DNA of 64,000 nt from NCBI GenBank assembly GCA_024275515.1, contig JAJRYZ010000255.1, positions 8,890 through 72,889 of the forward strand, in the 5' to 3' direction. Of the stretch, positions 1-64,000 are shown piece after piece. A program made the position numbers and the translations under genes. Numbering within the stretch: position 1 is the first letter of the stretch; each line of letters opens with the position of its first letter. The notes under the pieces were generated by a model that was given only the letters and a program-made list of their open reading frames with translations, did no database searches and was not told the origin of the DNA. This DNA is from Spirochaetota bacterium. Lineage in GTDB: Bacteria > Spirochaetota > Spirochaetia > ARS1246.

Positions 1-1509
1 ATCATTTTTGTTTTTGTTCGCTTGTATCAGAATACTGCCAGTTTTTCCTTCTTTTGCATGGATTCCATGGTATATGGCGTTTTCCACCAAAGGCTGCAGA
101 ATCATTTTGATCATCTGATGTGTGAGGATGTCCGGCTGCAAGTCGCGTTTCAGCTGAATTCGCCGACCAAATCGCATATTCTGAATCAACACATAGTCTT
201 CGACACTCCGCACTTCTTCAGATAGGGAGACATAATCTTTGCCCCTGTTGAGGTTGAAGCGATAGAGTCCGGAAAGAGCCTCTAGAACCGATACGATGTC
301 GTGTGCCCCTTTCCTCGCAGCCATCCATTTCATACTCTCAAGTGTGTTATAGAGAAAATGCGGATTTATCTGGGCTTCAAGTGCTTTGAACTGGGCCTCT
401 TTCAAGCGGCTGGTTGTATCCGCCACCTTTTTTACCAGGCGGTGAATAGCCCTGACCATACTGTTGTGCTGTTTCTGGAGTTCAGTGATTTCATCGTTTC
501 CTTCAACCGTGACGAGCTGACCGTAGTTGCCCTTCCTGACTTGCCCCATGCTGTGAACTATCGCGTCTAGTCGTCTCGTGTAGAGCCGTGAGAAAAGGAA
601 CGCAACAATGCCATCTACAATAAGAAGACCCAGGGCAAACAAAACAGTGACGGCCGCCACGCGTTGGGAGGATTGCCTGAGTATACGTACCGGGGAGAGG
701 GCGACGAGGGTCCACGGAGCGTCGGAAAGCTCTTTTTTGGAGATGAGAAACGATTCTCCGGCGAAAAGAACATGTTTCTCATTGCTCTGCAGAAGGAAGG
801 AGGCGGCGTTTTCATCGACGGCATAGGTAGAAGGGGAGGATGCGACAAAACGATTCGTTGCGAGAACGACAATCCTGTCCTCTTCAGGCAGTCTTATCGC
901 TTTCAGTACGTCTTCGAGGAGGTCCATGCGAACATCTATTTGCAGAGCTCCCAAAGCACGACGTGGAGTGTGCAGATCGGGAATACTTCGTGTCAGCTGG
1001 ATAACATCCAGTCCGGAAGGATAGAGATCAGTTTTGACCGACACCACGTCCCAAAAAAGGCGACTATAGCTGCGAAGAAGAATTTCCTGATTGTCAAGCG
1101 CTTCGGTGAGAAAAATGATCGTGCCTTCCTGCGAGTAAAGTACGCGGGGCCTAATATATAGTCGTACATTTCCGACGTACTCATCATTCTGTACACTCTC
1201 GATAAGGTCGACGAGGTCGCGATAGTCCTCGAGTTCTTGACCTTTGTCTTGGTACCCTCTTTCGGCGCGCTGGAGGATGACCTGCAAAGTTCTGCTTCTT
1301 ACCAAGACCTCCGATACAGCGCCAATCTTTGCAAGTTTGTCTTCAATGCTATCGGCCGCTTGCGTGATCGTGGCATCTATGCGACTCATTGTCTGCAGGC
1401 GAATTTGATCTACCGATCTGATGTAGGAATATGTTCCCAATAGCGCCAACGGTACCACACTGAGAACGATGAAAGTGAAAAGGAGCTTGGACCGATATCT
1501 CAGTTTCAC
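1..1509 (-). CDS. YesM-like sensor histidine kinase (TM, Cache-like region, HAMP, His_kinase), 3' end runs off the window
   Basis: Missing from the ORF track because it has no stop in the window. Manual translation from GTG at 1509 (overlapping the upstream TGA) is open to base 1 and gives MKLRYRSKLLFTFIVLSVVPL...ALEAQINPHFLYNTLESMKWMA...MILQPLVENAIYHG. Confidence 0.9.
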   Translation of the reverse strand, partial: MKLRYRSKLLFTFIVLSVVPLALLGTYSYIRSVDQIRLQTMSRIDATITQAADSIEDKLAKIGAVSEVLVRSRTLQVILQRAERGYQDKGQELEDYRDLVDLIESVQNDEYVGNVRLYIRPRVLYSQEGTIIFLTEALDNQEILLRSYSRLFWDVVSVKTDLYPSGLDVIQLTRSIPDLHTPRRALGALQIDVRMDLLEDVLKAIRLPEEDRIVVLATNRFVASSPSTYAVDENAASFLLQSNEKHVLFAGESFLISKKELSDAPWTLVALSPVRILRQSSQRVAAVTVLFALGLLIVDGIVAFLFSRLYTRRLDAIVHSMGQVRKGNYGQLVTVEGNDEITELQKQHNSMVRAIHRLVKKVADTTSRLKEAQFKALEAQINPHFLYNTLESMKWMAARKGAHDIVSVLEALSGLYRFNLNRGKDYVSLSEEVRSVEDYVLIQNMRFGRRIQLKRDLQPDILTHQMIKMILQPLVENAIYHGIHAKEGKTGSILIQANKNKND

Positions 1510-2294
1510 CGTGAATCCCTGTATTGCGTCGGCGTGCAACCTTCAATTCTGCGAAAGCATTTGGCGAAATAATTGGCGTCGCTGTAACCGATTCCCCTGG
1601 CTATATCACGGATCCTGTGATTTGTTTCTTTAAGCAGAAGTTTCGCTTCCTGATGACGCCTGCGTATGAGATGTTCATGGACCGTTGAACCGGTTTGGTT
1701 TTTGAATATGCGGCAGAGATAGTTTGGGCTTAGGCATACACCGTCAGCGATAGTCTGAATAGAGAGATCAGACCGATAGTAGTTTGCATCAATGAACTTT
1801 CGTATCTGATGAATAATCCGCTTTTCGTCTGTGGCGTGATCCGATTCCCCGGTTGCATTGCTATCGCTCATGTCGGACGGGCCTTCCCTGTCCGAATACA
1901 ATGAACTCACCGCCTTTTTTATGACGTCATGGAGTTCTTCGGTCCGCATTGGTTTGAACAGGTAATCAAGTGCGTCATATTTGAACGCACTTTTTATGAA
2001 TTCCAAATCCTGAAAGGCACTCATCAAGATAATGCGTGTTCTGCTCGACGTTTTCCTAATCGTCCGGATGAGCTCGATCCCGTCGACTTGCGTCATCACC
2101 ACGTCAGTCAATACGATGTCAGGCTTATATGTTGTGAACTCGAGGAGTGCTGCTCTTCCGTCTTCCGCATCTCTTATTTCATCTACGCCTAAGGATTTCC
2201 AATCGACAAGATCCCGTAAACCTTCCCGGATCTGTATCTCATCGTCCACTATTAGGAGTTTTACGGGCTTGCGCAGGCGTTCATGAACGTCCAT
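1506..2294 (-). CDS. YesN-like response regulator (REC + AraC HTH)
   Basis: LLIVDDE...PDIVLTDVVM...YLFKP receiver; C-terminal AraC motif LSPNYLCRIFK...IGYSDANYFAKCFRRIEGCTPTQYR. Start codon uncertain. Confidence 0.92.
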   Translation of the reverse strand: MDVHERLRKPVKLLIVDDEIQIREGLRDLVDWKSLGVDEIRDAEDGRAALLEFTTYKPDIVLTDVVMTQVDGIELIRTIRKTSSRTRIILMSAFQDLEFIKSAFKYDALDYLFKPMRTEELHDVIKKAVSSLYSDREGPSDMSDSNATGESDHATDEKRIIHQIRKFIDANYYRSDLSIQTIADGVCLSPNYLCRIFKNQTGSTVHEHLIRRRHQEAKLLLKETNHRIRDIARGIGYSDANYFAKCFRRIEGCTPTQYRDSR

Positions 2295-2466
2295 CTGACA
2301 ATGGTATGAGATCGTCTCGATTACTGTCAATGATAAGGGTGCGGGTGGTCATCATCGACAAAACCATAGGCGCGATGTTCTACAAAGAACAACGCGCCGA
2401 ATCGCCACCTGGTCTCCTTGTCCTTGTGCCGCGGCGGGTATCGCCGTACGATTCGCCGCGGAACTG

Positions 2467-4806
2467 TTACGACCCGACCGCGGCGGCAGTCGCCCTGTTT
2501 GTTAGCGATGAATCTGCGTACGGACATGCCAATACACATGGTTCGGCTACCACCGGTCGGAACTTTTTAATCGGATCATGCTTTTTTAGTGCATCTGCAA
2601 GTTTGTCTGGAGTCACAGAATCGCCGGGGTTTTCATTCACAAGGGATCCGACGTACTTGAACCCGCTTTCTCCCATGAGAGCCCACCGCTTTGTCCAATC
2701 GCAAAGATCGCCCTTGATTTTATGGAAAGAAAATTCCCTGCCTTCACAGATGAACGTGATCTCATCGGCCCCGATCGCCTTGCTCGGACACGCGGCAATA
2801 CACATTCTCTCGCAATTATCACACAGAGATCTGGCGTTGGATGAAATGAGATGTGAAGCGTCAAGCTCCGCGTCCGTAATTATGGCGATAAATCGTTGCC
2901 GTATGCCGAACTCAGGCGTTACCGCATGCGCACTCACTGTGAGATCGGCTAGTCCGGCTGCGACGGCTGCAAACCTGTTGCTGAAAAGATCGGCTTGCGG
3001 TCCTCGTGGGTTCGCCGTGTATGATCCGGTTCCCAACAGATCCATGCTGATCGCGGCCTTGTAGCCGAGTCCTTCGAGACGCTTGACGATCTGAGACGCG
3101 ATTACCGATCCCAACCATTGGGTGACATACGTGAGGAACGAATACGGTCCAACCGCTTCTGCGGGTGGCTTCGTAGCTTGTTTGAGTACTTCTTCATGGT
3201 AACGCAACGCGAAAACGAACACCGAATGAGCCGTACTCAGAAGATCCCTCGGCATGATAACGGTTCTGGTTTCCGTTTCTATTTCCGGCTCCCAGGCCCG
3301 GAAACGTATCGAGTTGTCGTTGGCGTTCAGGACCCTCTCGCCGTCGAAAAAAGGTGCAATCTGTCTAGCTATCTCTTCGATTCTGCTTACCGGCGCAACG
3401 CCAACCAGATCAGCTCCCAAATCTTCAGCGAGTGAGCTGACGGCACGAGTCACTGCAGAACGGTTTCGTCTTCCGGCGGCGCCGATCGCCGCTTCATCGC
3501 GTTTGCTATGCCTGGTCCTAATTACTTTTCGGGTGAGAATCGTGTTACCGTACGAACGATCCTTGTCTATTCCGTCGGCGCCGTCGAGAATGAGGGCAGA
3601 ATAATTGGGTGTTGTCATTGGATCAGAATGAGATTCGTCCTCCTCGATCGTCATATATGATCGAAAGCCAAGCTCCTCCAACTCCCGAGTCAAGTCATAG
3701 CATAGTGAATTGACGAAATGACGGTATCCGAAGTCGAGTATCCGTTCTGTTTCCTCCGATGTGACCTCAGATGGTTTGCTCATAGCCAATGTGACGGCAC
3801 TCTGAGCTCCAGGAAGAAGCCTTTCGATATCGATCCCGCGCCTTTTCAGCTCCCGTGCGGAGTGAACAAGGATGTGTTCGAGACCGCGTCCATGTAGACG
3901 AGAGAAAGATCTGTCCACTGTCGCTCGGGATTCGAGCTCTTCGTCAAGCCTGATGGAAAGCTTCCGCACCGGCGTTCGTGAATACTCTCTTTCCCAGGTC
4001 CGCAGATTCGCGGGGAGACAGAACTTGAGGCACTGTCCCATTTCGCCCTTTCTGATTCCGTATTTCTCGATATATTCGAGGATGTTTTTCTCATTCACCT
4101 TCTCCGGGATGTCGAGAAAGACTTCCAAATCAAAATGCTCACCCCAAGAACAGCGCCATAGGTTTTTATTGGGAAACCGGTACTCATTGTCCTCTATTAT
4201 TAATACCTTATCACCGTCGATCTCTTTTGAAAGCGCGTTGGTGGGACAGAACTTCCGGCACAGCATGCAGTTGTCGCAGACGGTTCCCGGCGGAATAAGG
4301 GGATCCGGTTCGATGTCGGCGTCCGTTATCACGGTGACGAAACGATTGCGTGCGCCGTACTCGGGAGTAAGCGCAAGCCCGTTAAAGCCCATGTCGGCGA
4401 GACCAGCCACTACCGCCATATAGATATGGCTCACATCAGGAGCGAAGATAGCGTTGAGATCTTTGTATTGATTGTAGCGCCAGATATTGCTCGAAACAAT
4501 GGGAATCGCATTGTAACCAAGATCCTCAAGATACGTAGCCATGCGATAAGATGATTCGTCCAGACGTGAATTCATCAAATACTGGATAGAGTAAGGTCCG
4601 ATGTCCTGTGGGTGCTTCTCGCCGCCCAACTCTATCGCGGTATCCGGATGATGAAAGGCCATCGAAATGACCGTGCGGCTACCGGGGAACAGCCCCTGTG
4701 GACTCATCATGATAGGCGCGTGCTCACAACGTTCCACGTTTCCGAATCCCACAAGATTTGCGCCCAGCTGATACGCGTAGTCCTTGACGATCTCTTTTAC
4801 GGACAT
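2467..4806 (-). CDS. Cobalamin/[4Fe-4S] protein of the epoxyqueuosine reductase (QueG) / reductive dehalogenase fold, with tandem repeated modules (779 aa)
   Basis: Two copies of GA(N/D)LVG...AGL(A)...TPE(Y/F)G.R.RF...ITDA followed by CDNC..C...CP, plus a degenerate middle module. ATG at 4806 has a GGAGG RBS; no Tat signal. Confidence 0.8.
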   Translation of the reverse strand: MSVKEIVKDYAYQLGANLVGFGNVERCEHAPIMMSPQGLFPGSRTVISMAFHHPDTAIELGGEKHPQDIGPYSIQYLMNSRLDESSYRMATYLEDLGYNAIPIVSSNIWRYNQYKDLNAIFAPDVSHIYMAVVAGLADMGFNGLALTPEYGARNRFVTVITDADIEPDPLIPPGTVCDNCMLCRKFCPTNALSKEIDGDKVLIIEDNEYRFPNKNLWRCSWGEHFDLEVFLDIPEKVNEKNILEYIEKYGIRKGEMGQCLKFCLPANLRTWEREYSRTPVRKLSIRLDEELESRATVDRSFSRLHGRGLEHILVHSARELKRRGIDIERLLPGAQSAVTLAMSKPSEVTSEETERILDFGYRHFVNSLCYDLTRELEELGFRSYMTIEEDESHSDPMTTPNYSALILDGADGIDKDRSYGNTILTRKVIRTRHSKRDEAAIGAAGRRNRSAVTRAVSSLAEDLGADLVGVAPVSRIEEIARQIAPFFDGERVLNANDNSIRFRAWEPEIETETRTVIMPRDLLSTAHSVFVFALRYHEEVLKQATKPPAEAVGPYSFLTYVTQWLGSVIASQIVKRLEGLGYKAAISMDLLGTGSYTANPRGPQADLFSNRFAAVAAGLADLTVSAHAVTPEFGIRQRFIAIITDAELDASHLISSNARSLCDNCERMCIAACPSKAIGADEITFICEGREFSFHKIKGDLCDWTKRWALMGESGFKYVGSLVNENPGDSVTPDKLADALKKHDPIKKFRPVVAEPCVLACPYADSSLTNRATAAAVGS

Positions 4807-4808
4807 TT

Positions 4809-5561
4809 TCAGTTTCCTCCATTGCATAGGTTGCATGATATTTTTTTTGCGGTTTGAATGACTAAATTCAGAATTCGTTTCTTGTGCTTTCCCGTGAATC
4901 TTGATACGGGTAGGAAGACACCCAGCGCGGCGGCAATGATACCGTTGCTGCATATCCCCGCGGCAATACCGATCAGTTCACTGCCGCAAGGGCCGTATGA
5001 ATAACAGTCCATTGTTCTCAACTTCGCACAGGCCTCCTCGAGTTCTTCCACACTGGAGATGCCGTCCCACCGACCCGATGGCAGTCCTTGTGCCTTCGCC
5101 ATCCGCGCCCGTTCGCGTGGATTAAGATGAGCAATCAGCAATCTGCCGGTCGCCGTCGTGTAGGGGTCCTGCTCCTCCATGTAATCCAGACGGAGTCTAA
5201 AAGGAGAATCACGATCCACTTTACAGAGAATAACCTTTTTCCATCGGCTCAGGCGGGCAAGGAGGCATGTCTCATCCACTTCCTCGACAAGATGCTGCAT
5301 GTGAGGTTGGGCTATGTCGATGAGCTTGTGTAAATAGGAATTGGCACGGGTAAGACGGAATGGCTCCGGCCCAAGAATGTAACTTCGAGATCCGGCGGCC
5401 GTTTCAAGGTATCCGTTTCGAACTAGAGCCTGAACGATATTTGTGCATGTGGTTTGATTGATTCCGAGTTTTCTCGCGAGATCCGAAACACGTACAGGTT
5501 TTTCAGAATTAGCACTCACCAACCTGAGAATGTTAAAGGCTCGCTCAAGTACTTGTATCAT
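4809..5561 (-). CDS. IclR-family transcriptional regulator
   Basis: MIQVLERAFNIL N-terminal wHTH, L...GYL, ETC.L, TATGRLLIA, IAAGI...AALGV effector domain. Confidence 0.92.
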   Translation of the reverse strand: MIQVLERAFNILRLVSANSEKPVRVSDLARKLGINQTTCTNIVQALVRNGYLETAAGSRSYILGPEPFRLTRANSYLHKLIDIAQPHMQHLVEEVDETCLLARLSRWKKVILCKVDRDSPFRLRLDYMEEQDPYTTATGRLLIAHLNPRERARMAKAQGLPSGRWDGISSVEELEEACAKLRTMDCYSYGPCGSELIGIAAGICSNGIIAAALGVFLPVSRFTGKHKKRILNLVIQTAKKISCNLCNGGN

Positions 5562-5804
5562 GCCTGTTATCAATACTGTTGATGCGTAGCTATTATTATT
5601 GAATAGCGTCATGATGTCAATCGTTTTTTCGCGCCTCCGCAGAGTACTTGATCAGCAGACTTGAGTATTCACGTAAACCGGAGCTTCGCACTTGCGTATG
5701 GGCAGGCGGCGCCATCAAACTTTGATTTCAACGGATATTACCCGGAATCATAGTTTTTTCCTCTTGTGATCTGCAGTAGCAAGACCGCAAAATACTCTTT
5801 ACTT

Positions 5805-6749
5805 ATGCTGCCTACAAAGCTTCCGGCGGTAAAACGAAAACAAAAGCTTCTTGACTATTTGAGAAGCAACTATGACCTGTACCTGTTTCTCGTACCGGGT
5901 CTATTGGCTCTCGTCATTTTCAAATATATTCCCATACTCGGGATTTCGGTAGCCTTCAAGGACTTCACTTTGAGGGAAGGAATCATCGGCAGTCCATGGG
6001 CTAACCCCTGGTTCTTACATTTCCAAACCCTCTTCGCCTTGCCCCAATTCATCCGCGTTGTAACGAACACACTTATCATCAACCTGTACATGCTCGTGTT
6101 CCAATGGCCCATTCCGATCATACTCGCCATCGCTATCAGCGAGATCGGTAGCATGGGATATAAGCGAGTAGCCCAGACGGTAACCTACATGCCCCATTTT
6201 CTTTCTTGGGTCGTAGTAGGCGCGATTTTCATTGACATCCTTTCCACGCAAAATGGATTGGTTAATATTGTTTTGGGATGGTTCGGCGTTGAACCCGTGC
6301 TTTTTTTGGCGAGGCCGCCTCTGTTTCGTCCGATCCTGGTCATTTCTCAAGCGTGGAAAGAGTCTGGCTGGGCGAGCATCATCTATCTGGCAGCCCTGCA
6401 GTCAATCGACCCGCAGCTGTACGATGCGGCGCGCATTGACGGGGCTACTAAGATGCAGCAGGTATGGCGGATAACATTGCCGGGTCTTCTTTCCACCATG
6501 GTATTCGTCGTTTTGCTTAGAATTGCTCGCGCCTTAGACTACAACGTTCAGCAGATTATCATGCTCTACAACCCGTTAGTTTATGAGAGAGGAGATGTAA
6601 TTTCGAGCTACATCTATCGTGTAGGATTGCAGCAGCTCAAGTTCAGCCTGACAACCGCTCTCGGCGTCTTCAAAGGACTGATCGGCCTACTCATGGTTGT
6701 TTTTTCGAATTATCTTGCCAGGCGCTTCGCAGGCAGGGGACTGTTCTGA
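5805..6749 (+). CDS. Carbohydrate ABC transporter permease (LplB-like)
   Basis: YMPHFLSWVVV, GWASIIYLAAL..IDPQLYDAARIDGA (EAA loop), multiple TM segments. Confidence 0.93.
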   Translation: MLPTKLPAVKRKQKLLDYLRSNYDLYLFLVPGLLALVIFKYIPILGISVAFKDFTLREGIIGSPWANPWFLHFQTLFALPQFIRVVTNTLIINLYMLVFQWPIPIILAIAISEIGSMGYKRVAQTVTYMPHFLSWVVVGAIFIDILSTQNGLVNIVLGWFGVEPVLFLARPPLFRPILVISQAWKESGWASIIYLAALQSIDPQLYDAARIDGATKMQQVWRITLPGLLSTMVFVVLLRIARALDYNVQQIIMLYNPLVYERGDVISSYIYRVGLQQLKFSLTTALGVFKGLIGLLMVVFSNYLARRFAGRGLF

Positions 6750-7621
6750 TGGCAAGCAGAATCCGTGACCGTGATGAATTCCGTTTTAGGATGGCGAGCA
6801 CCATAACAGTAACAGTTTTCCTCATTGTGACTCTTATCCCATTCATAAACATCATTAGCAAATCCCTGAGTGATGAGGCGTCAGTGCTTGCCGGTGAAGT
6901 GCTCCTGTGGCCCATTAATTTCAATGTGCAGGCGTACAAGATCGTATTGGCTAACCATGAGTTTCTTCGCGCACTCAGTATTTCTGTCTATGTCACCGCC
7001 GTTGGAACTATTCTGACCACTACCGCCACAGTGTTAGTGGCGTATGCTCTTTCACGAGACTATCTGAAGGGGCAAAGGGTTTTCCGCTTTCTCTATATCT
7101 TTACTATGCTTTTCAGCGGAGGACTCATTCCAACATACCTCGTCGTCAGGGCGGTCGGTCTCATCGATAATCTCTATGCCCTGATTCTACCCAACCTAGT
7201 GGGTGTGTTTCAAATGCTCCTAGTGTCGAACTACTTCTATACAATACCCAAAGACATCGAAGAGTCGGCAAAGATTGATGGAGCGGGAAACACATTGATT
7301 CTGCGCCGTATTATGGTGCCTTTAGCCATGCCGGTCATTGCCACGATTATCCTCTTCTATGCCGTTGGCTTGTGGAATGAGTTCTTTGCGGCCCTCATGT
7401 ACCTAAATCGCAGAGATCTCAGACCTCTGCAAATCTACCTGCGGGATCTTATTATGCAGGCTGATAATAATCAAATGAATGCAGACATTATGCGGGATGT
7501 ACCAATGGAGAGTATCCAAGGCGCAACGCTGGTGGCTGCCACAGCGCCCATTCTGATCGTATATCCCTACCTTCAGCGATACTTCGTGAAGGGAATGATG
7601 GTAGGAGCGGTAAAGCAATAG
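6749..7621 (+). CDS. Carbohydrate ABC transporter permease (LplC-like)
   Basis: FTMLFSGGLIPTY, IP..IEESAKIDGA, YPYLQRYFVKG...GAVKQ. Confidence 0.93.
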   Translation: MASRIRDRDEFRFRMASTITVTVFLIVTLIPFINIISKSLSDEASVLAGEVLLWPINFNVQAYKIVLANHEFLRALSISVYVTAVGTILTTTATVLVAYALSRDYLKGQRVFRFLYIFTMLFSGGLIPTYLVVRAVGLIDNLYALILPNLVGVFQMLLVSNYFYTIPKDIEESAKIDGAGNTLILRRIMVPLAMPVIATIILFYAVGLWNEFFAALMYLNRRDLRPLQIYLRDLIMQADNNQMNADIMRDVPMESIQGATLVAATAPILIVYPYLQRYFVKGMMVGAVKQ

Positions 7622-7666
7622 CATATCCCGGTTCCGCATGGGATCGGAAAAGCAATGGAGGTTTCT

Positions 7667-9133
7667 ATGAAAAGATTTTTGGTGGTTACGTTGATGGCGT
7701 TCGTTGTTGCATCGGTTGGGTTCGCTGCAGCCGCCGCAGAACAGGAAGCGTCCTCTGAGCGTATTACGCTTACCGTTTGGACGAATTCAAACATGGAAGC
7801 GTTTCCTCCGGGACAAGATGAGAACAACAATCCCATCCATGCGTATCTGGAAGAAAAAACGGGCTATAAGCTTCACTGGCTTATTGGTTCTCAGGAAAAC
7901 GCCCTGGCAAAACTCAGCCTCCTCTTGGCATCAGGCGATCCTCCTGATCTGCTCTCTCCCATATCGAGGCAGTTTTTCGGCGAGCTCGTGAACCAGAGGG
8001 TGTTGTATGAACTTGATGAACTGATAGAAAAACGCGGCTCAATCTTTAAAAGAGACGACGTCGTGCCGGCCGGTCTTTGGCTGGCAGCACGTTCCGGTGG
8101 CCACACGTACGGTATTCCACAGCAAGGCGCCGTTCAGTCGCTGGGCGGGCCGCTCATCCGGAAAGATTGGCTGGATGAAGCAGGCCTTGAAGTTCCGACA
8201 ACAATCGAGGACTTCTATAACGTTTTGCAGGCATTCAAAACCATGCGTCCGGAATCCATACCCATGACAGGAGATACAAACAGTGTCCGGGGGGGGATAT
8301 CGCCGTTTGCCGGCCACTTCAATGCTGCAGTGATTTACGCGGAGTCGAATGGCAAGGTAATCGACACTCGGGTTACTGACGATATGAAAGAGTTTCTAGG
8401 CTTTCTTGCACGGCTCGTTCGCGAAGAACTCTTGGATCAGGAATACGTGATCAACAAAGGTAAGAATATCAAGGAGAAAGTGGCCGGCGGTAAAGTTGGT
8501 CTCTTTTCGAGTGCTCCTTGGGGATTGCGAGATCTTCTTCCCGCCTTTGAGGAAAAGAATCCGGGAGGCAAGTACATTTTTATCGCGCCTGCGATAGATA
8601 AGAACGGAAATGCAGGCGTACGTGAGCGGAACCCGATTCGAGGATTTGCCACGATTGCAGCCGATTCGAAGCATCCCGATGAAGCGTTTGATTTTCTCGT
8701 AAAATATGCTTCCAGCCGGGAAATCCAAGACTTTGTGTCCTACGGCGTGGAAGGAGTTCACTACAATAGGGACTCGAACGGCATTATCACAGCCACGGAA
8801 GCCGGGGCGGCGAGAAAGCACAACATTTACTACGTGATTTGGAATACGCCCGATGCGCACCTGATGCGGGCGAAAATGAAGGGCTTTTGGCCGGTCTATG
8901 AGCCAACATTCAAATACTCTCTGTACAAAGACGTCACTTCTTATGCACCCCCTATCGCCGACCTGGAGGCCGTAAAGACGCAGTTGGCGGATCTCACCGA
9001 CGAGATGTTCGATAAAATCATTATTGGTGCCGAACCCTTATCTGCTTTCGATGAGTATAAAAGGCAATGGAAGCAACTTGGCGGACAAAAAGCGCTTGAT
9101 GCGGTAAACGCCTGGTACGCAAGTACACAGTAA
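7667..9133 (+). CDS. Extracellular solute-binding protein, carbohydrate family 1 (LplA-like)
   Basis: Signal peptide, LLASGDPPDL, IRKDWLDEAGLEVPTTIEDFY, YGVEGVHY; GGAGG RBS before ATG 7667. Confidence 0.92.
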   Translation: MKRFLVVTLMAFVVASVGFAAAAAEQEASSERITLTVWTNSNMEAFPPGQDENNNPIHAYLEEKTGYKLHWLIGSQENALAKLSLLLASGDPPDLLSPISRQFFGELVNQRVLYELDELIEKRGSIFKRDDVVPAGLWLAARSGGHTYGIPQQGAVQSLGGPLIRKDWLDEAGLEVPTTIEDFYNVLQAFKTMRPESIPMTGDTNSVRGGISPFAGHFNAAVIYAESNGKVIDTRVTDDMKEFLGFLARLVREELLDQEYVINKGKNIKEKVAGGKVGLFSSAPWGLRDLLPAFEEKNPGGKYIFIAPAIDKNGNAGVRERNPIRGFATIAADSKHPDEAFDFLVKYASSREIQDFVSYGVEGVHYNRDSNGIITATEAGAARKHNIYYVIWNTPDAHLMRAKMKGFWPVYEPTFKYSLYKDVTSYAPPIADLEAVKTQLADLTDEMFDKIIIGAEPLSAFDEYKRQWKQLGGQKALDAVNAWYASTQ

Positions 9134-9155
9134 CAAGCAGCCTGTCAATCCAAAG

Positions 9156-9188
9156 TGGAGCCGCAGGATGAGAATTCCTGCGGCTCCA
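9156..9188. terminator. Perfect 13-bp stem-loop between convergent genes (likely bidirectional terminator)
   Basis: TGGAGCCGCAGGA-N7-TCCTGCGGCTCCA. Confidence 0.7.
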
Positions 9189-9230
9189 ACAATTAGAAAG
9201 TTCCTGCAATCCGGCTGAACAGGAATATCT

Positions 9231-10691
9231 TTACATAGTCATTGGGTCCAGCCACGGATTGGAATCCGCACTCCAAAGAGTACCTCCGGAAATATCGCTT
9301 TCCGGCACTCCGGAGGAGTAACCTGCATTGATATAATTCGGATCGCCGTGTGGACCGTATCCAAGTTCAGAAAGACGTCGGCGGAAACGCCCCATTATGT
9401 CCACATATTCCGGCTCCAAAGCAACGTTCTGTAATTCAGCCGGATCGGCGTTCAAGTCGAAAAGCACTTCGGGAATATCTTCGCCGTAGTACTGATACTT
9501 AAGATGATCTTTCTTGATCATGACATGATCGCGATGGTGGCGGTTAATGTGAGAGACGACCTCGTTGGACCATTCTAGCGCATCCCCTCGCACAAGGGGA
9601 AGAAGCGTGCGGCTGTCCAATCCCGGCGGAGCATCCAATCCACTCAAGTCGCACAGGGTAGCATAGAGGTCGCAAAGACTCACGTTTTGTTCAACACGTT
9701 TGCCCGCGGGAATCTGTCCGGGCCAACGGATGAAAAAGGGAACGCGTACGCTTGCGTCGTAAAACCGCGTTTTTTCCCAAATGCCGTGCTGACCGAGCAT
9801 CTCGCCATGATCCGACAGATACACGATAATCCAATCATCAAGATCTTGCCCACATTGACGCAATGTGCCTAGAAGCTCGCCAAAGTGGGTGTCGATCGTT
9901 TCGACCATACCATAATAGGTAGCCGTCGCTCGGCGAATTTCATCCGGAGTTACATTGACCGGATCTTCCGCCTGGCTCTGTGAAAGAACAGGATGTTGAC
10001 AAGGTTTTTCGGTATACACAGGTACTTTTGAGTAATAGTAATCAAATTTCTTTTGATCGGTACAGAAAGGATAATGAGGTTGTTTTAAACTCACCTTCAG
10101 CATCAACGGGCGGCATCGAGAAGTCCGCTCACTAAAATAGGACTGTATAAAGTGCTGTGCAGCGTCAACAGCATGAGCGTCGAACCACTGGTGTTTACCG
10201 AACTCTACCGAAGCGCCGCGAACAATGCTCTCATTAGTTGGCCGTCCGCGCGTAAGCGGTTGATCTTGGGCCAGCCACGCCTCCTTCAATAGGCCTTCCT
10301 GGTACTTCACAAATACTTTCGCATCCGGCGCCAGTCGCTGAGTCCAACCCTGCATTTGATCGGTGCCTATGTGATGGAGTTTGCCGGAACAGACGGTATT
10401 GTAAGCATTTTGAGAAAACCGCCGCGAAAAAGTCGGATACCCCGGAGCAAGATCCATCCAGCTTCCGTCACAACCACAGGTCTTAGGCAGTTGACCCGAC
10501 ATGAGACATTGCCGGGCCGGTACGCAGATAGGAGAGGGTGTGTAAGCATTATCAAAAACCGTTCCTTCTCGGGCAAGACAATCAAGAACAGGCGTTTTGA
10601 CTATTGAATTGCCGCCGAATCCGGAAAGGTCGGCCCGATGTTCGTCACTCATGAGAATTAGAATATTAGGGTAACAGCTGTTATTAGACAT
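9231..10691 (-). CDS. Cys-type formylglycine sulfatase (S1 family, choline-sulfatase-like)
   Basis: PNILILMSDEH, SPICVPAR (CxPxR), GKLH, SDHGEMLG.HG.WEK, LFDL..DP.E..N. Confidence 0.92.
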   Translation of the reverse strand: MSNNSCYPNILILMSDEHRADLSGFGGNSIVKTPVLDCLAREGTVFDNAYTPSPICVPARQCLMSGQLPKTCGCDGSWMDLAPGYPTFSRRFSQNAYNTVCSGKLHHIGTDQMQGWTQRLAPDAKVFVKYQEGLLKEAWLAQDQPLTRGRPTNESIVRGASVEFGKHQWFDAHAVDAAQHFIQSYFSERTSRCRPLMLKVSLKQPHYPFCTDQKKFDYYYSKVPVYTEKPCQHPVLSQSQAEDPVNVTPDEIRRATATYYGMVETIDTHFGELLGTLRQCGQDLDDWIIVYLSDHGEMLGQHGIWEKTRFYDASVRVPFFIRWPGQIPAGKRVEQNVSLCDLYATLCDLSGLDAPPGLDSRTLLPLVRGDALEWSNEVVSHINRHHRDHVMIKKDHLKYQYYGEDIPEVLFDLNADPAELQNVALEPEYVDIMGRFRRRLSELGYGPHGDPNYINAGYSSGVPESDISGGTLWSADSNPWLDPMTM

Positions 10692-10701
10692 CAAGACTCC
10701 T

Positions 10702-11895
10702 CTATATGTCAAACTGCGCTATCAGGTTCCGGCCGTAGTCGGCCGCATCGTCTTTCGCCTGGTCGGTTGGAGTCCATTGGGCCTTGAATCCCTCGTCAAC
10801 CACGGTAAACCCCGAGCGATCGAGCAGTTCGCCGATGCGTTTCGTTGCCTCACCGCTCCAACCGTAGCAGCCGAACATCGCAGCCTTCTTGCCCCGGAAC
10901 CCCAGCCCACGCATTTCTTCCATGAGTCCCGCAATTGACGTGAGGATACCTTTGTTTATCGTGGGCGATCCGACGACGACGGCTTTTGATTTAAAGACTT
11001 CCGCGACGATATCGTTCTTGTCAGTCTTTGCGCTGTTGTAGAGCTTCACCGCGACCGCGGGGGCTGCGGAAGTCAGTCCTTCGGCGATGTTCTCGGCGAT
11101 GCATTTCGTTCCATTCCACATCGTGTCGTAGATAATCGTGATCTGGTTCTCGCAGTATTCGTTCGACCACTCCAGATACTTCTCCACGATCTGCCCCGGG
11201 TTGTCCCTCCAGATCACGCCGTGGCTGGGACATATGAGGTCGAGGGGTAGCTCAAGTGAAAGAAACTCCTCGATCTTTTTCCGCACCAGCCGATTGAACG
11301 GCGTCAGGATATTCGCGTAGTATTTCAGTGCTTCGGCGAACAACTCGCACTGATCGACCTTGTCGTTAAAAAGAAACTCCGTCGCGTAGTGCTGCCCGAA
11401 CGCGTCGTTGCTGAAAAGGATATTGTCTTCGGTCAGATAGCTGAACATGCTGTCGGGCCAGTGCAGCATCGGAGCCTCGATGAATACAAGCTCGCGGCTA
11501 CCGAGGTTCAGGTGGTCACCGGTTCTTACGGTGTGGTAGTTCCAGTCCTGATGGTAGTGTCCCGACAGACACCTCGCACCGTTGGAAGTACAGTAGATCG
11601 GCACATCGGGTATGCGACGCATAAGCTCAGGGAGAGCGCCGCTGTGATCGACCTCTGCGTGATTGGCGATCACATAGTCGATCTTCTTCAGATCGATCTC
11701 AGCCGCCAGATTATCGACAAACTTCTCGCCGAACGGGACCCACACGGTGTCGACGAGTGCGGTCTTCTCGTCCCGTATAAGATATGAATTATACGACGAG
11801 CCGCGATCGGTCGAGTATTCGTCGCCGTGGAACTTCCGGAGCTCCCAGTCGGTTATGCCGACCCAGTAGACTTCGTTCTTTATCAGCCTCTTCAT
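10702..11895 (-). CDS. fprA: Flavodiiron protein (FprA family NO/O2 reductase; beta-lactamase + flavodoxin domains)
   Basis: GSSYNSYLI, NHAEVDHSG, LHWPDSM, SNDAFGQH, PSHG, YDTMWNGT, GSPT, FGCYGWSGE. Confidence 0.93.
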   Translation of the reverse strand: MKRLIKNEVYWVGITDWELRKFHGDEYSTDRGSSYNSYLIRDEKTALVDTVWVPFGEKFVDNLAAEIDLKKIDYVIANHAEVDHSGALPELMRRIPDVPIYCTSNGARCLSGHYHQDWNYHTVRTGDHLNLGSRELVFIEAPMLHWPDSMFSYLTEDNILFSNDAFGQHYATEFLFNDKVDQCELFAEALKYYANILTPFNRLVRKKIEEFLSLELPLDLICPSHGVIWRDNPGQIVEKYLEWSNEYCENQITIIYDTMWNGTKCIAENIAEGLTSAAPAVAVKLYNSAKTDKNDIVAEVFKSKAVVVGSPTINKGILTSIAGLMEEMRGLGFRGKKAAMFGCYGWSGEATKRIGELLDRSGFTVVDEGFKAQWTPTDQAKDDAADYGRNLIAQFDI

Positions 11896-12431
11896 CTTCT
11901 TCTCCTTCCGTTGCTGCAAAGACACTCACTCGACCGCCTCGATGAGTTTCCGACTTTCCTGCTCGGCCGATGGTGATTTGATCAGTAGATATTCCGTTCA
12001 GCGCGAAGTCTAACATCTTCGACCGGCCGAATCAAAGAGCTCGGCTCTTCGCGCTTCCGCGCACCGTTGCGAGCAATCGAAGACGGCTCTCCGCCATGCC
12101 CGGCACAGAGCAGAGGGTTGCGGAAAGGCCATCGCCGACTCGGCGCCCGGCGCGCAGAGATGAGGCCCTAATGAGGAAAGTGTCGGAAAAACCCCGCGAT
12201 TCGCAGGAACCGAATAGCGTTGCCCTGTGGTGGCGAAAACCTTTTACGGAACAGAATTACACTCCGGGAAGGCGCGGTGCCAATCCGCAAGTTCGGCAGA
12301 TCGCCGAACGGCAGGGGCCGCCGCGTCAACTTCCGGTCCGCCTTTGCGTTTTGCCCCCTCAGAATGCAGCAATGCCACCGTTTACGGTTGCCCGGGACCG
12401 TGCGACAATTAATCAATAAGGACAAGCCTCT

Positions 12432-13781
12432 ATGCACATCGCCGAACGTCTCAAGACCCCCGTTGCGGGTGAATATGACGTCGTAGTAGCCGGCGGCGGA
12501 CCCGCGGGCGTGCCCGCCGCGGTGGCGTCGGCCAGGAACGGCGCCGAAACGTTGCTCCTCGAGACAAACGGGTGCCTGGGAGGGGTATGGACCGCCGGGA
12601 TATTGACGTGGGTTTTCGATATTGAAAAAAACGGCATCGGCAAGGAGATAATAACCGGACTGCGTGAACGAAATGCGTACGTCGAAGCAGCTTCGCGTGG
12701 CATGGTGAACTTTACCTACGATGTGGAAGCAATGAAGCTGCTGCTGGAGCGGATGTGCGCGGAGAGCGGGGTTGACCTGCTTCTTCACACGAGAGTGGTG
12801 GGCGCCGAAATGTCCGGGGACGGCAGACGCCTGCGCGCCGTTATCACCGAATCGAAGTCGGGGCGCCAAGCCTGGAGAGCCAAGGCGTTCGTGGATTGCA
12901 CGGGGGACGGCGATCTTGCGGCACGGGTCGGTTGCAGGTTTGATCTGGGATCCGCCGACACCGGAGAGATACAGCCGCTCACGTTCATGGCTACCATCGT
13001 TGTGGCGAATCACCGGGAGTTGGAGCAATACATATCCTTTTACGGCGGAGTCCCCGAACACCGCCGGCGCACCGAAGCGTTCAAGGCACATCTCGCACGT
13101 CTGGGAATCGATTCATCATACGCGGTGCCGACTCTTTTTCAGATCAGGGAGAACCTTTTGGCCATAATGGTCAACCACCAATACGGTGTAGTCTCTCACG
13201 ACGCTAAGCAGATGACCCGCGCAACCGTACAAGCCAGAGCCGAGGTCGCCGGAATAGTGGACGCCCTCGCGACTAGTGACGGTCCGTTCCGCGGGTGCTA
13301 TCTCGCTTCCACCGCGGAGCACATCGGCGTGCGGGACGGACGGCGCGTGCACGGTCGATATCGGGTTACGATCGACGACATCGCCAAAGGGGCGCGATTC
13401 GACGACGCGGTATGCCGCGTACGCTTTGGTGTCGACATTCACGCGACGAGCGCAAGGATGCGGGATTTGAAGCATCAAAACTCGGCCAGAGGAGTGAGGA
13501 TGAGGCCGTACGACATTCCGATGCGGGCTCTCATCGCGAAAGACGTTCACGGACTGCTCCTTGCGGGCCGGTGCATAAGCGGCGATTGGTTTGCGCATGC
13601 CAGCTACCGTGTTACCGGTGAGGCTGTAAGTATGGGGGAGGCAGCGGGCGTGTTGGCGTCGCTGAGCGCGGATAGAGGGCGACTCCCCCACGAAGTGCCG
13701 TGGGCCGAGGTGAAGGCGTTGATTCCGGAAGTCCGTGACTATTGGCAGGATCCACAAGCGGACGTTGATTCATCCCGCTGA
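12432..13781 (+). CDS. FAD-dependent oxidoreductase (FAD_oxidored / PF12831-like), function unknown
   Basis: YDVVVAGGGPAG Rossmann motif, DCTGDGD, GVRDGRR, YDIPMRAL..K...GLLLAGRCIS...HASYRV. Confidence 0.88.
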   Translation: MHIAERLKTPVAGEYDVVVAGGGPAGVPAAVASARNGAETLLLETNGCLGGVWTAGILTWVFDIEKNGIGKEIITGLRERNAYVEAASRGMVNFTYDVEAMKLLLERMCAESGVDLLLHTRVVGAEMSGDGRRLRAVITESKSGRQAWRAKAFVDCTGDGDLAARVGCRFDLGSADTGEIQPLTFMATIVVANHRELEQYISFYGGVPEHRRRTEAFKAHLARLGIDSSYAVPTLFQIRENLLAIMVNHQYGVVSHDAKQMTRATVQARAEVAGIVDALATSDGPFRGCYLASTAEHIGVRDGRRVHGRYRVTIDDIAKGARFDDAVCRVRFGVDIHATSARMRDLKHQNSARGVRMRPYDIPMRALIAKDVHGLLLAGRCISGDWFAHASYRVTGEAVSMGEAAGVLASLSADRGRLPHEVPWAEVKALIPEVRDYWQDPQADVDSSR

Positions 13782-13799
13782 TCGTGGAACTATGACGGC

Positions 13800-15398
13800 A
13801 TGGAGAAAGTGCTTATCGTCGACGACGAACCGGCGGCATTGAGAGGATTGCGCGCCTGCATCGACTGGGAAGGCCTCGAGCTGGAGATCTGCGCCGAGGC
13901 CCGAAACGGCGCGCGGGCGTTCGAACTAGTGGAAGAGCACAATCCGGCGGTGGTCGTGTCCGACGTGAGAATGCCGTTTGTCGACGGAATCGAGTTGGCA
14001 CGCAGCATTCAAGAACGAGCGCCCGATACGAAAGTAATTCTTATAAGCGCGTATGCAGATCTGGATCAGATAAGATCCGGATTCAAACTGGACGCCGTCG
14101 ATTACGTACTCAAGCCGATTCAGGTGCAGGAACTGGAAGCCGCCGTGTCTCGTGCTTTGCAGAAGCGCGCACGGGAAAAAAAGGCAAAGACGATTCTCAG
14201 AGAGAAATTCCTCGTCGAGCTTATCGCGGGGGTTCACTCCAAGAGTTCCTCCATACGGCAAAGAATGCGATGGCTCGACATCGATTTGCCGCTTTCCTGT
14301 CCTTATCTGGCCTGCGTCGTCCTTCCGGCTGAAGAGCTTGACGACCCGGCCGCAAAAGAGATGCTTTTGATGGCCGCCGGCGAGCTGATCCAAAGAATAA
14401 TGCGTGACTATTTTGACGGAGTAGCATTCCGATCACTGTCGGGAGAGATCGTGTGCTTGATTCCCGTGAATATGGAACGTACCGTCTTTTTTGACAGACT
14501 AGATGCATTCCTGGGCGCATCGCCGCGCGCCTTTGAAAGGGAGCGATTGGGAGATGTGTGGATCGGTGTCGGTACCGAAGCGGGCGACATCGGAGAGGTG
14601 AACGGCAGCTATGACAACGCGCGAATCGCGTTGGAACAGCGCTTCTTCGAAGACGGTACGCAGGTGTACTATTGCGACTTTTCAGAAACGGCGAAGAACG
14701 ATCATATTCAGATACATCCCGGTGATCTCGAATCGGTCAGACACGCCGTCGCGGCGGGCAACGAACAGTTTCTTCGCTCCATCGTCGAAAAGCTCATCGC
14801 CGATGCGGTCTCTTCCCGCGCCAGGGACGTCGGCTTGGTACACAGTCTTGGCTTTCGCCTTATCATCGAGGCGGCCGACACGCTGGTAAAGCTCGGTGAG
14901 CCCGGAGCGGCCGTTGCGGTTGACGCGTATGGCGCGTGGAGAACGGCGGAACGGCAGAAGTCGTTTGTGGCGTTTCAAGAGGTGCTGCTGCAATACCTCC
15001 TTGGCGCCTGCCAAGAGATCGCCGAGCGCCGAAAGACTCATAATCAGGCGTTGGTTGATCAGATTCGGGATTACGTCGAAGAGAACTATGATCAGCCTAT
15101 AGGTATTTCCCACATTGCCGACACTCTGGAATACACCGTATCTCATATCTGCAATGTTTTCAAAAAACAGACCGGTATGACGATCAATGCCTATCTTACC
15201 CAGCATCGCCTGCGGCGAGCTGTTGAACTCCTCAGAAACCACTCCCTCAGACTGTATGAAATCTGTTCAAGAGTCGGATATGGAGACTACAAGCACTTTG
15301 TGTCTCTGTTCAAGCGGCACTACGGTGTTACTCCGTCTCGATATCGAGATCGACTGGTGTATGAAGAATGCGTACATGATTCTCGCCTCGGTCGGTAG
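13800..15398 (+). CDS. YesN-like response regulator (REC, degenerate GGDEF-like linker, AraC HTH)
   Basis: KVLIVDDEP...VSDVRMP..DG...YVLKP; C-terminal VGYGDYKHFVSLFKRHYGVTPSRYR. Confidence 0.92.
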   Translation: MEKVLIVDDEPAALRGLRACIDWEGLELEICAEARNGARAFELVEEHNPAVVVSDVRMPFVDGIELARSIQERAPDTKVILISAYADLDQIRSGFKLDAVDYVLKPIQVQELEAAVSRALQKRAREKKAKTILREKFLVELIAGVHSKSSSIRQRMRWLDIDLPLSCPYLACVVLPAEELDDPAAKEMLLMAAGELIQRIMRDYFDGVAFRSLSGEIVCLIPVNMERTVFFDRLDAFLGASPRAFERERLGDVWIGVGTEAGDIGEVNGSYDNARIALEQRFFEDGTQVYYCDFSETAKNDHIQIHPGDLESVRHAVAAGNEQFLRSIVEKLIADAVSSRARDVGLVHSLGFRLIIEAADTLVKLGEPGAAVAVDAYGAWRTAERQKSFVAFQEVLLQYLLGACQEIAERRKTHNQALVDQIRDYVEENYDQPIGISHIADTLEYTVSHICNVFKKQTGMTINAYLTQHRLRRAVELLRNHSLRLYEICSRVGYGDYKHFVSLFKRHYGVTPSRYRDRLVYEECVHDSRLGR

Positions 15399-17115
15399 GC
15401 TCTACGGACGCCTGAAACTCCGCTGGAAGATTCTCTTTTCCTATATGCTTCTTCTGGTTCTTCTCGTAATAAGCCTCGGAATCGCCGCATTGTGGCAGAC
15501 ATCCAGGCTGGTAGACGACAGGTTTCTCACGGCGGTCTCAAGCGCTCTCAACCAGTTGGGGATACATCTTTCCTACCGAATGCAGATTGTGGTCAACAGT
15601 TCGGAAATCGTAGCATGGAACAACGATCTGCTTCGGATCCTGAAATACGAATCAGGGACTTATCCTCTTGCCAGGCAGATTGACGATATCCAGATTGTCA
15701 AAGACATCCTCATGACCGTCCGGTCGAACCGCGACGTATTGTCGGTCCGTTTGTACATGCCCGAAGACAGTCTCCTGAGCCGGGAGAGAAGCACCTTTTT
15801 CCCGTTATCCGAGATTGAAGGAATGTCCTGGTTTCCGTCGGTCACCGGCTCGGGCGGTCGCGTTCTTTGGCTTGGCGCGCGTGAAGAAAGGCAGGCGCGC
15901 GAATCCCCCATTACCTGTGTCCGGTGCATTCGGGATCCGACCAATGTATCGGGGTGCCTTGCCGTTCTGGTAATAGACGTCGACCCCAAGGTCGTTACGA
16001 ACGTGATGCGACGCAGCGGCTTGCTTCACGAAGCGAGCGGTTTGGTCCTTCTGGACTCGGCAGGCGAGGCGGTCGCGACAGTGGGAGAGCCGCCCGACGA
16101 TATCATATCGGAGATCAAGGAATACGATTACGCCGCCGGAATAACCGACCATAAACCATATCGAATTCTTCGTGCGCGTCTCGATTTTCCGGATTGGCAA
16201 CTCTACGCGTTCATACCCGATGAGGCGGTGAAAAAGGGAAAAGTACGACTCATCCTCACGTTCCTTGGGATTCTCGGCGTCGTGAGTACGCTTGCCACCA
16301 TCTTCACGCTCAGGCTCTCTCGTCGTATCAGCGAACGCATAACAAAGCTCGCAAAAGTTGTTTCCGACCCGCCGCAGCCGCAAAGCGCAGGTTTGAATAA
16401 GCCGGAACGGTACGACGATGAAATAACCCAATTGGAGCAGTTTCTTCTGCAGCTCGTTGCAAAGAACCGGGAGCTTGTGGGCAGGGTATTCGAAGAACAG
16501 ATGGCTGAAAAAGAGGCTAAACTGCAGGCGCTTCAAATGCAAATCAATCCGCATTTTCTCTACAACACTCTCGACACTATCAACTGGATGGCCCTTGAAA
16601 AGAGAGAGCTTGAAATCAGCGACCTCGTGAGTCTTCTGGCCCGCTACTACCGACTCAGCATCAATCGTGGCGTCGACGTAGTGACCATTGCGGAGGAAAT
16701 CGAGCACGTGAAGGTCTTTCTGCGGATCTGCGAAAAACGCTACGAGGGATCCGTGCGTGCGATATTCGATGTCGCGGATGAAATACTCCGATACAAGACG
16801 GTCAAATTGGTCCTTCAGCCTTTGGCGGAAAACGCCGTCGTACACGGAATAGCCAACACTGAATCTCAATCCGGCGCCGTTACGATAGCCGGAGTGCTAA
16901 GAGAGAGTCACATAGAGATTTCGGTGGCCGATGACGGGATCGGAATGAAAAAAGAAGATTACGAGCGCATCATCGCGAATGAGCGGGCCGGTTTTGCCGT
17001 CAAGAATGTGGATGAGCGCGTCAGGATGTTCTGCGGACCTCGCTACGGGCTGAGTTATGATTTTGGAGTACCGGTTGGTACGCGGGCGATCCTGAGACTG
17101 GCCAAGATCCGCTAG
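15361..17115 (+). CDS. YesM-like sensor histidine kinase
   Basis: Two TM segments, LQALQMQINPHFLYNTLD, LQPLAENAVVHG, DDGIGM. Start chosen at ATG 15361. Confidence 0.92.
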   Translation: MKNAYMILASVGRLYGRLKLRWKILFSYMLLLVLLVISLGIAALWQTSRLVDDRFLTAVSSALNQLGIHLSYRMQIVVNSSEIVAWNNDLLRILKYESGTYPLARQIDDIQIVKDILMTVRSNRDVLSVRLYMPEDSLLSRERSTFFPLSEIEGMSWFPSVTGSGGRVLWLGAREERQARESPITCVRCIRDPTNVSGCLAVLVIDVDPKVVTNVMRRSGLLHEASGLVLLDSAGEAVATVGEPPDDIISEIKEYDYAAGITDHKPYRILRARLDFPDWQLYAFIPDEAVKKGKVRLILTFLGILGVVSTLATIFTLRLSRRISERITKLAKVVSDPPQPQSAGLNKPERYDDEITQLEQFLLQLVAKNRELVGRVFEEQMAEKEAKLQALQMQINPHFLYNTLDTINWMALEKRELEISDLVSLLARYYRLSINRGVDVVTIAEEIEHVKVFLRICEKRYEGSVRAIFDVADEILRYKTVKLVLQPLAENAVVHGIANTESQSGAVTIAGVLRESHIEISVADDGIGMKKEDYERIIANERAGFAVKNVDERVRMFCGPRYGLSYDFGVPVGTRAILRLAKIR

Positions 17116-17198
17116 AGCCTGTTTTCCAATTATCACCCCCACATAATGCGGAATCCTCCCCATTTACTCCACCTGTTTCCCGTGCGACGGTTTCTCAC

Positions 17199-18110
17199 AT
17201 GAACACCCGCCGGATGATGGCCGATATACGCAAAGATATGGCCCTACATATCCTGCTGTTCCCGCCCGTCGTGTTCATGATCGTTTTCAGGTTTCTTCCC
17301 CTCACATGGATAGTCATGGCTTTTCAGGATTACAACATATTCCGCGGGCTCGCCGGGAGCCCCTGGGTGGGTCTGCACCATTTCAGGAAGTTGTTTTCCT
17401 CTGAAGAATTTTTGCTCGTCTTTCGAAATACGCTCATAATTAACATATACAGAATCGTTTTCTTGTTTCCTGCCCCGATCATTGTTGCTTTGCTCCTCAA
17501 TGAAATCAGAACTCTGTTGTTCAAACGGGTCGTGCAAACGATCATCTATATTCCTCATTTCCTGTCATGGGTAGTAATAGCCGCCATTTTTATTCAGATT
17601 CTTTCGGTAGACGGCGGGCTGGTCAATCAGATGCTCATGGCCCTTGGCATCCGACCCGTACCCTTTCTGATGGACAAACGGTTTTTTCGAGGCATCCTCG
17701 TTTTTACGGCCGGCTGGAAAGACGTTGGGTGGAACACGATCATATATCTCGCCGCGATAACCGGAATAGATCCGAATCTCTACGAAGCGGCCATGGTTGA
17801 AGGGGCCGGGCGGTTTCGCAAGATGTGGCATATCACTCTGCCCGGAATAGCAACAACGGTCATCGTACTTCTTCTGCTCAGAATGGGACAGATTCTCACC
17901 AGCAACGTCGATCAGGTTCTCATGCTGTACAACCCGCTGGTATATGAAGTGGGCGACGTGCTGGGCACCTATGTATACAGGATGGGTCTGGGAAAGATGG
18001 AGTATAGCTTCGGGACCGCTGTCGGACTCTTCAATTCAGTTATTGGTTTTGTCCTTTTGCTCGGGGCCAACGCGTTAACCAGGAAACTCGGCGACAGGAG
18101 CATATGGTGA
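17199..18110 (+). CDS. Carbohydrate ABC transporter permease (LplB-like)
   Basis: YIPHFLSWVVI, GWNTIIYLAAITGIDPNLYEAA.VEGA. Confidence 0.93.
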   Translation: MNTRRMMADIRKDMALHILLFPPVVFMIVFRFLPLTWIVMAFQDYNIFRGLAGSPWVGLHHFRKLFSSEEFLLVFRNTLIINIYRIVFLFPAPIIVALLLNEIRTLLFKRVVQTIIYIPHFLSWVVIAAIFIQILSVDGGLVNQMLMALGIRPVPFLMDKRFFRGILVFTAGWKDVGWNTIIYLAAITGIDPNLYEAAMVEGAGRFRKMWHITLPGIATTVIVLLLLRMGQILTSNVDQVLMLYNPLVYEVGDVLGTYVYRMGLGKMEYSFGTAVGLFNSVIGFVLLLGANALTRKLGDRSIW

Positions 18111-18988
18111 CGAGGCTGCGCCGATTGACGGCCTTCGGCGTAATTAACGCGCTTCTCTTGATCATGTTGTGCATCGTTACTCTGGCGCCGTTCCTTAACG
18201 TCCTGGCCAAATCTCTGAGTTCCGAACAAGCCATACTCATGGGTAAAGTAACGGTGCTACCCGTAGATCCAAACTTCCGATCGTACGCATATGTATTGAA
18301 ATCCAAGGACTTTTTTCGCGCTTTCGCGGTGCAAACGATCGTCACCGCATCCGGGACAGCCCTAGGAATGACGTTGACGCTGATGATGGCCTATCCTCTA
18401 TCCCGAACCCGGTTGACCGGCAAGAATGTTGTTCTGGTCATGGTCGTAATAACAATGATCTTCAACGCCGGAATCATCCCGAACTATATGCTGATACGGA
18501 GACTTGGTCTTCTCAACTCGCTGATGGCGTTGATCGTACCCCTCTGCTTCAACGGATTCAACATGTTCATTGTCCGAAGTTACATGCAAACCATACCGCT
18601 TAGTGTTATCGAATCAGCGATGATAGACGGGGCGCACCACGCTCAGGTTTTGTGCAAAATCGTCATACCTTTTTCCATTCCCGTCATTGCCACTATTAGC
18701 TTGTTCTTCGCCGTAACGTATTGGAACGACTATTTCAACGCGATGCTGTATATCACCAACTATCGCCTTAAGCCGCTCCAGCTCTATCTCAGGGAGATTA
18801 TCTACCTGGCGCTCGACCCGCAGGGCAGCGTGGGAACTCAGCAGACCAGCGAGAGCTTCATGTTCGTCTCACCCATTTCGGTCCGGGCGGCGACGATCAT
18901 TGCTTCCACGCTGCCGATCCTGCTGGTATACCCGTTTCTACAGCGTTACTACATCAAGGGAATCATGATCGGTTCAGTTAAGCAGTAA
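18104..18988 (+). CDS. Carbohydrate ABC transporter permease (LplC-like)
   Basis: TMIFNAGIIPNY, ESAMIDGA, YPFLQRYYIKG...GSVKQ. Confidence 0.93.
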   Translation: MVTRLRRLTAFGVINALLLIMLCIVTLAPFLNVLAKSLSSEQAILMGKVTVLPVDPNFRSYAYVLKSKDFFRAFAVQTIVTASGTALGMTLTLMMAYPLSRTRLTGKNVVLVMVVITMIFNAGIIPNYMLIRRLGLLNSLMALIVPLCFNGFNMFIVRSYMQTIPLSVIESAMIDGAHHAQVLCKIVIPFSIPVIATISLFFAVTYWNDYFNAMLYITNYRLKPLQLYLREIIYLALDPQGSVGTQQTSESFMFVSPISVRAATIIASTLPILLVYPFLQRYYIKGIMIGSVKQ

Positions 18989-19037
18989 TCCGGACGGCGA
19001 AAATGGGGCCGTCAGTAAAAACTATTGGAGGTTCGAA

Positions 19038-20546
19038 ATGAAGCGAGTTATTTCGTGCTTGGTCTTGGTCATGCTGCTCCTGTTATCCGCGCAGGTGTTT
19101 GCTTCCGGGGATCAAGAGAAGGCGGCCGACGCGGTTGAAAAACCGGTATTGAAGTTTCTGGGAGGAAGCATCGGGGTTTTTGGAGATCCCAACGAAGGAC
19201 CGGCCAAGGAAGCGCTGGAGGCAATTACGGGGTATCGGCTTGAGGTTACCTCTCTACCGACGGAAAACAGAGCCCAGGCGCTGAATTTGCAGATGGCGTC
19301 CGGGGAAAAATATGATCTGATCCGGAACGTCGACGAATCGCAATTCCTCACCTTTGTCGCAAACGGCGCCGTGCTTCCGATCACGGAACTTGTCAACGAA
19401 TATGGCCCACATATCAAAGCCGCCGTTCCTGATGAAGTATGGGAAGCACTCCGGGCGAAAGACGGCTTGGTATACGGCTTTCCCAGTACCGCCTCACCTA
19501 TTCTTGGAATGGCCATGGTCGCTCGGACGGATTGGCTGGAGAAGCTCGGACTGCAGGCGCCGCAGAATCTCGATGAGTTCCGGGACGCACTCAGAACGAT
19601 AAAAGACCGGGACCCGGGCAACATAGGCGCTCGACTGATTCCGTATACCGGATTCGACTGGTGGCGCTGGAAACATGTCGCTTTTCAGGAGCCGTTCCTT
19701 TCCGCGTTCGGTCTGACGTATGAGTGGATAGAGAAGAATGGCGAGATCATATCTCGATATGAATCTGATGGAATGATGAAGTACATCGAGTATATGAAAG
19801 GACTGTATGAGGATGGCCTTCTTGATCCCGATTTCGCCGTTCTTCAAAAGAATGTCGTGGATGAGAAAGTCACATCCGGACGCGTCGCTTTTGCACTCTA
19901 TCACTGGGACTCGATGTATAAGACCCGAAACGCCTGGGCGGCGGAAGGGAAGGACTGGGAAATCGACTACATCAAGTATCCCGTTGGACCGAACGGGCGA
20001 ACCGGGGCGGCGGTGGGTTCCGGCGTGGGTGTCTCTACTTTCATTCCTCAATTCGCTGAACACCCCGAGGACGCCGTGAAGTACGTCAACGAATTCATCA
20101 AACCGGAGAACTATCAGAGACTGATTATCGGGGACGAAGGAGTTCATTGGAAATGGGAAGGTGAGAGTCGCGTCCCCATTCTTCCAATCTTTAACGAAGA
20201 GCGCGGCAATATGTTCTGGTACGAACCCATTCGAATCGGAGAGGTCTACTACCCCTTGTGGAAAACCCGCGTTAACAAGATCAAGGGTATGGGTATCGCC
20301 TACAAGGAGACCGAAGACGTGTTGCTGGATATCGTACTGCGAAATCCGATCGGCATGGCGACACAACTCAGCGCAACCGAGCTGCATGCCTCTTCGCTTC
20401 GACAGATGGCGGGGGATGAGGTATTGAAGTTCATTCTCGGCGCGCGCGACATCGTCGAATACGACAAGTTTCTGAAGAAGTGGATGGATGAAGGCGGGGC
20501 GGCTTCAAAGCAAGAGATAAACGCCTGGTATTCGTCCCGGCGGTAG
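19038..20546 (+). CDS. Extracellular solute-binding protein, carbohydrate family 1
   Basis: Signal peptide ending VFA/SGDQE, RTDWLEKLGLQAP, GDEGVHW; GGAGG RBS. Confidence 0.92.
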   Translation: MKRVISCLVLVMLLLLSAQVFASGDQEKAADAVEKPVLKFLGGSIGVFGDPNEGPAKEALEAITGYRLEVTSLPTENRAQALNLQMASGEKYDLIRNVDESQFLTFVANGAVLPITELVNEYGPHIKAAVPDEVWEALRAKDGLVYGFPSTASPILGMAMVARTDWLEKLGLQAPQNLDEFRDALRTIKDRDPGNIGARLIPYTGFDWWRWKHVAFQEPFLSAFGLTYEWIEKNGEIISRYESDGMMKYIEYMKGLYEDGLLDPDFAVLQKNVVDEKVTSGRVAFALYHWDSMYKTRNAWAAEGKDWEIDYIKYPVGPNGRTGAAVGSGVGVSTFIPQFAEHPEDAVKYVNEFIKPENYQRLIIGDEGVHWKWEGESRVPILPIFNEERGNMFWYEPIRIGEVYYPLWKTRVNKIKGMGIAYKETEDVLLDIVLRNPIGMATQLSATELHASSLRQMAGDEVLKFILGARDIVEYDKFLKKWMDEGGAASKQEINAWYSSRR

Positions 20547-20573
20547 ATCCGACGGAACTCACATCGACCGTGT

Positions 20574-20608
20574 GGCGGCTGAGGCGTAGATATGATGCCT
20601 TGGCCGCC
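20574..20608. terminator. GC-rich stem-loop between convergent SBP and cheW genes
   Basis: GGCGGCTGAGGCGT...ATGCCTTGGCCGCC can pair using G-U pairs. Confidence 0.45.
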
Positions 20609-20673
20609 TCTCCACGAAAAGCCGCCTGTTCATGCTTGTTTCAGGAGCGCGGGCGCGTCGAGCCGGGCTAAGA

Positions 20674-21171
20674 CTAAGACACGGCCGCGCGCTCGGCGCT
20701 CTCGAACGCAACGATCTCACGCACACGCAGGACATTGAGCAATTCAGCTTCCGTCTGAATCACTCCCAAGCTGAACCTGCCCGCCGCATCGCCGAGGTGA
20801 GCCGGCGGCGGCTCGATGTCGGAGTGTTCGACCGTGATTATGTCTTCTACCCGGCTCACGAGCAGACCGATCATATCCGGGCCGGTCTCGTCATCCACCA
20901 CGCCTTTTTCCAAGAACCGGCTCATCATGCGCGAGTTTCTCAACACGACGCACCTAGATTCCGAGCGTATCTTCTGATCGCCGACGCCGATCCTGACGCC
21001 CAGGTCGATTACGGTGACTATCTGACCGCGCAGATTGAGTAACCCGCAGACATACTCCGGCGCCCCCGCGACGGGAACAATGTCGAGCTGGCGATTGATT
21101 TCATAGACAAGCAAAACATCGATCCCGAAGAGCATCTCACCGATCCTGAAAGTGACAAACTGACGCTTCAT
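20674..21171 (-). CDS. cheW: Chemotaxis scaffold protein CheW
   Basis: QFVTFRIG...FGIDV..V.EI, VAGAPEYVCGLLNLRGQIVTVIDL, GLLV..V.DI. Confidence 0.93.
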   Translation of the reverse strand: MKRQFVTFRIGEMLFGIDVLLVYEINRQLDIVPVAGAPEYVCGLLNLRGQIVTVIDLGVRIGVGDQKIRSESRCVVLRNSRMMSRFLEKGVVDDETGPDMIGLLVSRVEDIITVEHSDIEPPPAHLGDAAGRFSLGVIQTEAELLNVLRVREIVAFESAERAAVS

Positions 21172-21294
21172 ATTTCAACCTCCACTCCGGCCGTCAAACC
21201 GGCCACCGCCGCACGACCATCTCGGTCGTCTCGACCGGTGGCCGGAGTTTCAGATGTCACAATGAGAACTCCTGTCTCGTGACGGTGGACCGCG

Positions 21295-24200
21295 TCATCG
21301 CGGAACCAACGCTTTCAGCGTCGTGCGGAGTCCCTCTTTGTCGAATTTCGCCTCGAAAGCGTCGACCCCGGCGTCCAGAATTCGCTTTCGATCGCTTTCG
21401 TGCACCATGGAAGTGAGTGCCACGACAGGAAGTCCCGTATGCTTCCGGGAAGAGCGCACCAACGCAGTCAACTCTAATCCGTCAAGTTTGGGCATCTGAA
21501 TGTCCGTAACCAGCAGGTCGTAATCACTCGCGTTGAGCATGGACCACGCTTCTTCGCCGTCCTTCGCAACGTCCATTTCGCAGCCGATTTCCCTCAGGTA
21601 GGTGCTCACGACTATGCGGAAGAACTCCGTATCCTCGGCAAGCAATACGCGCTTCCCGCGGAGCTCTTCGCCGGCGCCGGTTTCCTGGTACATCGTGGGT
21701 TCCGCCGCTTCCAGTAGGCCATACACCTCGAGACAGATGATGAGATCCCCTCCCGCAACTATGGATCCCAAGACGCCCGTACCCGTAATTGTCTCTCTGT
21801 CGAGCCGAGCGTCCGTCTCGAGAATATCCTCGACACGACTTGCGCAAATCCCGACCCGCTTGCTCACGAGTTTCGGCACGATGACGAAGAGTTCGTCGTC
21901 GTCTGATTCCGGACGCTTCACGGGAAGATAATCGTGAAGCCTGATAAGGCGCATCGTGGCGTCTTCGTATTTCAGGTACTCCTTGTCATCTATCCATTCG
22001 ACGGCGCCTCGGTCGACTCTCTCTATCCGCTTTACCATCGACAGGTTGATCGCAAAGTGCTCGGAAGTGCCGCTTCGGAAGAGCAGCAGGGACTGCTTCT
22101 CCCTTATGCCGTCTCCGTCTTTGCCTTCAGATAGTGCCGATTCGATTCTCTCCAGGTCTCCTCCGAAACGCAGGCGAGCGGTAGTGGCCATGCCGGCCGC
22201 ATCCAGGATCATAGCGACGCGACCATCTCCCATAATCGTGGTGCCGGCGTAAAAGGGGCATTTTTTTAGATACGCCGGAAGAGGCTTAACGACGATCTCT
22301 TCGTTGTCTCTGAGAGTTTCGACGACAAGACCGTATGGGTTGGCGCCGACACGCAGGACGATTATGTTCAACGCGTTACGAAGATTGCGTCGCCGATCCG
22401 AAGCGTCGCGCCGTCGGTCGTCTTCGGCCTGTTTTCGTTTGGATTCGGACTCGCAGGATGCGTTCGCCGCCCGGTCGCTCGTTTCCCGCGAAATCGCGCC
22501 GGAGTCGAGCTCGGTAGCCCGTCGGTCCAGAATGCCTGTCCGCCGTTCGGCATGTCGCGTGCCCGTCGCGTCGACGTACGTGCTTTCGATTCCGAGCGCA
22601 TCGTTCAAGCGGATGAGAGGAAGCACTTTTTCGCGCAACCTCATCACCGGCCGTCCATGGATGCTCTCAATTCGGCGCGGTACATCCCGCGCGCGAATGC
22701 GCACCAGCTCCTCGATGTCGACCTGAGGGATCGCGAACACCCGATCTTCGTTCTCAAGGATCAACGCCGGCATGACGGCCAGCGTGAGAGGCAGTTTGAG
22801 CGTGACGCGAGTCCCCTGCCCGAGTTTCGATTCGATATCCACCGTTCCGCCTATTTTCTCGATGTTGGAACGTACCACGTCCATTCCCACACCACGCCCG
22901 GAAACGTCGCTTACCTGCTCCGCCGTTGAAAAACCCGGCGCAAGTATCAGCCGTAGCGCCTCGCGGTCCGACATCTGGTCTGCGTCATTTGGGGAGATCA
23001 TGTCACGTTCGATCGCCTTTTGCTTGATTCTTTCGGGATCGATACCGCCGCCGTCGTCGACTATCTCGATGACGACCTGCCCGCCTTCGTGCCGCGCACT
23101 CAGTTCGACGTGTCCCTGGGCCGCTTTTCCCGCGGCCTTTCGTTCCTCGGGAGTTTCAATGCCATGATCGGCGCAATTGCGAATGAGATGCGTGAGCGGA
23201 TCCCCGAGCGCTTCTATGATCGACTTGTCCAGCTCCACGTTTTCGCCTTGTATGACGAGCTCAATCTCCTTTCCCAGTTTTCGGCTCAAGTCACGGATCA
23301 GGCGGGGGAATTTCGAGAAGACGGTTCCGACCAACTGCATGCGGGTTCCCATGACACCGCCTTGAAGTTCACTCGTAACACCGTCAATGTCGAGCATAGC
23401 GCCGTTCAATAGCGGCAAATCGGAAAAGGTGCCGTCCAACAACTGGCGTAGCGCGGCGTTGATGTTGTTGAACTCGCGTTCGACAAGCTCCGCGAACGCA
23501 TCCGCGCCTCCATTGCCCGACGTGCGCGCCGCGGCGTCTAGACTTTCCCGGGAGGAAGCCAGTTGCTTCCTCAGCCGGTTCAATTCGGGGCTGCGCGCCA
23601 TTCCGGAGGACAGTTTTTCCATGAGCGACCGCTTAATGCGGTTGCGGCTCAGCACCAACTCTCCCGTGAGGTTCATCAGGTTATCCAGCAGGTCGATCCG
23701 AACACGAAGCGATTGGGAACTTGAGGACGCTCCCGTGTCTTTCTCTCGGCGCGGGGGATCCGTAACCGGCTCGCTCGATCGCGCGTCTCGGGTCGTCTCC
23801 TCCGGCGTCGACTCGCCGGCGGCCGTTTGGGAAGGCAGGAAGGCCACCAGCGGCGCCAGCTTTTCCGCGATCGCTTCTCTCAAGAATCAGTCGAGATCGG
23901 TCACTTTGACGATGGCCAGGTAATCGGCGAGAACGTCCTCCGCGCCGGCTTTTCCTTCCGCGGTTACTTGTTCACATATGGTTCGCAGCAATTCGCCGAG
24001 CCGTTCGGCAAGCTCGGCGGGAAGCTCGTCGAAATCGGCGGACTGCAGAAGACTCATAGCCTCTATAAACTCGGGAGTCCCCTGGTTCCGTGAATGAGCC
24101 GCCGCCTCACCGCTCTTTTCGTCCGACTTGAGAGAATCGGGCCGTTCGGACGGGAGTATCTCCGACAACCGGGCAAGCTCTTCATCGATGGGGATGGTTT

Positions 24201-24531
24201 CGGAGGCATGCACATCATCGATCAACACTCGAAGCTTATCGGCGCCTGCAAGCAGAACGTCCACGATTTCGGCCCGCACCGACAGCTTGCCGTCGCGTAT
24301 CAGGCCCATGATGTTCTCCATTGAATGGGCCAACTCGGTGATATGGGTCATCGAAAAGAAACCGAATCCCCCTTTCATGCTGTGGACGGCGCGGAAAATC
24401 CGATTCACCGCCTCCGGGTCCACGACATCGGGATGAGCCTCCAGCGCCATGAGCTCCGGTTCAATCGCCTCGAGATGCTCCTTCGATTCCGTGACCAGCT
24501 CATCGAGCAGGTCTTCATCAACATCGGCCAT
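21295..24531 (-). pseudogene. cheA: Hybrid CheA (HPt, dimerisation, HATPase, two CheW domains, REC) interrupted by an in-frame TGA at 23889-23887
   Basis: The HPt ORF (IFRAVHSMKG) and the kinase ORF (LRVRIDLLDNLMNLTGELV, HLIRNCADHGIE, GFST...SGRGVGMDVV) share one frame: ...KVTDLD-TGA-F-L-REAIAEKL. Confidence 0.8.
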
Positions 24532-24563
24532 GCGACGTACTCCTCTCTTTACCCGTCCGCGAA

Positions 24564-24944
24564 TCAGAACTCATCATCGATATCAAGTACCTCCATGAGC
24601 CGGGTCGTGATATCCTCGGGCGTGAACGGCTTGGTCACGTAATGTCTGGCGCCGAGCCGGATGGCCTTAAGCACGGACTCCTTCTCCGATTCGGCGCTGA
24701 CCATGATTACCGGAATATGCTGGAAGTTCGGGTTCGCCTTGATAATCTCGAGGCATTCGATCCCGTCCATCTCAGGCATGGTGATATCCAGGGTAATGGC
24801 GGCTATGTGAGCTGCATCCGTCTCCAGAGCCTCCAGCGCCTCGCGCCCGTCCTTGGCTTCGATTATTTCATACCCCATTATTTGCGCAGCGCCGGATATC
24901 ATCCGTCTCATTACGGTCGAGTCGTCTACAACGAGTAGCTTCAT
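24564..24944 (-). CDS. cheY: CheY-like single-domain response regulator
   Basis: MKLLVVDDS, ITLDITMPEMDG, MVSAE, YVTKPF. Confidence 0.88.
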   Translation of the reverse strand: MKLLVVDDSTVMRRMISGAAQIMGYEIIEAKDGREALEALETDAAHIAAITLDITMPEMDGIECLEIIKANPNFQHIPVIMVSAESEKESVLKAIRLGARHYVTKPFTPEDITTRLMEVLDIDDEF

Positions 24945-25806
24945 TGTCGGCTCCTTGGTATTGAGTTTTTGACCTGGTAGTAGACGCCCGTCGTTCCCGT
25001 TCTCATGTCAAACGCGGTGCTGTAGCCGGCCAACGACTCCGACGCACCGAGGAAAAAGTAGCCCCCGGGGTAAAGCGCTTTGGATATTCGGTCGAACAGG
25101 TCGCGCTTGAACTCATCGGAGAAATAAATGGCGGTGTTTCGACAGAGAATAATGTCGAAACTTCCGAGCTGAGCAAAAGAGTTCTGGAGGTTGAATTTCT
25201 TCAATCTCACCATCCGCTTGACCTCCGGAGCGATTTCCACACCCGCCCGTTCTGCACAAAGAACGCGTCCCGATACTCCGGCGGAAGTCCGCGGCTCATT
25301 GCAATGGATTCGTAGCGCCCAAGCTTGGCAAGGCGCAGGGCGCTCGTTGAAATGTCCGATGCGAGTATGTCGCAGCTCAGTTTTGCGATGTCCGGGTTCG
25401 AACGTGCGGCGTCTATGAAGGTCATCGCGATGGAGTACGGCTCCTGCCCCGTCGAGCAGGCTGCCGACCAGATTTTTATGGATGTGCGGCCGTTCTCGCG
25501 CGCCCGGTTTGCGTATTCGGGAAGCAGGATCTCCTTCAGGATGGTGAAGGGGTGACTGTCGCGAAACCACAGTGTCTCGTTCGTGGACATCAGATCGACG
25601 ACCTTGTCGCGCAGATCGTCGTCTCCACCGTATTTGACTTTGTTGTAGAATTCGGAGAACGATTCGCACCCCGTTTCCAGAACCAGGGAACCCAGACGCG
25701 TCTCTATGAGATATGCCTTATTTTCCGCAACCAGGATACCGCTCATCTCCGCCAACAGCTTGCGAAACGCCGAGAACTCGCGTGCACTTATGCTGAGCAC
25801 CGCCAT
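24941..25806 (-). pseudogene. cheR: Chemotaxis methyltransferase CheR, frameshifted by a 1-nt deletion near 25237
   Basis: The N-part (TNETLWFRD, IWSAACSTGQEPYS, ASDIS) and the C-part (FNL...FDIILCRN..IYF...PGGYFFLGASESL) lie in different frames. The junction GTG TGG AAA TCG needs one extra base to read VW-E/K-IAPEVK. Confidence 0.85.
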
Positions 25807-26423
25807 CAATCGGTTCCCGACGGCTCCGTACCGCGTCGGTCCGCGCGGGGCGACAGAAGATCAATGACCTCCGCGATCCGACCTTTCGAATCGTCGATCT
25901 CGCGAAGGATCGACACGGCCTCGTCGATTTTCCGCCTCAACTCAAAAACACGCGCCTCGAGCACCCGTACTTCGTGTTCGGCATGACGTTCAACGACATC
26001 CTTCGCTTCACGAACATCGCTCAGCTCCGCGTCACGCGACAGATAATCACAAACATTACTTATCTTTTCCAGCAGAAGTGTACCGTCCACCGGCTTCTCG
26101 ATGTAATCGCGCGCTCCCATGCGCATCGCCTCCACGGCGGAGCGTACGGAATTACTCGCGGTAATGACGATAACCTCCAGCTCGGGACGTTCCGCCTTGC
26201 ATCGGCGCAGCACATCGAGACCCGATATTCCCGGCAGCATCAAATCCGTGACCAGCAGATCGTACGCGCCCGACGAAAGCCGCTCCAGACCTTCCTCCCC
26301 CGTTTCAACCGCGTCGACGATACACTCACCGAAACCGTATTCATCAAGTCCCTCTGCAAGAATACCCCTGAACATCTCAACCATTATCGGATCGTCTTCT
26401 ATGTGTAGTATTCTCATTGTCAT
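25806..26423 (-). CDS. Response regulator (REC + C-terminal coiled coil)
   Basis: RILHIEDD, YDLLVTDLMLPG, VITA, DYIEKP; helical tail. ATG overlaps the cheB stop. Confidence 0.85.
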   Translation of the reverse strand: MTMRILHIEDDPIMVEMFRGILAEGLDEYGFGECIVDAVETGEEGLERLSSGAYDLLVTDLMLPGISGLDVLRRCKAERPELEVIVITASNSVRSAVEAMRMGARDYIEKPVDGTLLLEKISNVCDYLSRDAELSDVREAKDVVERHAEHEVRVLEARVFELRRKIDEAVSILREIDDSKGRIAEVIDLLSPRADRRGTEPSGTD

Positions 26424-27490
26424 CCTGCTCCCTTCCGGGCGAGGGCTACGATACGTTCCGCGATTTTGTCCAGGTCCACTGACTCGTCGCTCAATCCCGC
26501 GGCATCGACGGCTTGCGGCATGCCGTACACGACGCATGTTGTCTCGGACTGCGTGATACAATAGCATCCTTTCCGCTTCAGCGCCTCTACGCCTTTCTTC
26601 CCGTCCGAACCCATTCCCGTCATTATCGCGGCAAGAACTCCTTCATCGCCGTAACATGCGGCGAGTGCGCGGAAAAGCACGTCGACCGCCGGCCGACAAC
26701 TGTTTTCCTTGGGACCGTCGTTGACGCCGACCGTAACGCCGTTCGCAGTCTTGCGTACAACCATGTGCCGACTGCCCGGAGCGATCAGCGCAAGACCGGG
26801 TCGAAGAATATCTCCCTCTTTGCCCTCCCGAACGACAAGTTCGGACTTCCTGTTCAAATCGGCGGCCAACGCCTTCGTAAACGGCGCGGGCATATGCTGC
26901 ACCACGACGACGGGCAGCGGAAAACTACGCGGCAGGGCGGGAATTACTCGAGCCAGCGCGTTCGGACCTCCGGTAGAAATACCGATACCCAGCACGCCAA
27001 ACCGAGTGGGAACAGGCGCGATGCGACGTTGCGCGGGCCTTTCGTCCGTTCTTCCCACCGCGCCGCGCATGCGTCGGCGAAGCCAAACGGCTTTGAGTAC
27101 ATCCTGCAAAGCGGTCTTCAGCTCCGTTGCGTTCTCCGCCGCGTCCGGGCCAATCGGCTTGCGGACAAACTCGAAAGCCCCGGCATTCATGGCTTTTATC
27201 GTCGTTGACGCGGCGTGTTCCGAGACTCCGCTTACCATCACGACGTCAACATCGGGGAAATCGCGCTTGATCCGGCCGAGCGTCTCGAGCCCGCCGATGC
27301 CCGGCATCTCGACGTCCAGCAATACCAGATCAAACCTCGATGCGGCGAGTTTTTTAAGCGCAATTTCCCCCGTGGGAGCCCTCTCCCCTACCGTGGCGAA
27401 GGGGAGAGCATCGACGGCGTCGGAAACCAAGGCGCGATAAGTTATCGTGTCGTCGACGACGAGTGCGACGAGTTGTTCGGTCATTCGCAT
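26420..27490 (-). CDS. cheB: Chemotaxis methylesterase CheB (REC + methylesterase)
   Basis: GISTGGP, VQHMP, RPAVDVLF, MTGMGSDG; the Ser/His/Asp triad is intact. Confidence 0.95.
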   Translation of the reverse strand: MRMTEQLVALVVDDTITYRALVSDAVDALPFATVGERAPTGEIALKKLAASRFDLVLLDVEMPGIGGLETLGRIKRDFPDVDVVMVSGVSEHAASTTIKAMNAGAFEFVRKPIGPDAAENATELKTALQDVLKAVWLRRRMRGAVGRTDERPAQRRIAPVPTRFGVLGIGISTGGPNALARVIPALPRSFPLPVVVVQHMPAPFTKALAADLNRKSELVVREGKEGDILRPGLALIAPGSRHMVVRKTANGVTVGVNDGPKENSCRPAVDVLFRALAACYGDEGVLAAIMTGMGSDGKKGVEALKRKGCYCITQSETTCVVYGMPQAVDAAGLSDESVDLDKIAERIVALARKGAG

Positions 27491-27540
27491 CGTGCCATAT
27501 CACCATTCATAATTCACATGTCGCTGAATTCGGAAAGTTC

Positions 27541-29925
27541 TCAACTCGTTTTGAATTGCCCGACCAGCTCGCTCAGGCGCGCGGCCATTTCCGCCAGATC
27601 CGCGCTGCCGGCGTTCGTCTGGTCCGCGCCGGACTTGACCACTTCCGACGACAACCTCAAACTCTGAATGTTCTCGGACACTTCGGCTGCGCCGGTCGAC
27701 GCTTCCTGGATGTTTCGTGAAATGTCGGTGGCGGCCTGCGATGCGCTCCCGACGCTGTGAGCGAGTTCATTGGTGGTGGCAGACTGTTCCTCGACCGCGC
27801 CGGCGATCGTTTGCATGACTCCACTGAGCTGGTCGATCGTTTCCGAAATAACGCCGGTGGCGACTACGGCTTCTCCCGTCTTACCCTGCATTTGGCCGAT
27901 GAGCCGCCCGATCTCTTCGGTCGCCTGGGCCGTCTGCTTCGCCAGTTCTTTTACCTCGTTTGCCACTACGGCGAAGCCCTTCCCGGCTTCCCCCGCGCCC
28001 GCGGCCTCGATGGCGGCGTTGAGAGCCAACAGGTTTGTTTGGTCGGCGATGTCGCTGATAGTCTCGAGAACCTTGCCTATTTCCTCCGCGGATGTGTTAA
28101 GCGCCTCCATGGTCTTACCGGCCGCGTTCGATTTCGCGTTGGCGTCCATCGACATCCGCGAGCCGTCCGCGCAATTCCTGGCTACCTCCGAAAGCGACGA
28201 GCTCATCTGCTCGATCGCCGCGGCGGCCGTGGTAACCGTCGTCGACATTTCCTCGGCGGCCGCGGCGATGTTCGTGAGATTTGACGACAGTTCCTCAACG
28301 GCGGCCGCGGCGCCGGTAGAATGCATGTTCATCTCATCGGCCGAGGAAGCCGATTCTCCCGCGTTTGCCGTTAGCTCCTCGCTCGTCGAAGCCAGGACGG
28401 AGGTGTGAGTCGCCACCTCGCGGATGATGCCCTGCAGCTTTTCCATGAAAAAGTTGAAATAGCGGGCCAATTCGCCGAGTTCGTCCGTTCTCTTCAGGTC
28501 GATGCGCGCGGTAAGATCGCCTTCGCCTTCGCTGATATCTTTCAACATCGCGACGGTCCTGTTGAGTGGAGCGGATATTCCGCGCGACACGAAATAAACC
28601 AACACGATAACGATAAGAGTCACGGCGACCGCGATGGAGGCGAGGGAAATGAGTGATGCACGTGAAGACGCTCGCAGCGACGCGACCTCGTCGAGCAAGT
28701 CCGCCGACAGTTTGTCTTCGACTTCCTTCATCAGGTCTATTTTGCGGGTGATCGTATCGAACCAAAACGACACATCGACGCCGAAATTGCCGTTTACCAA
28801 CGAGTCGGCCAACTCCGCCAAGGCGGCGAGGGCGGGACCGTCGTCGACTTTCACTATCGCGTCGGTTTCCGATATCGTTTTATGTTCGGTGTCGTACGCC
28901 TCGACAACCTTTGCTAGTCCGTCGTTGTATTCGGAGAGCGTGCTACGTATCGTCGCGTACCATTCGATCTCCCTATCACTCTCGGCCAACGACTCAAGCT
29001 CATCGAGCAATCGGTTCGCCCGCTCGTAATTCTTTTGGAAACGGTCGCGGTACTTCGTGTCGTTTCGCAGCACATAGTTCTTGAAGTTGTGAATAGCGCC
29101 GCCGTAGCCGATTTCGCTCATGAGCTTTGCGACTATCGTCGCTTTACCGGTAAGCTCTCCTTTCTTGTAGACGATGTCCCGGATCCTCTGTACTTCCTCT
29201 ACGGCCGGATCCGAGAGTTTCCGTTCGAAAAAAGCGACATCGTCGGGCGAAGCTATCCTCCTGAAAGCGGACAGATAGGTTTCTTGAGCATTAACCAGAG
29301 ACACGACCCGTTGCAGCGCGCCGGGTTCGAACCGATTCGCGGTGAGGATTCTGCTTACCACCGCCCTTTCGATTCCGGCCCGCTCTTTGCTTTGTAGAAA
29401 ACTGTCGTAAGCGGTGGCGGTTCTGGACAGTTCGCTGACGTCGCTGAATCGCGACACCCCCGATACGATGTCCAGCAGGGAAGTGTTGTGTTCGGTGTAC
29501 AAGCGCAACGCCTCGGCGGCCGGAATCGACAGACCGTCGACTTTGGCCCGGTAGTCGTCGATCGATTCCATATTCTTCACCGCGACCGCCAATTCCTCCT
29601 CGAACTCCCGACCGAATGCGGAGGCGTCGAAGGAGTCCAGATACTCCAACAGAGTCGCCCGACCGGCGTCGGTAGCTCTTCGCTGCGCGGCCAACTCCTC
29701 GCCGAAAATAGCCCCGCCGCTCGTCATAAAGACGTAGGATGCACCGCGCTCTTTCTGCGTCTCGTGAACATACCCGCCGACGTGACTCACCAGTTGCACA
29801 AGGCGATTCAGATCGTTCGTGTGGACGAAATCGCTCCAGGCGCCGTTCACCGAAATACCGGTAAGAACGAGCGCGAAAATAAGAGGAATCCCCGTAATCA
29901 ACATCAGCCGAAACCGTATCGACAT
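27541..29925 (-). CDS. Methyl-accepting chemotaxis protein with NIT (nitrate/nitrite-sensing) periplasmic domain, HAMP and signalling domain
   Basis: [11 protein letters not shown] and [12 protein letters not shown] motifs, TM2, [55 protein letters not shown]. Confidence 0.92.
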
Positions 29926-30232
29926 ATTCACGTTCCTACTACTTTGCACAGCGACGTGTGGGCTTCTTCGGAATGTCTCCGTGAAAACTACAGAGATCAC
30001 CCGCTTTTTTCAAGGCAACGTCGTCAATTGCGAGTAATTATCGATTTCGAAAACGAAATAGAGAACTTTTGATCGACAATTCAAAATCCGACGTGACGGA
30101 TTTTAACGCCCTCACTTCCGATAGATTGCTTGACAGCAGGACGAGCATTCCGCATGTTTTATGTGTGTGTCGCGCGGCAGGTACAAGATGTTCGCAACGA
30201 CTCACGTTCCGTATGAACGGTAGAGAGGAAAG

Positions 30233-31357
30233 ATGGATATCCCCGTGGGATTCTCGGAAAGCAAAAACATTCTGGTCGTGGACGATACCAAGGCGAACCT
30301 GGACATACTTGTCGAAGCGTTGGGCGACACATACAACGTAAGCGTCGCCTTGAACGGGAAAACGGCTCTCGAGAGTATTGACGACGTGCTGCCGGACCTG
30401 ATTCTGCTCGACATCATGATGCCCGGGATGGACGGTTTCGCGGTATGCCAAGCGTTGAAAAGCGATGTTCGCACCCAAGATATCCCCATCATCTTCCTTT
30501 CGGCCATGGACCAGATCGACGCGAAAACACGCGGGTTTAGGGCCGGCGCGGTCGACTACATTACTAAACCGTTTGAGATTCTGGAAATCAGGGCGAGAGT
30601 GAGAAACCATCTGCTTATCGGGGAAGCGAAGATGTATCTTACGCGTCAGAACGAAATACTCGAACGGAAGGTGAAAGAAAGGACGAACGAGCTTCAGGTG
30701 ACCCAGGACGTCACCATTCGGAGTCTCGCGTCCCTCGCCGAGACCAGAGATAACGAAACGGGACGCCACATACAAAGGACCCAGTATTATGTCCGGCTGC
30801 TTTCCGAACAGCTGATCAGCAAGCGTCAATATAGCGATCTGTTGACGCCGAGGGCGCTTGAGCTGTTGCCGAAGTCCGCACCGCTCCACGACGTGGGTAA
30901 GGTCGGAGTTCCCGACAGCATTCTTCTGAAACCCGGGAAACTCACCGACGAAGAGTTTGAGATTATGAAAACACACACAAAGCTCGGCAGGAACGCGTTT
31001 CTGCAGGCGGAAGCCGATCTCGGATCAAACTCCTTTCTCAAACACGCCAAGGAGTTCGCGTATACGCATCATGAAAAATGGGACGGAACCGGCTACCCGG
31101 AGGGCAGGTCCGGCTTGCAGATCCCGCTCGAAGGACGACTCATGGCCTTGGCCGACGTCTATGATGCGCTCGTCTCCAGGAGAGTCTACAAACCCCCCTT
31201 CACCCACTCCGAAGCGGTTTCTACCATACTAAACGACAGTGGTACGCATTTCGATCCCGTCGTCGTCGCCGCCTTCGAAATCGTGCAAGAGGATTTCCGG
31301 CGGTTCGCGTTGAAACACGCGGACTCCGAAGAGGAAAAAGAGACCCTCAAGGCATGA
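30233..31357 (+). CDS. RpfG-like response regulator, REC + HD-GYP c-di-GMP phosphodiesterase
   Basis: ILVVDD...LLDIMMP; [52 protein letters not shown]. Confidence 0.93.
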
Positions 31358-34300
31358 CGTCCGGGTCGAGCTTTGCAAGGAGTTCTTGAAGAACTTTCGT
31401 TGCGCCGTCGAACCGGTAGCTGAGAATCAGCTTGTTAAGTTCGTCGGTCCTTTGAGCATACTCCTCCGGAACCGAATACCGCCCCATCTCCTCGAGAATC
31501 GGCGCGCACATTTTAGGCCGCCGCTTTTTCACTTCGGGCTCGAGACGTCTGAGGAACCGAAGAAAATCTTCGGGCGACAGCGCGTCTCGATCCTCTCCCC
31601 CGGACTGCCTGACTTCCGTTCTTTCGCGTATACCCGCGTCGTCGATAGCCGCGATCAGTCGTTTCAAGGCGTCTTCGTATTTCGCAAGCAAAATCGGGTC
31701 GCCGTCGCCACGCTGCAGCGCCGAATCCAGGGCCGTAACCGCCGTGTTAAGGTCCTTCGCTCCGAGATTCCCCGAGATGCCCTTAATCGTGTGCGTCAGC
31801 TTCTCCGCCGCGGAGGGGTCTCCGTGCCCGAGAAGCTTCCGAATCTCCTCGGCGGAACCCGCGAAGTCCTCGCGAAAGCTACCCAGCAGTTGTACGTAGA
31901 GTTGTCGATTGCCGTTTACCTTCTCGAGCCCTTCGGCCAAGTCGACGCCGCGGACCAAAGGGAGCACATCTTCATCGGCGTTCGGCGAAGCTCCGAATCC
32001 GTCGAATCCTTCGGGCAGGTCGCGCTCACCCGGCTTCAACCACCGGACAAGGACGTTCCACAACTCCTGAGAATCTATCGGCTTCGATACATAGTCGTTC
32101 ATCCCGGCTTCTTTTACTCGGCGGCGCACTCCGGTCATCGCGTCGGCGGTCATTGCTACTATCGGCAAGCTCGCGTACCGAGGATCATCGCGAATTATCC
32201 TTGTCGCCTCAAACCCATCCATGACCGGCATCTGCAGATCCATCAGCACGAGCTCGTACCGATTCTCCTCGCGAAGCCGTTCGATCGCCTCCTTGCCGTT
32301 GCTCGCCACCTCCACGAAAAACCCCTCTTGCTTCAGCGTTTCGGCGGCGACTTGTTGATTGATCTCGTTGTCTTCCACCAGGAGAAGCACGGCGCCCCTT
32401 ACGCTCTCGATTCCCTTCGGCGTCCTCTCCTCCCGCTCGATGGTCGTTTCAGAATCGGCGCGTCTTCCGAAGGCTTTGAGAATCGCAGCAAACAACTTCT
32501 TCGGGGAAACAGGTTTGATCAGACACGCATCTATACCGTGGCTCTGCTTTGCGGCCGCCCTTCCTCTGCTTCCCGTTGTAATGATGATCCTGGGAGCTTT
32601 CTCATTCTCAAGCTCCGATCGTATTCTCTTCGCTATTTCAAGGCCGTTCATATCGGCCATACTGTCGTCAATCAGCGCGAGGTCGTAATTCCTCTCCGCC
32701 GACGTTTCCGCATCGATGATTCTGCGATAGGCAAGCTCACCCGACGACGCGGAATCCACCTCGAAGGAGAGGGCCTCCAGATATGAGGTCAGCACGTCGA
32801 GCGAGGTCCTGTTGTCGTCCGCAACGAGCACTCTCAAGGCTCTCAGATCATCCGGAATCTTGACCGGTTCCTCGTCCGGGACGACGCCGAACGTTGCCGT
32901 GAAGTAGAAAGTGCTTCCCTTCCCGTATTCGCTCTCGACTCCGATCTCTCCCCGCATCATCTCGGCAAGCCGCTTGCAGATCGACAACCCCAAACCCGTG
33001 CCGCCGTACTTTCTCGTCGTCGACGAATCCGCCTGATTGAAGGAAAGAAAAAGCCTGTCCTGCTGCTCCGCGGTCAGTCCGATTCCGGTGTCCCGCACTT
33101 CGAAACGAACGACCACCTCTCCGTCGGTTCTCGATACCGGGCTCGCCGAAACTACGATCTCCCCCTTATCGGTGAACTTGACCGCGTTGTTTGCCAGATT
33201 GAGCAGGACTTGACCAAGCCTCAATGGATCGCCGACCAGGAGACAAGGCGCCGCGGCCGCTCGGCTGAATACCAACTCAACGCCCTTTTCCCGCGCATCG
33301 TCTTCGATCAGACTGAATAGGTTGTCCATCACATCATCAAGACTGAAAGTCGTCGATTCCAAAGCGAGCTTCCCCGCTTCGATTTTTGAAAAATCCAGAA
33401 TATCGTTGATGATCGTCAGCAGGTCTTTGGCCGACCGTTTTATCTTCTCTACATAATCTCGCTGTTTCGGGTCCAGATCGGTCTGCGCCAGAAGACTGTT
33501 CAATCCAATGATCGCGTTCATCGGTGTACGAATCTCATGGCTCATGTTCGCCAGAAAACGGCTCTTTGCCGTCGTCGCGGCCTCCGCCATGTTCTTCGCT
33601 TCCAGGAGTTGTCGCTCCATCTGCTTCTGTTCGGTAATGTCGATCAACGTACCGGTCATTTGCACCGCCCGGTCGTTTTCGTCGCGGAACGGCACATTAG
33701 CTCTCGCCACGATCCACCTGATCGTGCCGTCGGGCTGCAGGACCGGGTAGGTCGCGCGGAAAGAGTCGTATTTCCCCGACACGGTGCCGTAGTAGCGCTC
33801 GAGAGTCTCGTTGATGATCTGTTTGTATTCGGCGTTTCCGACTCCCGTTCGCTTCATCACGGTAAGCCAGTCGCTGATTCTGTAGGAATAATCATCGGAT
33901 TGACTCGGAGGGATACCCATGAGCTTGGCGGCAATATCCAGAGCGTGCAAGGTGTCTTCTTCGGAGAAATCGATCCACCAGGCGCCCACGGCCGCCGATT
34001 CCAGAGACCCGTGGACCAGCTGATTCATCAACGACAAAGCCTCTTCGGCCTTCTTGCGCGCCGTTATGTCCTCCTTCAAACCGACGAAGTGAGTTATTCT
34101 GCCGGTTTCATCCTTCAAAGGCGCGATTGCCACGGACTCCCAGTAGATCTCTCCCTGCTTGCTCTTGTTTGCGATCTCTCCGTGCCAGTGTTTTCCGGCG
34201 GCTATCGTCTCCCACAGCTCGGCGAAGAACTCCCTCGGCTGGATTCCCGCGTTCAGTATGCGGGGATTCTCGCCGATCGCCTCTTCCGCCGAGTAGCCGG

Positions 34301-36737
34301 TGACTTTCTCGAACTTCCGGTTGACATACTCGATGCGACCCTCCGGGTCCGTGATAACGATTGAGATGGGACTTTGTTCGACGGTCGCGGACAGTTTTCT
34401 GATTTCCTCGTCCGCTTTCTTCCGTCGCGTGATGTCGCGAACCGAGGCCATTATCAAATAGCCTTCCGGAGTTTCATGAGAACTGAAGCTGATTTCCGCC
34501 GGAAAAACATCGCCGTTTTTGCGTTTGACGTCGACCTCGAGACCGTCGCGCGATTTCCGTGAGCTCAGGAAACCCGGAAGATCATTCCGCATGAACTCAA
34601 GCCGCTCCCACAACTTTTCGGGAAAGAGAATCGCGGCTCGCTCGCCGATCAGCTCGTTACGCGTATACCCGAACATTCGCTCCGTCGCGCTGTTTATCAG
34701 TACAATGGTGTAGTTCTTCTCATCGACGATGACCATTCCATCGGGCGACGCCTCCAGGAGCGCTTGAAAGCGTTTTTCCAGGGCCTTTCGCTCGGTGACA
34801 TCCATGAAGGTGACCACCGCTCCCTCCAACCTTCCGTCTTTCCGAATCGGAGTGCTCGTGCAGGCGACCGAAAAAGGAGTTCGGTCCTTGCGCCAAAACG
34901 TCTCGTCCGCAACAAATCGCGTCCCGTTGCCCAAATGTGCGGCGCACAACGGGCAAGTTTCGTCGGGATAATCGGAACCGTCGGCGCGGGAGTGATGGAC
35001 CATTTCGTGGAAGTTCTTTCCGATGAGCTCATCTCTCGCGTACCCCAGCATCTTCTCCGTCGCGGGATTGACGAACGTCACCTCGCCGGTTGTGTTCATG
35101 CCGAGAATCCCCTCTCCCGCCGATTCCAACACAAGCCGTGATCGCGCCTCTTCTTCCTCCAGGCGCCTCTGTTTTTCTTCCAGTTCCGCGGTCCGCTCCG
35201 CCACCTCTTTTTCGAGATAGTCCTTTACTCCGCGAAGCGTGGTATTCGCGCGTTCCCCGAGGATGAGAACGAGAAAAGCGGCGCCGATAGTCAGGAGCAG
35301 GGCCGCTCCGAGAACAATCAGGACGGTAATCCGCAACGTGAAAACGGACGACAGCGCCTCCTCCACGTCGATTTCCGAAATAATCCCAATTCCAAGATTC
35401 GCCGCCCAGACGCCGGCGCCGAACACAGGGACGCCGCGATAGTCCCGGTACCCGTTCATGTTCGTCTCGACGGCCGGACGGGAGTCGACGATAGAACGCA
35501 ATACCGCTTCCGCCATTCGAGTCGGCGGTTGCTCGGTCCGCGACAGGAGCGGGCGCTTCCCTTTGACGAGATTCACTCCCGGATCCCGAACTTCAACATT
35601 CAGGGCCGAGACTTGCGTCTCTCCGAGCAGACCAATATCGCGGAGCTGTTCCACGAAACGACTCTCCGAAAGAAGCACTCCGTCGCGGCTCATGGCGTAG
35701 ACGTCGCCGGTGATACTGCTCGTCGAGCTCTGCAGCGCATCGGTAAACTCGTTCGACGGATCGACCCGCAACGCGACGAGAGCCTCGATAATTCCATCCG
35801 ACCGCCGGACCGGGCCAAGCAAGAACATCGTGGGATCGGCCCGTCCCTGTCCGGCCCTCGGTGCTTCAGTAAGCGAAACATCGGACGCTATCGGCGGAAC
35901 GAACACCGCCTCGCCACGAAACGCTCGGTCGATGAGATCCGGGCGCTGTCTCGCGATGAGATTCAGAGTGCCGAGATTCTTATCGCGACTCGAACCGATA
36001 CTGATGCTTTCCGTATTGATGATAAAAAACCCTATGTTCGGGTAGATATCCTGTCGTTCGCTAAAGAAAAGCCTCATTTCGGCGAGTACGGGGGACGCAT
36101 GCAGGCTCGGCAAAACCGGTTTCACCGTCATCAGACGCTCGACAAGAGCGGTGAACTCCGAGTCTCGCCCCAAATCTTCAAGATAGGATATCTTCTGGTC
36201 GATCCTCCGGGTCAGCCTTTCGCGGGCGTTCTGCAGGGCAATCTCGAGATTCGCTTCCGAAGCCGCGACGACTTCTCTCCTGTAGCGTTCGACGAGAAGG
36301 ATTCCCAGAACGGATAGAAGGATCGTAATGCTAAACAACCCGACGATGATGATCCAACGGAACTGTTTAGACCCGAAAGCAAAGGACAAGTTCTTTTTTT
36401 TTGCGGTCCGATAGAGCATCCAGAAACCCAACCACAAAAGCAACAAAAGCAGCAAGAGATATACGACGATTCTGTCCGCCGCGAGCCAGCGACCCGTCGG
36501 CGACGCCTCGAAGTGAGCGCCGGTTCCGGACGCTCCCGACAACGATTCCGGTTTCAACTCGCCCGCAGGCCGCGACGACATCGACGCCGTTGCCGGTTCT
36601 GCGTCGTCGGCGAGTCCGAGCGACCGGGCGCCGCCGTGCGGGGCCGCTGCTATTCGTTCGTTCGGCTCTGCCTGCAAACCTATCGACGAACCGATGATAA
36701 CGATACCACACAAGAAGATCGTTCGGCGTGCTTTCAT
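31347..36737 (-). CDS. Large hybrid sensor kinase (TM, Cache-like region, about 4 PAS, HisKA, HATPase, 2 REC, HPt), 1796 aa
   Basis: [51 protein letters not shown], two receivers, [12 protein letters not shown] HPt; repeated PAS/PAC ends (DVTERK, DITRRK, DITARK, DITEQK). Confidence 0.93.
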
Positions 36738-36938
36738 TCGCTCTCCCGATTTGTTATTCTTCCATATTACCCCGTCTTTGATAACAGTGCTCCGCGTGGA
36801 TGACGGGCATTGTTTTCACACCGGGGAAGGTGGTGCGGCGCCGACGGAGGGGCGAATGACTAGATTGCGAAACCTATTGCTCTTGGCCGGCTGCGAAGGA
36901 CCGTCATGCGGCGGATCACTTCCGGGGGACGTTCTCAC

Positions 36939-37361
36939 GTGATCGCGGAAAAGAGCTTCGGAGAGAGCGGCGATTACGCGGATGACGCTCGATCGTTTGA
37001 GAAGATTCCCGGTATGGATTTCCAGGACGGCCTTCGTCGGTTGCGGGGCAATCGCACGCTTTATTTCACGCTATTAGGCAAATTGGCCGTCGATGTGGAG
37101 AAACGTCTTGCAGCGATGCGTCGGAAGCTCGCCGAGCAGGATTTTGCCGATATCACGTATCACGCGCATACGATAAAAGGCGCCGCCGCAAATCTTGGCG
37201 CAACGGCCGTCAGCGAGTTCGCCCTGAAGCTGGAAACGGAATTGAAACAAGGGAACGGCGCCGATGTTGAAAACCTGTTGAGCAGCCTTGAGAAAAGCCA
37301 TGCGGCCATGGTTGAATGCCTACGCTCACTGGGAATAATAACGGATTCGCCGAGCCCGTGA
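36939..37361 (+). CDS. Stand-alone HPt (histidine phosphotransfer) protein
   Basis: G.DF.DGL.R..GN..LY..LL, AHTIKGAAANLGA. Start uncertain. Confidence 0.82.
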   Translation: MIAEKSFGESGDYADDARSFEKIPGMDFQDGLRRLRGNRTLYFTLLGKLAVDVEKRLAAMRRKLAEQDFADITYHAHTIKGAAANLGATAVSEFALKLETELKQGNGADVENLLSSLEKSHAAMVECLRSLGIITDSPSP

Positions 37362-37513
37362 CGCGTTTCGGTCGCGGTGCGTCGGCTCACCGATGAAACA
37401 TTCTCGTGGAGCGATTCGGCGGAACCGCTGCTTCCTTGTGCGCCGAAACACGTAGCGGTACAATGAGGCGAGGCTTGACATTGCTCTCGATAAGGAGTGA
37501 ATGAGGAGCGGGT

Positions 37514-37948
37514 ATGAAAGTAAAAGACGACATATTGTCGGCGATAAACGCCAAAAAACCCGACGGAATCAACGGGTTCGAGCGGTCATATCGCGTGCTC
37601 GTCGCCGACGATTCTACCAGCATGAGAAAAATCGTGGGGCAACATCTCAGAAGCGAGGCGTATGAAATATGCGGGGAAGCCGCAAACGGGAAGGAAGCGC
37701 TCGAGTTATACAAGGAACTCGGCCCCGACGCGGTGACCCTTGACATCAATATGCCCGTTATGGATGGTCTTGACGCCCTGAAGGCCATTCTCGAATACGA
37801 CAAGGATGCCCGTATTGTTATGTTGACCAGCGAGGCGCAGAAATCCACGGTCGTCGATGCCCTCAAGATGGGTGCTCGGGGGTATGTCGTAAAGCCTCCC
37901 AACAAGGCTGCGGTGTGTGAAAAGGTCAAAAAGGCGATTCAAGGATAG
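37514..37948 (+). CDS. CheY-like response regulator with short N-terminal extension
   Basis: RVLVADDS, GEAANGKEA, VTLDINMPVMDG, YVVKP; GGAG RBS. Confidence 0.88.
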   Translation: MKVKDDILSAINAKKPDGINGFERSYRVLVADDSTSMRKIVGQHLRSEAYEICGEAANGKEALELYKELGPDAVTLDINMPVMDGLDALKAILEYDKDARIVMLTSEAQKSTVVDALKMGARGYVVKPPNKAAVCEKVKKAIQG

Positions 37949-37954
37949 CGATCA

Positions 37955-38428
37955 ATGGATACACATCTGCGCGATGCCATAACCAAAGCAACCGTTGAAA
38001 CAATCGCCGCTCTCGGCGGTGAGACTCTCGTCCCGAAGGAACCGTTGGATGGCGCGGGAGCGAAATCATTCGTTGCCGACACCAGTGTCGTGATCAGCGT
38101 GGTGGGAAACATAAGTGGCGCGTTTGTACTCCGATGTTCCCAGAAATACGCCGCGGAGCTCGCCGGGAGCATGCTCGGCGTAGAAGTCGAACCTGGTTCC
38201 GAAGAGATGAAAGACGCGATCGGCGAGGTGCAGAATATGATTGTCGGCGCCGTAAAACGGCACCTGTCGTATTCCGCAGATCCGTATAAGATGTCGATAC
38301 CCACCACGATCGTCGGCTCCGACTACACGGTTCACGTCCACGCTTCGAAAGCGACAAGCGTCGGGTTGGTTCCATTCGCGACGAAAGATGAAATCATCGG
38401 AATGGAAGCATACGTGGAAAAACGATAG
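37955..38428 (+). CDS. cheX: CheX-family CheY-P phosphatase
   Basis: DAIGEVQNMIVG (ExxN), SIPTTIVG, follows a cheY-like gene. Confidence 0.85.
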   Translation: MDTHLRDAITKATVETIAALGGETLVPKEPLDGAGAKSFVADTSVVISVVGNISGAFVLRCSQKYAAELAGSMLGVEVEPGSEEMKDAIGEVQNMIVGAVKRHLSYSADPYKMSIPTTIVGSDYTVHVHASKATSVGLVPFATKDEIIGMEAYVEKR

Positions 38429-38476
38429 GTGCGCCGTGTGCACCGTTTGAAAAGCCGGGACCATCGGGCGGTCCGC

Positions 38477-39244
38477 CTATCGGGCGCCGAGCTCCGCGAT
38501 GAACGCTTCGTGTCTCCGTGGTGCGTCGCCGAACTCGGCGTCCACGTCTCTGAAACGAGAGAATAACTCCCCGACCTGGGATACGCTCAACCCGCGATCG
38601 ATCCAGCGATAGAGTGCCTCGTCTTCCTTCCGGATGTGCTCGGTGAGAAGCGTTGCGTAGGCTTCAAGATGAGTTACGACGGCATCGTCGTCGCCGTCGT
38701 CGAGTGCCGTCACGATCGCCGCCACGTGCGCCCGGGCCGCTTCGTGGTCACGATACATGACCTGGAAGATCTCGGCGGTGTCGTCGCAATACGTAAAGAG
38801 GATGTCCTCTTCCTTGGCGTGGTGATAACGATCCGCGTAGGAGCGAATAAAGTCGACCGCGTTTTCGACAAGGGATCTTCCCGATTCAGGTTTCGTTCTG
38901 AGCTCTGATACGAGATATGGAACGCTCGCCAGGAGTTTCTTGATATGTACGTGCTCATCGACGAGTTTTTTCACCGGAGGTGAGTATGGTTGCCGTTCCG
39001 GAGCCGCCTTCCTGTGAGAACGAGGGATCGTCACCTCCCGACCGGGGAACATGACGTTCGCGATCCCGGACAGGACCGCGTGCTCTTCATCCGGGGTAAG
39101 ATTGTGGATTTCGATGATGTCTCTCAAGATGCACGTGCCGACGTTGCAGGTGACACAGGCGATTCCGTGCGCGTCCAGCACATCTCCCACGGCCGGATAC
39201 TCGTCGATAATCTCTTTGATGTTTCTGTTTAGCTGGTCAATCAT
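38477..39244 (-). CDS. Hemerythrin-domain protein with N-terminal CxxC (DUF1858-like) domain
   Basis: IKEIIDEYP...GIACVTC N-domain; EH..I, YADRYHHAKEEDILF, DHE.AR, EHIRKEDEALY di-iron ligands. Confidence 0.85.
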   Translation of the reverse strand: MIDQLNRNIKEIIDEYPAVGDVLDAHGIACVTCNVGTCILRDIIEIHNLTPDEEHAVLSGIANVMFPGREVTIPRSHRKAAPERQPYSPPVKKLVDEHVHIKKLLASVPYLVSELRTKPESGRSLVENAVDFIRSYADRYHHAKEEDILFTYCDDTAEIFQVMYRDHEAARAHVAAIVTALDDGDDDAVVTHLEAYATLLTEHIRKEDEALYRWIDRGLSVSQVGELFSRFRDVDAEFGDAPRRHEAFIAELGAR

Positions 39245-39345
39245 GGGCTCCCCAATGCCGATCCTTCGGCCGCGAGCTGACTACACCGGAGCACCTTGCG
39301 CCTCGGGGTTGTTCCGACGAGCTGCCGACGGGCGAATCTCTTTCC

Positions 39346-39819
39346 CTATATTTCGACCCATTCGTCCTGCAGTATCTCTCCTTCCACGCTTACCACCTGC
39401 AGCTTGATCGGCACCTGACGTTCCGCCTTTGCCGCGGCTTCGACCGCCATCGCGAGGAGACCACGACAGCACGGCACCTGCATGATCATGACGGTGAGAG
39501 TGTTGATTTTGGCCTCATCGATCAGAGCCACTATTTTTTGTTGGTAAATGTCGTGACCTTCGTCGAGCTTCGGACAGGCGATCCCGAGGGCTTTGCCTTT
39601 CAGGTGTTCCGCGTGAAAGCTGCCCATCGCATAGGCCACGCAGTCGGCGCTCAGCAACACGTCCGCGCCCTGGTAGTACGGTGCGCTCGGGGATACCAGA
39701 TGCATCTGAACCGGCCATTGCCGGAGTTGGGAAGACGCGTCGGTCGTCGCCGTCGCGGCCTCCTCCTGTTCGTTGCTCCGATCGATCATCCTCGATCCCG
39801 GACATCCTGCAAACTCCAT
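39346..39819 (-). CDS. Cys-rich Fe-S-associated protein (domain usually fused to a ferredoxin near hcp)
   Basis: GCPGS, SQLRQWPVQMHLV, ADCVAY, IACPKLD, MQVPCCRG motifs; GGAGG RBS. Confidence 0.72.
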   Translation of the reverse strand: MEFAGCPGSRMIDRSNEQEEAATATTDASSQLRQWPVQMHLVSPSAPYYQGADVLLSADCVAYAMGSFHAEHLKGKALGIACPKLDEGHDIYQQKIVALIDEAKINTLTVMIMQVPCCRGLLAMAVEAAAKAERQVPIKLQVVSVEGEILQDEWVEI

Positions 39820-39884
39820 CTCAAACCTCCAATTGTGCGTCTGAAACCCGACGAAAACTTCACGCGGGCCACACGTTTAAACAT

Positions 39885-39915
39885 GCTAAACAGGATACTA
39901 CATATCCCGTTTAGC
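39885..39915. promoter_or_regulatory. 13-5-13 inverted repeat, candidate operator for the Fe-S/hemerythrin pair
   Basis: GCTAAACAGGATA-CTACA-TATCCCGTTTAGC (one mismatch), about 65 bp upstream of the 39819 start. Confidence 0.6.
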
Positions 39916-40222
39916 CAATAATAAGTACCCGCTTCTCTCGTGTCAATGCTTTTCTGCGCTTATCCCAGCTTCAGGTGCTTCACGGGAAATCTGATACCGG
40001 CCTGGGCAAGCCTGTGTGCCTGCGGACTGCCTCTCCGAAACGCAACCGAACCGGTGGCGATCCCCGCCAAGCCTGAAGTAATATAGTACAAGTCGGCAAT
40101 GCCGCGACGGTGGTGGACCCGGATGCGGATCGCGAGTTTCCCTGCATGAACGCTCGAATAGGCCGGTCCGGCGGACATCCCTTTCGGCCGATCCCGATCC
40201 GGTGTCCCGCGGAGGCAAAGAG

Positions 40223-42685
40223 ATGACCGAACGCGAACGTCCGCAGTCCGAAACAGAAAGAGACAATCGGGAATGGATCGAGTCGGTCGAGCCGCTCGAT
40301 CTGACCAACAGGAGAGGAAACGATCTATCCGCGGACTACTGCCGGATCCTATCCCGATGGGTTGGCTTTGCAGACACGACCTTTGAAACGTGGCCCGAAC
40401 GACCCGGATGCGGCCATTTCTTCGGCGGCTCCTATTGGTACGGTAACGATACGGCCAATCCGGTCCTCGTCTACGCCGTGATGTCTCGCGCCCCGGAGTA
40501 CGACGAAACGCTCTCCGGCCTGACGCGAGCGGCGCTCGGCGAGAGGGCCGTCGCGGCCATTCGCTTCCTCTGCTATACCCACGACAGTGGCCCCGAGGAC
40601 TGCGTCCGGCCGAAGGGGCCGAACCCTCACGCGAGCGGCCGAAAATGGGGCGGAAAAGGCGACACGTTCTTTCGCGCGATCGTACACGCAGTTCCGATTT
40701 GCGCTCTTGGTGTGGGTTCGTGGATCATCTGGGATGAGTTGGACTCGGAACTGAAGGCACGCATTGCAACTATCGTTACCGACTTTGCCGATCGCTGGAG
40801 CCGAGAAGATCCGCGAAACGGCGCCTACTACGACACCCAATCTGAAGAGAACGCGTGTACCGGAATGGGAATCGCGTTTGGCGCGAACATGTTTCCCGAA
40901 CATCCTCACGCGCCGGCATGGGAAGAGGCGGCAAAGAAGTGGATCGTGAATTGCTGCACCGTGCCGGAAGACCGGTACGGCGATCTCATGCTCGACGGAA
41001 AGCGAGTGCGGGACTGGGTAACCACGACCACCACTCACCCGGACTTCACCGTCGAGAACCACGGCATCGTCCACCCGAATTATATGGGTTCCAAGATCGG
41101 CCTTGCCGGAATCTACGCGCTGTGGCACCTGCTCTCCGGAAAGAACACCCCTGCAGTCGCCTGGTACCACGCGCCGGAAATCTACCGGGTTCTCAAACAG
41201 ATGCACGATGTCGACGGCCAGTGCAACTTCGTCCAGAGTCAGGACTGGTGGTACATCCGGTACACCGACGCTGCCGTGCTTCACTGTTTCATGAACGTTC
41301 TCGGTAATGACCCGGAGGCGGCGCTTCAGGAACGTATCGCCCTCGACTATGCGGTCAAGCTACAGAACAGCAACGAGTCCGGCTGCCTTTTCATCGAAAA
41401 CGGGTCGGCGTTCAGGATTACCGAGTATCAAACCGCATGGAGCTTCGAGCCCCAGACTGCCGGACGGCTGGCTCTGGGCTACCTGCTCCATCTTTTCGGT
41501 GGAATCGGAGTCGAGCCCTGCACACCACAACAGTTCGCCAAGAATAACGGCGGGACATTCGTTTTCCCCCACGGAGGTTTTATCATCCATAGCGAACCGG
41601 GCAGTTTCGCCTCCACGTCGTGGCGAAACACCATTATGCATCTGACGATGCCCCGGGAGGGGAAGTGGGCGGTCTCACCATACCCCAAGAGCTACGTCGG
41701 AGAGTTCGTCACCGCCGATTCGGCGAACGATCGACCTGCTCTGCTTGCTCATCGATATGAGCTTCGGGAAGCCGGGTATTCCAGCACCGCTCACTACGTA
41801 CGAGCCGGCGGCGCGATCGACCAGTTCACGGCGTTCACCTCGCTGCCGGGGGGTGTCACCGTCTACTCGGAGATCTCCGTGGCCACAACGAACGTCGATC
41901 TCGATGAGATTCGTGGATGCCCGGTCGGCATCAGAAACGAGTCGTACGGCGAATTGGGATCCTTGGCGAAAGGCTTTCGACATATCTACAGCGCAGGCGG
42001 CGTGCTGGAGGCGAGGGGCTACACGGGAGGGGATAGTGACGAGTGGTTCCATTTCCCCGGACTCGACTGGATCAACATCGACGATACCATGGGCTACCTT
42101 CTATCGGGCAGCCTCGGAGTTTCCTACCGGAACCGCCACCTCTACCCCAAATGGAAAGGGATTGAGGACGTGCTCTATCTCAACTATTCGCGGGACCGCC
42201 GCCGGCTCGTCGCGGGAGCGCCGATAACGAGCCTGCTGGCTTGCACATTCGCAAACCAGCATCATGACACCACGAGAGCTCTCTCGGAACGAGTACCAAC
42301 ACCGGTCTCTTCGCGGGAGTCGACCGCAATAACAGTCGAGGATTTTCTCGTTGTGTCGAATTTCGCTTGCCATGAACGCAACGTCGAGGTCGAAATCGAC
42401 ATACGCGGATTGGACACCTTTCCGATCTTTCCGGGAAGCGGGCGAATCACCGCCGGTCGGTACCGTCTCGACGTCCCGGTCGGCGGTTTGTGTACCGAGG
42501 TTCTCCGCGCGGCCGCCTTCGTCGGCGGTGTGGATGCGGAGGATCTGACGATCGACGTGCCTTGCCGCAGCCGACTGCTTATTGAAAACAGAAGGCGCGC
42601 GGAGACGACGATCATGGTGACGGTCGATCGGCGGAGGCGATCGATCCGTCTCGCTTCCGCCGCCGTCACACCCGTCGATCTTTAG
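40223..42685 (+). CDS. Uncharacterised 820-aa cytoplasmic protein, possibly a polysaccharide-lyase-like toroid + beta-sandwich fold
   Basis: Long clean ORF with GGAGG RBS; Trp/Tyr/His-rich helical N-half (EENA, ENHGIVHPNY, QDW) and beta-rich C-half. The fold guess is inference. Confidence 0.6.
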   Translation: MTERERPQSETERDNREWIESVEPLDLTNRRGNDLSADYCRILSRWVGFADTTFETWPERPGCGHFFGGSYWYGNDTANPVLVYAVMSRAPEYDETLSGLTRAALGERAVAAIRFLCYTHDSGPEDCVRPKGPNPHASGRKWGGKGDTFFRAIVHAVPICALGVGSWIIWDELDSELKARIATIVTDFADRWSREDPRNGAYYDTQSEENACTGMGIAFGANMFPEHPHAPAWEEAAKKWIVNCCTVPEDRYGDLMLDGKRVRDWVTTTTTHPDFTVENHGIVHPNYMGSKIGLAGIYALWHLLSGKNTPAVAWYHAPEIYRVLKQMHDVDGQCNFVQSQDWWYIRYTDAAVLHCFMNVLGNDPEAALQERIALDYAVKLQNSNESGCLFIENGSAFRITEYQTAWSFEPQTAGRLALGYLLHLFGGIGVEPCTPQQFAKNNGGTFVFPHGGFIIHSEPGSFASTSWRNTIMHLTMPREGKWAVSPYPKSYVGEFVTADSANDRPALLAHRYELREAGYSSTAHYVRAGGAIDQFTAFTSLPGGVTVYSEISVATTNVDLDEIRGCPVGIRNESYGELGSLAKGFRHIYSAGGVLEARGYTGGDSDEWFHFPGLDWINIDDTMGYLLSGSLGVSYRNRHLYPKWKGIEDVLYLNYSRDRRRLVAGAPITSLLACTFANQHHDTTRALSERVPTPVSSRESTAITVEDFLVVSNFACHERNVEVEIDIRGLDTFPIFPGSGRITAGRYRLDVPVGGLCTEVLRAAAFVGGVDAEDLTIDVPCRSRLLIENRRRAETTIMVTVDRRRRSIRLASAAVTPVDL

Positions 42686-43017
42686 CGCATCATGACCGGC
42701 GTGAACGAATCAGTGAGAACCGACAAAAGATCACTTCGATCGGCGGGGCAACTGCTTGTACCGGACGGCTCAGACCGGATTCAGCTCACGACGGGAATTG
42801 TCGCATTCCGGCCACAGCTGAATGGCGTTTGAACCGGTCACGAGATCTCCGACGTCGATCCTCACCAGTGGGAAGGTGTAGGAACAACAATGTCGACGGG
42901 CCACGCCGGAGTCCGCCCATCCATGAGTGCAACCGGTCCAGGCTACGGTCGGTGACCGGAGGACGCCGCGTTTGCATCCGACATCGTTTCTCAAGAGCAA
43001 TTTGCCCGGGTCGCGCG

Positions 43018-43032
43018 CAATTATTACAATTG
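43018..43032. promoter_or_regulatory. AT-rich 7-1-7 inverted repeat (Fur-family box-like) upstream of the Fur-family gene
   Basis: CAATTAT-T-ACAATTG (one mismatch), 35 bp before the ATG. Confidence 0.4.
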
Positions 43033-43067
43033 GGTGTAGTTACGAATTGTCGCAAGAAGGGGGAGCG

Positions 43068-43532
43068 ATGAGTCACGACTTACCGGCCATTGCAGTTCGA
43101 TTGCGTCGGGCAGGCTACAGGATGACGCCGCAGCGACAACTTATTCTCGACGCGGTCTGTGATTTGGGCGGGCATGTGGCGCCGGAACAGGTGTACGAAC
43201 ACGTACAAAACACTGCGCCCACGCTCAACCGGGCGACGGTCTATCGTGCGCTCAGTTTCCTCACCGAGCAGCGTATTATCACCGCCACGCAACGGTCGCC
43301 CGGTCGTCTCTGCTACGAAATCCCCAGCCGGGAACCGCATCACCACCTGGTCTGTCGTCGGTGCGGCAAATCCATCGTACTGCCAAACACCACGCTCAAA
43401 AAACTCGTTGAGGCGGTGGAAACCCGACACGGCTTCCGTATCGATATGGACCACATCTCATTTTTCGGTCATTGCTCTCGTTGCCGCCGGAATGAGAAAC
43501 GAGAAACCGAGTCAGGTCCGCCGGCGAGGTAG
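43068..43532 (+). CDS. Fur-family metalloregulator
   Basis: GYRMTPQRQLIL, ATVYRAL, HHHLVCRRCG, FFGHCSRC. Confidence 0.92.
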   Translation: MSHDLPAIAVRLRRAGYRMTPQRQLILDAVCDLGGHVAPEQVYEHVQNTAPTLNRATVYRALSFLTEQRIITATQRSPGRLCYEIPSREPHHHLVCRRCGKSIVLPNTTLKKLVEAVETRHGFRIDMDHISFFGHCSRCRRNEKRETESGPPAR

Positions 43533-43573
43533 AAGATAGGTCGGCGACAACAAGCATCTCTTGGGAGGTTTCT

Positions 43574-44401
43574 ATGTTCGACGGCGCTCCCGCACTCATT
43601 TTGCTCGGTCTTGCGCTTGGATTACGCCACGGGATCGACTGGGACCACATTGCAGCCATTACCGATATTACCGGCTCGGTCGTTTCAACTGAGGAAGCGG
43701 CAGGGCCGGCGACGGTTGCCCGGTCGGGCACGCTGACGATGAATGCGAACGCGGCCGCCGCCAAGCGACGCGAGGTGAAGCACGGCTTCTTCCTGGGTAC
43801 GCTTTATGCGCTGGGCCACGCGACGGTGGTCGCTTCCTTGGGTCTGTTGGCGATATGGGCCGGCGCCATCCTGCCGGGTTGGATCGACCCGATCATGAAG
43901 CGGATTGTGGGCGTAACGTTGTTGGCCCTGGGGGTCTGGATTTTTTACTCGCTCTGGCGCTACGGGCGTTCCTTTCGTCTCCGCAGTCGGTGGATGATCG
44001 TGTTTGCCCTGATCGCCGGGGGCTGGAATCGGCTAAAGAGCCGGATAACCAGGCGGGTACCGACCCATGATCACGCCAAGGCAATCGTCCGGTACGGCGG
44101 CAAGGCCGCCTTTGGCATCGGGATGATTCATGGTGTCGGCGCGGAGACAGGCTCGCAGGCACTGCTGCTTGCCGGCGCGGCGGGGGCGACGACTCCGCTG
44201 AGCGGTTCGTTGATGCTACTTTCCTTTGTGGCGGGGTTGGTCATATCCAATTCGTTGATTACGCTCTTTTCGTTGATCGGGCTTGTTTCCTCAACTACCA
44301 AGCGAAATGTGTACGTGGTGGTCGGCGTCTTCGTCGGTCTTTTCAGCCTGATCGTCGGCGCCAGTTTTGTTTTCGGGCAGGGAGTGCGATTCCCGGAATA
44401 G
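43574..44401 (+). CDS. Nickel/cobalt permease (NiCoT/UreH-like)
   Basis: GLRHGIDWDHIAAI (RHxxDxDH), LGH, GMIHG motifs; multiple TM helices. Confidence 0.8.
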   Translation: MFDGAPALILLGLALGLRHGIDWDHIAAITDITGSVVSTEEAAGPATVARSGTLTMNANAAAAKRREVKHGFFLGTLYALGHATVVASLGLLAIWAGAILPGWIDPIMKRIVGVTLLALGVWIFYSLWRYGRSFRLRSRWMIVFALIAGGWNRLKSRITRRVPTHDHAKAIVRYGGKAAFGIGMIHGVGAETGSQALLLAGAAGATTPLSGSLMLLSFVAGLVISNSLITLFSLIGLVSSTTKRNVYVVVGVFVGLFSLIVGASFVFGQGVRFPE

Positions 44402-44673
44402 ACTTCCTCCGATTTTGCCGACGGACGAGACGAGTCTGAGCGACGCTTTCGGCGGCGAAGGAGTATTGAAACGTCACCTCGAATTGCCGCCCACAGCAAT
44501 CGAAACCCCGCCATTTTCGTGACGATTCGGCGGTTCCTCCGACTAAACGTCAGAAAATGGTGCAGCGCCCGATGTTCCCAGTGTCACATTTCGAATTACT
44601 GACCCCGGATCACGAGTGTAAACGACGACACGGAACGAGTATTTCCTGTTCATTTTGCCCGTCGGCCGACAAG

Positions 44674-45687
44674 CTATCCCATGCTTAAGTGTGTAACCGG
44701 CGGGCTGAATCCCACATAGATGATAAGAAACATCATCACCGCGGCCACGGAAATGTATCCCCAAACGATCACTTTCCGAGTCGTTGAATTCATCGATTGA
44801 CTTCTGTCAACATAGGGAATCACCAGCAAACCTACCAGCATGATGAGCGGAGCGGTAAGGAGGGCGTAGAGGCCGATCCAATCCTCTAAGGCGTAGAGCA
44901 CGAGGAACAACCAGGGCGGCTTGGTCAATTCTACACCTGTGTACGGCCCCGGAAACAGAACCGACGGGAACTGAGCCGCCAGGAAGGCGACGGCGCCATA
45001 AATGATCATACTGAACCAGAGCACCTTCTTCATGTGCGCGAAAAAGGTAGAGGTGCGCGACGAACTGCTCCCCGGTAGTGGTGAGAGGCCGTTCAGCTTC
45101 ATAAGGGCAAGGTGCGGAAGAAGAAGTACCCCGAGCAGTACCGGCAGCACCAAAACATGAGTCGCGAGTATGCGCATTACCGCAAGGATGCCCTCCAGAA
45201 AAGAGGCCGTTAGCGCTCCTATCACGGGGATTACTTTGGTTGTCTCGACGACGTGTTCGTAGGCTTCGAAGCCTTCCTGGTCCCACTTGAGCACGGTGCC
45301 GGTAAAAAAGAACCCAACGGTAACAAAGAGGAGGACGACTCCAAAGATCCAGTTGAGTTTCCGGCTTCCCCGATAGGAACCGGTAAAGATCACGCGGCTC
45401 AAATGCAGGATCACGAGAAACGTGACCGCCTCGGCCGTCCATCTATGAAATGAGCGAACCCACAGGCCGAGCGGGGCGGAACTCAGTTTGAGAACGCTGC
45501 TTCTGGCATCGTCAACTGACGGGACGTAAAAGAAGACCATGATAATGCCGGTCAGAATGAGCAACGCGAACCCTACGACTACTATTCCGCCGATGGTGTA
45601 GCCGAAACGCCCCGCGTGTTCCGGTACCGAGTAGTTTAGATCGCTCAACTTCCACGATTTCTCTTCGGATAGACTCCCGGAGCTCAT
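44674..45687 (-). CDS. Cytochrome b/b6-family membrane protein (b + subunit IV-like fusion)
   Basis: Four heme-ligand His (RSFHRW, ILHLSR, ATHVLV, LPHLAL), WDQ, PEWY-like KPPWLF. Confidence 0.85.
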   Translation of the reverse strand: MSSGSLSEEKSWKLSDLNYSVPEHAGRFGYTIGGIVVVGFALLILTGIIMVFFYVPSVDDARSSVLKLSSAPLGLWVRSFHRWTAEAVTFLVILHLSRVIFTGSYRGSRKLNWIFGVVLLFVTVGFFFTGTVLKWDQEGFEAYEHVVETTKVIPVIGALTASFLEGILAVMRILATHVLVLPVLLGVLLLPHLALMKLNGLSPLPGSSSSRTSTFFAHMKKVLWFSMIIYGAVAFLAAQFPSVLFPGPYTGVELTKPPWLFLVLYALEDWIGLYALLTAPLIMLVGLLVIPYVDRSQSMNSTTRKVIVWGYISVAAVMMFLIIYVGFSPPVTHLSMG

Positions 45688-45995
45688 TCAATGTCTCCTT
45701 GCCTTTTCCTCCCGAGGTACACTAGAGCGATACCCGCGATCGCGACGGCCAAAGCAAGAGTCTTGATGATGACAAAAACGGCGGAGCGGGCGACTTCGTC
45801 TCGAATGGTCTGGAAATCTTTCTCCATGGCGGCCTCGGCCTGCTCGTCATGACCGGATTCGGAGTGATCACCGGCTATGGTCTCGCTCGTCACCTTACGA
45901 GGTTCTTCGTTATCCTCACCTTCATGGGCGTACCCATTGAGGGTGATCACCGTCAACAATCCCACCGCTAGAAGAAAAAAAACGACGCGTTTCAT
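45684..45995 (-). CDS. Small exported protein with His/acidic linker and C-terminal TM anchor
   Basis: Signal peptide ...GYA/HEGED, GDHSESGHDE, C-terminal hydrophobic helix; its stop overlaps the cytochrome b start. Confidence 0.65.
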   Translation of the reverse strand: MKRVVFFLLAVGLLTVITLNGYAHEGEDNEEPRKVTSETIAGDHSESGHDEQAEAAMEKDFQTIRDEVARSAVFVIIKTLALAVAIAGIALVYLGRKRQGDIE

Positions 45996-46327
45996 GAACC
46001 ACCTCACTTCTCGTTAGTGAAAGCCGGCATCCGGGCGCTTCACGACATGACCGAGTCTGTCAGAGAGGCGTCCTTCCTACAGCAGCGATATTCCCTTATG
46101 TTAAACTTGTCTTTCGTCCGCACCGAATGTCAAGTTTTTTCACGGCTCGTGCCGCCCTCTTCCGGCCAACGGCGCCGGCGGCGAATCTGTTCGGCTCGAA
46201 AGAGGTTCATACGGCGCTTCATGAGAGAAGAACGTGTTTTCCCGCTATTGCGGCAATTGTCGTCTTCTCCGACGCTTTTGCTTCCATTGTTGATAAAACT
46301 GGTTACATTCACATCGGGGAGACAACA

Positions 46328-46705
46328 ATGAGTGATTATGATCATGAAAAGGAGCTGCTGGAAGAGCTCGAGAACTTCAAAAGAGACAAAGAGAGGATAA
46401 AAAAAGTCATTGGCTCAATTGGCGGAAGGAACTTCGCCAAGAAAGACAAGTTTCTGAACTATCTTTTCCTTGCCTTGATTCTGACATTCTTCACGCTTGA
46501 AATCACGACGAAGTTTTTGCCCACTTACATAAGCTTGGAATTTGCCGTCCTGCTAATATCGATTAAGATCATTTGGCTCATCAACAACATAACCAAGATG
46601 GATCATTTCCAGTTTTGGATACTGAACTCAATCGAGTTTAGAATTAACAACTTGGCGAACAAATTGACGGCAATCGAGAAAAGTCTGAACGAAAAAAAAA
46701 CCTGA
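46328..46705 (+). CDS. Hypothetical two-TM membrane protein
   Basis: GGAG RBS, ATG 46328, coiled N-terminus, two TM segments, HFQFWILNSIEFRIN; visibly AT-rich. Confidence 0.75.
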   Translation: MSDYDHEKELLEELENFKRDKERIKKVIGSIGGRNFAKKDKFLNYLFLALILTFFTLEITTKFLPTYISLEFAVLLISIKIIWLINNITKMDHFQFWILNSIEFRINNLANKLTAIEKSLNEKKT

Positions 46706-46918
46706 ACCCAAAGCTCCGCGTCTCGGCATGTTCGTGGCATCTATGGCGCCGCACGCCCGACGTCCGTGAACTCCGCTTCGGCCGGTGCGTTCGGTTGGTC
46801 GGGAGCATTTCTCGTTCCCAAGCTTGGCGATTACGGATCTCTTGGTTCATATGTGCACTGAAACAAGGCATTTCGGGAAAGGGCGTGCTATATATGCCTC
46901 CGTCCAGTGCACGTATCA

Positions 46919-48004
46919 TTATTTTGACAGAAGCTCATACAGTCTGTCGTTCAGATACACCGTTTCCCGGCCGATTTTTTCCTTTCTCACGATGTTGATT
47001 CTCGCAAGCTCGTTCAGGTAGTCGCTCGCGATATTCCGGGAGGCGATTCCGGCGTCGACGAGAAAAGCGATTTTACAGTAGGGTCGCCGGAAAAGCAGCT
47101 CGATTAGCTCTTTTGAATAAACACGGCTCGGAAGTTCCCTGCGGGCCCTCTCTTCCGTCTCCTGCATCAAATCCCTGACGAGGAGAAACCGTTCGCGGGC
47201 GAACGCGGCGGTCTCTTCGACGGCCGCAAGCATGAAAAGGATCCACGGCTTCCATCTGTTTTTCCCGGCGACCCGTCTCAAGAGCCGATAATAATCGTCT
47301 TTGCGTTTGACGATTGCTTTGCTGAGACACAACGCCGGAACGTTCAAAAGGCCGGAGTGGATCAGGAACAAGATGGTGATAATCCGACCCGCCCGCCCGT
47401 TGCCGTCCGGAAACGGATGGATAGCTTCAAACTGGTATTGAATCAATGCCGTCTTGATCAGCGGATCCAGCCCGTCCTCGGCATGAATGAATTCCTCAAG
47501 ATTCTTGAGCTTGTCCCGAATGATTTTCCCGCCTTCCGGTGGCGTATAGACGGCTTTCTCGCCGGAACCGTTTTTGATTATCGCACCGGGCGTCGTGCGG
47601 ATACCGGTTTTGTTATTCATAATCGTCCGAACGATCGCGATGAAAAGGTCGATCGAAAGAACCGGATGTTTTCCGAGCGTACTATAACCTTCCCAAAGGG
47701 CGGCGCGGTAACGAAGCACTTCCTCGGTGGCCGGCGCCACCCGACCGGCATTCGCGCCGAGCGTCATGAACAGAGCACCATTGGTCGCGAATACACCGTC
47801 GATTTCCGAGCCGGCTTTCGCTTCCTGGAGCATAAGCGCGTTCACCAACAGAGCCTGATTGGGCGACGTTTCCGCCATTCCCTTTAGTTCGGCAAGCGCA
47901 CGACTCGCGGCGACGGCCTGTCTGAGCACGGGCTTTGACTCTACGTCCGCGCCCGGCGGCAGCGACGGCAGGTTATTGAAAGGTCTGTTTCGGTCGAACT
48001 TCAT
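46919..48004 (-). CDS. Fic-family protein adenylyltransferase (SoFic-like, Fic_N + Fic + wHTH)
   Basis: PFNNLPSLPP N-terminus, YTPP, QFEAIHPFPDGNGRAGR, C-terminal HTH. Confidence 0.92.
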   Translation of the reverse strand: MKFDRNRPFNNLPSLPPGADVESKPVLRQAVAASRALAELKGMAETSPNQALLVNALMLQEAKAGSEIDGVFATNGALFMTLGANAGRVAPATEEVLRYRAALWEGYSTLGKHPVLSIDLFIAIVRTIMNNKTGIRTTPGAIIKNGSGEKAVYTPPEGGKIIRDKLKNLEEFIHAEDGLDPLIKTALIQYQFEAIHPFPDGNGRAGRIITILFLIHSGLLNVPALCLSKAIVKRKDDYYRLLRRVAGKNRWKPWILFMLAAVEETAAFARERFLLVRDLMQETEERARRELPSRVYSKELIELLFRRPYCKIAFLVDAGIASRNIASDYLNELARINIVRKEKIGRETVYLNDRLYELLSK

Positions 48005-48155
48005 CTTACCTCGCCACTGTGAAGAATCTCCCCGCATTGTGCACTAATGTGCGCCGCGCTCCAATGTATGATATAAGCGATCTCGTTCTCGTCTTTCGAC
48101 CGAACAGATGGTGTACAATGCGCGTCGGACGATGCCTGCGCGAAGGAGCGTTTCA

Positions 48156-49865
48156 ATGATTAGATGTTTTGCCGAACACGAAAAGAGGAGTGTGACGGAT
48201 CTCGAAGGCATGTGGGATTTTACTTTCTTGGGAGACCTTGACGTCGCCCAAACCGATGTAGCGCGTATCGCTTACAACGACCGTATCGCGGTTCCCGGTT
48301 GTTTTGACGCGACGCCGAAATACGCCGGCTGCCGCGGCCTCGCGGCGTACCGAAAGCGGATACATTTTGATGACGCCACACGCCATCGGTTCACCTTTAA
48401 CGGCGTGCATCACCGGTGTCGCGTGGTTGTAGTGCAGGGCGAAAAGACGATCACCCTCGCAGAACACGCGGGGGGATTTACCGTCTTTTCGACCGACAGT
48501 ACCGACCACGATCCCGGCGCCGCGGACCTCGTCGTGCTCGTTGACAATCGGTTCGATTACGACCGATGTCCGACTCATCTCGATTACTTCGACTGGTATC
48601 ACTACGGCGGCATTGCCCGAGGGGCGGAGCTTTCGCGACTCGGAAATACGTGGATCGAGTCGGTGCGGATAGATACCTCGGACTTCCGCTCGAAAACGGT
48701 GTCCGTCCGCGTCGTCTGTAGAACCGACTCCGTGTCCGCCGACGATGAGGCGGCGCTCGCGATTTCCATAAATGACGATGAGATTTCCTCCTTTCCCGTC
48801 GCGTTCGCCGCCGGCGTTGCTCGGGTCGACGCCGATTTTACCTTGGTCGACGCAAAGCTCTGGTTTCCGGATCGTCCCGCGCTCAATACCGCACGGTTCG
48901 CCCTCGGGGATGATGATCTGATCGAGCGATTCGGCATACGCCGAGTTTCGATCGAACAGGGTGAAATCAGAATCAACGACCGTCCGGTCAGGCTGCTCGG
49001 TGTGTGCCGGCACGAGGCGCATCCACAGTTCGGCTGCGGTCTGCCCAAATCGATTCTTGTCGAAGACATACAACTCATCGAAGAGATGGGCTGCAATTTC
49101 GTGCGCGGTTCCCATTACCCACAGGACCCGGCTTTCTTGGATCTCTGCGACGAACGCGGGATCTGCGTGTGGAGCGAGGCGATCGGCTGGCAGCATACCG
49201 CCGAACATCTGAATGATCCCGACTTCATCAACGCGCAGGTCGTCGACATCCGCGAAATGGTAGCGACGTCATGCAACCATCCGTCGGTGATAATGTGGGG
49301 GCTTCAAAACGAGAGTCATAGCGAAGATCCTGCGAACAGACGAGGTTACGAAACACTCATCGGAGAGATCCGCTCTCTCGATCCAAGCAGACCCGTGACT
49401 TTTGCCTCTAATCACTGGCCCGACGATCTGTTTCACGATCTTATCGATATTATTTCGATTAACATGTATCCCGGATGGTACGACGGCGAGATAGGAGAAA
49501 TACCGGCAAAGATCGATGCAATCGTCGGTTCCATCGACGCATCGAGCTCGGGCGGGAAACCTATCATCATCAGCGAGATAGGCGCCGGCGCCGTGCCCGG
49601 CACACATGACAGAAACAAGACGCGATGGAGCGAAGAGTATCAGGCGGCATTGATCGACATTGTGATCGAACACCTGTTTGAGAAACGCGATCGCGTGTGC
49701 GGTCTGTCTCTCTGGCAGTTTTGCGACTGTCGAACAAGCGAAGAGGTGCGTCGGATCCTGTCTCGGCCCCGCGGATTCAACAACAAGGGCGTCGTTGACG
49801 AGTACCGCCGGCCGAAACTCGCGTTCGATGTCGTAAAGAGTCGATTCAACTCCCTTCGGCGATAA
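48156..49865 (+). CDS. Glycoside hydrolase family 2, beta-glucuronidase-like
   Basis: L.G.W.F, YGGI.R, GVCRHE, RGSHYP, WGLQNE (acid/base), ISEIGA (nucleophile), N.KG GUS signature (FNNKG). Confidence 0.88.
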   Translation: MIRCFAEHEKRSVTDLEGMWDFTFLGDLDVAQTDVARIAYNDRIAVPGCFDATPKYAGCRGLAAYRKRIHFDDATRHRFTFNGVHHRCRVVVVQGEKTITLAEHAGGFTVFSTDSTDHDPGAADLVVLVDNRFDYDRCPTHLDYFDWYHYGGIARGAELSRLGNTWIESVRIDTSDFRSKTVSVRVVCRTDSVSADDEAALAISINDDEISSFPVAFAAGVARVDADFTLVDAKLWFPDRPALNTARFALGDDDLIERFGIRRVSIEQGEIRINDRPVRLLGVCRHEAHPQFGCGLPKSILVEDIQLIEEMGCNFVRGSHYPQDPAFLDLCDERGICVWSEAIGWQHTAEHLNDPDFINAQVVDIREMVATSCNHPSVIMWGLQNESHSEDPANRRGYETLIGEIRSLDPSRPVTFASNHWPDDLFHDLIDIISINMYPGWYDGEIGEIPAKIDAIVGSIDASSSGGKPIIISEIGAGAVPGTHDRNKTRWSEEYQAALIDIVIEHLFEKRDRVCGLSLWQFCDCRTSEEVRRILSRPRGFNNKGVVDEYRRPKLAFDVVKSRFNSLRR

Positions 49866-49923
49866 CGACCGTGTCTATTGTATGCACGGCGGACGCGCCG
49901 GGAAAACAAACGGAGGAGTTTTT

Positions 49924-50760
49924 ATGCCCGCCCAACCCATGTCGGTGAACGAGCTCGAAGACACGGCAGTGACGATCCGTAAAGACATTATTGAGATGAT
50001 TTCGACGGCCAAAGCGGGACATCCAGGGGGGAGTCTTTCCGCCGCCGACATAGTGACGGCGCTCTATTTCCGCATCATGCGCGTGGACCCCGACAACCCC
50101 GACCGGCCCGACCGGGACCGCTTTATTCTTTCAAAGGGCCACGCGTGTCCGGTATGGTATGCCGCGCTCGCCGAAAGGGGCTTTTTCGACAAAAAGCATC
50201 TCGGCACTCTCCGCAGACTGAACAGCATTCTACAGGGACATGCCGACATGAGAAAAACCCCCGGCGTCGATATGACCGTCGGATCTCTCGGACAGGGAAT
50301 TTCCGCCGGCCTCGGAATGGCGCTCAGCGGCAAGCTTCGGAAGAAGGACTACCACGTGTGGGTTATTGTCGGGGACGGTGAGTGTCAGGAAGGATCGGTG
50401 TGGGAGGCCGCCATGGCCGGCCCACGATGGAAGTTGGATAATTTCACCGTTATCGTAGACAAAAATCGCCTGCAAAACGACGCGTTTGTCGATGAAGTGA
50501 TGCCGGTTGATCCTTTGGCCGAAAAATGGCGGGCGTTCAACTGGAATGTCGTCGAGATCGACGGTCATGACATGCGGCAAGTTGTCGACGGTCTGGAGCA
50601 CGCCGCCGCGACGAAGGGCGGGCCGACGGTCGTCATCGCGCACACGATTAAGGGAAAAGGCGTTTCATTCATGGAAAATGTACCCAAGTGGCACGGCGCG
50701 GCGCCGAACGCCGAAGAAACGAAGATCGCCTTGTCGGAAATCATCGGAGCAAGAAAATGA
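49924..50760 (+). CDS. Split transketolase, N-terminal (ThDP-binding) subunit, copy 1
   Basis: GHPGGSLS, DRFILSKGH, LQGH, GSLGQG, GDGECQEG...DKN, KGKGV...WH. Confidence 0.93.
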   Translation: MPAQPMSVNELEDTAVTIRKDIIEMISTAKAGHPGGSLSAADIVTALYFRIMRVDPDNPDRPDRDRFILSKGHACPVWYAALAERGFFDKKHLGTLRRLNSILQGHADMRKTPGVDMTVGSLGQGISAGLGMALSGKLRKKDYHVWVIVGDGECQEGSVWEAAMAGPRWKLDNFTVIVDKNRLQNDAFVDEVMPVDPLAEKWRAFNWNVVEIDGHDMRQVVDGLEHAAATKGGPTVVIAHTIKGKGVSFMENVPKWHGAAPNAEETKIALSEIIGARK

Positions 50761-51776
50761 AACGAACCGATGATTCTGTCTATAAATACGTGCTCCCGGA
50801 GGTGATCGGTTGCTTGCTCCACGGTGACGCGTACCAGCGGCTGGACAAGCAGGCGACGCGCCACGCGTACGCCGAGGCGATTATCGAGGTGGGCGAGACA
50901 AACCCGGATGTAGTCGTCCTTGACGCCGATGTGGCCAACTCGATCAAAACGACGGAGTTTCGAAAACGTTTTCCGGAGAGGGAGTTCAACTTCGGCATAG
51001 CCGAGCAAAATATGATGGCCGCCGCGGCCGGCATGGCTTCCACCGGTCTCATTCCCTTCGTGTCGACCTACGCGGTTTTTGCGAGTCTGCGGGCGTTGGA
51101 TCAGTTGCGGAACAGTATTCATTATCCGCGGCTCAACGTAAAAGTCGCCGCGAGCCACAGCGGAATCACGCCCGGGCCCGATGGAGTCACCCATCAGGCA
51201 CAGGAAGACATGTCCATTCTGCGAAGCCTCGCGAACTCCACCGTAGTCGCGCCGGCGGATCCCGTTACTACGAAAAAGGCGATTCACGAGGCCGCGGAGT
51301 TCGTTGGACCCGTTTATATCAGCCTGACTCGCGATCCGGCGCCGTATCTATACGGCGAGGATTTCCCCTTTGAGATCGGCAAAGCGGTCACTATTCGGGA
51401 GGGAAGCGATATCGCGCTCATCGCCATCCGCGACCTGGTTTTTCAGGCCTTGATTGCGGCCGAGACACTGGCACGAGAAGGAATTGATGTTCGGGTAATC
51501 GATTGCCACACCCTCAAGCCTCTCGACGAAACGACGATTCTGCGCGCGGCCGGGGAAACCGGCGCCGTCGTAACCGCCGAAAACAACGTGATTTTCGGTG
51601 GTCTGGGGAGCGCGGTGGCGGAATTGCTGGTGGAGAATCACCCGATTCCCATGAGGCGGGTCGGTGTGCAAGACACATTTGCCGAATCGGGTCCGTACCT
51701 GGAGGTGATCGACAAGTACGGACTGACCTCGCCGCACATCGTGGAAGCGGTGCGGAATGTGCTGGCACGGCGATAG
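50757..51776 (+). CDS. Split transketolase, C-terminal (pyrimidine-binding) subunit, copy 1
   Basis: ATRHAY, GIAEQNM, RALDQ, SHSGITPGPDGVTHQ, TLKPLD, GGLGSAVAE. Confidence 0.93.
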   Translation: MKRTDDSVYKYVLPEVIGCLLHGDAYQRLDKQATRHAYAEAIIEVGETNPDVVVLDADVANSIKTTEFRKRFPEREFNFGIAEQNMMAAAAGMASTGLIPFVSTYAVFASLRALDQLRNSIHYPRLNVKVAASHSGITPGPDGVTHQAQEDMSILRSLANSTVVAPADPVTTKKAIHEAAEFVGPVYISLTRDPAPYLYGEDFPFEIGKAVTIREGSDIALIAIRDLVFQALIAAETLAREGIDVRVIDCHTLKPLDETTILRAAGETGAVVTAENNVIFGGLGSAVAELLVENHPIPMRRVGVQDTFAESGPYLEVIDKYGLTSPHIVEAVRNVLARR

Positions 51777-51816
51777 GGACGGCGCACGAGACGACGCGGT
51801 TGTGGTCGGACCGTAC

Positions 51817-51845
51817 TTGACTTTTGCCCTAGCGGATACTAATGT
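51817..51845 (+). promoter_or_regulatory. Sigma70-type promoter of the lacI-family gene
   Basis: TTGACT-N17-TAATGT. Confidence 0.6.
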
Positions 51846-51856
51846 GGACTCACCTA

Positions 51857-51874
51857 AACGTTACCGTTAACGTT
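51857..51874. promoter_or_regulatory. LacI-type operator (autoregulation)
   Basis: AACGTTACCGTTAACGTT, CG-centred palindrome with one mismatch, just downstream of the promoter. Confidence 0.7.
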
Positions 51875-51899
51875 AATGGACGTCGAGACGGGCGGGAGA

Positions 51900-52895
51900 A
51901 TGAGATCACCTACCATAAGAGATGTGGCGCAAGCCGCGAATGTTTCAACCAATACCGTTTCGCGAGCCCTCAATAATAAGCCCGATGTAAGCCCGGAGAC
52001 CCGCCGAAGAGTTCTTGCGGCCGCGAAGGAGCTGAATTATTCGCCGAACAATCTCGCCAGGAGCCTCATATCAAAGAAAACCGGCACTTTGGGAGTCGTC
52101 GTCACCGACAACGCCAATCCGTTCTACGCGCGAATAATAAAAGGCATAGAAGATGTGGGAAGGAGACACGGGTACAGCATCATTCTGTGCAACACCGACG
52201 AGGATTCGGAACGTGAAGAGGAGGCAATCCGCCTTCTCCAACAGAAGCGTGTGGACGGGATTCTGATAACGCCGGTACAAAAAGATTTTCGGTATCTTGA
52301 AGTACTGCGGAACTATCAGAGTCCTTTTGTGCTGCTCAACCGCCATCCGAAGAATGAAATGGTCGACTATGTAATCAACGACAATGCGTACGGCGCGCGT
52401 CTCGCGATCGGGCGGTTGATCTCCGTCGGTCGCCGGAAGATAGCGTATATCTGCGGACCCTCCACTATATCTAGTGTTCAAGAGCGCCTTGAAGGATGTT
52501 TCGCCGCGATGGAGGCGGGCGGGCTGTCGCCGAAATCCCTTCATGTCGAGAGAACCAATTTGAAAATGGAGGACGGCTTTGAGGCAATGCAGAAACTGCT
52601 CGAGAACGACCGGCCGGACGGCGTTTTCGCTTACAGCGACATTCTCGCCATAGGCGCCATGAAGTCCATTCTGGAGGCGAATCTGAGAATACCCGAAGAC
52701 ATCGCCTTGATCGGTTATGACGACATCGAGTTCGCGAGTATGCTGGAGGTTCCTTTGACGACGGTGCGGCAGCCGCGGTATCGAATCGGAGAAAAGGCGG
52801 CGAATATGCTCATAAACAAGTTGAACAACAAGAACGGTACGGAAGTCGAAAGCGTTGTTCTGCGACCGGAACTGATTCTTCGAAAATCTGCGTAA
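51900..52895 (+). CDS. LacI-family transcriptional regulator
   Basis: TIRDVAQAANVSTNTVSRALN, YSPNNLARSL, IPEDIALIGYDD, PLTTVRQP. Confidence 0.95.
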   Translation: MRSPTIRDVAQAANVSTNTVSRALNNKPDVSPETRRRVLAAAKELNYSPNNLARSLISKKTGTLGVVVTDNANPFYARIIKGIEDVGRRHGYSIILCNTDEDSEREEEAIRLLQQKRVDGILITPVQKDFRYLEVLRNYQSPFVLLNRHPKNEMVDYVINDNAYGARLAIGRLISVGRRKIAYICGPSTISSVQERLEGCFAAMEAGGLSPKSLHVERTNLKMEDGFEAMQKLLENDRPDGVFAYSDILAIGAMKSILEANLRIPEDIALIGYDDIEFASMLEVPLTTVRQPRYRIGEKAANMLINKLNNKNGTEVESVVLRPELILRKSA

Positions 52896-53123
52896 GAGAC
52901 TGCCGTCGGATCGACGTGAATCCCGCGAGGTTGCGGCGGCAAATCCGTTTGGGTTCGTGGACGGAGGAAGGGATACCGTTGTGGAGTATCATATGGCCGG
53001 CGCCCGGACGGGAACCGTGGAAAGGATTCTTCACCGGATCGAGCAGGATCGGAGAGTCATGCACGAGATGTGCGGCGGAGCGACCGGGGGTGTCGTCTTC
53101 GGCGGGTTGACCGAGGCGGCCCG

Positions 53124-54560
53124 ATGAATCGGCCGAATATCCTTCTTTTATGCGCCGATATGGCCGGCGCCGCCGATTTCGGTTGTTACGGAAGCGTGTC
53201 CGACATTACGCCGAACATCGACGGCCTCGCCGCCGCCGGCGTGCTCTTTGAACAAGCCTACTGCCCGTGCCCGCCGTGTATTCCCGCTCGGGTTTCCCTG
53301 ATGAGCGGTCTCTACGCTCATACCCACGGCAAGATCGCGCACCTCAAAATGCGCCCGGCGCCGCAGCCGCCGCTTCTCCCCGAGTTGCTGTCCCGGGCGG
53401 GGTATCGTGCCGGAATTGTGGGAAAAACCCACTGGTGGCCGCCGACGGCGACGCTCGGTTGTGACGATACATACATTACCATCGACAATCATCTTACTCC
53501 GGAGCTCGGGAAGAACGACGCGTACATGCAGTTCCTCGAATCGAAAGGCCTATTCGAGTACGACGACGACACGTGGGAACACGAAAAAGACAAACTCAAA
53601 CCCGATCTGCTTCCATTCGACTGTCTGAAGGCGAATTGGACGGCCCGGCAGACCTGTGAGCTTCTTGCGACCTACGCCCGGAATGAAGAACCGTTTTTCC
53701 TTTTTTGCTCATTTGTCGAGCCCCACGGCGCAGGCAAGGTCCCAAGCGAATACCTCGAAAAGATCGACGCCGCCACGCTTCCGCCTATAATCGAGCGGAA
53801 CGGCGAGCATGAGGACAAGCCGCGGATTCAAAGACGGGCCGTTGAGCGCTGGACCGTTGAACGAGACGCAAAGGAGACATATCGCAGAGAGGTGTACGCC
53901 GGAATCGGGTTGGTCGATCAGAATGTCGGCAAAATTCTCGACACCGTGCGCGAGCTGGGTTTGGCGGAGAACACGGCGGTTGTTTTTTTGACCGATCACG
54001 GTGATCTGATGTATGACCACGGGTGTATCGAAAAGACCTTTCTCTACGAGCAGGCGATTCGCATCCCGTTTCTCATATCCGGACCGGGAATTCCATCAGG
54101 CGAGAGAAGGAAGCACTTGGTCAGTCAAATCGATCTTCTCCCGACCATTCTCGACCTCTGCGATATCGAAGTCGATTCTCTGAGAATCGAGGGGCGAAGC
54201 GTGCTGCCGATAATACGGAACCCGGGCGTCGACTGGCGCACCAGGTTATATGCCGAAGTCGATCAAACGGTTCATCTCAAAGGGCTCGTCTCGAGCGCCT
54301 CGGCCAAGATGGTCCGGGAGGGATCGTGGAAGTATATCTACACGCTGGTTGAGGGCCATGTGGTGGAAGAGGAGCTTTACGATCTGGACGAAGACCCCGA
54401 TGAGTTGTTCAACAAGGCCGGCCTACCGGCCCACCGGGAGAGGCTGCGCGCGTTTCAGGCCGACATCCTTCGGTGGTTGGTGGCCACGGAGGTAAACAGA
54501 TCGCATCCTGCGCCGGAGAATCACTACCCGGTGCCGAGCATTGACAAACGATTCTTCTAG
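53124..54560 (+). CDS. Cys-type sulfatase (S1 family)
   Basis: [20 protein letters not shown] (CxPxR), GKTH, EPH, TDHGD, EK...[19 protein letters not shown]. Confidence 0.9.
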
Positions 54561-54575
54561 ACGGTGGGTTGAGTT

Positions 54576-55589
54576 TTGAATAACAACATTCTTGAGATAA
54601 AGAACCTGAGAACCTATTTCTTTCTCGATGAGGGCACTCTGAAAGCGGTCGACGACGTCAGCTTCTCCGTGCGAGAGAGGCAGATTCTCGGTGTCATCGG
54701 GGAGAGCGGCTGCGGAAAAAGCGTTACCGCGCAATCGGTCATCCGCATAGTGCCTCGACCGGGGAAGATCGTCGGTGGGAGTATTCTTTTCCATCGGGAC
54801 GGTGAACAGATCGATATCGTCGGACTCGACGTGAACGGCGAAGCGGTCCGAGCGATACGGGGCAAAGAGATTACCATGATTTTTCAGGAGCCGATGACAA
54901 GTCTCTCTCCGGTTCACACGATCGGCAACCAGATCATGGAGGTGATTCTTCTTCATAAGACCAAGGATCGGAAAGAAGCGCGGGAGGCGACCATCGAGAT
55001 GCTGGCGAAGGTAGGTATGCCCGAACCGGTCAAGCGCGTCGACTATTACCCGCATCAATTGTCGGGGGGGCTTCGGCAACGCGCGATGATCGCGATGGCG
55101 CTCTCGTGCGGCCCATCGCTTCTGATAGCCGATGAGCCGACCACCGCGCTTGATGTGACGGTTCAAGCGCAGATACTCGATCTCATGCGGTCTCTTCAGG
55201 ACCAGTTCGGAATGGCCGTACTCTATATTACGCACGATTTGGGAGTCATAGCGGAGATCGCCTCCGAGGTGGTGGTGATGTATCTGGGCAGAATTGTCGA
55301 ACGGGCGCCGACATTGCAGATTTTCAGAAAGCCGCTTCATCCGTACACCTCGGCACTGCTCAGATCGATCCCCAAGCGCGGCGCCGAGGCGAAGAAGCGA
55401 TTGGAAGCCATTACCGGCACGGTTCCGGTCCCATTGGATCCGAGACCGGAATGTGGTTTCGTCTCCAGATGTTCCCGAGCCGTCGCGGGCCTGTGCCACA
55501 AAAGGATACCGGAGCTTGTCGAGGTGGAGGAAGACCACTTCGTGCGCTGCTTTCTCACGCACCGCGAGGAGGTGGAAACGAATGAATAA
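54576..55589 (+). CDS. Opp/Dpp-type ABC transporter ATPase (OppD-like)
   Basis: [35 protein letters not shown]. Confidence 0.94.
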
Positions 55590-56601
55590 GGCGACCGCTT
55601 CCCGACCCCTTCTCGACGTGAAATCTCTCAAGAAGTATTTTCCGATAGAAGCCGGTTTTCTGAAAAGGGTCTCCGGATTCGTCAAGGCGGTGGACGATGT
55701 CAGTCTGTATGTCAACGAGGGTGAAACTCTCGGTTTGGTGGGTGAATCGGGATGCGGCAAAACGACGTTCGGGCGATGTGTTTTGCGCGCTATCGAACCG
55801 ACCGAGGGACAAGTCTACTTCAGACGCAGCGACGACACCGTCGTAGACATCGCGCGGCTTGACAAAGTCGAGCTCAAGGAACTCCGCAAGGAAGTTCAAA
55901 TGATTTTTCAGGATCCATATTCTTCTCTGGATCCGAGAATGACGATTCTTAATATCGTCGGAGAACCAATCAAATCGAACAAGATCGCCGCGGGAAAGGA
56001 ACTCGAAGAGAGAGTCAAAGAATTGATGTCGGTGGTCGGATTGGAGGTGAAGCACCTCAAAAGATATCCCCATGCTTTCAGCGGCGGCCAGCGGCAACGG
56101 ATCGGCATCGCCCGGGCGCTGGCGGCAAATCCAAAGCTCATCGTCGCCGATGAGCCGGTGTCGGCGCTCGATGTATCGGTTCAGGCGCAAATTCTCAATC
56201 TGCTGCAGGATCTTCAGCAAGAATACCATCTCACATATCTTTTTGTTGCTCATGACCTGAGCGTCATCGAACACATATCGGACCGCGTGGCGGTCATGTA
56301 CGTGGGAAAGATCGTGGAGATGGCCGAAACCGCGGAGCTTTTTTCACATCCCAAACATCCGTACACGGAGGCGCTTCTGTCTGCGGCGCCGCAGCCCGAC
56401 CCCGAGCACAAGATGAATCGGATCATCCTTCCCGGCGAGGTGGCAAACCCCGCCGATCCGCCGTCCGGATGCTATTTCCACCCCCGGTGCTTGTACGACA
56501 AAAAGATCTGCAGACGCGAGGCGCCGGTATGGGAAGAGATTGCACCCGACCATTTCGCCGCGTGCCATTTTGCGCGTGAGTTTGAGCTTCGCGGAGACTG
56601 A
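55582..56601 (+). CDS. Opp/Dpp-type ABC transporter ATPase (OppF-like)
   Basis: [44 protein letters not shown]. Confidence 0.94.
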
Positions 56602-56669
56602 AAGGGCGACGCGACCGAGAAGCGCCTCGTCGCTCCGGATTGAGAACGACAGATCGGTGTCGGAAAAGC

Positions 56670-56698
56670 TTGACAGCGCGACGGTGACCATTTAGAAT
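56670..56698 (+). promoter_or_regulatory. Near-consensus sigma70 promoter upstream of the permease genes
   Basis: TTGACA-N17-TAGAAT. Confidence 0.8.
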
Positions 56699-56707
56699 AC
56701 CCTAAAC

Positions 56708-56731
56708 CTTACCGGTAAGCTTACCGGTAAC
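56708..56731. promoter_or_regulatory. Tandem LacI-type operators
   Basis: CTTACCGGTAAG-CTTACCGGTAAC; 56709-56730 is a perfect 22-bp palindrome. Confidence 0.75.
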
Positions 56732-56769
56732 GGTATTCATTTTGCGCACTCGATCGAGGATGCCGGCAT

Positions 56770-57756
56770 ATGGGCGTTTTTCTGGCGCGCCGCTTTCTCT
56801 ACATGGTCCTCATGCTCTTCCTTGTTTCTATCGTGTCGTTCATCATCATCAATCTTCCCCCCGGCGATTTCATGGATTCTTATATCGCCAGGCTGCAGTC
56901 GTCGGGAACGGAGATAGACCTGGCGACAATCGACGCGCTCAGAAAGAACTACGGACTCGATAAGCCCGTCTTTGCGCAGTACGTACTGTGGTTTTCGGGC
57001 CTTTTCGTGGGAGATTTCGGGTGGTCCTTTGATTACTCGGAGCCGGTCTCCAAGCTGATCGGGGAGCGTGTTGTTCTCACCGTCGTGATCTCCCTCGTCA
57101 CGCTGATTTTTACCTACGCGGTGGCAATACCTATCGGAGTCATCAGCGCGACTCGCCAGTACTCGTTTGTCGACTATCTCTTTACTTTTCTTGGATTCAT
57201 CGGTCTGGCCACACCCAACTTTCTGCTGGCTCTTCTATTGATGTTCTTCGCATTTCAATTCTTTGGGGCAACGGTCGGCGGACTGTTTTCGATGCAGTAC
57301 GCGAACGCGCCCTGGAGCATGGCAAAGGTAATCGATATGCTCCGCCACCTCTGGATTCCCGTCATTGTTCTCGGTACGGCGGGCACGGCGGGAATCATCA
57401 GGGTCATGCGCGCGTGTCTACTCGACGAGCTACGCAAGGCCTATGTCATGACCGCCCGGTCCAAAGGTCTGAAGGAAGGACGGGTAATCGTCAAATACCC
57501 CGTCCGAATCGCAATCAATCCGATTATCAGCACGATCGGGTGGCTTCTGCCGCAGATAATATCGGGGGCGGCCATCGTTTCCGTGGTCCTGTCCCTGCCT
57601 ACGGTGGGAAGTCTGTTGCTACGAGCGCTGCGTACTCAGGATATGTACCTGGCCGGCAGCATGATCATGTTGCTGAGCTTCCTCACGATAATCGGGACGC
57701 TGGTTTCGGACATTCTGCTGGCCGTGGTCGATCCGCGGATACGTCTGGGTGGATGA
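56770..57756 (+). CDS. Opp/Dpp-type ABC permease (OppB-like)
   Basis: LPPGD, YGLDKP...QY..W, GDFG.S, TARSKGL, DPRIR. Confidence 0.93.
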   Translation: MGVFLARRFLYMVLMLFLVSIVSFIIINLPPGDFMDSYIARLQSSGTEIDLATIDALRKNYGLDKPVFAQYVLWFSGLFVGDFGWSFDYSEPVSKLIGERVVLTVVISLVTLIFTYAVAIPIGVISATRQYSFVDYLFTFLGFIGLATPNFLLALLLMFFAFQFFGATVGGLFSMQYANAPWSMAKVIDMLRHLWIPVIVLGTAGTAGIIRVMRACLLDELRKAYVMTARSKGLKEGRVIVKYPVRIAINPIISTIGWLLPQIISGAAIVSVVLSLPTVGSLLLRALRTQDMYLAGSMIMLLSFLTIIGTLVSDILLAVVDPRIRLGG

Positions 57757-57773
57757 CGTGTGGAGGGCGCACC

Positions 57774-58916
57774 GTGGAGAGTGAAGCCGTGACGGCGACG
57801 GCGGAATCGAATTCCGAGAAGGCCGCGGAAGATCGATACTATACGGCCACCCAGACCCAGCTCATCATTCGAGCTTTCAAGAAGCACAAACCGGCGGTCG
57901 TGAGCGCGTTCATCCTCTTCCTCTTCTACGTAACCGCGTCGTTTGCGGAATTTCTGTCGCCATACGGGCCGTTTGACCGGTACTCGGAGTTTATTCACGC
58001 TCCACCGACCAAAATACACTTTGTGCACAACGGTTCGTTTTCTCTTCGCCCGTTCGTCTACCGCCAAATCCAAGTACTGGACATGGAGACTCTCCAGCGC
58101 TTCTACGAAGAAGACAAGAGTGAACCGTACTACATCAAGTTTTTTACGCGTTCGGTGGAGTACAAAATGTGGTCTCTGTTCGACGGCAACCTGCATCTTT
58201 TCGGAGTCGAGCAACCTGCTCATCTTTTCCTCTTCGGAACAGACGAGCTGGGGCGGGACATGTTCAGTCGAATCGTTTTCGCCAGTCGGATCTCTCTTTC
58301 CATAGGATTCGTGGGCGTCATTCTCAGCTTCGTGCTGGGTGCGACCCTCGGCGCCATTTCGGGATACTTCGGAGGCGTGGCCGACGCCATTATCCAACGC
58401 ATCATAGAGCTTCTCCGATCGATTCCCACCATACCTTTGTGGATGGGGTTGGCCGCCGCGGTGCCTCCCGACTGGACGCCCATAATGCGGTATTTCGCCA
58501 TCACCGTCATCCTGTCTCTCGTCGCGTGGACGGGGTTGGCCCGAGTGGTGCGGGGGAAGTTTCTCGAATTGCGCGAAGAAGAGTTTATTATGGCGGCGAG
58601 ATTGGCGGGAACGGGAACTTTCAAGATCATACTTACGCATATGTTTCCGGGCTTTATCAGCTACCTGATTGTCAACGCGACTCTTGCGGTTCCTCGGATG
58701 ATTCTGGCTGAGACATCTTTGAGCTTTCTCGGTCTGGGTTTGAGGCCGCCCGTGGTGAGTTGGGGGGTGTTGTTACAGAAAGCTCAAAACGTTCGGACGA
58801 TGGCGATACAGCCGTGGCTGCTCATACCGGTCATTTTCGTGATTGTTACGGTCCTTTTGTTTAGTTTCATCGGCGACGGGCTCAGAGACGCCGCAGATCC
58901 GTATAAGAGCGCATGA
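57774..58916 (+). CDS. Opp/Dpp-type ABC permease (OppC-like)
   Basis: LFGTDELGRDMFSR, SGYFGG, AETSLSFLGLG, GDGLRDAADP. GTG start after GGAGG. Confidence 0.92.
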   Translation: MESEAVTATAESNSEKAAEDRYYTATQTQLIIRAFKKHKPAVVSAFILFLFYVTASFAEFLSPYGPFDRYSEFIHAPPTKIHFVHNGSFSLRPFVYRQIQVLDMETLQRFYEEDKSEPYYIKFFTRSVEYKMWSLFDGNLHLFGVEQPAHLFLFGTDELGRDMFSRIVFASRISLSIGFVGVILSFVLGATLGAISGYFGGVADAIIQRIIELLRSIPTIPLWMGLAAAVPPDWTPIMRYFAITVILSLVAWTGLARVVRGKFLELREEEFIMAARLAGTGTFKIILTHMFPGFISYLIVNATLAVPRMILAETSLSFLGLGLRPPVVSWGVLLQKAQNVRTMAIQPWLLIPVIFVIVTVLLFSFIGDGLRDAADPYKSA

Positions 58917-59081
58917 TGAGTGAAAACCTGGAGCATAAGCGTCCGTCGGAATCAATGGTCTGGCGGAGAGAAAACCAACAGGCGCACGGAGGGAAAACAA
59001 AGGCCTGCATCTTTCCGCGTCGTTGCTTGTGGCGGCAGCTTAATGCGACAGATAGATATTATTAATCCATGGAGGAAAGTT

Positions 59082-61055
59082 GTGAGATCAGTTCTGAAAA
59101 AGTCGCTGACGTTGCTTCTCATACTGGTCGGCTCGGCGCAAATCCTAAGCGCCGGCGGCAAGACGGAAAGCGGCGCGACGACCACGACTACGACCACGAC
59201 GGCGGCGGTCGGTAAGTACAACGAATCGCCGATTCTGGCCGCAAAAGTCCAGGCCGGAGAGTTGCCGCCCGTTGAAGAGAGGCTTCCACCCAATCCGGTC
59301 GTCGTAGAACCGCTCGAGAGCATCGGAAAGTACGGCGGGACGCTGCAGATCGGCCTTTCGGGAACGTACTCCTGGTTCGGAGACGGACAGTCGGCCATCG
59401 GACCGGAAACGCTCTTTCGAATCAAGGCGGACTACAGCGGAATCGAGGCGAACCTGATTCGCGAGTGGGAATGGTCCAATGAGGGCAAAACGCTCGTCAT
59501 CCACTTGGTGGAGGGCGCCAAATGGTCCGACGGGGTGCCGTTTACCGCCGACGCCATTATGTTCTGGTACGAAGACATCCTTCTCAACGAAGAGCTTACG
59601 CCTTCCGGCCCGGCGCCCCGATGGAAGCCGGGAGGCGAGGTGATGAAGCTGACCAAGCTGGATGATTACACCATTCGGTATGATTTCGCCGTCCCTTATC
59701 CGGTTATTGAAATCATCTACGCGCACTATCAAGGAGGACAGTACACCTGGGTGCCGGGCCATTATCTGAAGCAGTTCCACGCGAAGTACACGGACAAGGC
59801 AAAACTGACGGCCCTGGCAAAGGAAGAGGGATTTGACGAGTGGTACCAGCTGTTCAACGCTAAGAACAGAATCGCCAGCGTAATTCCGGCGGCGATAGAC
59901 CTGCCGACGATGAGCGCTTACATGGTCGTTGCCTCGAGCCCGGAAAGCCATACGCTGGTGCGTAATCCCTACTATTGGAAGGTGGATCCGGCGGGCAATC
60001 AATTGCCGTATATCGACGAGGTTCATCTCGGCGTCTATACCGACCGCGAGGTTTTGGTGTTGAAGGCCATACAGGGAGAGTTCGACATATTCGGTCAGAA
60101 CAGCGCTCTCGCGGACTATCCTGTGTACCAGAAGAACAAAGAAAAAGGAGGGTACGAGGTATATAAATGGGTCGACGCCAATGCAAACCTGATGGCGTGG
60201 AACTTCAATCTAACAATCGACGATCCGGTCAAGAGAGAGATATTCCGAGACAGAAGATTCCGGATCGCGTTTTCGCATGCTCTCAACAGGGACGAAATCA
60301 ACGAGACTCAGTTTTTCGGGCTGGCAACTCCGATGGCGGCGACCGCGCATCCCAGGACCCCGTGGTTCAAGCAAGAATACGCCGATGCATACATCGAGTA
60401 TGATCCGGACAAGGCGAACAGGCTTCTTGACGAAATGGGACTGGATAAGAGGGGAAGCGACGGCTATCGTCTTATGAAAGACGGAAGAACGCTGGAAATA
60501 ACCCTCGAGTATCCCCCGGACGTGCACACGTGGGCGCCGCCGATCGTAGAGCTTGTCGTTGATTACATGAAGGACATCGGCATTAAGCTGAACGTGAAAG
60601 CCGACGACAGGACTCTGTACGGCCAGCGCGTGGCGGACAATCAAGTCGAGATGAACGAATGGGCGACCGTTGGATTCACCACCACCATGCTCACCGACCC
60701 GCGGTGCTTTGTTCCTTATCGGTTGGGGGATGAGACGATCTGGTACCGCAAGTGGGCCGAATGGTACGTGTCCGACGGCGAACAAGGCGAGAAACCTATT
60801 CCGGAGGTAATGGATCTTATTGGCTGGTATGAAGAGATGATTACGATCGTTGATCCGGTAGAGCGCGCCGCCGTGATCGATAAGATCTTGAAATCTCATG
60901 CGGAGAACCTCTGGACGATTGGAACCATCGGCAACACGGTGAAACCGGTGTTGGTCAATGTCAACCTCGGGAATGTGCCCAAAGAGGGCGTGCACGGCTA
61001 CGACGCGATTCGCATGCAGCCGAACCATCCCGAGACCTTCTTTTTCAAGAACTAA
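59082..61055 (+). CDS. Family 5 (OppA-like) solute-binding protein, of the type often binding oligosaccharides
   Basis: GELPPVEERLP..P, GKYGG, KWSDG.PFTA, RNPYYWKVD..GNQLPYID, R.A.S.A.NR.EI; GTG after GGAGG. Confidence 0.92.
   Translation: MRSVLKKSLTLLLILVGSAQILSAGGKTESGATTTTTTTTAAVGKYNESPILAAKVQAGELPPVEERLPPNPVVVEPLESIGKYGGTLQIGLSGTYSWFGDGQSAIGPETLFRIKADYSGIEANLIREWEWSNEGKTLVIHLVEGAKWSDGVPFTADAIMFWYEDILLNEELTPSGPAPRWKPGGEVMKLTKLDDYTIRYDFAVPYPVIEIIYAHYQGGQYTWVPGHYLKQFHAKYTDKAKLTALAKEEGFDEWYQLFNAKNRIASVIPAAIDLPTMSAYMVVASSPESHTLVRNPYYWKVDPAGNQLPYIDEVHLGVYTDREVLVLKAIQGEFDIFGQNSALADYPVYQKNKEKGGYEVYKWVDANANLMAWNFNLTIDDPVKREIFRDRRFRIAFSHALNRDEINETQFFGLATPMAATAHPRTPWFKQEYADAYIEYDPDKANRLLDEMGLDKRGSDGYRLMKDGRTLEITLEYPPDVHTWAPPIVELVVDYMKDIGIKLNVKADDRTLYGQRVADNQVEMNEWATVGFTTTMLTDPRCFVPYRLGDETIWYRKWAEWYVSDGEQGEKPIPEVMDLIGWYEEMITIVDPVERAAVIDKILKSHAENLWTIGTIGNTVKPVLVNVNLGNVPKEGVHGYDAIRMQPNHPETFFFKN
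59178..59201 (+). repeat. Eight-codon Thr run (ACN)8 in the SBP N-terminal linker
   Basis: ACG ACC ACG ACT ACG ACC ACG ACG. Confidence 0.8.
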
Positions 61056-61094
61056 GCACCGGCGGAATCGCCGAATCGTGCGACACTGTTGGGC

Positions 61095-61132
61095 GCCGCA
61101 GGGGGTATACACGATTATCCCCTGCGGCTTTT
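61095..61132 (+). terminator. Stem-loop with T-tract after the SBP gene (terminator or mRNA stabiliser)
   Basis: GCCGCAGGGG...CCCCTGCGGC-TTTT. Confidence 0.65.
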
Positions 61133-61150
61133 CTCCGAATAAGGTGAGTC

Positions 61151-61999
61151 ATGGACAAGGCACGGATAGCCATGCTGGAGCGCACGGCGACGCAGGTGCG
61201 CATCGATGTTGTGAAAATGATTACCGCGGGCGGCTCCGGGCATCCGGGTGGATCACTCTCTGCGGTGGACATACTCACCGCGCTGTTTTTTCACGTCATG
61301 CGCGTCCGTCCGGAGCGACCCACCTGGGAGGATCGGGACCGCTTCATTCTCTCCAAAGGCCACGCGGCCCCGGCGCTCTACGCCGTTCTGGCCGAGCGGG
61401 GATACTTCCCCGTCGATTGGCTCGGGACCTTCAGCGGAGACGGCAGCCGTCTGCAGAAGCACCCGGATATGAAGCTTGTTCCTGGGATCGAGATATCCAC
61501 CGGGGCGCTTGGTTTGGGTCTTTCGGTGGCGGTTGGAGTCGCGCTGGACGGACGACTGCGAGGAAAAGACTACCGAGTCTACGTCATGATAGGCGACGGA
61601 GAGAACGATGAAGGGCAGATTTGGGAAGCCGCCATGAGTGCGGCGCATTTTCGAGTCTCCAAGGTCACCGCGTTTCTCGATCGCAACGGACTGCAGGTTG
61701 ACGGTACGACCGACGAAGTCATGAGCCTGTCGCCTTTGAGCGACAAATGGCGCGCTTTCGGTTGGCACGTCGTCGAGGCCGACGGACACGACATGCGTCG
61801 GATACTGTCCGCCGTCTCGGAGGCCCATTCGGTAACCGATAGGCCCTCTATGATCATCGCCAAAACCGTGAAAGGAAAAGGCGTACCTTTCATCGAGAAC
61901 AGGGTGGAATGGCACGCGGGCTCTTTCACGCCGGATCAGGAAAAAAACGCGTTGGCGTCGCTGCCGCTGCAGGCGTCGGACGCCGAGAGACGGCCATGA
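61151..61999 (+). CDS. Split transketolase, N-terminal subunit, copy 2
   Basis: GHPGGSLS, DRFILSKGH, LQKHP, GDGENDEG...DRN, KGKGV...WH. Confidence 0.92.
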   Translation: MDKARIAMLERTATQVRIDVVKMITAGGSGHPGGSLSAVDILTALFFHVMRVRPERPTWEDRDRFILSKGHAAPALYAVLAERGYFPVDWLGTFSGDGSRLQKHPDMKLVPGIEISTGALGLGLSVAVGVALDGRLRGKDYRVYVMIGDGENDEGQIWEAAMSAAHFRVSKVTAFLDRNGLQVDGTTDEVMSLSPLSDKWRAFGWHVVEADGHDMRRILSAVSEAHSVTDRPSMIIAKTVKGKGVPFIENRVEWHAGSFTPDQEKNALASLPLQASDAERRP

Positions 62000-62955
62000 G
62001 TGGGGATAAGAGTCGTCCCGCGCTGGACAACATCTACGAGAAAGTGCTCGTCGAGGTGGGAGACAAAACGCCGGACCTCGTCGTGATAGACGCCGATCTT
62101 GCGCGGGCGTCTCAAACCAAGCTTTTCATGCAGAGGTATCCCGAACGCTATTTCGACGTGGGAATCGCGGAGCAGAACATGACCGGGATCGCCGCCGGTT
62201 TCGCCCTGTCCGGCAGACCCGTCATCATCAGCACCTTCGCCGTTTTCTTGACCAAGCGGGCGTGCGACCAGGTGAGCATGTGCGTGGCGTATACCGAGCT
62301 CAACGTGAAGCTCATCGGAATAGAAGCAGGATTGAGCTCCGGAAGAAACGGCGCCACCCATCAGGCGGTCGAAGATATCGCGATAATGCGCTCGATGCCG
62401 AATATGACGGTGATGGCGCCGGTAGACGTGGTGGAGATTCGGGAAGCCGTGGCGGCCGCGGTTGCTTATCGGGGACCGGTGTACATGAGAATGAGGAGGG
62501 GCCGGGTTCCCGTGATATTCGGCGACGACTACGAGTTCAGGTGGGGCAAGGGCGTGGTCATGCGCAGCGGGGGCGACCTGACGATAATCAGCACAGGCAT
62601 AATGACGGAGGAGGCGCTGTCGGCCGCGACGATGCTCGAAGAGCAGGGGATCGGCGCTGCCGTGCTTCATATCCATACGATAAAGCCGTTGGATGAGGAG
62701 CTGATCGTACGGAGCGCACAGAAAACCGGCGCGGTCGTGACCGCCGAAAACCACAACATTCTGGGCGGACTGGGCGGCGCCGTTGCGGAGGTCCTCGGCG
62801 AGCGGTGCCCGGTACCCATGAAGCGCGTCGGTATCAGGGATCTTTTCGGAGAGACGGGCACCACCGAGTACCTCTTCGAAAAGTATCACCTTCTGGCTCG
62901 GGACATAGTGGACGCTGCACGGTCGGTTTTGGAAAGAAAGTGCCGGACAAGATGA
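61996..62955 (+). CDS. Split transketolase-like C-terminal subunit, copy 2 (atypical active site)
   Basis: GIAEQNM, RACDQ, IEAGLSSGRNGATHQ, TIKPLD, GGLGGAVAE. Confidence 0.9.
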   Translation: MSGDKSRPALDNIYEKVLVEVGDKTPDLVVIDADLARASQTKLFMQRYPERYFDVGIAEQNMTGIAAGFALSGRPVIISTFAVFLTKRACDQVSMCVAYTELNVKLIGIEAGLSSGRNGATHQAVEDIAIMRSMPNMTVMAPVDVVEIREAVAAAVAYRGPVYMRMRRGRVPVIFGDDYEFRWGKGVVMRSGGDLTIISTGIMTEEALSAATMLEEQGIGAAVLHIHTIKPLDEELIVRSAQKTGAVVTAENHNILGGLGGAVAEVLGERCPVPMKRVGIRDLFGETGTTEYLFEKYHLLARDIVDAARSVLERKCRTR

Positions 62956-63012
62956 CCGCAGGTCCCGATCGCTTTTACCGCTCGGGCGGTCCGACACGAG
63001 GAGGGCAAAAAG

Positions 63013-63375
63013 ATGTATACGATTCACGAAGGGGACGTGGAGGCGGTGGAGCTTCCGGGGCGGAAGCACAAAATGATCATCGGTCCCGACAATTTCGGCG
63101 GAGCGGAGTCGATGTGTTTCGGAGTTGCCGACTTTCCTCCCAACGCGCACGCACCCGCACACGTACACGAGGTGGAGGAGGAGATTCTCTACGTCCTGTC
63201 GGGCGCAGGCGACATGTTCTTTGACGGAAAACCGGAGGCGCTTCGGCCCGGAACATGCATCTACGTGCCTCCCGGTGTTGAGCACAGCATCAACAACACC
63301 TGCGATGAAGTCCTAAAGGTGTCCTACGTGTTTTCACCACCGGTGCGGCAGGGCTCATACGACGCGAAACGGTAG
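63013..63375 (+). CDS. Cupin-domain protein
   Basis: PAHVHEVEEEILYVLSG...G....VPPGVEH. Confidence 0.9.
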   Translation: MYTIHEGDVEAVELPGRKHKMIIGPDNFGGAESMCFGVADFPPNAHAPAHVHEVEEEILYVLSGAGDMFFDGKPEALRPGTCIYVPPGVEHSINNTCDEVLKVSYVFSPPVRQGSYDAKR

Positions 63376-63395
63376 AAATAAGCAAGGAGAATGAC

Positions 63396-63809
63396 ATGGC
63401 GACAAAGAAGGCGATAAAAGTCAATCCCCACGACGTAGAATCTATTTCTCTCTCTCAGAGGGTTAATTATAAGATGATAGATCCCACGACGGTGGACTCG
63501 CGGCATCTCACCTTCGGGATGGTCGTTGTTGAACCGTTCGGCACGTGCGAACCCGGACATGCGCACGACGATCAGGAGGAGATTTTCTTCTGCCTTACGG
63601 GCAACGGAGTCATCATTGCCGATGACGATAGAAAGGAGATACCTATCGGACCCAAGGACGCCGTGTTTTTTCCCATCGGTGTGTACCATTCAATCAAGAA
63701 TCCGTACAACACCCCCTTGGAAGCGCTGTGGATTATTTCTCCGGCCGGCTGGGTATTCGACCGGAATCCCGAGATGAAAAAACGAGCGCAGAGGGGCGAG
63801 GAAGGGTGA
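63396..63809 (+). CDS. Cupin-domain protein
   Basis: GHAHDDQEEIFFCLTG...FPIGVYH. Confidence 0.9.
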   Translation: MATKKAIKVNPHDVESISLSQRVNYKMIDPTTVDSRHLTFGMVVVEPFGTCEPGHAHDDQEEIFFCLTGNGVIIADDDRKEIPIGPKDAVFFPIGVYHSIKNPYNTPLEALWIISPAGWVFDRNPEMKKRAQRGEEG

Positions 63810-63887
63810 TTTCGGGTAATCCGATTTGCGCGACAACTGCGACGCTTTCCGTATTCCCGGAGCGCGGTGGGCAAAAGGGCGACGGTA

Positions 63888-64000
63888 GTGAAAACGAGCC
63901 TGGCAATACGGGCGTTTGAAGATTTCTCGTCGTCCGAGCTCGACGAACGCCTGGGAAGCGTCGCGGCATGGGGATACGATGCAGTCGAGCCGATGATTTG
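63888..64000 (+). CDS. Probable sugar isomerase/epimerase (xylose-isomerase-like TIM barrel), 5' fragment
   Basis: GTG start gives MKTSLAIRAF...LDERLGSVAAWGYDAVEPMI; GYD.VE is typical of this family's N-terminus. Truncated by the window edge. Confidence 0.55.
   Translation, partial: MKTSLAIRAFEDFSSSELDERLGSVAAWGYDAVEPMI

Follow-up and report, generated by a model that had tools for sequence, protein, structure and literature searches.

Positions 2467..4806 (minus strand) of the 64,000-nucleotide stretch of Spirochaetota DNA analysed here, referred to below as the window, encode a tandem RdhA/QueG-like protein (779 aa plus stop, from ORF calling and translation). It probably belongs to a conserved and as yet uncharacterised clade of class III corrinoid/iron-sulfur reductases of the cytoplasm, is built as a fused pseudo-heterodimer in which a vestigial module separates two cofactor-type modules, and acts by a mechanism of the kind proposed below. 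Cofactor binding and the number of active sites are predicted by homology.

The chain divides into an N module (about residues 1–285), a middle module (286–447) and a C module (448–779). The N and C modules are ancient paralogues, each with a corrinoid domain of nitroreductase-like fold ahead of a ferredoxin-like domain: the internal repeat search proposed in the first-pass annotation aligned N (residues 1 to about 290) with C (about 448–766) at 28% identity over 203 aa by BLASTP (E 2e-20), and profile–profile comparison with hhalign extended over 258 columns spanning both Fe-S motifs (probability 100, E 1.9e-64). In the N module, the corrinoid-binding-type core (aa 1–170; 4297..4806, minus strand) carries GPY (70–72), an SSNIWRYNQYK loop, an AGLAD loop (134–138) and R153-N-R155, and the ferredoxin-like part (aa 171–285; 3952..4296, minus strand) carries C177-x2-C180-x2-C183-x3-C187-P, C219 and C259-x3-C263. 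The C module repeats this order, with PPAEAVGPY (547–555), ANPRG (598–602), NRFAAVAAGLAD and R636-Q-R638 in its core (aa 448–655; 2842..3465, minus strand) and C662-x2-C665-x3-C669-x3-C673-P, C702 and C757-x3-C761-P in its ferredoxin-like part (aa 656–766; 2509..2841, minus strand). The middle module (aa 286–447; 3466..3951, minus strand) repeats the corrinoid-domain core a third time, with all but the core fold lost. By hhalign it matched the N module (probability 99.4, E 1.7e-21) and the C module (99.2, E 1.3e-19), as well as the N core (99.5, E 1.3e-22) and C core (99.3, E 1.8e-20) taken by themselves; it has no AGLG loop, no RxR motif and no Fe-S cysteine, and its sole cysteine (C369) is kept in 23/59 homologues. 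Mean pairwise identity across the homologue alignment was 0.53 for N, 0.40 for C and 0.23 for the middle module. The three-module anatomy with a degenerate centre devoid of Fe-S motifs, as first described, is therefore upheld.

By both fold and profile, the protein belongs to the class III cobalamin-dependent (RdhA/QueG) superfamily. The RDH profile TIGR02486 matched it in two stretches (E 1.3e-25), recognising both complete modules and not just one, and all Pfam and NCBIfam matches of the reductase fell under the curated cut-offs. Profiles of the separate modules matched PceA chains (N, E 1.1e-12; C, E 3.1e-14, for 4uqu); the C-module profile also matched QueG 5d08 (E 3.5e-8), and the N-module profile likewise matched PceA/QueG chains. 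An AF2 model of the whole protein (pLDDT 93.0, pTM 0.94) was compared with QueG, NpRdhA and PceA, as had been suggested at the outset. Foldseek placed NpRdhA at the top (E 3e-13), with PceA at E 8e-11 to 4e-10 and QueG at E 7e-8, and VIA gave Z scores of 17–19 to QueG and PceA and 17.4 to NpRdhA. Model residues 448–769 superposed on B. subtilis QueG residues 2–255 with Z 19.1 (rmsd 4.0, 235 aligned), residues 1–392 on S. thermophilus QueG with Z 17.3 (N module versus QueG overall, Z 17.1–17.3), and PceA was matched with Z 18.2. Both N and C thus display the class III layout of a corrinoid domain followed by a two-cluster ferredoxin-like domain (VIA Z 17–19, 213–248 residues aligned). The AGLx...TPE(F/Y)GxRxRF stretch, which is conserved, is the basis on which both modules are predicted to bind a corrinoid.

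Conservation was counted over 59 homologues. All seven cysteines of the N module are kept in 59/59 and the seven of the C module in 58–59/59, with a further C-module cysteine, C687, poorly conserved (25/59). Seven conserved cysteines per module compare with eight canonical ones in QueG and RdhA, and the missing residue is the same in both: the equivalent of QueG Cys240 is M256 in the N module (Met in 43/59 homologues, Cys in 0/59) and A754 in the C module (Cys in 9/59). Excerpts of PMC5175355 have Cys240 of B. subtilis QueG coordinating the cobalamin-proximal cluster, and on that assignment the absent ligand in both modules belongs to the proximal cluster. With one canonical cysteine absent per module, the redox chain should be unlike those of the solved enzymes. 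Of the original description of two complete B12/Fe-S units, then, the two homologous modules stand and the completeness does not, each having seven of the eight canonical cysteines.

R155 (59/59) and R638 (52/59) both align gap-free to PceA Arg305, N residues 128–155 aligning without a gap to PceA 278–305 in the HMM alignment so that R155 falls on Arg305; the equivalent residue is absent from QueG according to the part of PMC4646009 available. The AGLx loop is kept in the N and C modules, and polar residues of the C module are well conserved (D606 in 52/59, N610 in 54/59, R611 in 51/59). The same portion of PMC4646009 describes one conserved tyrosine above the corrin in this class (PceA Tyr246, QueG Tyr101). 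Candidate tyrosines lie here where the long core helix begins (Y72 in 51/59, Y76 in 35/59, Y555 in 56/59, Y560 in 45/59), but their registers are inconsistent between the HMM and hhalign alignments: the HMM alignment sets PceA Tyr246 on F557, two residues past Y555, and in the hhalign alignment with the QueG of this genome the DYH motif does not fall on the GPY motif.

The start codon, read directly from the sequence, is the ATG at 4806, lying 9 nt past a GGAGG ribosome-binding site (4816..4820, minus strand) within the 3′ end of an upstream gene, and 2 nt beyond the stop codon of that gene; the start residue is identical in 29/29 aligned homologues. A longer, 828-aa ORF extending to 4953 was rejected, as it overlaps the upstream gene and has no ribosome-binding site, and the homologues begin at the 4806 ATG. 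The upstream gene (4809..5612, minus strand) encodes an IclR-family transcriptional regulator (Pfam IclR_C 4.5e-15, HTH_IclR 6.4e-9), and an HMM built from the IclR genes adjacent to the reductase in relatives matched it with E 1.1e-62. Searched against NCBIfam, the regulator had no match at cut-off, and its sub-threshold matches were generic (BhcR, PcaR, KdgR, IclR), giving no hint of its effector. The reductase gene is flanked by this IclR gene and by an AraC-type response regulator; among ORFs of at least 60 aa, no small membrane ORF adjoins it and none of any kind fits into the 137-nt downstream gap. A sigma-70-like promoter match (TTGACA-17-AATAAT, 11/12; 5592..5620, minus strand; consensus scan only) heads the IclR–reductase pair and faces divergent ABC sugar-transporter genes (5766–9133, plus strand); it is a weak candidate, because the region holds five such sites against a shuffled mean of 5.4. 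An Rfam scan of the window yielded nothing at gathering thresholds, and hence no riboswitch preceding the reductase gene. A look-up of sequencing runs for positions 2300–5700 listed none, which speaks neither for nor against expression.

Gene neighbourhoods were compared by clustering our own ORF calls from the loci of 80 relatives plus the window (81 in all); in 3/81 (L009, L034 and L037) the target itself was missed, the greedy ORF caller having chosen an antisense ORF. An IclR gene was adjacent in 44/78 loci (on the same strand upstream in 36 and downstream in 7, on the opposite strand in 1), and where both flanks were at least 900 nt it was adjacent in 32/48 loci and absent in 16/48. Besides IclR, no neighbour recurred in more than 8/81 loci. 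Pfam was run on 151/226 neighbours within three genes. Genes for GH, PL, CBM or sulfatase proteins lay at most three genes away in about 15/43 scanned loci, for which no enrichment is claimed, these phyla being rich in such genes anyway. GH20, GH89-like, GH123, heparinase II/III-like, NagX-like, sulfatase, SBP, MFS, LacI/AraC, URO-D-like and PF12831 genes were each seen in a few loci, and in three (L061, L068 and L069) the reductase gene runs co-directionally between MFS, GH123, GH89-like and GH20 genes. The link between the reductase gene and glycans is accordingly a weak one.

The full-length architecture was found in at least 510 proteins at 53–61% identity, and in a library clustered at 50% it was kept down to about 30% identity. 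The 274 genome hits are patchily distributed (PVC phyla, Bacillota, Armatimonadota and Spirochaetes), with a cultured carrier in Oligosphaera ethanolica DSM 24202 (locus L042). All family members are unnamed or automatically labelled QueG; in the ESM Atlas only ‘hypothetical’ or ‘epoxyqueuosine reductase’ clusters were matched, Lentisphaerota being the commonest source. Database and literature searches turned up no characterised full-length homologue, which the first-pass annotation had named as an outcome against its reading, and a full-text search, with subscription journals and supplements outside its scope, yielded no article describing an RdhA/QueG-like protein of tandem or two-module build.

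Single-module RdhA/QueG-like paralogues (277–387 aa), equally uncharacterised, were found at Lentisphaerota, Kiritimatiellia and Spirochaete loci, often within 5 kb of the tandem gene and beside a second type of IclR gene. They share 25–34% identity with the N module (E 1e-20 to 5e-32) and, like the tandem protein, fall under the RDH and QueG cut-offs; they differ in having one module and in their second Fe-S motifs, which are of another form and contain more cysteine. A quick IQ-TREE run on 56 rows separated N modules (SH-aLRT 96), C modules (98) and the paralogues with one module (100), the members of each group lying together on one side of a branch, which indicates that the duplication predates the spread of the family.

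The JGI automatic name would make the protein a second tRNA-acting epoxyqueuosine reductase, which is barely credible. Many homologues carry the automatic label ‘QueG’, and there is resemblance: QueG (PDB 5D0A, 5D6S) is likewise cytoplasmic, with cobalamin-binding and ferredoxin-like domains whose fold is matched here at Z 17–19 and with the cysteine spacing CxxCxxCxxxC...C...CxxxC. However, TIGR00276 gave the window protein 42.2 bits where its cut-off is 200, and the genome encodes a canonical QueG at another place, carrying WGRDYH and scoring 240.8 bits. The fold match takes in no more of QueG than residues 2–255, and the RNA-binding domain of B. subtilis QueG occupies residues 257–385 according to excerpts of PMC5175355. 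The 18 residues that remain past the C761 motif leave no room for such a HEAT-like tRNA-binding domain, and what follows the N module is another corrinoid-core copy rather than a helical bundle. The string DYH is absent from all 779 residues, as is a Cys240 equivalent from either module, and the PceA-305 arginine is present instead. The gene was found, moreover, in 1/30 related genomes, unlike a housekeeping tRNA enzyme. The earlier judgement that this is no tRNA-modifying QueG is thus supported; the genome does handle B12, as its own QueG and two cobalamin riboswitches indicate.

Of all profile matches, the respiratory dehalogenase PceA (PDB 4UQU, 8Q4H) was the best for both modules, sharing the xAGLGxxGxxxxxxTPEFGxxxR stretch, arginine 305 included, and the first CxxCxxCxxxCP motif. 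PceA, however, is Tat-exported and RdhB-anchored and has some 140 extra N-terminal residues. The window protein has no Tat-like leader, beginning with MSVKEIVKDYAYQLGANLVGFG, which aligns to PceA 142–167 from residue 2, and among ORFs of at least 60 aa no small membrane ORF of RdhB type adjoins its gene. Its scores lie under the family cut-offs (TIGR02486, 91 versus 160.35; PF13486, 13.8 versus 24.3). The first-pass claims that it lacks both export signal and anchor gene, is cytoplasmic and is not a respiratory dehalogenase are accordingly borne out by the sequence. The two-module assembly of PceA is, furthermore, a homodimer of identical chains, whereas here a single chain contains both modules, which have drifted apart to 28% identity.

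It is also unlikely, if less plainly so, that the protein is a reductive dehalogenase with a catabolic rather than respiratory role, like NpRdhA and BhbA, taking halogen off natural organohalides whose carbon skeleton is then used or which are thereby detoxified. NpRdhA of Nitratireductor pacificus (PDB 4RAS, 6ZXX) is similarly cytoplasmic, without Tat leader or RdhB; it pairs a catalytic corrinoid domain with a vestigial copy, according to excerpts of PMC12219181, so that in both proteins a vestigial core copy stands beside a complete core and ferredoxin-like domain in one chain. Its chains were the best Foldseek match, over about 770 columns, RDH was the top-scoring family, and the RdhA-type arginine, absent from QueG in the account available from PMC4646009, is present. 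One survey excerpted from PMC12219181 places cytosolic rdhA-like genes near IclR/MarR regulators and galactose degradation genes, and the paralogue islands at L007, L013 and L027, each with its own regulator, resemble rdh gene clusters. Set against this, NpRdhA has one cofactor-bearing module and the window protein two, ordered complete–vestigial–complete. The sequence match was marginal (phmmer E 0.017, over 80 residues only) and the RDH score well short of its cut-off. Global superposition on NpRdhA was poor (rmsd 12.6 over 354 residues), so that the domains must be arranged differently. Catabolic relatives of NpRdhA with a fused NAD(P)H reductase domain are described in the available part of PMC10463259, but a Pfam scan of the window protein found no reductase-type domain. 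Across 18 aligned relatives from several phyla the N module is 56–73% identical to that of the window protein, a degree of conservation more in keeping with a single fixed metabolite than with the varied substrates of RdhA, and no halogen-related gene recurred among the scanned neighbours.

How many of the modules are catalytic is a separate matter. It is possible, though on the doubtful side, that there is one active site, N being the corrinoid enzyme, C a built-in ferredoxin or scaffold that has Fe-S clusters, with corrinoid absent or non-catalytic, and relays electrons to N, and the middle module a spacer. Such an arrangement would suit the tighter constraint on N (mean pairwise identity 0.53 versus 0.40; mean column identity 74% versus 57%) and the single-module paralogues, which were nearer to N than to C in 15/15 cases giving two hits; NpRdhA, as described in excerpts of PMC12219181, offers a precedent for a cofactor-free domain copy surviving as a scaffold. 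The C module nevertheless keeps its AGLx loop, R638, Y555, D606, N610 and R611 at the frequencies given above, and gives the best fold match to the cobalamin and ferredoxin domains of QueG (Z 19.1). This retention of motifs and fold argues against a mere relay, which would not need them. The opposite departure, in which neither module binds a corrinoid, the fold being kept and catalysis moving to the three-cysteine proximal cluster whose free iron would bind and reduce the substrate, is very improbable. Chemistry of this sort has parallels in IspG, IspH and QueH, where the free iron of a cluster binds and reduces the substrate, and the loss of the same proximal-cluster cysteine from both modules (Cys in 0/59 for N, 9/59 for C) is a shared departure from QueG and RdhA. 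Against it, the corrin-flanking loop and the arginine of PceA are conserved in both modules, and the middle copy shows how the domain looks once those constraints lapse.

The mechanism that we propose would instead load both complete modules. Each would hold one base-off corrinoid, a distal four-cysteine [4Fe-4S] cluster and a proximal cluster on three cysteines only, which may be a [3Fe-4S] or a site-differentiated [4Fe-4S] cluster. Electrons from a low-potential cytoplasmic donor, either ferredoxin or flavodoxin, would pass to the clusters and from there reduce cobalt to Co(I). The Co(I) would attack a small soluble substrate, and a leaving group would be expelled by reductive elimination or substitution involving two electrons, with protons coming from a Tyr/Arg pair as they do in RdhA. 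The main catalytic site would lie in the N module, the more conserved of the two, and the C module would be a second cofactor-loaded site. The IclR regulator, presumed co-transcribed, would control expression and probably sense substrate or product. The substrate would be neither a tRNA nor a respiratory organohalide handled outside the membrane; the best guess, from the frequent position of the gene among glycan-degradation genes, would be a carbohydrate-derived or glycan-associated metabolite. In its full form (both modules corrinoid-loaded, each fed by a site-differentiated proximal cluster on three cysteines, a non-dehalogenating reductive elimination on a glycan-derived metabolite, and sensing by the paired IclR), this proposal is speculative and distinctly a long shot. 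Were it true, sulfate, hydroxyl or epoxide oxygen might, for example, be expelled from an amino-sugar or cyclitol derivative, and the protein would be the first case known of two class III B12 active sites in one polypeptide, its reaction a novel B12-dependent step in the anaerobic breakdown of polysaccharides.

To our knowledge, class III B12 enzymes carry out two kinds of reaction only, reductive dehalogenation and epoxyqueuosine reduction, and we know of no solved member with other than one corrinoid per chain. The family described here is a deep clade in several phyla of anaerobic glycan degraders, with a fixed complete–vestigial–complete architecture, a shared cysteine loss and a regulator of its own, and it exposes a systematic annotation error, many of its members being mislabelled QueG in databases. 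Once the substrate is found, class III would probably gain a third type of reaction, and the purpose of a fused two-corrinoid assembly could come to light.

The tandem gene, which encodes the RdhA/QueG-like protein under study, is a 779-codon open frame on the minus strand (window 2467–4806). A longer frame, to 4953, was rejected in favour of the ATG at 4806, which is preceded by GGAGG at 9 nt, sits 2 nt beyond the upstream gene's stop codon and is the start Met in 29/29 aligned homologues; the coordinates proposed in the first-pass annotation are therefore exact.

Two class III modules that are paralogues of each other and conserve their cofactor-site motifs (N, aa 1–285; C, aa 448–779) make up the protein together with a vestigial third copy (middle, aa 286–447). 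Residues 1–~290 and ~448–766 shared 28% identity over 203 residues by BLASTP (E 2e-20), and the internal repeat was also recovered when module slices cut from the 59-sequence family alignment were compared profile to profile, N matching C with a probability of 100 (E 1.9e-64, 258 columns) across the entire module, both cysteine motifs included. By the same comparison the middle segment matched residues 1–170 of N (probability 99.4–99.5, E about 1e-22) and the equivalent part of C (99.2–99.3, E about 1e-20), and therefore represents another, third copy of the core of the corrinoid domain. The conserved loops and Fe-S cysteines are all missing from it, the first-pass annotation having already called it degenerate and devoid of an Fe-S motif, and it is the fastest-evolving part of the protein: the 59 sequences have a mean pairwise identity of 0.23 here, against 0.40 in C and 0.53 in N. 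In a quick maximum-likelihood tree that combined the genome's QueG with 15 single-module paralogues and 20 modules each of the N and C types, a branch set each of the three groups apart from the rest (SH-aLRT 96 for N, 98 for C and 100 for the single-module paralogues); the duplication of modules is as old as the family.

The whole protein matched TIGR02486 ('reductive dehalogenase') in two stretches (E 1.3e-25, 91 bits; curated cut-off 160) and TIGR00276 (QueG, epoxyqueuosine reductase; E 4.9e-11, 42 bits; curated cut-off 200), with every Pfam match below threshold. The N and C profiles, each searched alone against the PDB, independently matched chains of PceA, a respiratory reductive dehalogenase, and of QueG (N: E 1.1e-12 and 1.5e-9, and 1.9e-6 and 1.6e-5, respectively; C: 3.1e-14 and 3.8e-11, and 3.5e-8). 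With an AlphaFold2 model built from the 59-sequence alignment (mean pLDDT 93.0, pTM 0.94), Foldseek ranked chains of NpRdhA, the catabolic reductive dehalogenase of Nitratireductor pacificus, top (E 3e-13 over about 770 columns), followed by PceA (8e-11 to 4e-10), QueG (7e-8) and MMACHC (5e-3). VIA-align placed model residues 448–769 on B. subtilis QueG 2–255 (Z 19.1, rmsd 4.0, 235 aligned) and, with Z 17.3, residues 1–392 on S. thermophilus QueG, and it matched PceA with Z 18.2; lower matches, to MMACHC (Z 9.5) and nitroreductases (Z 7–8), spanned N and the middle copy. Together, the module profiles, Foldseek and VIA-align therefore assign both complete modules to the class III fold, in which a ferredoxin-like domain comes after a nitroreductase-like corrinoid domain.

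Seven cysteines are conserved in each module: C177, C180, C183, C187, C219, C259 and C263 of N, each in 59/59 family members, and C662, C665, C669, C673, C702, C757 and C761 of C, in 58–59/59. B. subtilis QueG carries the motif Cys188/191/194/198...214...240/243/247, with Cys198, 214, 240 and 243 as ligands of the cobalamin-proximal cluster (PMC5175355). Alignment to the genome's own QueG, together with the N–C alignment, puts M256 (N) and A754 (C) at the Cys240 position, which across the family is Met in 43/59 and Cys in 0/59 for N, and Cys in just 9/59 for C. The first-pass claim of two complete B12/Fe-S units was thus overstated: with the Cys240-equivalent missing, the proximal cluster would have three cysteine ligands in both modules, a conserved departure from the solved enzymes that the two modules share. 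In the N-module profile alignment I128–R155 fell ungapped on PceA V278–R305, placing R155 (59/59) at Arg305, and R638 (52/59) aligned likewise in the C-module profile alignment. In RdhA, Arg305 partners the proton-donating Tyr246, and QueG has no equivalent, according to PMC4646009; both modules are RdhA-like in this respect. Candidate conserved tyrosines are Y72 and Y76 (N) and Y555 and Y560 (C), with a register that differs between alignments.

Of the 7,999 candidates that a word-indexed search scored, 510 proteins reached E ≤ 1e-3; the top 120 were 743–813 aa long, with query coverage of 94–100% and 53–61% identity, and were labelled 'hypothetical protein', '4Fe-4S binding protein' or, by JGI's automatic annotation, 'epoxyqueuosine reductase QueG'. 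Named sources were Lentisphaerota/Victivallales, Kiritimatiellae, Verrucomicrobiota, Phycisphaerales, Armatimonadota, Bacillota/Limnochordia, Spirochaetota and Sumerlaeia. Searched exhaustively, the 50%-identity representatives yielded 1,661 hits at E ≤ 1e-3, 140 of them at E ≤ 1e-30; some 50 of these are full-length clusters, down to about 30% identity; at one genome per species, 274/299 candidate stretches were confirmed. No description of the family surfaced in full-text searches covering the main text of openly accessible papers, or in the Atlas. Single-module relatives (277–387 aa) lie beside the tandem gene in nine of the relatives' loci, with three in a row and a second IclR type in L013 and L027. 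In three Victivallales islands (L013:6067–9856, L007:6106–8997, L027:5357–8226), which hold up to five corrinoid-type modules, the second-type IclR gene is followed by two or three consecutive single-module genes (277–382 aa) directly adjoining the IclR and tandem-gene pair; their products form their own clade in the tree and score under the RDH and QueG cut-offs. A pair of full-length tandem-type genes, encoding 774 and 780 aa, is arranged head to tail on one Lentisphaerae contig (L027:~10000–14738).

The tandem gene is paired with an upstream IclR-family gene (4809–5612), to which, judging from the sequence, it is translationally coupled. A divergent ABC sugar-transporter operon (5766–9133) faces the pair, an AraC-type response regulator and a Cache/HAMP histidine kinase lie downstream, and genes for a sulfatase, a flavodiiron protein and a PF12831 FAD oxidoreductase lie close by. 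The genome has two cobalamin riboswitches, neither of them within the 64-kb window. An HMM built from the regulators that adjoin the gene in relatives detected IclR no more than 600 nt away in 44/78 loci with the target called (36 upstream and 7 downstream in the same orientation, 1 on the other strand) and in 32/48 loci whose two flanks were each 900 nt or longer; no other neighbour was constant across the loci compared. A glycoside hydrolase, lyase-like, CBM or sulfatase gene occurred within three genes in about 15/43 loci (151/226 selected neighbour proteins scanned), a raw count from phyla rich in these genes in any case, so that the glycan link is a lead rather than a finding. The tightest operon-like tie to amino-sugar glycan breakdown among the loci examined is seen in Kiritimatiellia/Lentisphaeraceae (L061:8607–13888, L069:8592–15009, L068:8050–15069), where a tandem gene about 42% identical to that of the window is co-directional with MFS, GH123-like, GH89 (NAGLU)-like and GH20-like genes, the last beginning directly after the tandem-gene stop in L061 (own ORF calls).

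Some other genes lie near the tandem gene in a few loci each. The PF12831 oxidoreductase (12432–13781, +; E 3.4e-96) has relatives within 10 kb of it in L015, L026, L041 and L048, and the two SGSH_C (N-sulphoglucosamine sulphohydrolase C-terminal) sulfatases (9231–10712, −; 53070–54560, +) have same-cluster counterparts near it in L007, L018, L036 and L050. URO-D-like proteins, a family that includes corrinoid-dependent methyltransferase partners, lie a few genes away in L016:17535–18581, L024:7875–9023, L048:7437–8420 and L013:3992–4945. A SoFic-like Fic protein (46919–48037, −) has one relative, L003:8086–9177, immediately upstream of the tandem gene there and another elsewhere, in locus L013, a recurrence that is probably coincidental. 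Elsewhere, the window holds a chemotaxis cluster (20674–30000, −; CheW, an 862-aa CheA-CheW-receiver fusion, an Hpt protein, CheR, a receiver protein, CheB and an MCP of 819 aa that bears a nitrate/nitrite-sensing NIT domain) and, after it, a PAS-rich hybrid sensor kinase of 1,796 aa (31347–36737). Two separate split transketolase pairs, each an N-terminal half and a pyrimidine-binding/C-terminal half (49882–51776 and 61151–62955, both +), follow a GH2 gene in one case and an oligopeptide-type ABC transporter and a sulfatase in the other. An 827-aa ORF (40202–42685, +) and ORFs at 43574–44401, 30038–30976 and 37387–37929 had no Pfam match at E ≤ 1e-5.

The first-pass annotation had denied both familiar identities, rightly in each case. 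That the protein is a second QueG is barely credible: it scores under the TIGR00276 cut-off, its fold match to QueG stops at residue 255, short of the RNA-binding domain at residues 257–385 (PMC5175355), only 18 residues follow its last cysteine, and the DYH string is absent from it. A separate canonical QueG (240.8 bits) in the same genome and the rarity of the tandem gene (1/30 related genomes and 0/3 same-family genomes, those 81–88% complete) also oppose this reading. A respiratory RdhA was rejected because the chain start aligns at PceA residue 142, with no leader, and rdhB is absent beside the gene, the flanking genes being regulators; by its sequence the protein is cytoplasmic.

In the mechanism we propose, each complete module would hold a base-off corrinoid with a distal four-Cys and a proximal three-Cys cluster, electrons would come from ferredoxin or flavodoxin, and Co(I) would act on a small soluble substrate by two-electron reductive elimination or substitution, protons being delivered by the RdhA-like Tyr/Arg; the IclR protein may sense substrate or product. 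The N module may be the principal site. An enzyme with one site, to which the C module would relay electrons, is unlikely, though to be taken seriously. Rather doubtful is a catabolic dehalogenase acting on natural organohalides. An Fe-S-only enzyme working through the three-Cys cluster seems highly improbable. NpRdhA, with a vestigial and a catalytic copy, is the nearest architectural precedent (PMC12219181; Foldseek top match), but it has a single cofactor-bearing module and is barely similar in sequence. PceA offers a further comparison, achieving a two-module assembly by homodimerisation, whereas the tandem protein fuses two diverged modules around a spacer. The gene itself is real and ordinary-looking; it belongs to a wholly unstudied family whose architecture is unusual.

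Follow-up and report, generated by a model that had tools for sequence, protein, structure and literature searches.

Transketolases (TKs) are major biocatalysts for the formation of C-C bonds, and positions R358, H461, D469, and R520 have been engineered for the conversion of non-phosphorylated, acidic, or unusual aldehydes. Specialised TK pathways have already been assigned, namely the sulfo-TK and apiose routes. The 6-deoxy-6-sulfofructose transketolase SqwGH is described in PMC11659671 and PMC9594981 from Clostridium sp. MSTE9 and Faecalicatena, where it acts on a non-phosphorylated sugar and transfers C2 units to GAP, yielding xylulose-5-P. Two proteins of its pathway, SqvD and SqwI, are assigned to the FucI and RpiB families, respectively, in PMC9594981. 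According to Supplementary Table S6 of PMC11659671, SqwH has Ala in place of S385, Asp in place of H461, and Asn in place of D469, with R358 and R520 kept. Hence, the combination of A385, an acidic residue at 461, and N469 can serve a non-phosphate sugar. The apiose-pathway cluster, in turn, includes the FGGY kinase aplK (PMC13001218, PMC13753588). Engineering of E. coli TK has explored related changes. A gain on 5-keto-D-gluconate is reported in PMC12016104 for the R358I/H461S/R520Q variant, and better activity on glycolaldehyde in PMC3657141 for H461S and R520V. In the same enzyme, E468 is described as the salt-bridge partner of R520 (Strafford 2012).

The window, that is, the whole stretch of 64,000 nucleotides analysed here, carries two split TKs on the forward strand. 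The second of these (copy 2, referred to as type B) consists of an N subunit (N2, 61151..61999, 282 aa, ThDP/PP domain) and a C subunit (C2, 61996..62955, 319 aa, Pyr and C-terminal domains). The C2 start codon at 61996 overlaps the TGA of N2 as ATGA. All three TK domains are present across the two polypeptides, with PF00456 matched by N2 at 186.3 bits, and PF02779 and PF02780 matched by C2 at 144.5 and 104.2 bits. The ThDP/metal motif GDG...N, the cofactor-activating E411, and the catalytic residues H26, H66, H100, H261, and H473 are all kept, so that the original prediction was right to call the ThDP motifs intact. From its sequence, N2/C2 is predicted to be an intact and catalytically competent split ThDP transketolase of the alpha2beta2 type. 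Assembly as a heterotetramer is presumed by analogy with the solved structure 6yak, together with the ATGA junction and the co-variation between subunits described below. A DXP_synthase_N-type identity was also considered and rejected, given a weak domain match (27.6 bits, against 186 bits for Transketolase_N) and the retention of H100. As outlined in PMC13663882 and PMC7661550, that type is a single polypeptide in which H100 is replaced by Phe or Tyr.

Differences from canonical TKs affect the distal part of the pocket. In C2, the segment 61996..62364 (+) covers residues 1-123, with D11 where R358 has been lost and with H122 and Q123 of the THQ motif at its end (62364), and contains the motifs RPALDNIY and IEAGLSSGRNGATHQ; N2 carries LQKHP. 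MAFFT alignment with E. coli TktA (sequence taken from NC_000913.3) gives R358D, P384R, S385A, H461E, L466S, E468R, and D469N for C2, and G99K, I189V, and G262A for N2. Residues H26, H66, H100, D155, N185, H261, E411, F434, F437, H473, Q474, and R520 are unchanged. HMMER alignment of C2 with human TK chains equates D11 with R318, E110 with H416, and R117/N118 with E423/D424. Every string on which the original prediction had relied (among them ATR, ALD, LQGH, and LQKHP) is present in the sequence of copies 1 and 2. Moreover, its assignment of a lost R358 equivalent, H461E, and D469N holds in the HMMER alignments (human TK, 6yaj/6yak) as well as in the MAFFT alignment. Changes at S385 and E468, as well as the retention of R520, had not been listed there. 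Of the canonical sugar-phosphate clamp R358/S385/H461/R520, only R520 is left, and D469, described in the original prediction as the reader of the C2 hydroxyl in TktA, is also changed. Copy 2 is a TK by fold and chemistry; with R358, S385, H461, and D469 all altered, it should not be classed as a canonical TK of the pentose phosphate pathway.

The pocket had been described beforehand as both remodelled and charge-reversed. The first part stands, as three of the four phosphate ligands are gone. The second does not, because R520 is kept, Arg is gained at 468 and 384, Lys is gained at 99, and D358 is peculiar to copy 2. With basic residues persisting and acidic positions reshuffled, the label "charge-reversed" is too simple and misleading. 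The retained and gained basic residues come close to the compensating basic residues that the original prediction had itself named as evidence against its reading. That reading envisaged a TK for cationic (amino) or L-configured/2-deoxy aldehyde acceptors, with acidic residues binding ammonium. E461, plus D358 in copy 2, do add negative charge, D469N could alter the reading of the acceptor C2 substituent, and a GlmS-C-terminal-like SIS protein adjoins the Acidobacteriota members of the wider family. Yet D358 is not conserved; position 358 is D, A, N, Y, T, M, K, L, E, S, I, or Q across E461/N469 sequences. Basic residues are gained at 468, 99, and 384. Nor need acidity at 461 mean that the acceptor is cationic, since SqwH, with Asp461 and Asn469, binds an anionic D-configured sulfosugar. 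In the clusters scanned for the R468 subclade of copy 2, no aminotransferase, deaminase, or N-acetyl-sugar enzyme was seen, and nothing in the neighbourhood hints at an amino sugar. The amino-acceptor idea receives no direct support, and we consider this reading highly improbable.

Sequence comparisons indicate that type B is a distinct and conserved subfamily, defined by the signature K99/A385/E461/N469, with R468 added in the subclade of copy 2. The E...SGRNG pattern occurs in 18 of the best 59 homologues listed, and E110, R117, N118, and R168 (C2 numbering) are invariant in a 19-sequence alignment (A1). R384, K99, and R520 are invariant in the family, and R468 is held in one subclade only. 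K99 of the N subunit co-varies with E461 of the C subunit, across two polypeptides. It is found in 17/17 N subunits paired with an E461/N469 C subunit, including that of the window, and in none of the 12 N subunits paired with other C types (type A, seven, including copy 1 of the window; canonical, four; and two alphaproteobacterial sequences with H461/R468/N469).

Phylogenetic placement is consistent with this picture. In a single FastTree run of 181 C-subunit sequences, the 21 E461/N469 sequences are monophyletic without intruders (SH-like support 0.959). They are nested in a larger clade (n=62, support 0.989) comprising 54 Y461, D461/N469, and E461 sequences and eight with other signatures, but none of the 83 H461/D469 sequences. 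Type B occurs mainly in Anaerolineae. A metagenome scan returned 80 loci, four of which had the type-B motif; of these four, L052 alone was long, and identity reached about 52% at most. Closer relatives (P0002-P0013) show 61-80% identity. In 40 genomes belonging to the class of the window, E461/N469 was absent from the nine best-matching loci examined, as would be expected of an accessory enzyme with a patchy distribution. The literature searched held no account of a K99/E461/N469 transketolase, although the split-TK sequence-space survey of Tonoli et al. (ChemBioChem 2025) may list such sequences.

The two split enzymes of the window are not the only TKs of this genome. Copy 1, a type-A split transketolase (49882..51776, +; N1 at 49882-50760 and C1 at 50757-51776), keeps all phosphate ligands and D469 and carries F434Y and E468P. 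Its motifs are KQATRHAY and SHSGITPGPDGVTHQ in C1 and LQGHA in N1, and it is the counterpart of the TK found directly upstream of type B in other genomes. A canonical full-length TK is encoded on another contig (C241; 673-aa frame, PF00456 at 440.8 bits). Copy 2 is thus not simply a "second transketolase", as had been supposed, and both split copies are accessory because the genome also encodes the canonical enzyme. A comparable repertoire is seen in Pelolinea submarina, where a full-length TK is accompanied by type A, type B, and two further split TKs.

Genes surrounding copy 2 form a co-directional array on the forward strand. Directly upstream of copy 1 lies a GH2 glycosidase (48108..49865), whose best NCBIfam match is a beta-glucuronidase below its cut-off. 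A LacI-family regulator (51876..52895) separates copy 1 from a formylglycine-type sulfatase (53070..54560; matched by PF00884 at 164.8 bits and by the NCBIfam arylsulfatase model at 265 bits, short of its cut-off), which is the first gene past LacI in the array; the Pelolinea operon is also headed by LacI. Pfam matches then define an Opp/Dpp-type ABC importer (54576..61055), with ATPases at 54576-55589 and about 55600-56601, permeases at 56770-57756 and about 57816-58916, and a family-5 binding protein at 58920-61055. Neither the sulfatase nor the Opp-type transporter was seen in any cluster other than that of the window, which counts against the reading favoured below. A consensus scan placed a terminator-like hairpin (61095..61128, +; 13-bp stem with nine GC pairs and a T-rich tail) upstream of N2, after the gene for the binding protein. 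The TK-cupin genes may hence constitute a separate or attenuated transcription unit.

Two Cupin_2 (PF07883) genes follow C2 on the same strand, namely cupin A (63013..63375, 120 aa, 63.6 bits) and cupin B (63396..63809, 137 aa, 48.8 bits), and the contig ends 23 nt past the window. Both metal-site motifs were seen by eye in each cupin (in cupin A, HxH...E and PxGxxHxxxN). Homologues of cupin A follow the TK in three other loci (L018, L014, and L052), and homologues of cupin B are found at L018:1352-1762 and L052:6805-7287. Matches of cupin A in the Atlas were restricted to generic cupin clusters.

Comparison across loci reveals a recurrent set of neighbours. Counted with HMMs built from the same loci to which they were applied, a cupin lies near the E...SGRNG-type TK in 15 of 20 loci, window included, and an IolO-like TIM barrel in 12; in 11 of the 20, a type-A TK is found immediately upstream. 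In the window, the type-A TK lies 10 kb upstream within the same array. The recurrent set further includes URO-D/MtaA-like proteins, an MBL-fold lactonase-like protein, LacI, and sugar ABC transporters. Binding proteins of these clusters include a CUT2 protein in Pelolinea (L018:1835-2842) and one in L052. By NCBIfam, the TIM barrel comes closest to the 5-keto-L-gluconate epimerase IolO, at 150.7 bits against a cut-off of 300 bits. A search of the window's genome with the Pelolinea TIM barrel identified contig C202, which starts with an N-truncated homologue (38% identity to the Pelolinea protein). It is followed by a further (second) TIM barrel, then by a Gfo/Idh/MocA oxidoreductase and by a URO-D-like protein, in the order found after the type-B TK in a Bacillota MAG locus (L016). 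Contigs C213 and C202 would be linked by synteny only.

No sugar-kinase Pfam family was found among 98 neighbouring proteins scanned in R468-subclade clusters. Copy 2 could nonetheless still be a sugar-phosphate TK, in which the phosphate site has been relocated or re-shaped through R520, R468, K99, and R384 to suit an unusual phosphorylated substrate, whether donor or acceptor, such as a sugar phosphate that is shorter or carries other substituents. R520 is invariant, as are R384 and K99 in the family, and the salt-bridge partner of R520, E468, has turned to Arg. The sister subclade, in which position 468 is G, S, N, or H, adds to this argument, as in four of its five loci (L021, L022, L023, L028, and L037) the neighbours are enzymes whose usual substrates are sugar phosphates. 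Among them are SIS-domain proteins in all four (L021, L023, L028, and L037), a ROK protein (L028), and two ribulose-phosphate 3-epimerase homologues with a SorC regulator (L037). Against this alternative, besides the lack of a kinase among the proteins scanned, only one of the four canonical phosphate ligands remains, 461 is acidic, and R468 is not conserved in the wider family. The clusters, moreover, already have a phosphate-competent type-A TK, and their genomes a canonical one. A relocated phosphate site is therefore a plausible but unlikely explanation.

A second alternative is that copy 2 is an isofunctional variant of SqwGH, operating in a variant sulfoquinovose-type pathway. Type B shares A385, an acidic 461, N469, and R520 with SqwGH, falls together with the D461/N469 group in one large non-His461 clade, and is accompanied in the window by a sulfatase, a loose link to sulfur. 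The SqwGH pocket signature R358/A385/D461/N469/R520 ("RAFDR" plus N) is, however, reproduced in part, with Glu at 461 and a position 358 that has lost Arg and become variable. The D461/N469 group, for which the name "SqwH-like" derives from its signature only, in a tree built without an authentic SqwH sequence, forms its own clade (support 0.999, against 0.959 for type B). The two join at n=43 (support 0.80), inside the n=62 clade. N subunits also differ, with LQKH in type B and LPSH in four D461/N469 loci. No Pfam family of the sulfo-TK context (SqvD, SqwI, SqwF or SqwD, plus a sulfonate exporter) was found among the neighbours scanned, which includes homologues of FucI-family SqvD, RpiB-family SqwI, and the Fe-ADH SqwF. 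Sulfatases, furthermore, act on sulfate esters and not on sulfonates. Membership of type B in the sulfo-TK group was rejected, as SqvD and SqwI are not cupins, SqwH keeps R358, and the clades of type B and the D461/N469 group are separate; an isofunctional variant is likewise very doubtful.

The inositol-like character of the neighbourhood raises a further alternative, in which ThDP would be used for another reaction. Such chemistry could be a C-C cleavage of hydrolytic or lytic type, with a cyclic or acyclic 1,2-diketone or keto-acid as substrate, as in an IolD-like step of an inositol/cyclitol-type pathway, or the release of free glycolaldehyde. The neighbours do resemble an inositol-type toolkit, with a Gfo/Idh/MocA protein best matched by IolG (at 108.7 bits, short of its cut-off), TIM barrels matching IolO and IolE, cupins, and a CUT2 monosaccharide-type binding protein. 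Nevertheless, all Iol-family matches lie below their cut-offs, and no IolB-type bicupin was seen among the neighbours scanned. In TK, the C1-OH and C3-OH of the ketol donor are handled by H100, H473, H26, and H261, all of which are conserved. A departure from ketol transfer is thus improbable, with low odds.

The reading that we favour, with a probability of about 0.5, is that N2/C2 is an accessory type-B TK with a rebuilt distal channel, acting on a keto-sugar without phosphate, neutral or acid. A non-phosphorylated substrate is the most likely interpretation because the clusters have no core sugar kinase and because SqwGH combines A385, an acidic 461, and N469. The substrate is probably a non-phosphorylated sugar, and the conserved neighbours suggest its breakdown. 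An acid keto-sugar, with a carboxylate or sulfonate-like anion as for SqwGH, appears somewhat more likely than a neutral one. The GH2 glucuronidase-like enzyme and the sulfatase of the window array were counted in favour of this explanation. The original proposal is supported in part, for a natural TK-like enzyme with a remodelled channel and for a non-phosphorylated substrate as the most likely reading.

The signature of type B, its conservation, monophyly, accessory status, and recurrent neighbours are shown by the sequences, and the class of substrate, the direction of the reaction, and the respective roles of the two TKs are inferred. In such an enzyme, ThDP, held by GDG...N, E411, F434, and F437, would attack the C2 carbonyl of a ketol donor HOCH2-CO-CHOH-R. 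Residues H26, H66, H100, H261, and H473 would catalyse C2-C3 cleavage, and the two-carbon unit would then pass to an acceptor aldehyde. At the far end of the channel, the R358/S385/H461 phosphate clamp is lost, an R468/R520 pair stands in for the E468-R520 salt bridge, and D469 has become a neutral Asn. Metal cupins, possibly isomerases, an IolO-like ketose epimerase, and a Gfo/Idh/MocA dehydrogenase may generate the keto-sugar without a kinase. By analogy with the sulfo-TK pathway, C2 units could be transferred to a phosphorylated acceptor and in this way reach the pentose phosphate pathway. The acceptor proposed on this analogy, GAP, would itself require a phosphate site, which counts against the model. 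The type-A TK (copy 1), with its phosphate site intact, may perform the C2 hand-over.

A more elaborate proposal extends these steps to an undescribed kinase-free TK pathway for an acid sugar. It would comprise the type-B and type-A TKs, two metal cupins, the IolO-like epimerase, the second TIM barrel, the Gfo/Idh/MocA dehydrogenase, and the URO-D-like proteins. The sugar could be a uronate-derived hexulosonate from sulfated glucuronide glycans. Its C2 units would yield xylulose-5-P, a small acid (for example, glyoxylate or tartronate/tartrate semialdehyde) would remain, and K99-E461 with R468/R520 would represent a natural carboxylate-binding solution. In this full form, the proposal is speculative and quite unlikely to hold in every part. 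More broadly, the conserved two-TK cluster without a core kinase points to a further sugar-degradation route in Anaerolineae and other complex-glycan anaerobes. Pelolinea submarina MO-CFX1, a named strain with a complete genome, carries type B in an operon within region 528745-549659 of NZ_AP018437.1 and is probably in culture; if so, type-B function is directly testable there.

Among solved structures, the best match is the split TK of Carboxydothermus hydrogenoformans (ChyTK, 6yaj/6yak), at 3.7e-95 for C2 and 7.2e-99 for N2. Domain split, ThDP, metal, and catalytic residues are the same as in copy 2, and so presumably is the alpha2beta2 assembly. The ChyTK motifs TREAY, DLSKS, ATHAG, GEDG, and LQGHP, which hold R358, S385, H461, E468, D469, and G99, are all changed in type B; in copy 2, TREAY becomes LDNIY, ATHAG becomes GIEAG, GEDG becomes GRNG, and LQGHP becomes LQKHP. 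AptA/AptB of the D-apiose pathway (E. coli SE15 ECSF_RS02710/02715) is likewise an accessory split TK with a remodelled pocket, encoded in a sugar-catabolic cluster. Its signature (R358A, S385T, F434A, H461N, D469L, Q474H, and R520G, with G99 kept) nevertheless differs from that of type B, and it falls outside both the type-B and n=62 clades of the 181-sequence tree. Given the FGGY kinase, its substrate is presumably phosphorylated. No FGGY kinase was found near type B among the neighbours scanned, and pocket signature and kinase context together rule out an AptAB identity.

Engineered TktA variants (H461S, R520V, and A29E; R358I/H461S/R520Q) resemble type B in their changes at 358 and 461 but lose R520 and do not add K99, R468, or N469. 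Positions engineered in TKs include ones altered naturally in type B, which, compared with these variants, is a coherent arrangement made by nature, with residues that co-vary across the two subunits. Being natural and co-adapted over two subunits, type B is a possible starting scaffold and a guide to tolerated combinations. The closest characterised enzyme is SqwGH, also a split N + C ThDP TK with an accessory catabolic role and with A385, an acidic 461, N469, and R520. SqwGH differs in keeping R358 and in having Asp rather than Glu at 461. Type B is set apart by its signature, probably by its clade, and by its neighbours, with two Cupin_2 proteins, IolO-like TIM barrels, and URO-D-like proteins in place of SqvD, SqwI, and SqwF.

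The window encodes two split transketolases (TKs) on the same strand, of which the second is termed type B. Its N subunit gene, N2 (61151-61999, + strand), encodes 282 aa with a Transketolase_N domain (PF00456 at 186 bits), and C2 (61996-62955, + strand) encodes 319 aa with Transket_pyr and Transketolase_C domains (PF02779, PF02780). The TGA of N2 and the ATG of C2 overlap as ATGA, and positions 61996-62364 correspond to codons 1-123 of C2. The closest solved relatives are the chains of the Carboxydothermus hydrogenoformans split transketolase (ChyTK), 6yak for the N chain (7e-99) and 6yaj for the C chain (4e-95). The first copy, type A, lies 10 kb upstream (N1, 49882-50760; C1, 50757-51776).

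Residues were mapped, in E. coli TktA numbering, from HMMER alignments to human TK and ChyTK and from MAFFT alignments including E. coli TktA (NC_000913.3), and the two mappings agree. N2 keeps H26, H66, H100, D155, N185, and H261, with the changes G99K, I189V, and G262A. C2 keeps E411, F434, F437, H473, Q474, and R520, and is changed at seven positions: R358D, P384R, S385A, H461E, L466S, E468R, and D469N. Three of the four phosphate ligands are thereby replaced, plus D469, to which the original prediction assigns recognition of the acceptor C2 hydroxyl. Copy 1 retains R358, S385, H461, D469, and R520, differing only in the second shell (F434Y, E468P). Judged from these alignments, N2/C2 keeps all the cofactor-binding and catalytic residues that a ThDP enzyme needs for ketol transfer. 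The original prediction is thus upheld on the intact ThDP and catalytic residues and on the loss of the R358 equivalent together with H461E and D469N; the motif strings it quoted for both copies are also all present as described. What the sequence shows is a ThDP transketolase that is intact but has its distal pocket rebuilt; every further step, the substrate included, is what we infer.

Passages of Strafford et al. (2012, PMC3657141) describe for E. coli TK an E468-R520 salt bridge, hydrogen bonds from D469 to H26 and R91 of the other monomer, and distances of 6.4 Å from D469 to H461 and 7 Å to R520. In the window's type-B enzyme, R520 stays while its former partner E468 is Arg, residue 469 is neutral, 461 is acidic, and a Lys is gained beside H100 on the N subunit. 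Taken together, E468R, D469N, H461E, K99, and the retained R520 indicate a shift of negative charge from 468/469 to 461, and E468R, G99K, and R358D a shift of positive charge from 358 to 468 and 99. The proposal of a charge-reversed pocket is therefore too simple: 461 is acidic and R358 is lost, but basic residues persist, with R520 kept and R468 and K99 gained.

LQKH, with Lys at 99, occurs in 17/17 N subunits whose partner C subunit is of the E461/N469 kind (the window's included), and Gly at 99 in all 12 paired with other C-subunit types, which were drawn from type A including copy 1 (7), canonical (4), and alphaproteobacterial H461/R468/N469 enzymes (2). Among paired subunits whose sequence was readable, Gly at 99 accompanies His at 461 in these three types, Asn in AptAB (the apiose route transketolase), and Tyr at three loci (L133, L135, L136); Lys accompanies Glu in type B and Tyr at locus L140, and Ser accompanies Asp in the D461/N469 group. 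Because residue 99 tracks residue 461 across pairs, the two positions may be spatially close or functionally coupled. The L140 enzyme (genome G012) reads A358/A385/Y461/E468/N469/K520 with Lys at 99 (PKH) on its N subunit, so K99 is not confined to E461 enzymes.

A search of 5.8 billion proteins, with 8000 candidates scored and the best 120 listed, returned 12 clusters 61-80% identical to C2, after which identity among the matches listed falls to 57% or less. The motifs [IVM]E[AP]G[LI]SSGRNGA[ST]HQ, DL[AQS]RA[ST], and Y[MLF]R[MVI][RQP]R occur together in 18 of the 59 best homologues tabulated. Invariant positions in a 19-sequence alignment are R37, A38, E110, R117, N118, H122, Q123, and R168 (C2 numbering); the R358 position is variable among type-B sequences (D, A, N, Y, T, M, K, L, E, S, I, or Q). 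K99, A385, E461, N469, and R520 also recur in a broader group, drawn from Acidobacteriota and some Anaerolineae, in which 468 is G, S, N, or H. In a FastTree phylogeny (LG+gamma) of 181 C subunits, computed with every row retained, the 21 E461/N469 sequences group in a single clade with zero intruders (SH-like support 0.959). It is nested in a broader clade (n=62, support 0.989) comprising 54 Y461, D461/N469, and E461 sequences and eight with other signatures; all 83 H461/D469 sequences fall outside it.

When 1.84 billion 50%-identity representatives were searched with a profile, 36,101 matched at E<=1e-3. Signatures at 461/468/469, read in the best 150, were HED (canonical) in 36, HPD (type-A-like) in 28, DLN in five, and ERN (type B) in two. 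Split-TK pockets are very diverse, the remainder of these 150 (P0121-P0270) including many Y461, D461, N469, T469, and other combinations, and most of those other than HED and HPD presumably represent uncharacterised specificities. A motif scan of the whole collection at one genome per species (185,579 species) returned 39 loci, 13 with a type-B C subunit and two further partial, mostly in Anaerolineae, with one Bacillota MAG. Within the window's own class, the nine best loci from 40 genomes include no type B (0/9). These few carriers and that absence point to a small and patchy family. A different split TK occurs in alphaproteobacterial MAGs (L041-L044, L046), at least two of them labelled sheep rumen or uncultured gut. 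Its pocket reads AHIGVGSGRNGATHQ, with H461 kept, R468, N469, R520A, and R358M, and its conserved cluster (DXS-like, weak DIT1/PvcA-like, RidA-family, methyltransferase, and alpha/beta hydrolase proteins) looks biosynthetic rather than catabolic.

Type B sits in a single co-directional array (48108-63809): a glucuronidase-like GH2 enzyme, the type-A TK, a LacI regulator, a sulfatase, a five-gene Opp/Dpp-type ABC importer, the type-B TK, and cupins A and B. Between the binding-protein gene and N2 lies a strong terminator-like hairpin (61095-61128; 13-bp stem, nine GC pairs, T-rich tail), which may act as a terminator or as an mRNA-stabilising intercistronic element. Both cupins carry HxH...E and PxGxxHxxxN metal motifs, as judged by eye, and match only generic Cupin_2 families. 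Elsewhere in the window, the regions 9231-11925 and 21295-36737 hold a second sulfatase adjoining a flavodiiron-like protein (MBL/ODP plus flavodoxin), a chemotaxis cluster (CheA-CheW hybrid, Hpt, CheR, CheB, and an MCP with a NIT sensor domain), and a 1796-aa multi-PAS hybrid histidine kinase. Three more CUT1 sugar ABC systems with AraC-type two-component regulators are also present, as are open frames of 828 and 827 aa with no Pfam match at 1e-8 (2467-4953, - strand; 40202-42685, + strand).

The assembly comprises 4.2 Mb in 329 contigs, and the window, positions 8890-72889 of contig C213, stops 23 nt short of that contig's end. Another contig of this genome, C202 (3-3651, locus L131), opens inside a TIM-barrel gene homologous to one that follows type B elsewhere; behind it come a second TIM barrel, a Gfo/Idh/MocA oxidoreductase, a URO-D-like protein, a CUT1 ABC transporter, and an AraC-type two-component system. 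Since the order as far as the URO-D-like protein matches that after the type-B TK in the Bacillota MAG (L016), C202 probably continues the window's operon across the assembly gap. In Pelolinea submarina MO-CFX1 (L018), the order is LacI, cupin B, CUT2 ABC transporter, MBL-fold lactonase-like protein, MtaA/URO-D-like protein, fused type-A TK, type-B N and C subunits, cupin A, and TIM barrel. Just downstream (L018:12843-15982), a URO-D-family/thioredoxin-like fusion, a CobW-type GTPase, and a B12-binding corrinoid protein resemble the parts of a corrinoid methyltransferase system; given also how many MtaA/URO-D-like paralogues the type-B clusters contain, methylated sugars may be involved.

Among 20 R468-type loci, at least one cupin occurs in 15, a TIM barrel in 12, and a type-A TK directly upstream in 11, several loci without these neighbours being contigs of only 1.6-2.4 kb. 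The type-A group (window 49882-51776; L018:7131-9125; L014:7299-9111; L052:7298-9172) has the pocket SH[GS]G[IL]TP..DGVTHQ, retains every phosphate ligand, and carries F434Y and P, N, or S in place of E468; its halves are fused into a 624-664-aa protein in several Anaerolineae. A full-length canonical TK is encoded in both genomes checked, and types A and B are hence accessory.

We consider it about an even chance (roughly 0.5) that type B serves in catabolism, as a transketolase acting on a keto-sugar that bears no phosphate. Adjacent isomerase- and epimerase-like enzymes would make this sugar without a kinase, and its C2 units would be channelled into the pentose-phosphate pathway, perhaps by way of the type-A TK in the cluster. 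A scan of 98 neighbouring proteins from these clusters matched no sugar-kinase family. The best curated match of the TIM barrel is the 5-keto-L-gluconate epimerase IolO, at 150.7 bits against a cut-off of 300, and in the PDB it neighbours TM0416 and ketose 3-epimerases. Conversely, the phosphate site may have been relocated, leaving type B a sugar-phosphate enzyme. In the sister subclade with G, S, N, or H at 468, four of five loci adjoin enzymes usually acting on sugar phosphates: SIS-domain proteins in L021, L023, L028, and L037, with two ribulose-phosphate 3-epimerase homologues and a SorC regulator in L037 and a ROK protein in L028. No sugar genes were seen in the fifth, L022. These neighbours speak against extending a non-phosphate substrate to the whole family and leave the relocated site in play, although we regard it as unlikely. 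Within the non-phosphate reading we lean towards an acid sugar, given the IolO-like TIM barrel, lactonase-like, LarA-like, and GH39 proteins in some loci, the window's glucuronidase-like GH2 enzyme and sulfatase, and the basic residues persisting in the pocket. The same lean draws on the E. coli TK variant R358I/H461S/R520Q, for which a portion of PMC12016104 reports higher activity on 5-keto-D-gluconate.

Specialised split TKs have precedent in AptAB and SqwGH, the sulfo-TK pathway enzyme, and an excerpt of PMC13663882 acknowledges split TKs as under-explored. A full-text literature search found no description of a K99/E461/N469 transketolase or of the type-B gene cluster; the signature appears undescribed, as do the two-TK architecture and the partner set. 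AptAB of E. coli SE15 differs in signature (A358, N461, L469, G520) and adjoins an FGGY kinase. Four loci of the window's class (L137, L138, L139, L141; genomes G023, G025, G010, G039) combine the SqwH signature A385/D461/N469/R520 with an LPSH N motif, hinting at sulfo-TK-type pathways there. SqwGH is the closest characterised enzyme to type B. In SqwH of Clostridium sp. MSTE9 and Faecalicatena, R358 and R520 are kept, S385 is Ala, H461 is Asp, and D469 is Asn (Suppl. Table S6, PMC11659671). Sections of PMC11659671 and PMC9594981 give the substrates of SqwGH as the non-phosphorylated, anionic 6-deoxy-6-sulfofructose and 4-deoxy-4-sulfoerythrulose, with C2 units passed to GAP. Identity of type B with SqwGH was rejected, as R358 is lost, 461 is Glu instead of Asp, and type B and the D461/N469 group form separate clades. 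The N-subunit motif is LQKH in type B versus LPSH in the D461/N469 group, and the scanned neighbours of type B include neither of the SqwGH partners SqvD (FucI family) and SqwI (RpiB family). Type B nevertheless resembles SqwH in three changes, A385, acidic 461, and N469. Since SqwH acts on an anionic substrate, an acidic 461 with N469 is no sign of a cationic one, and we regard the amino aldehyde suggested by the original prediction as very unlikely.
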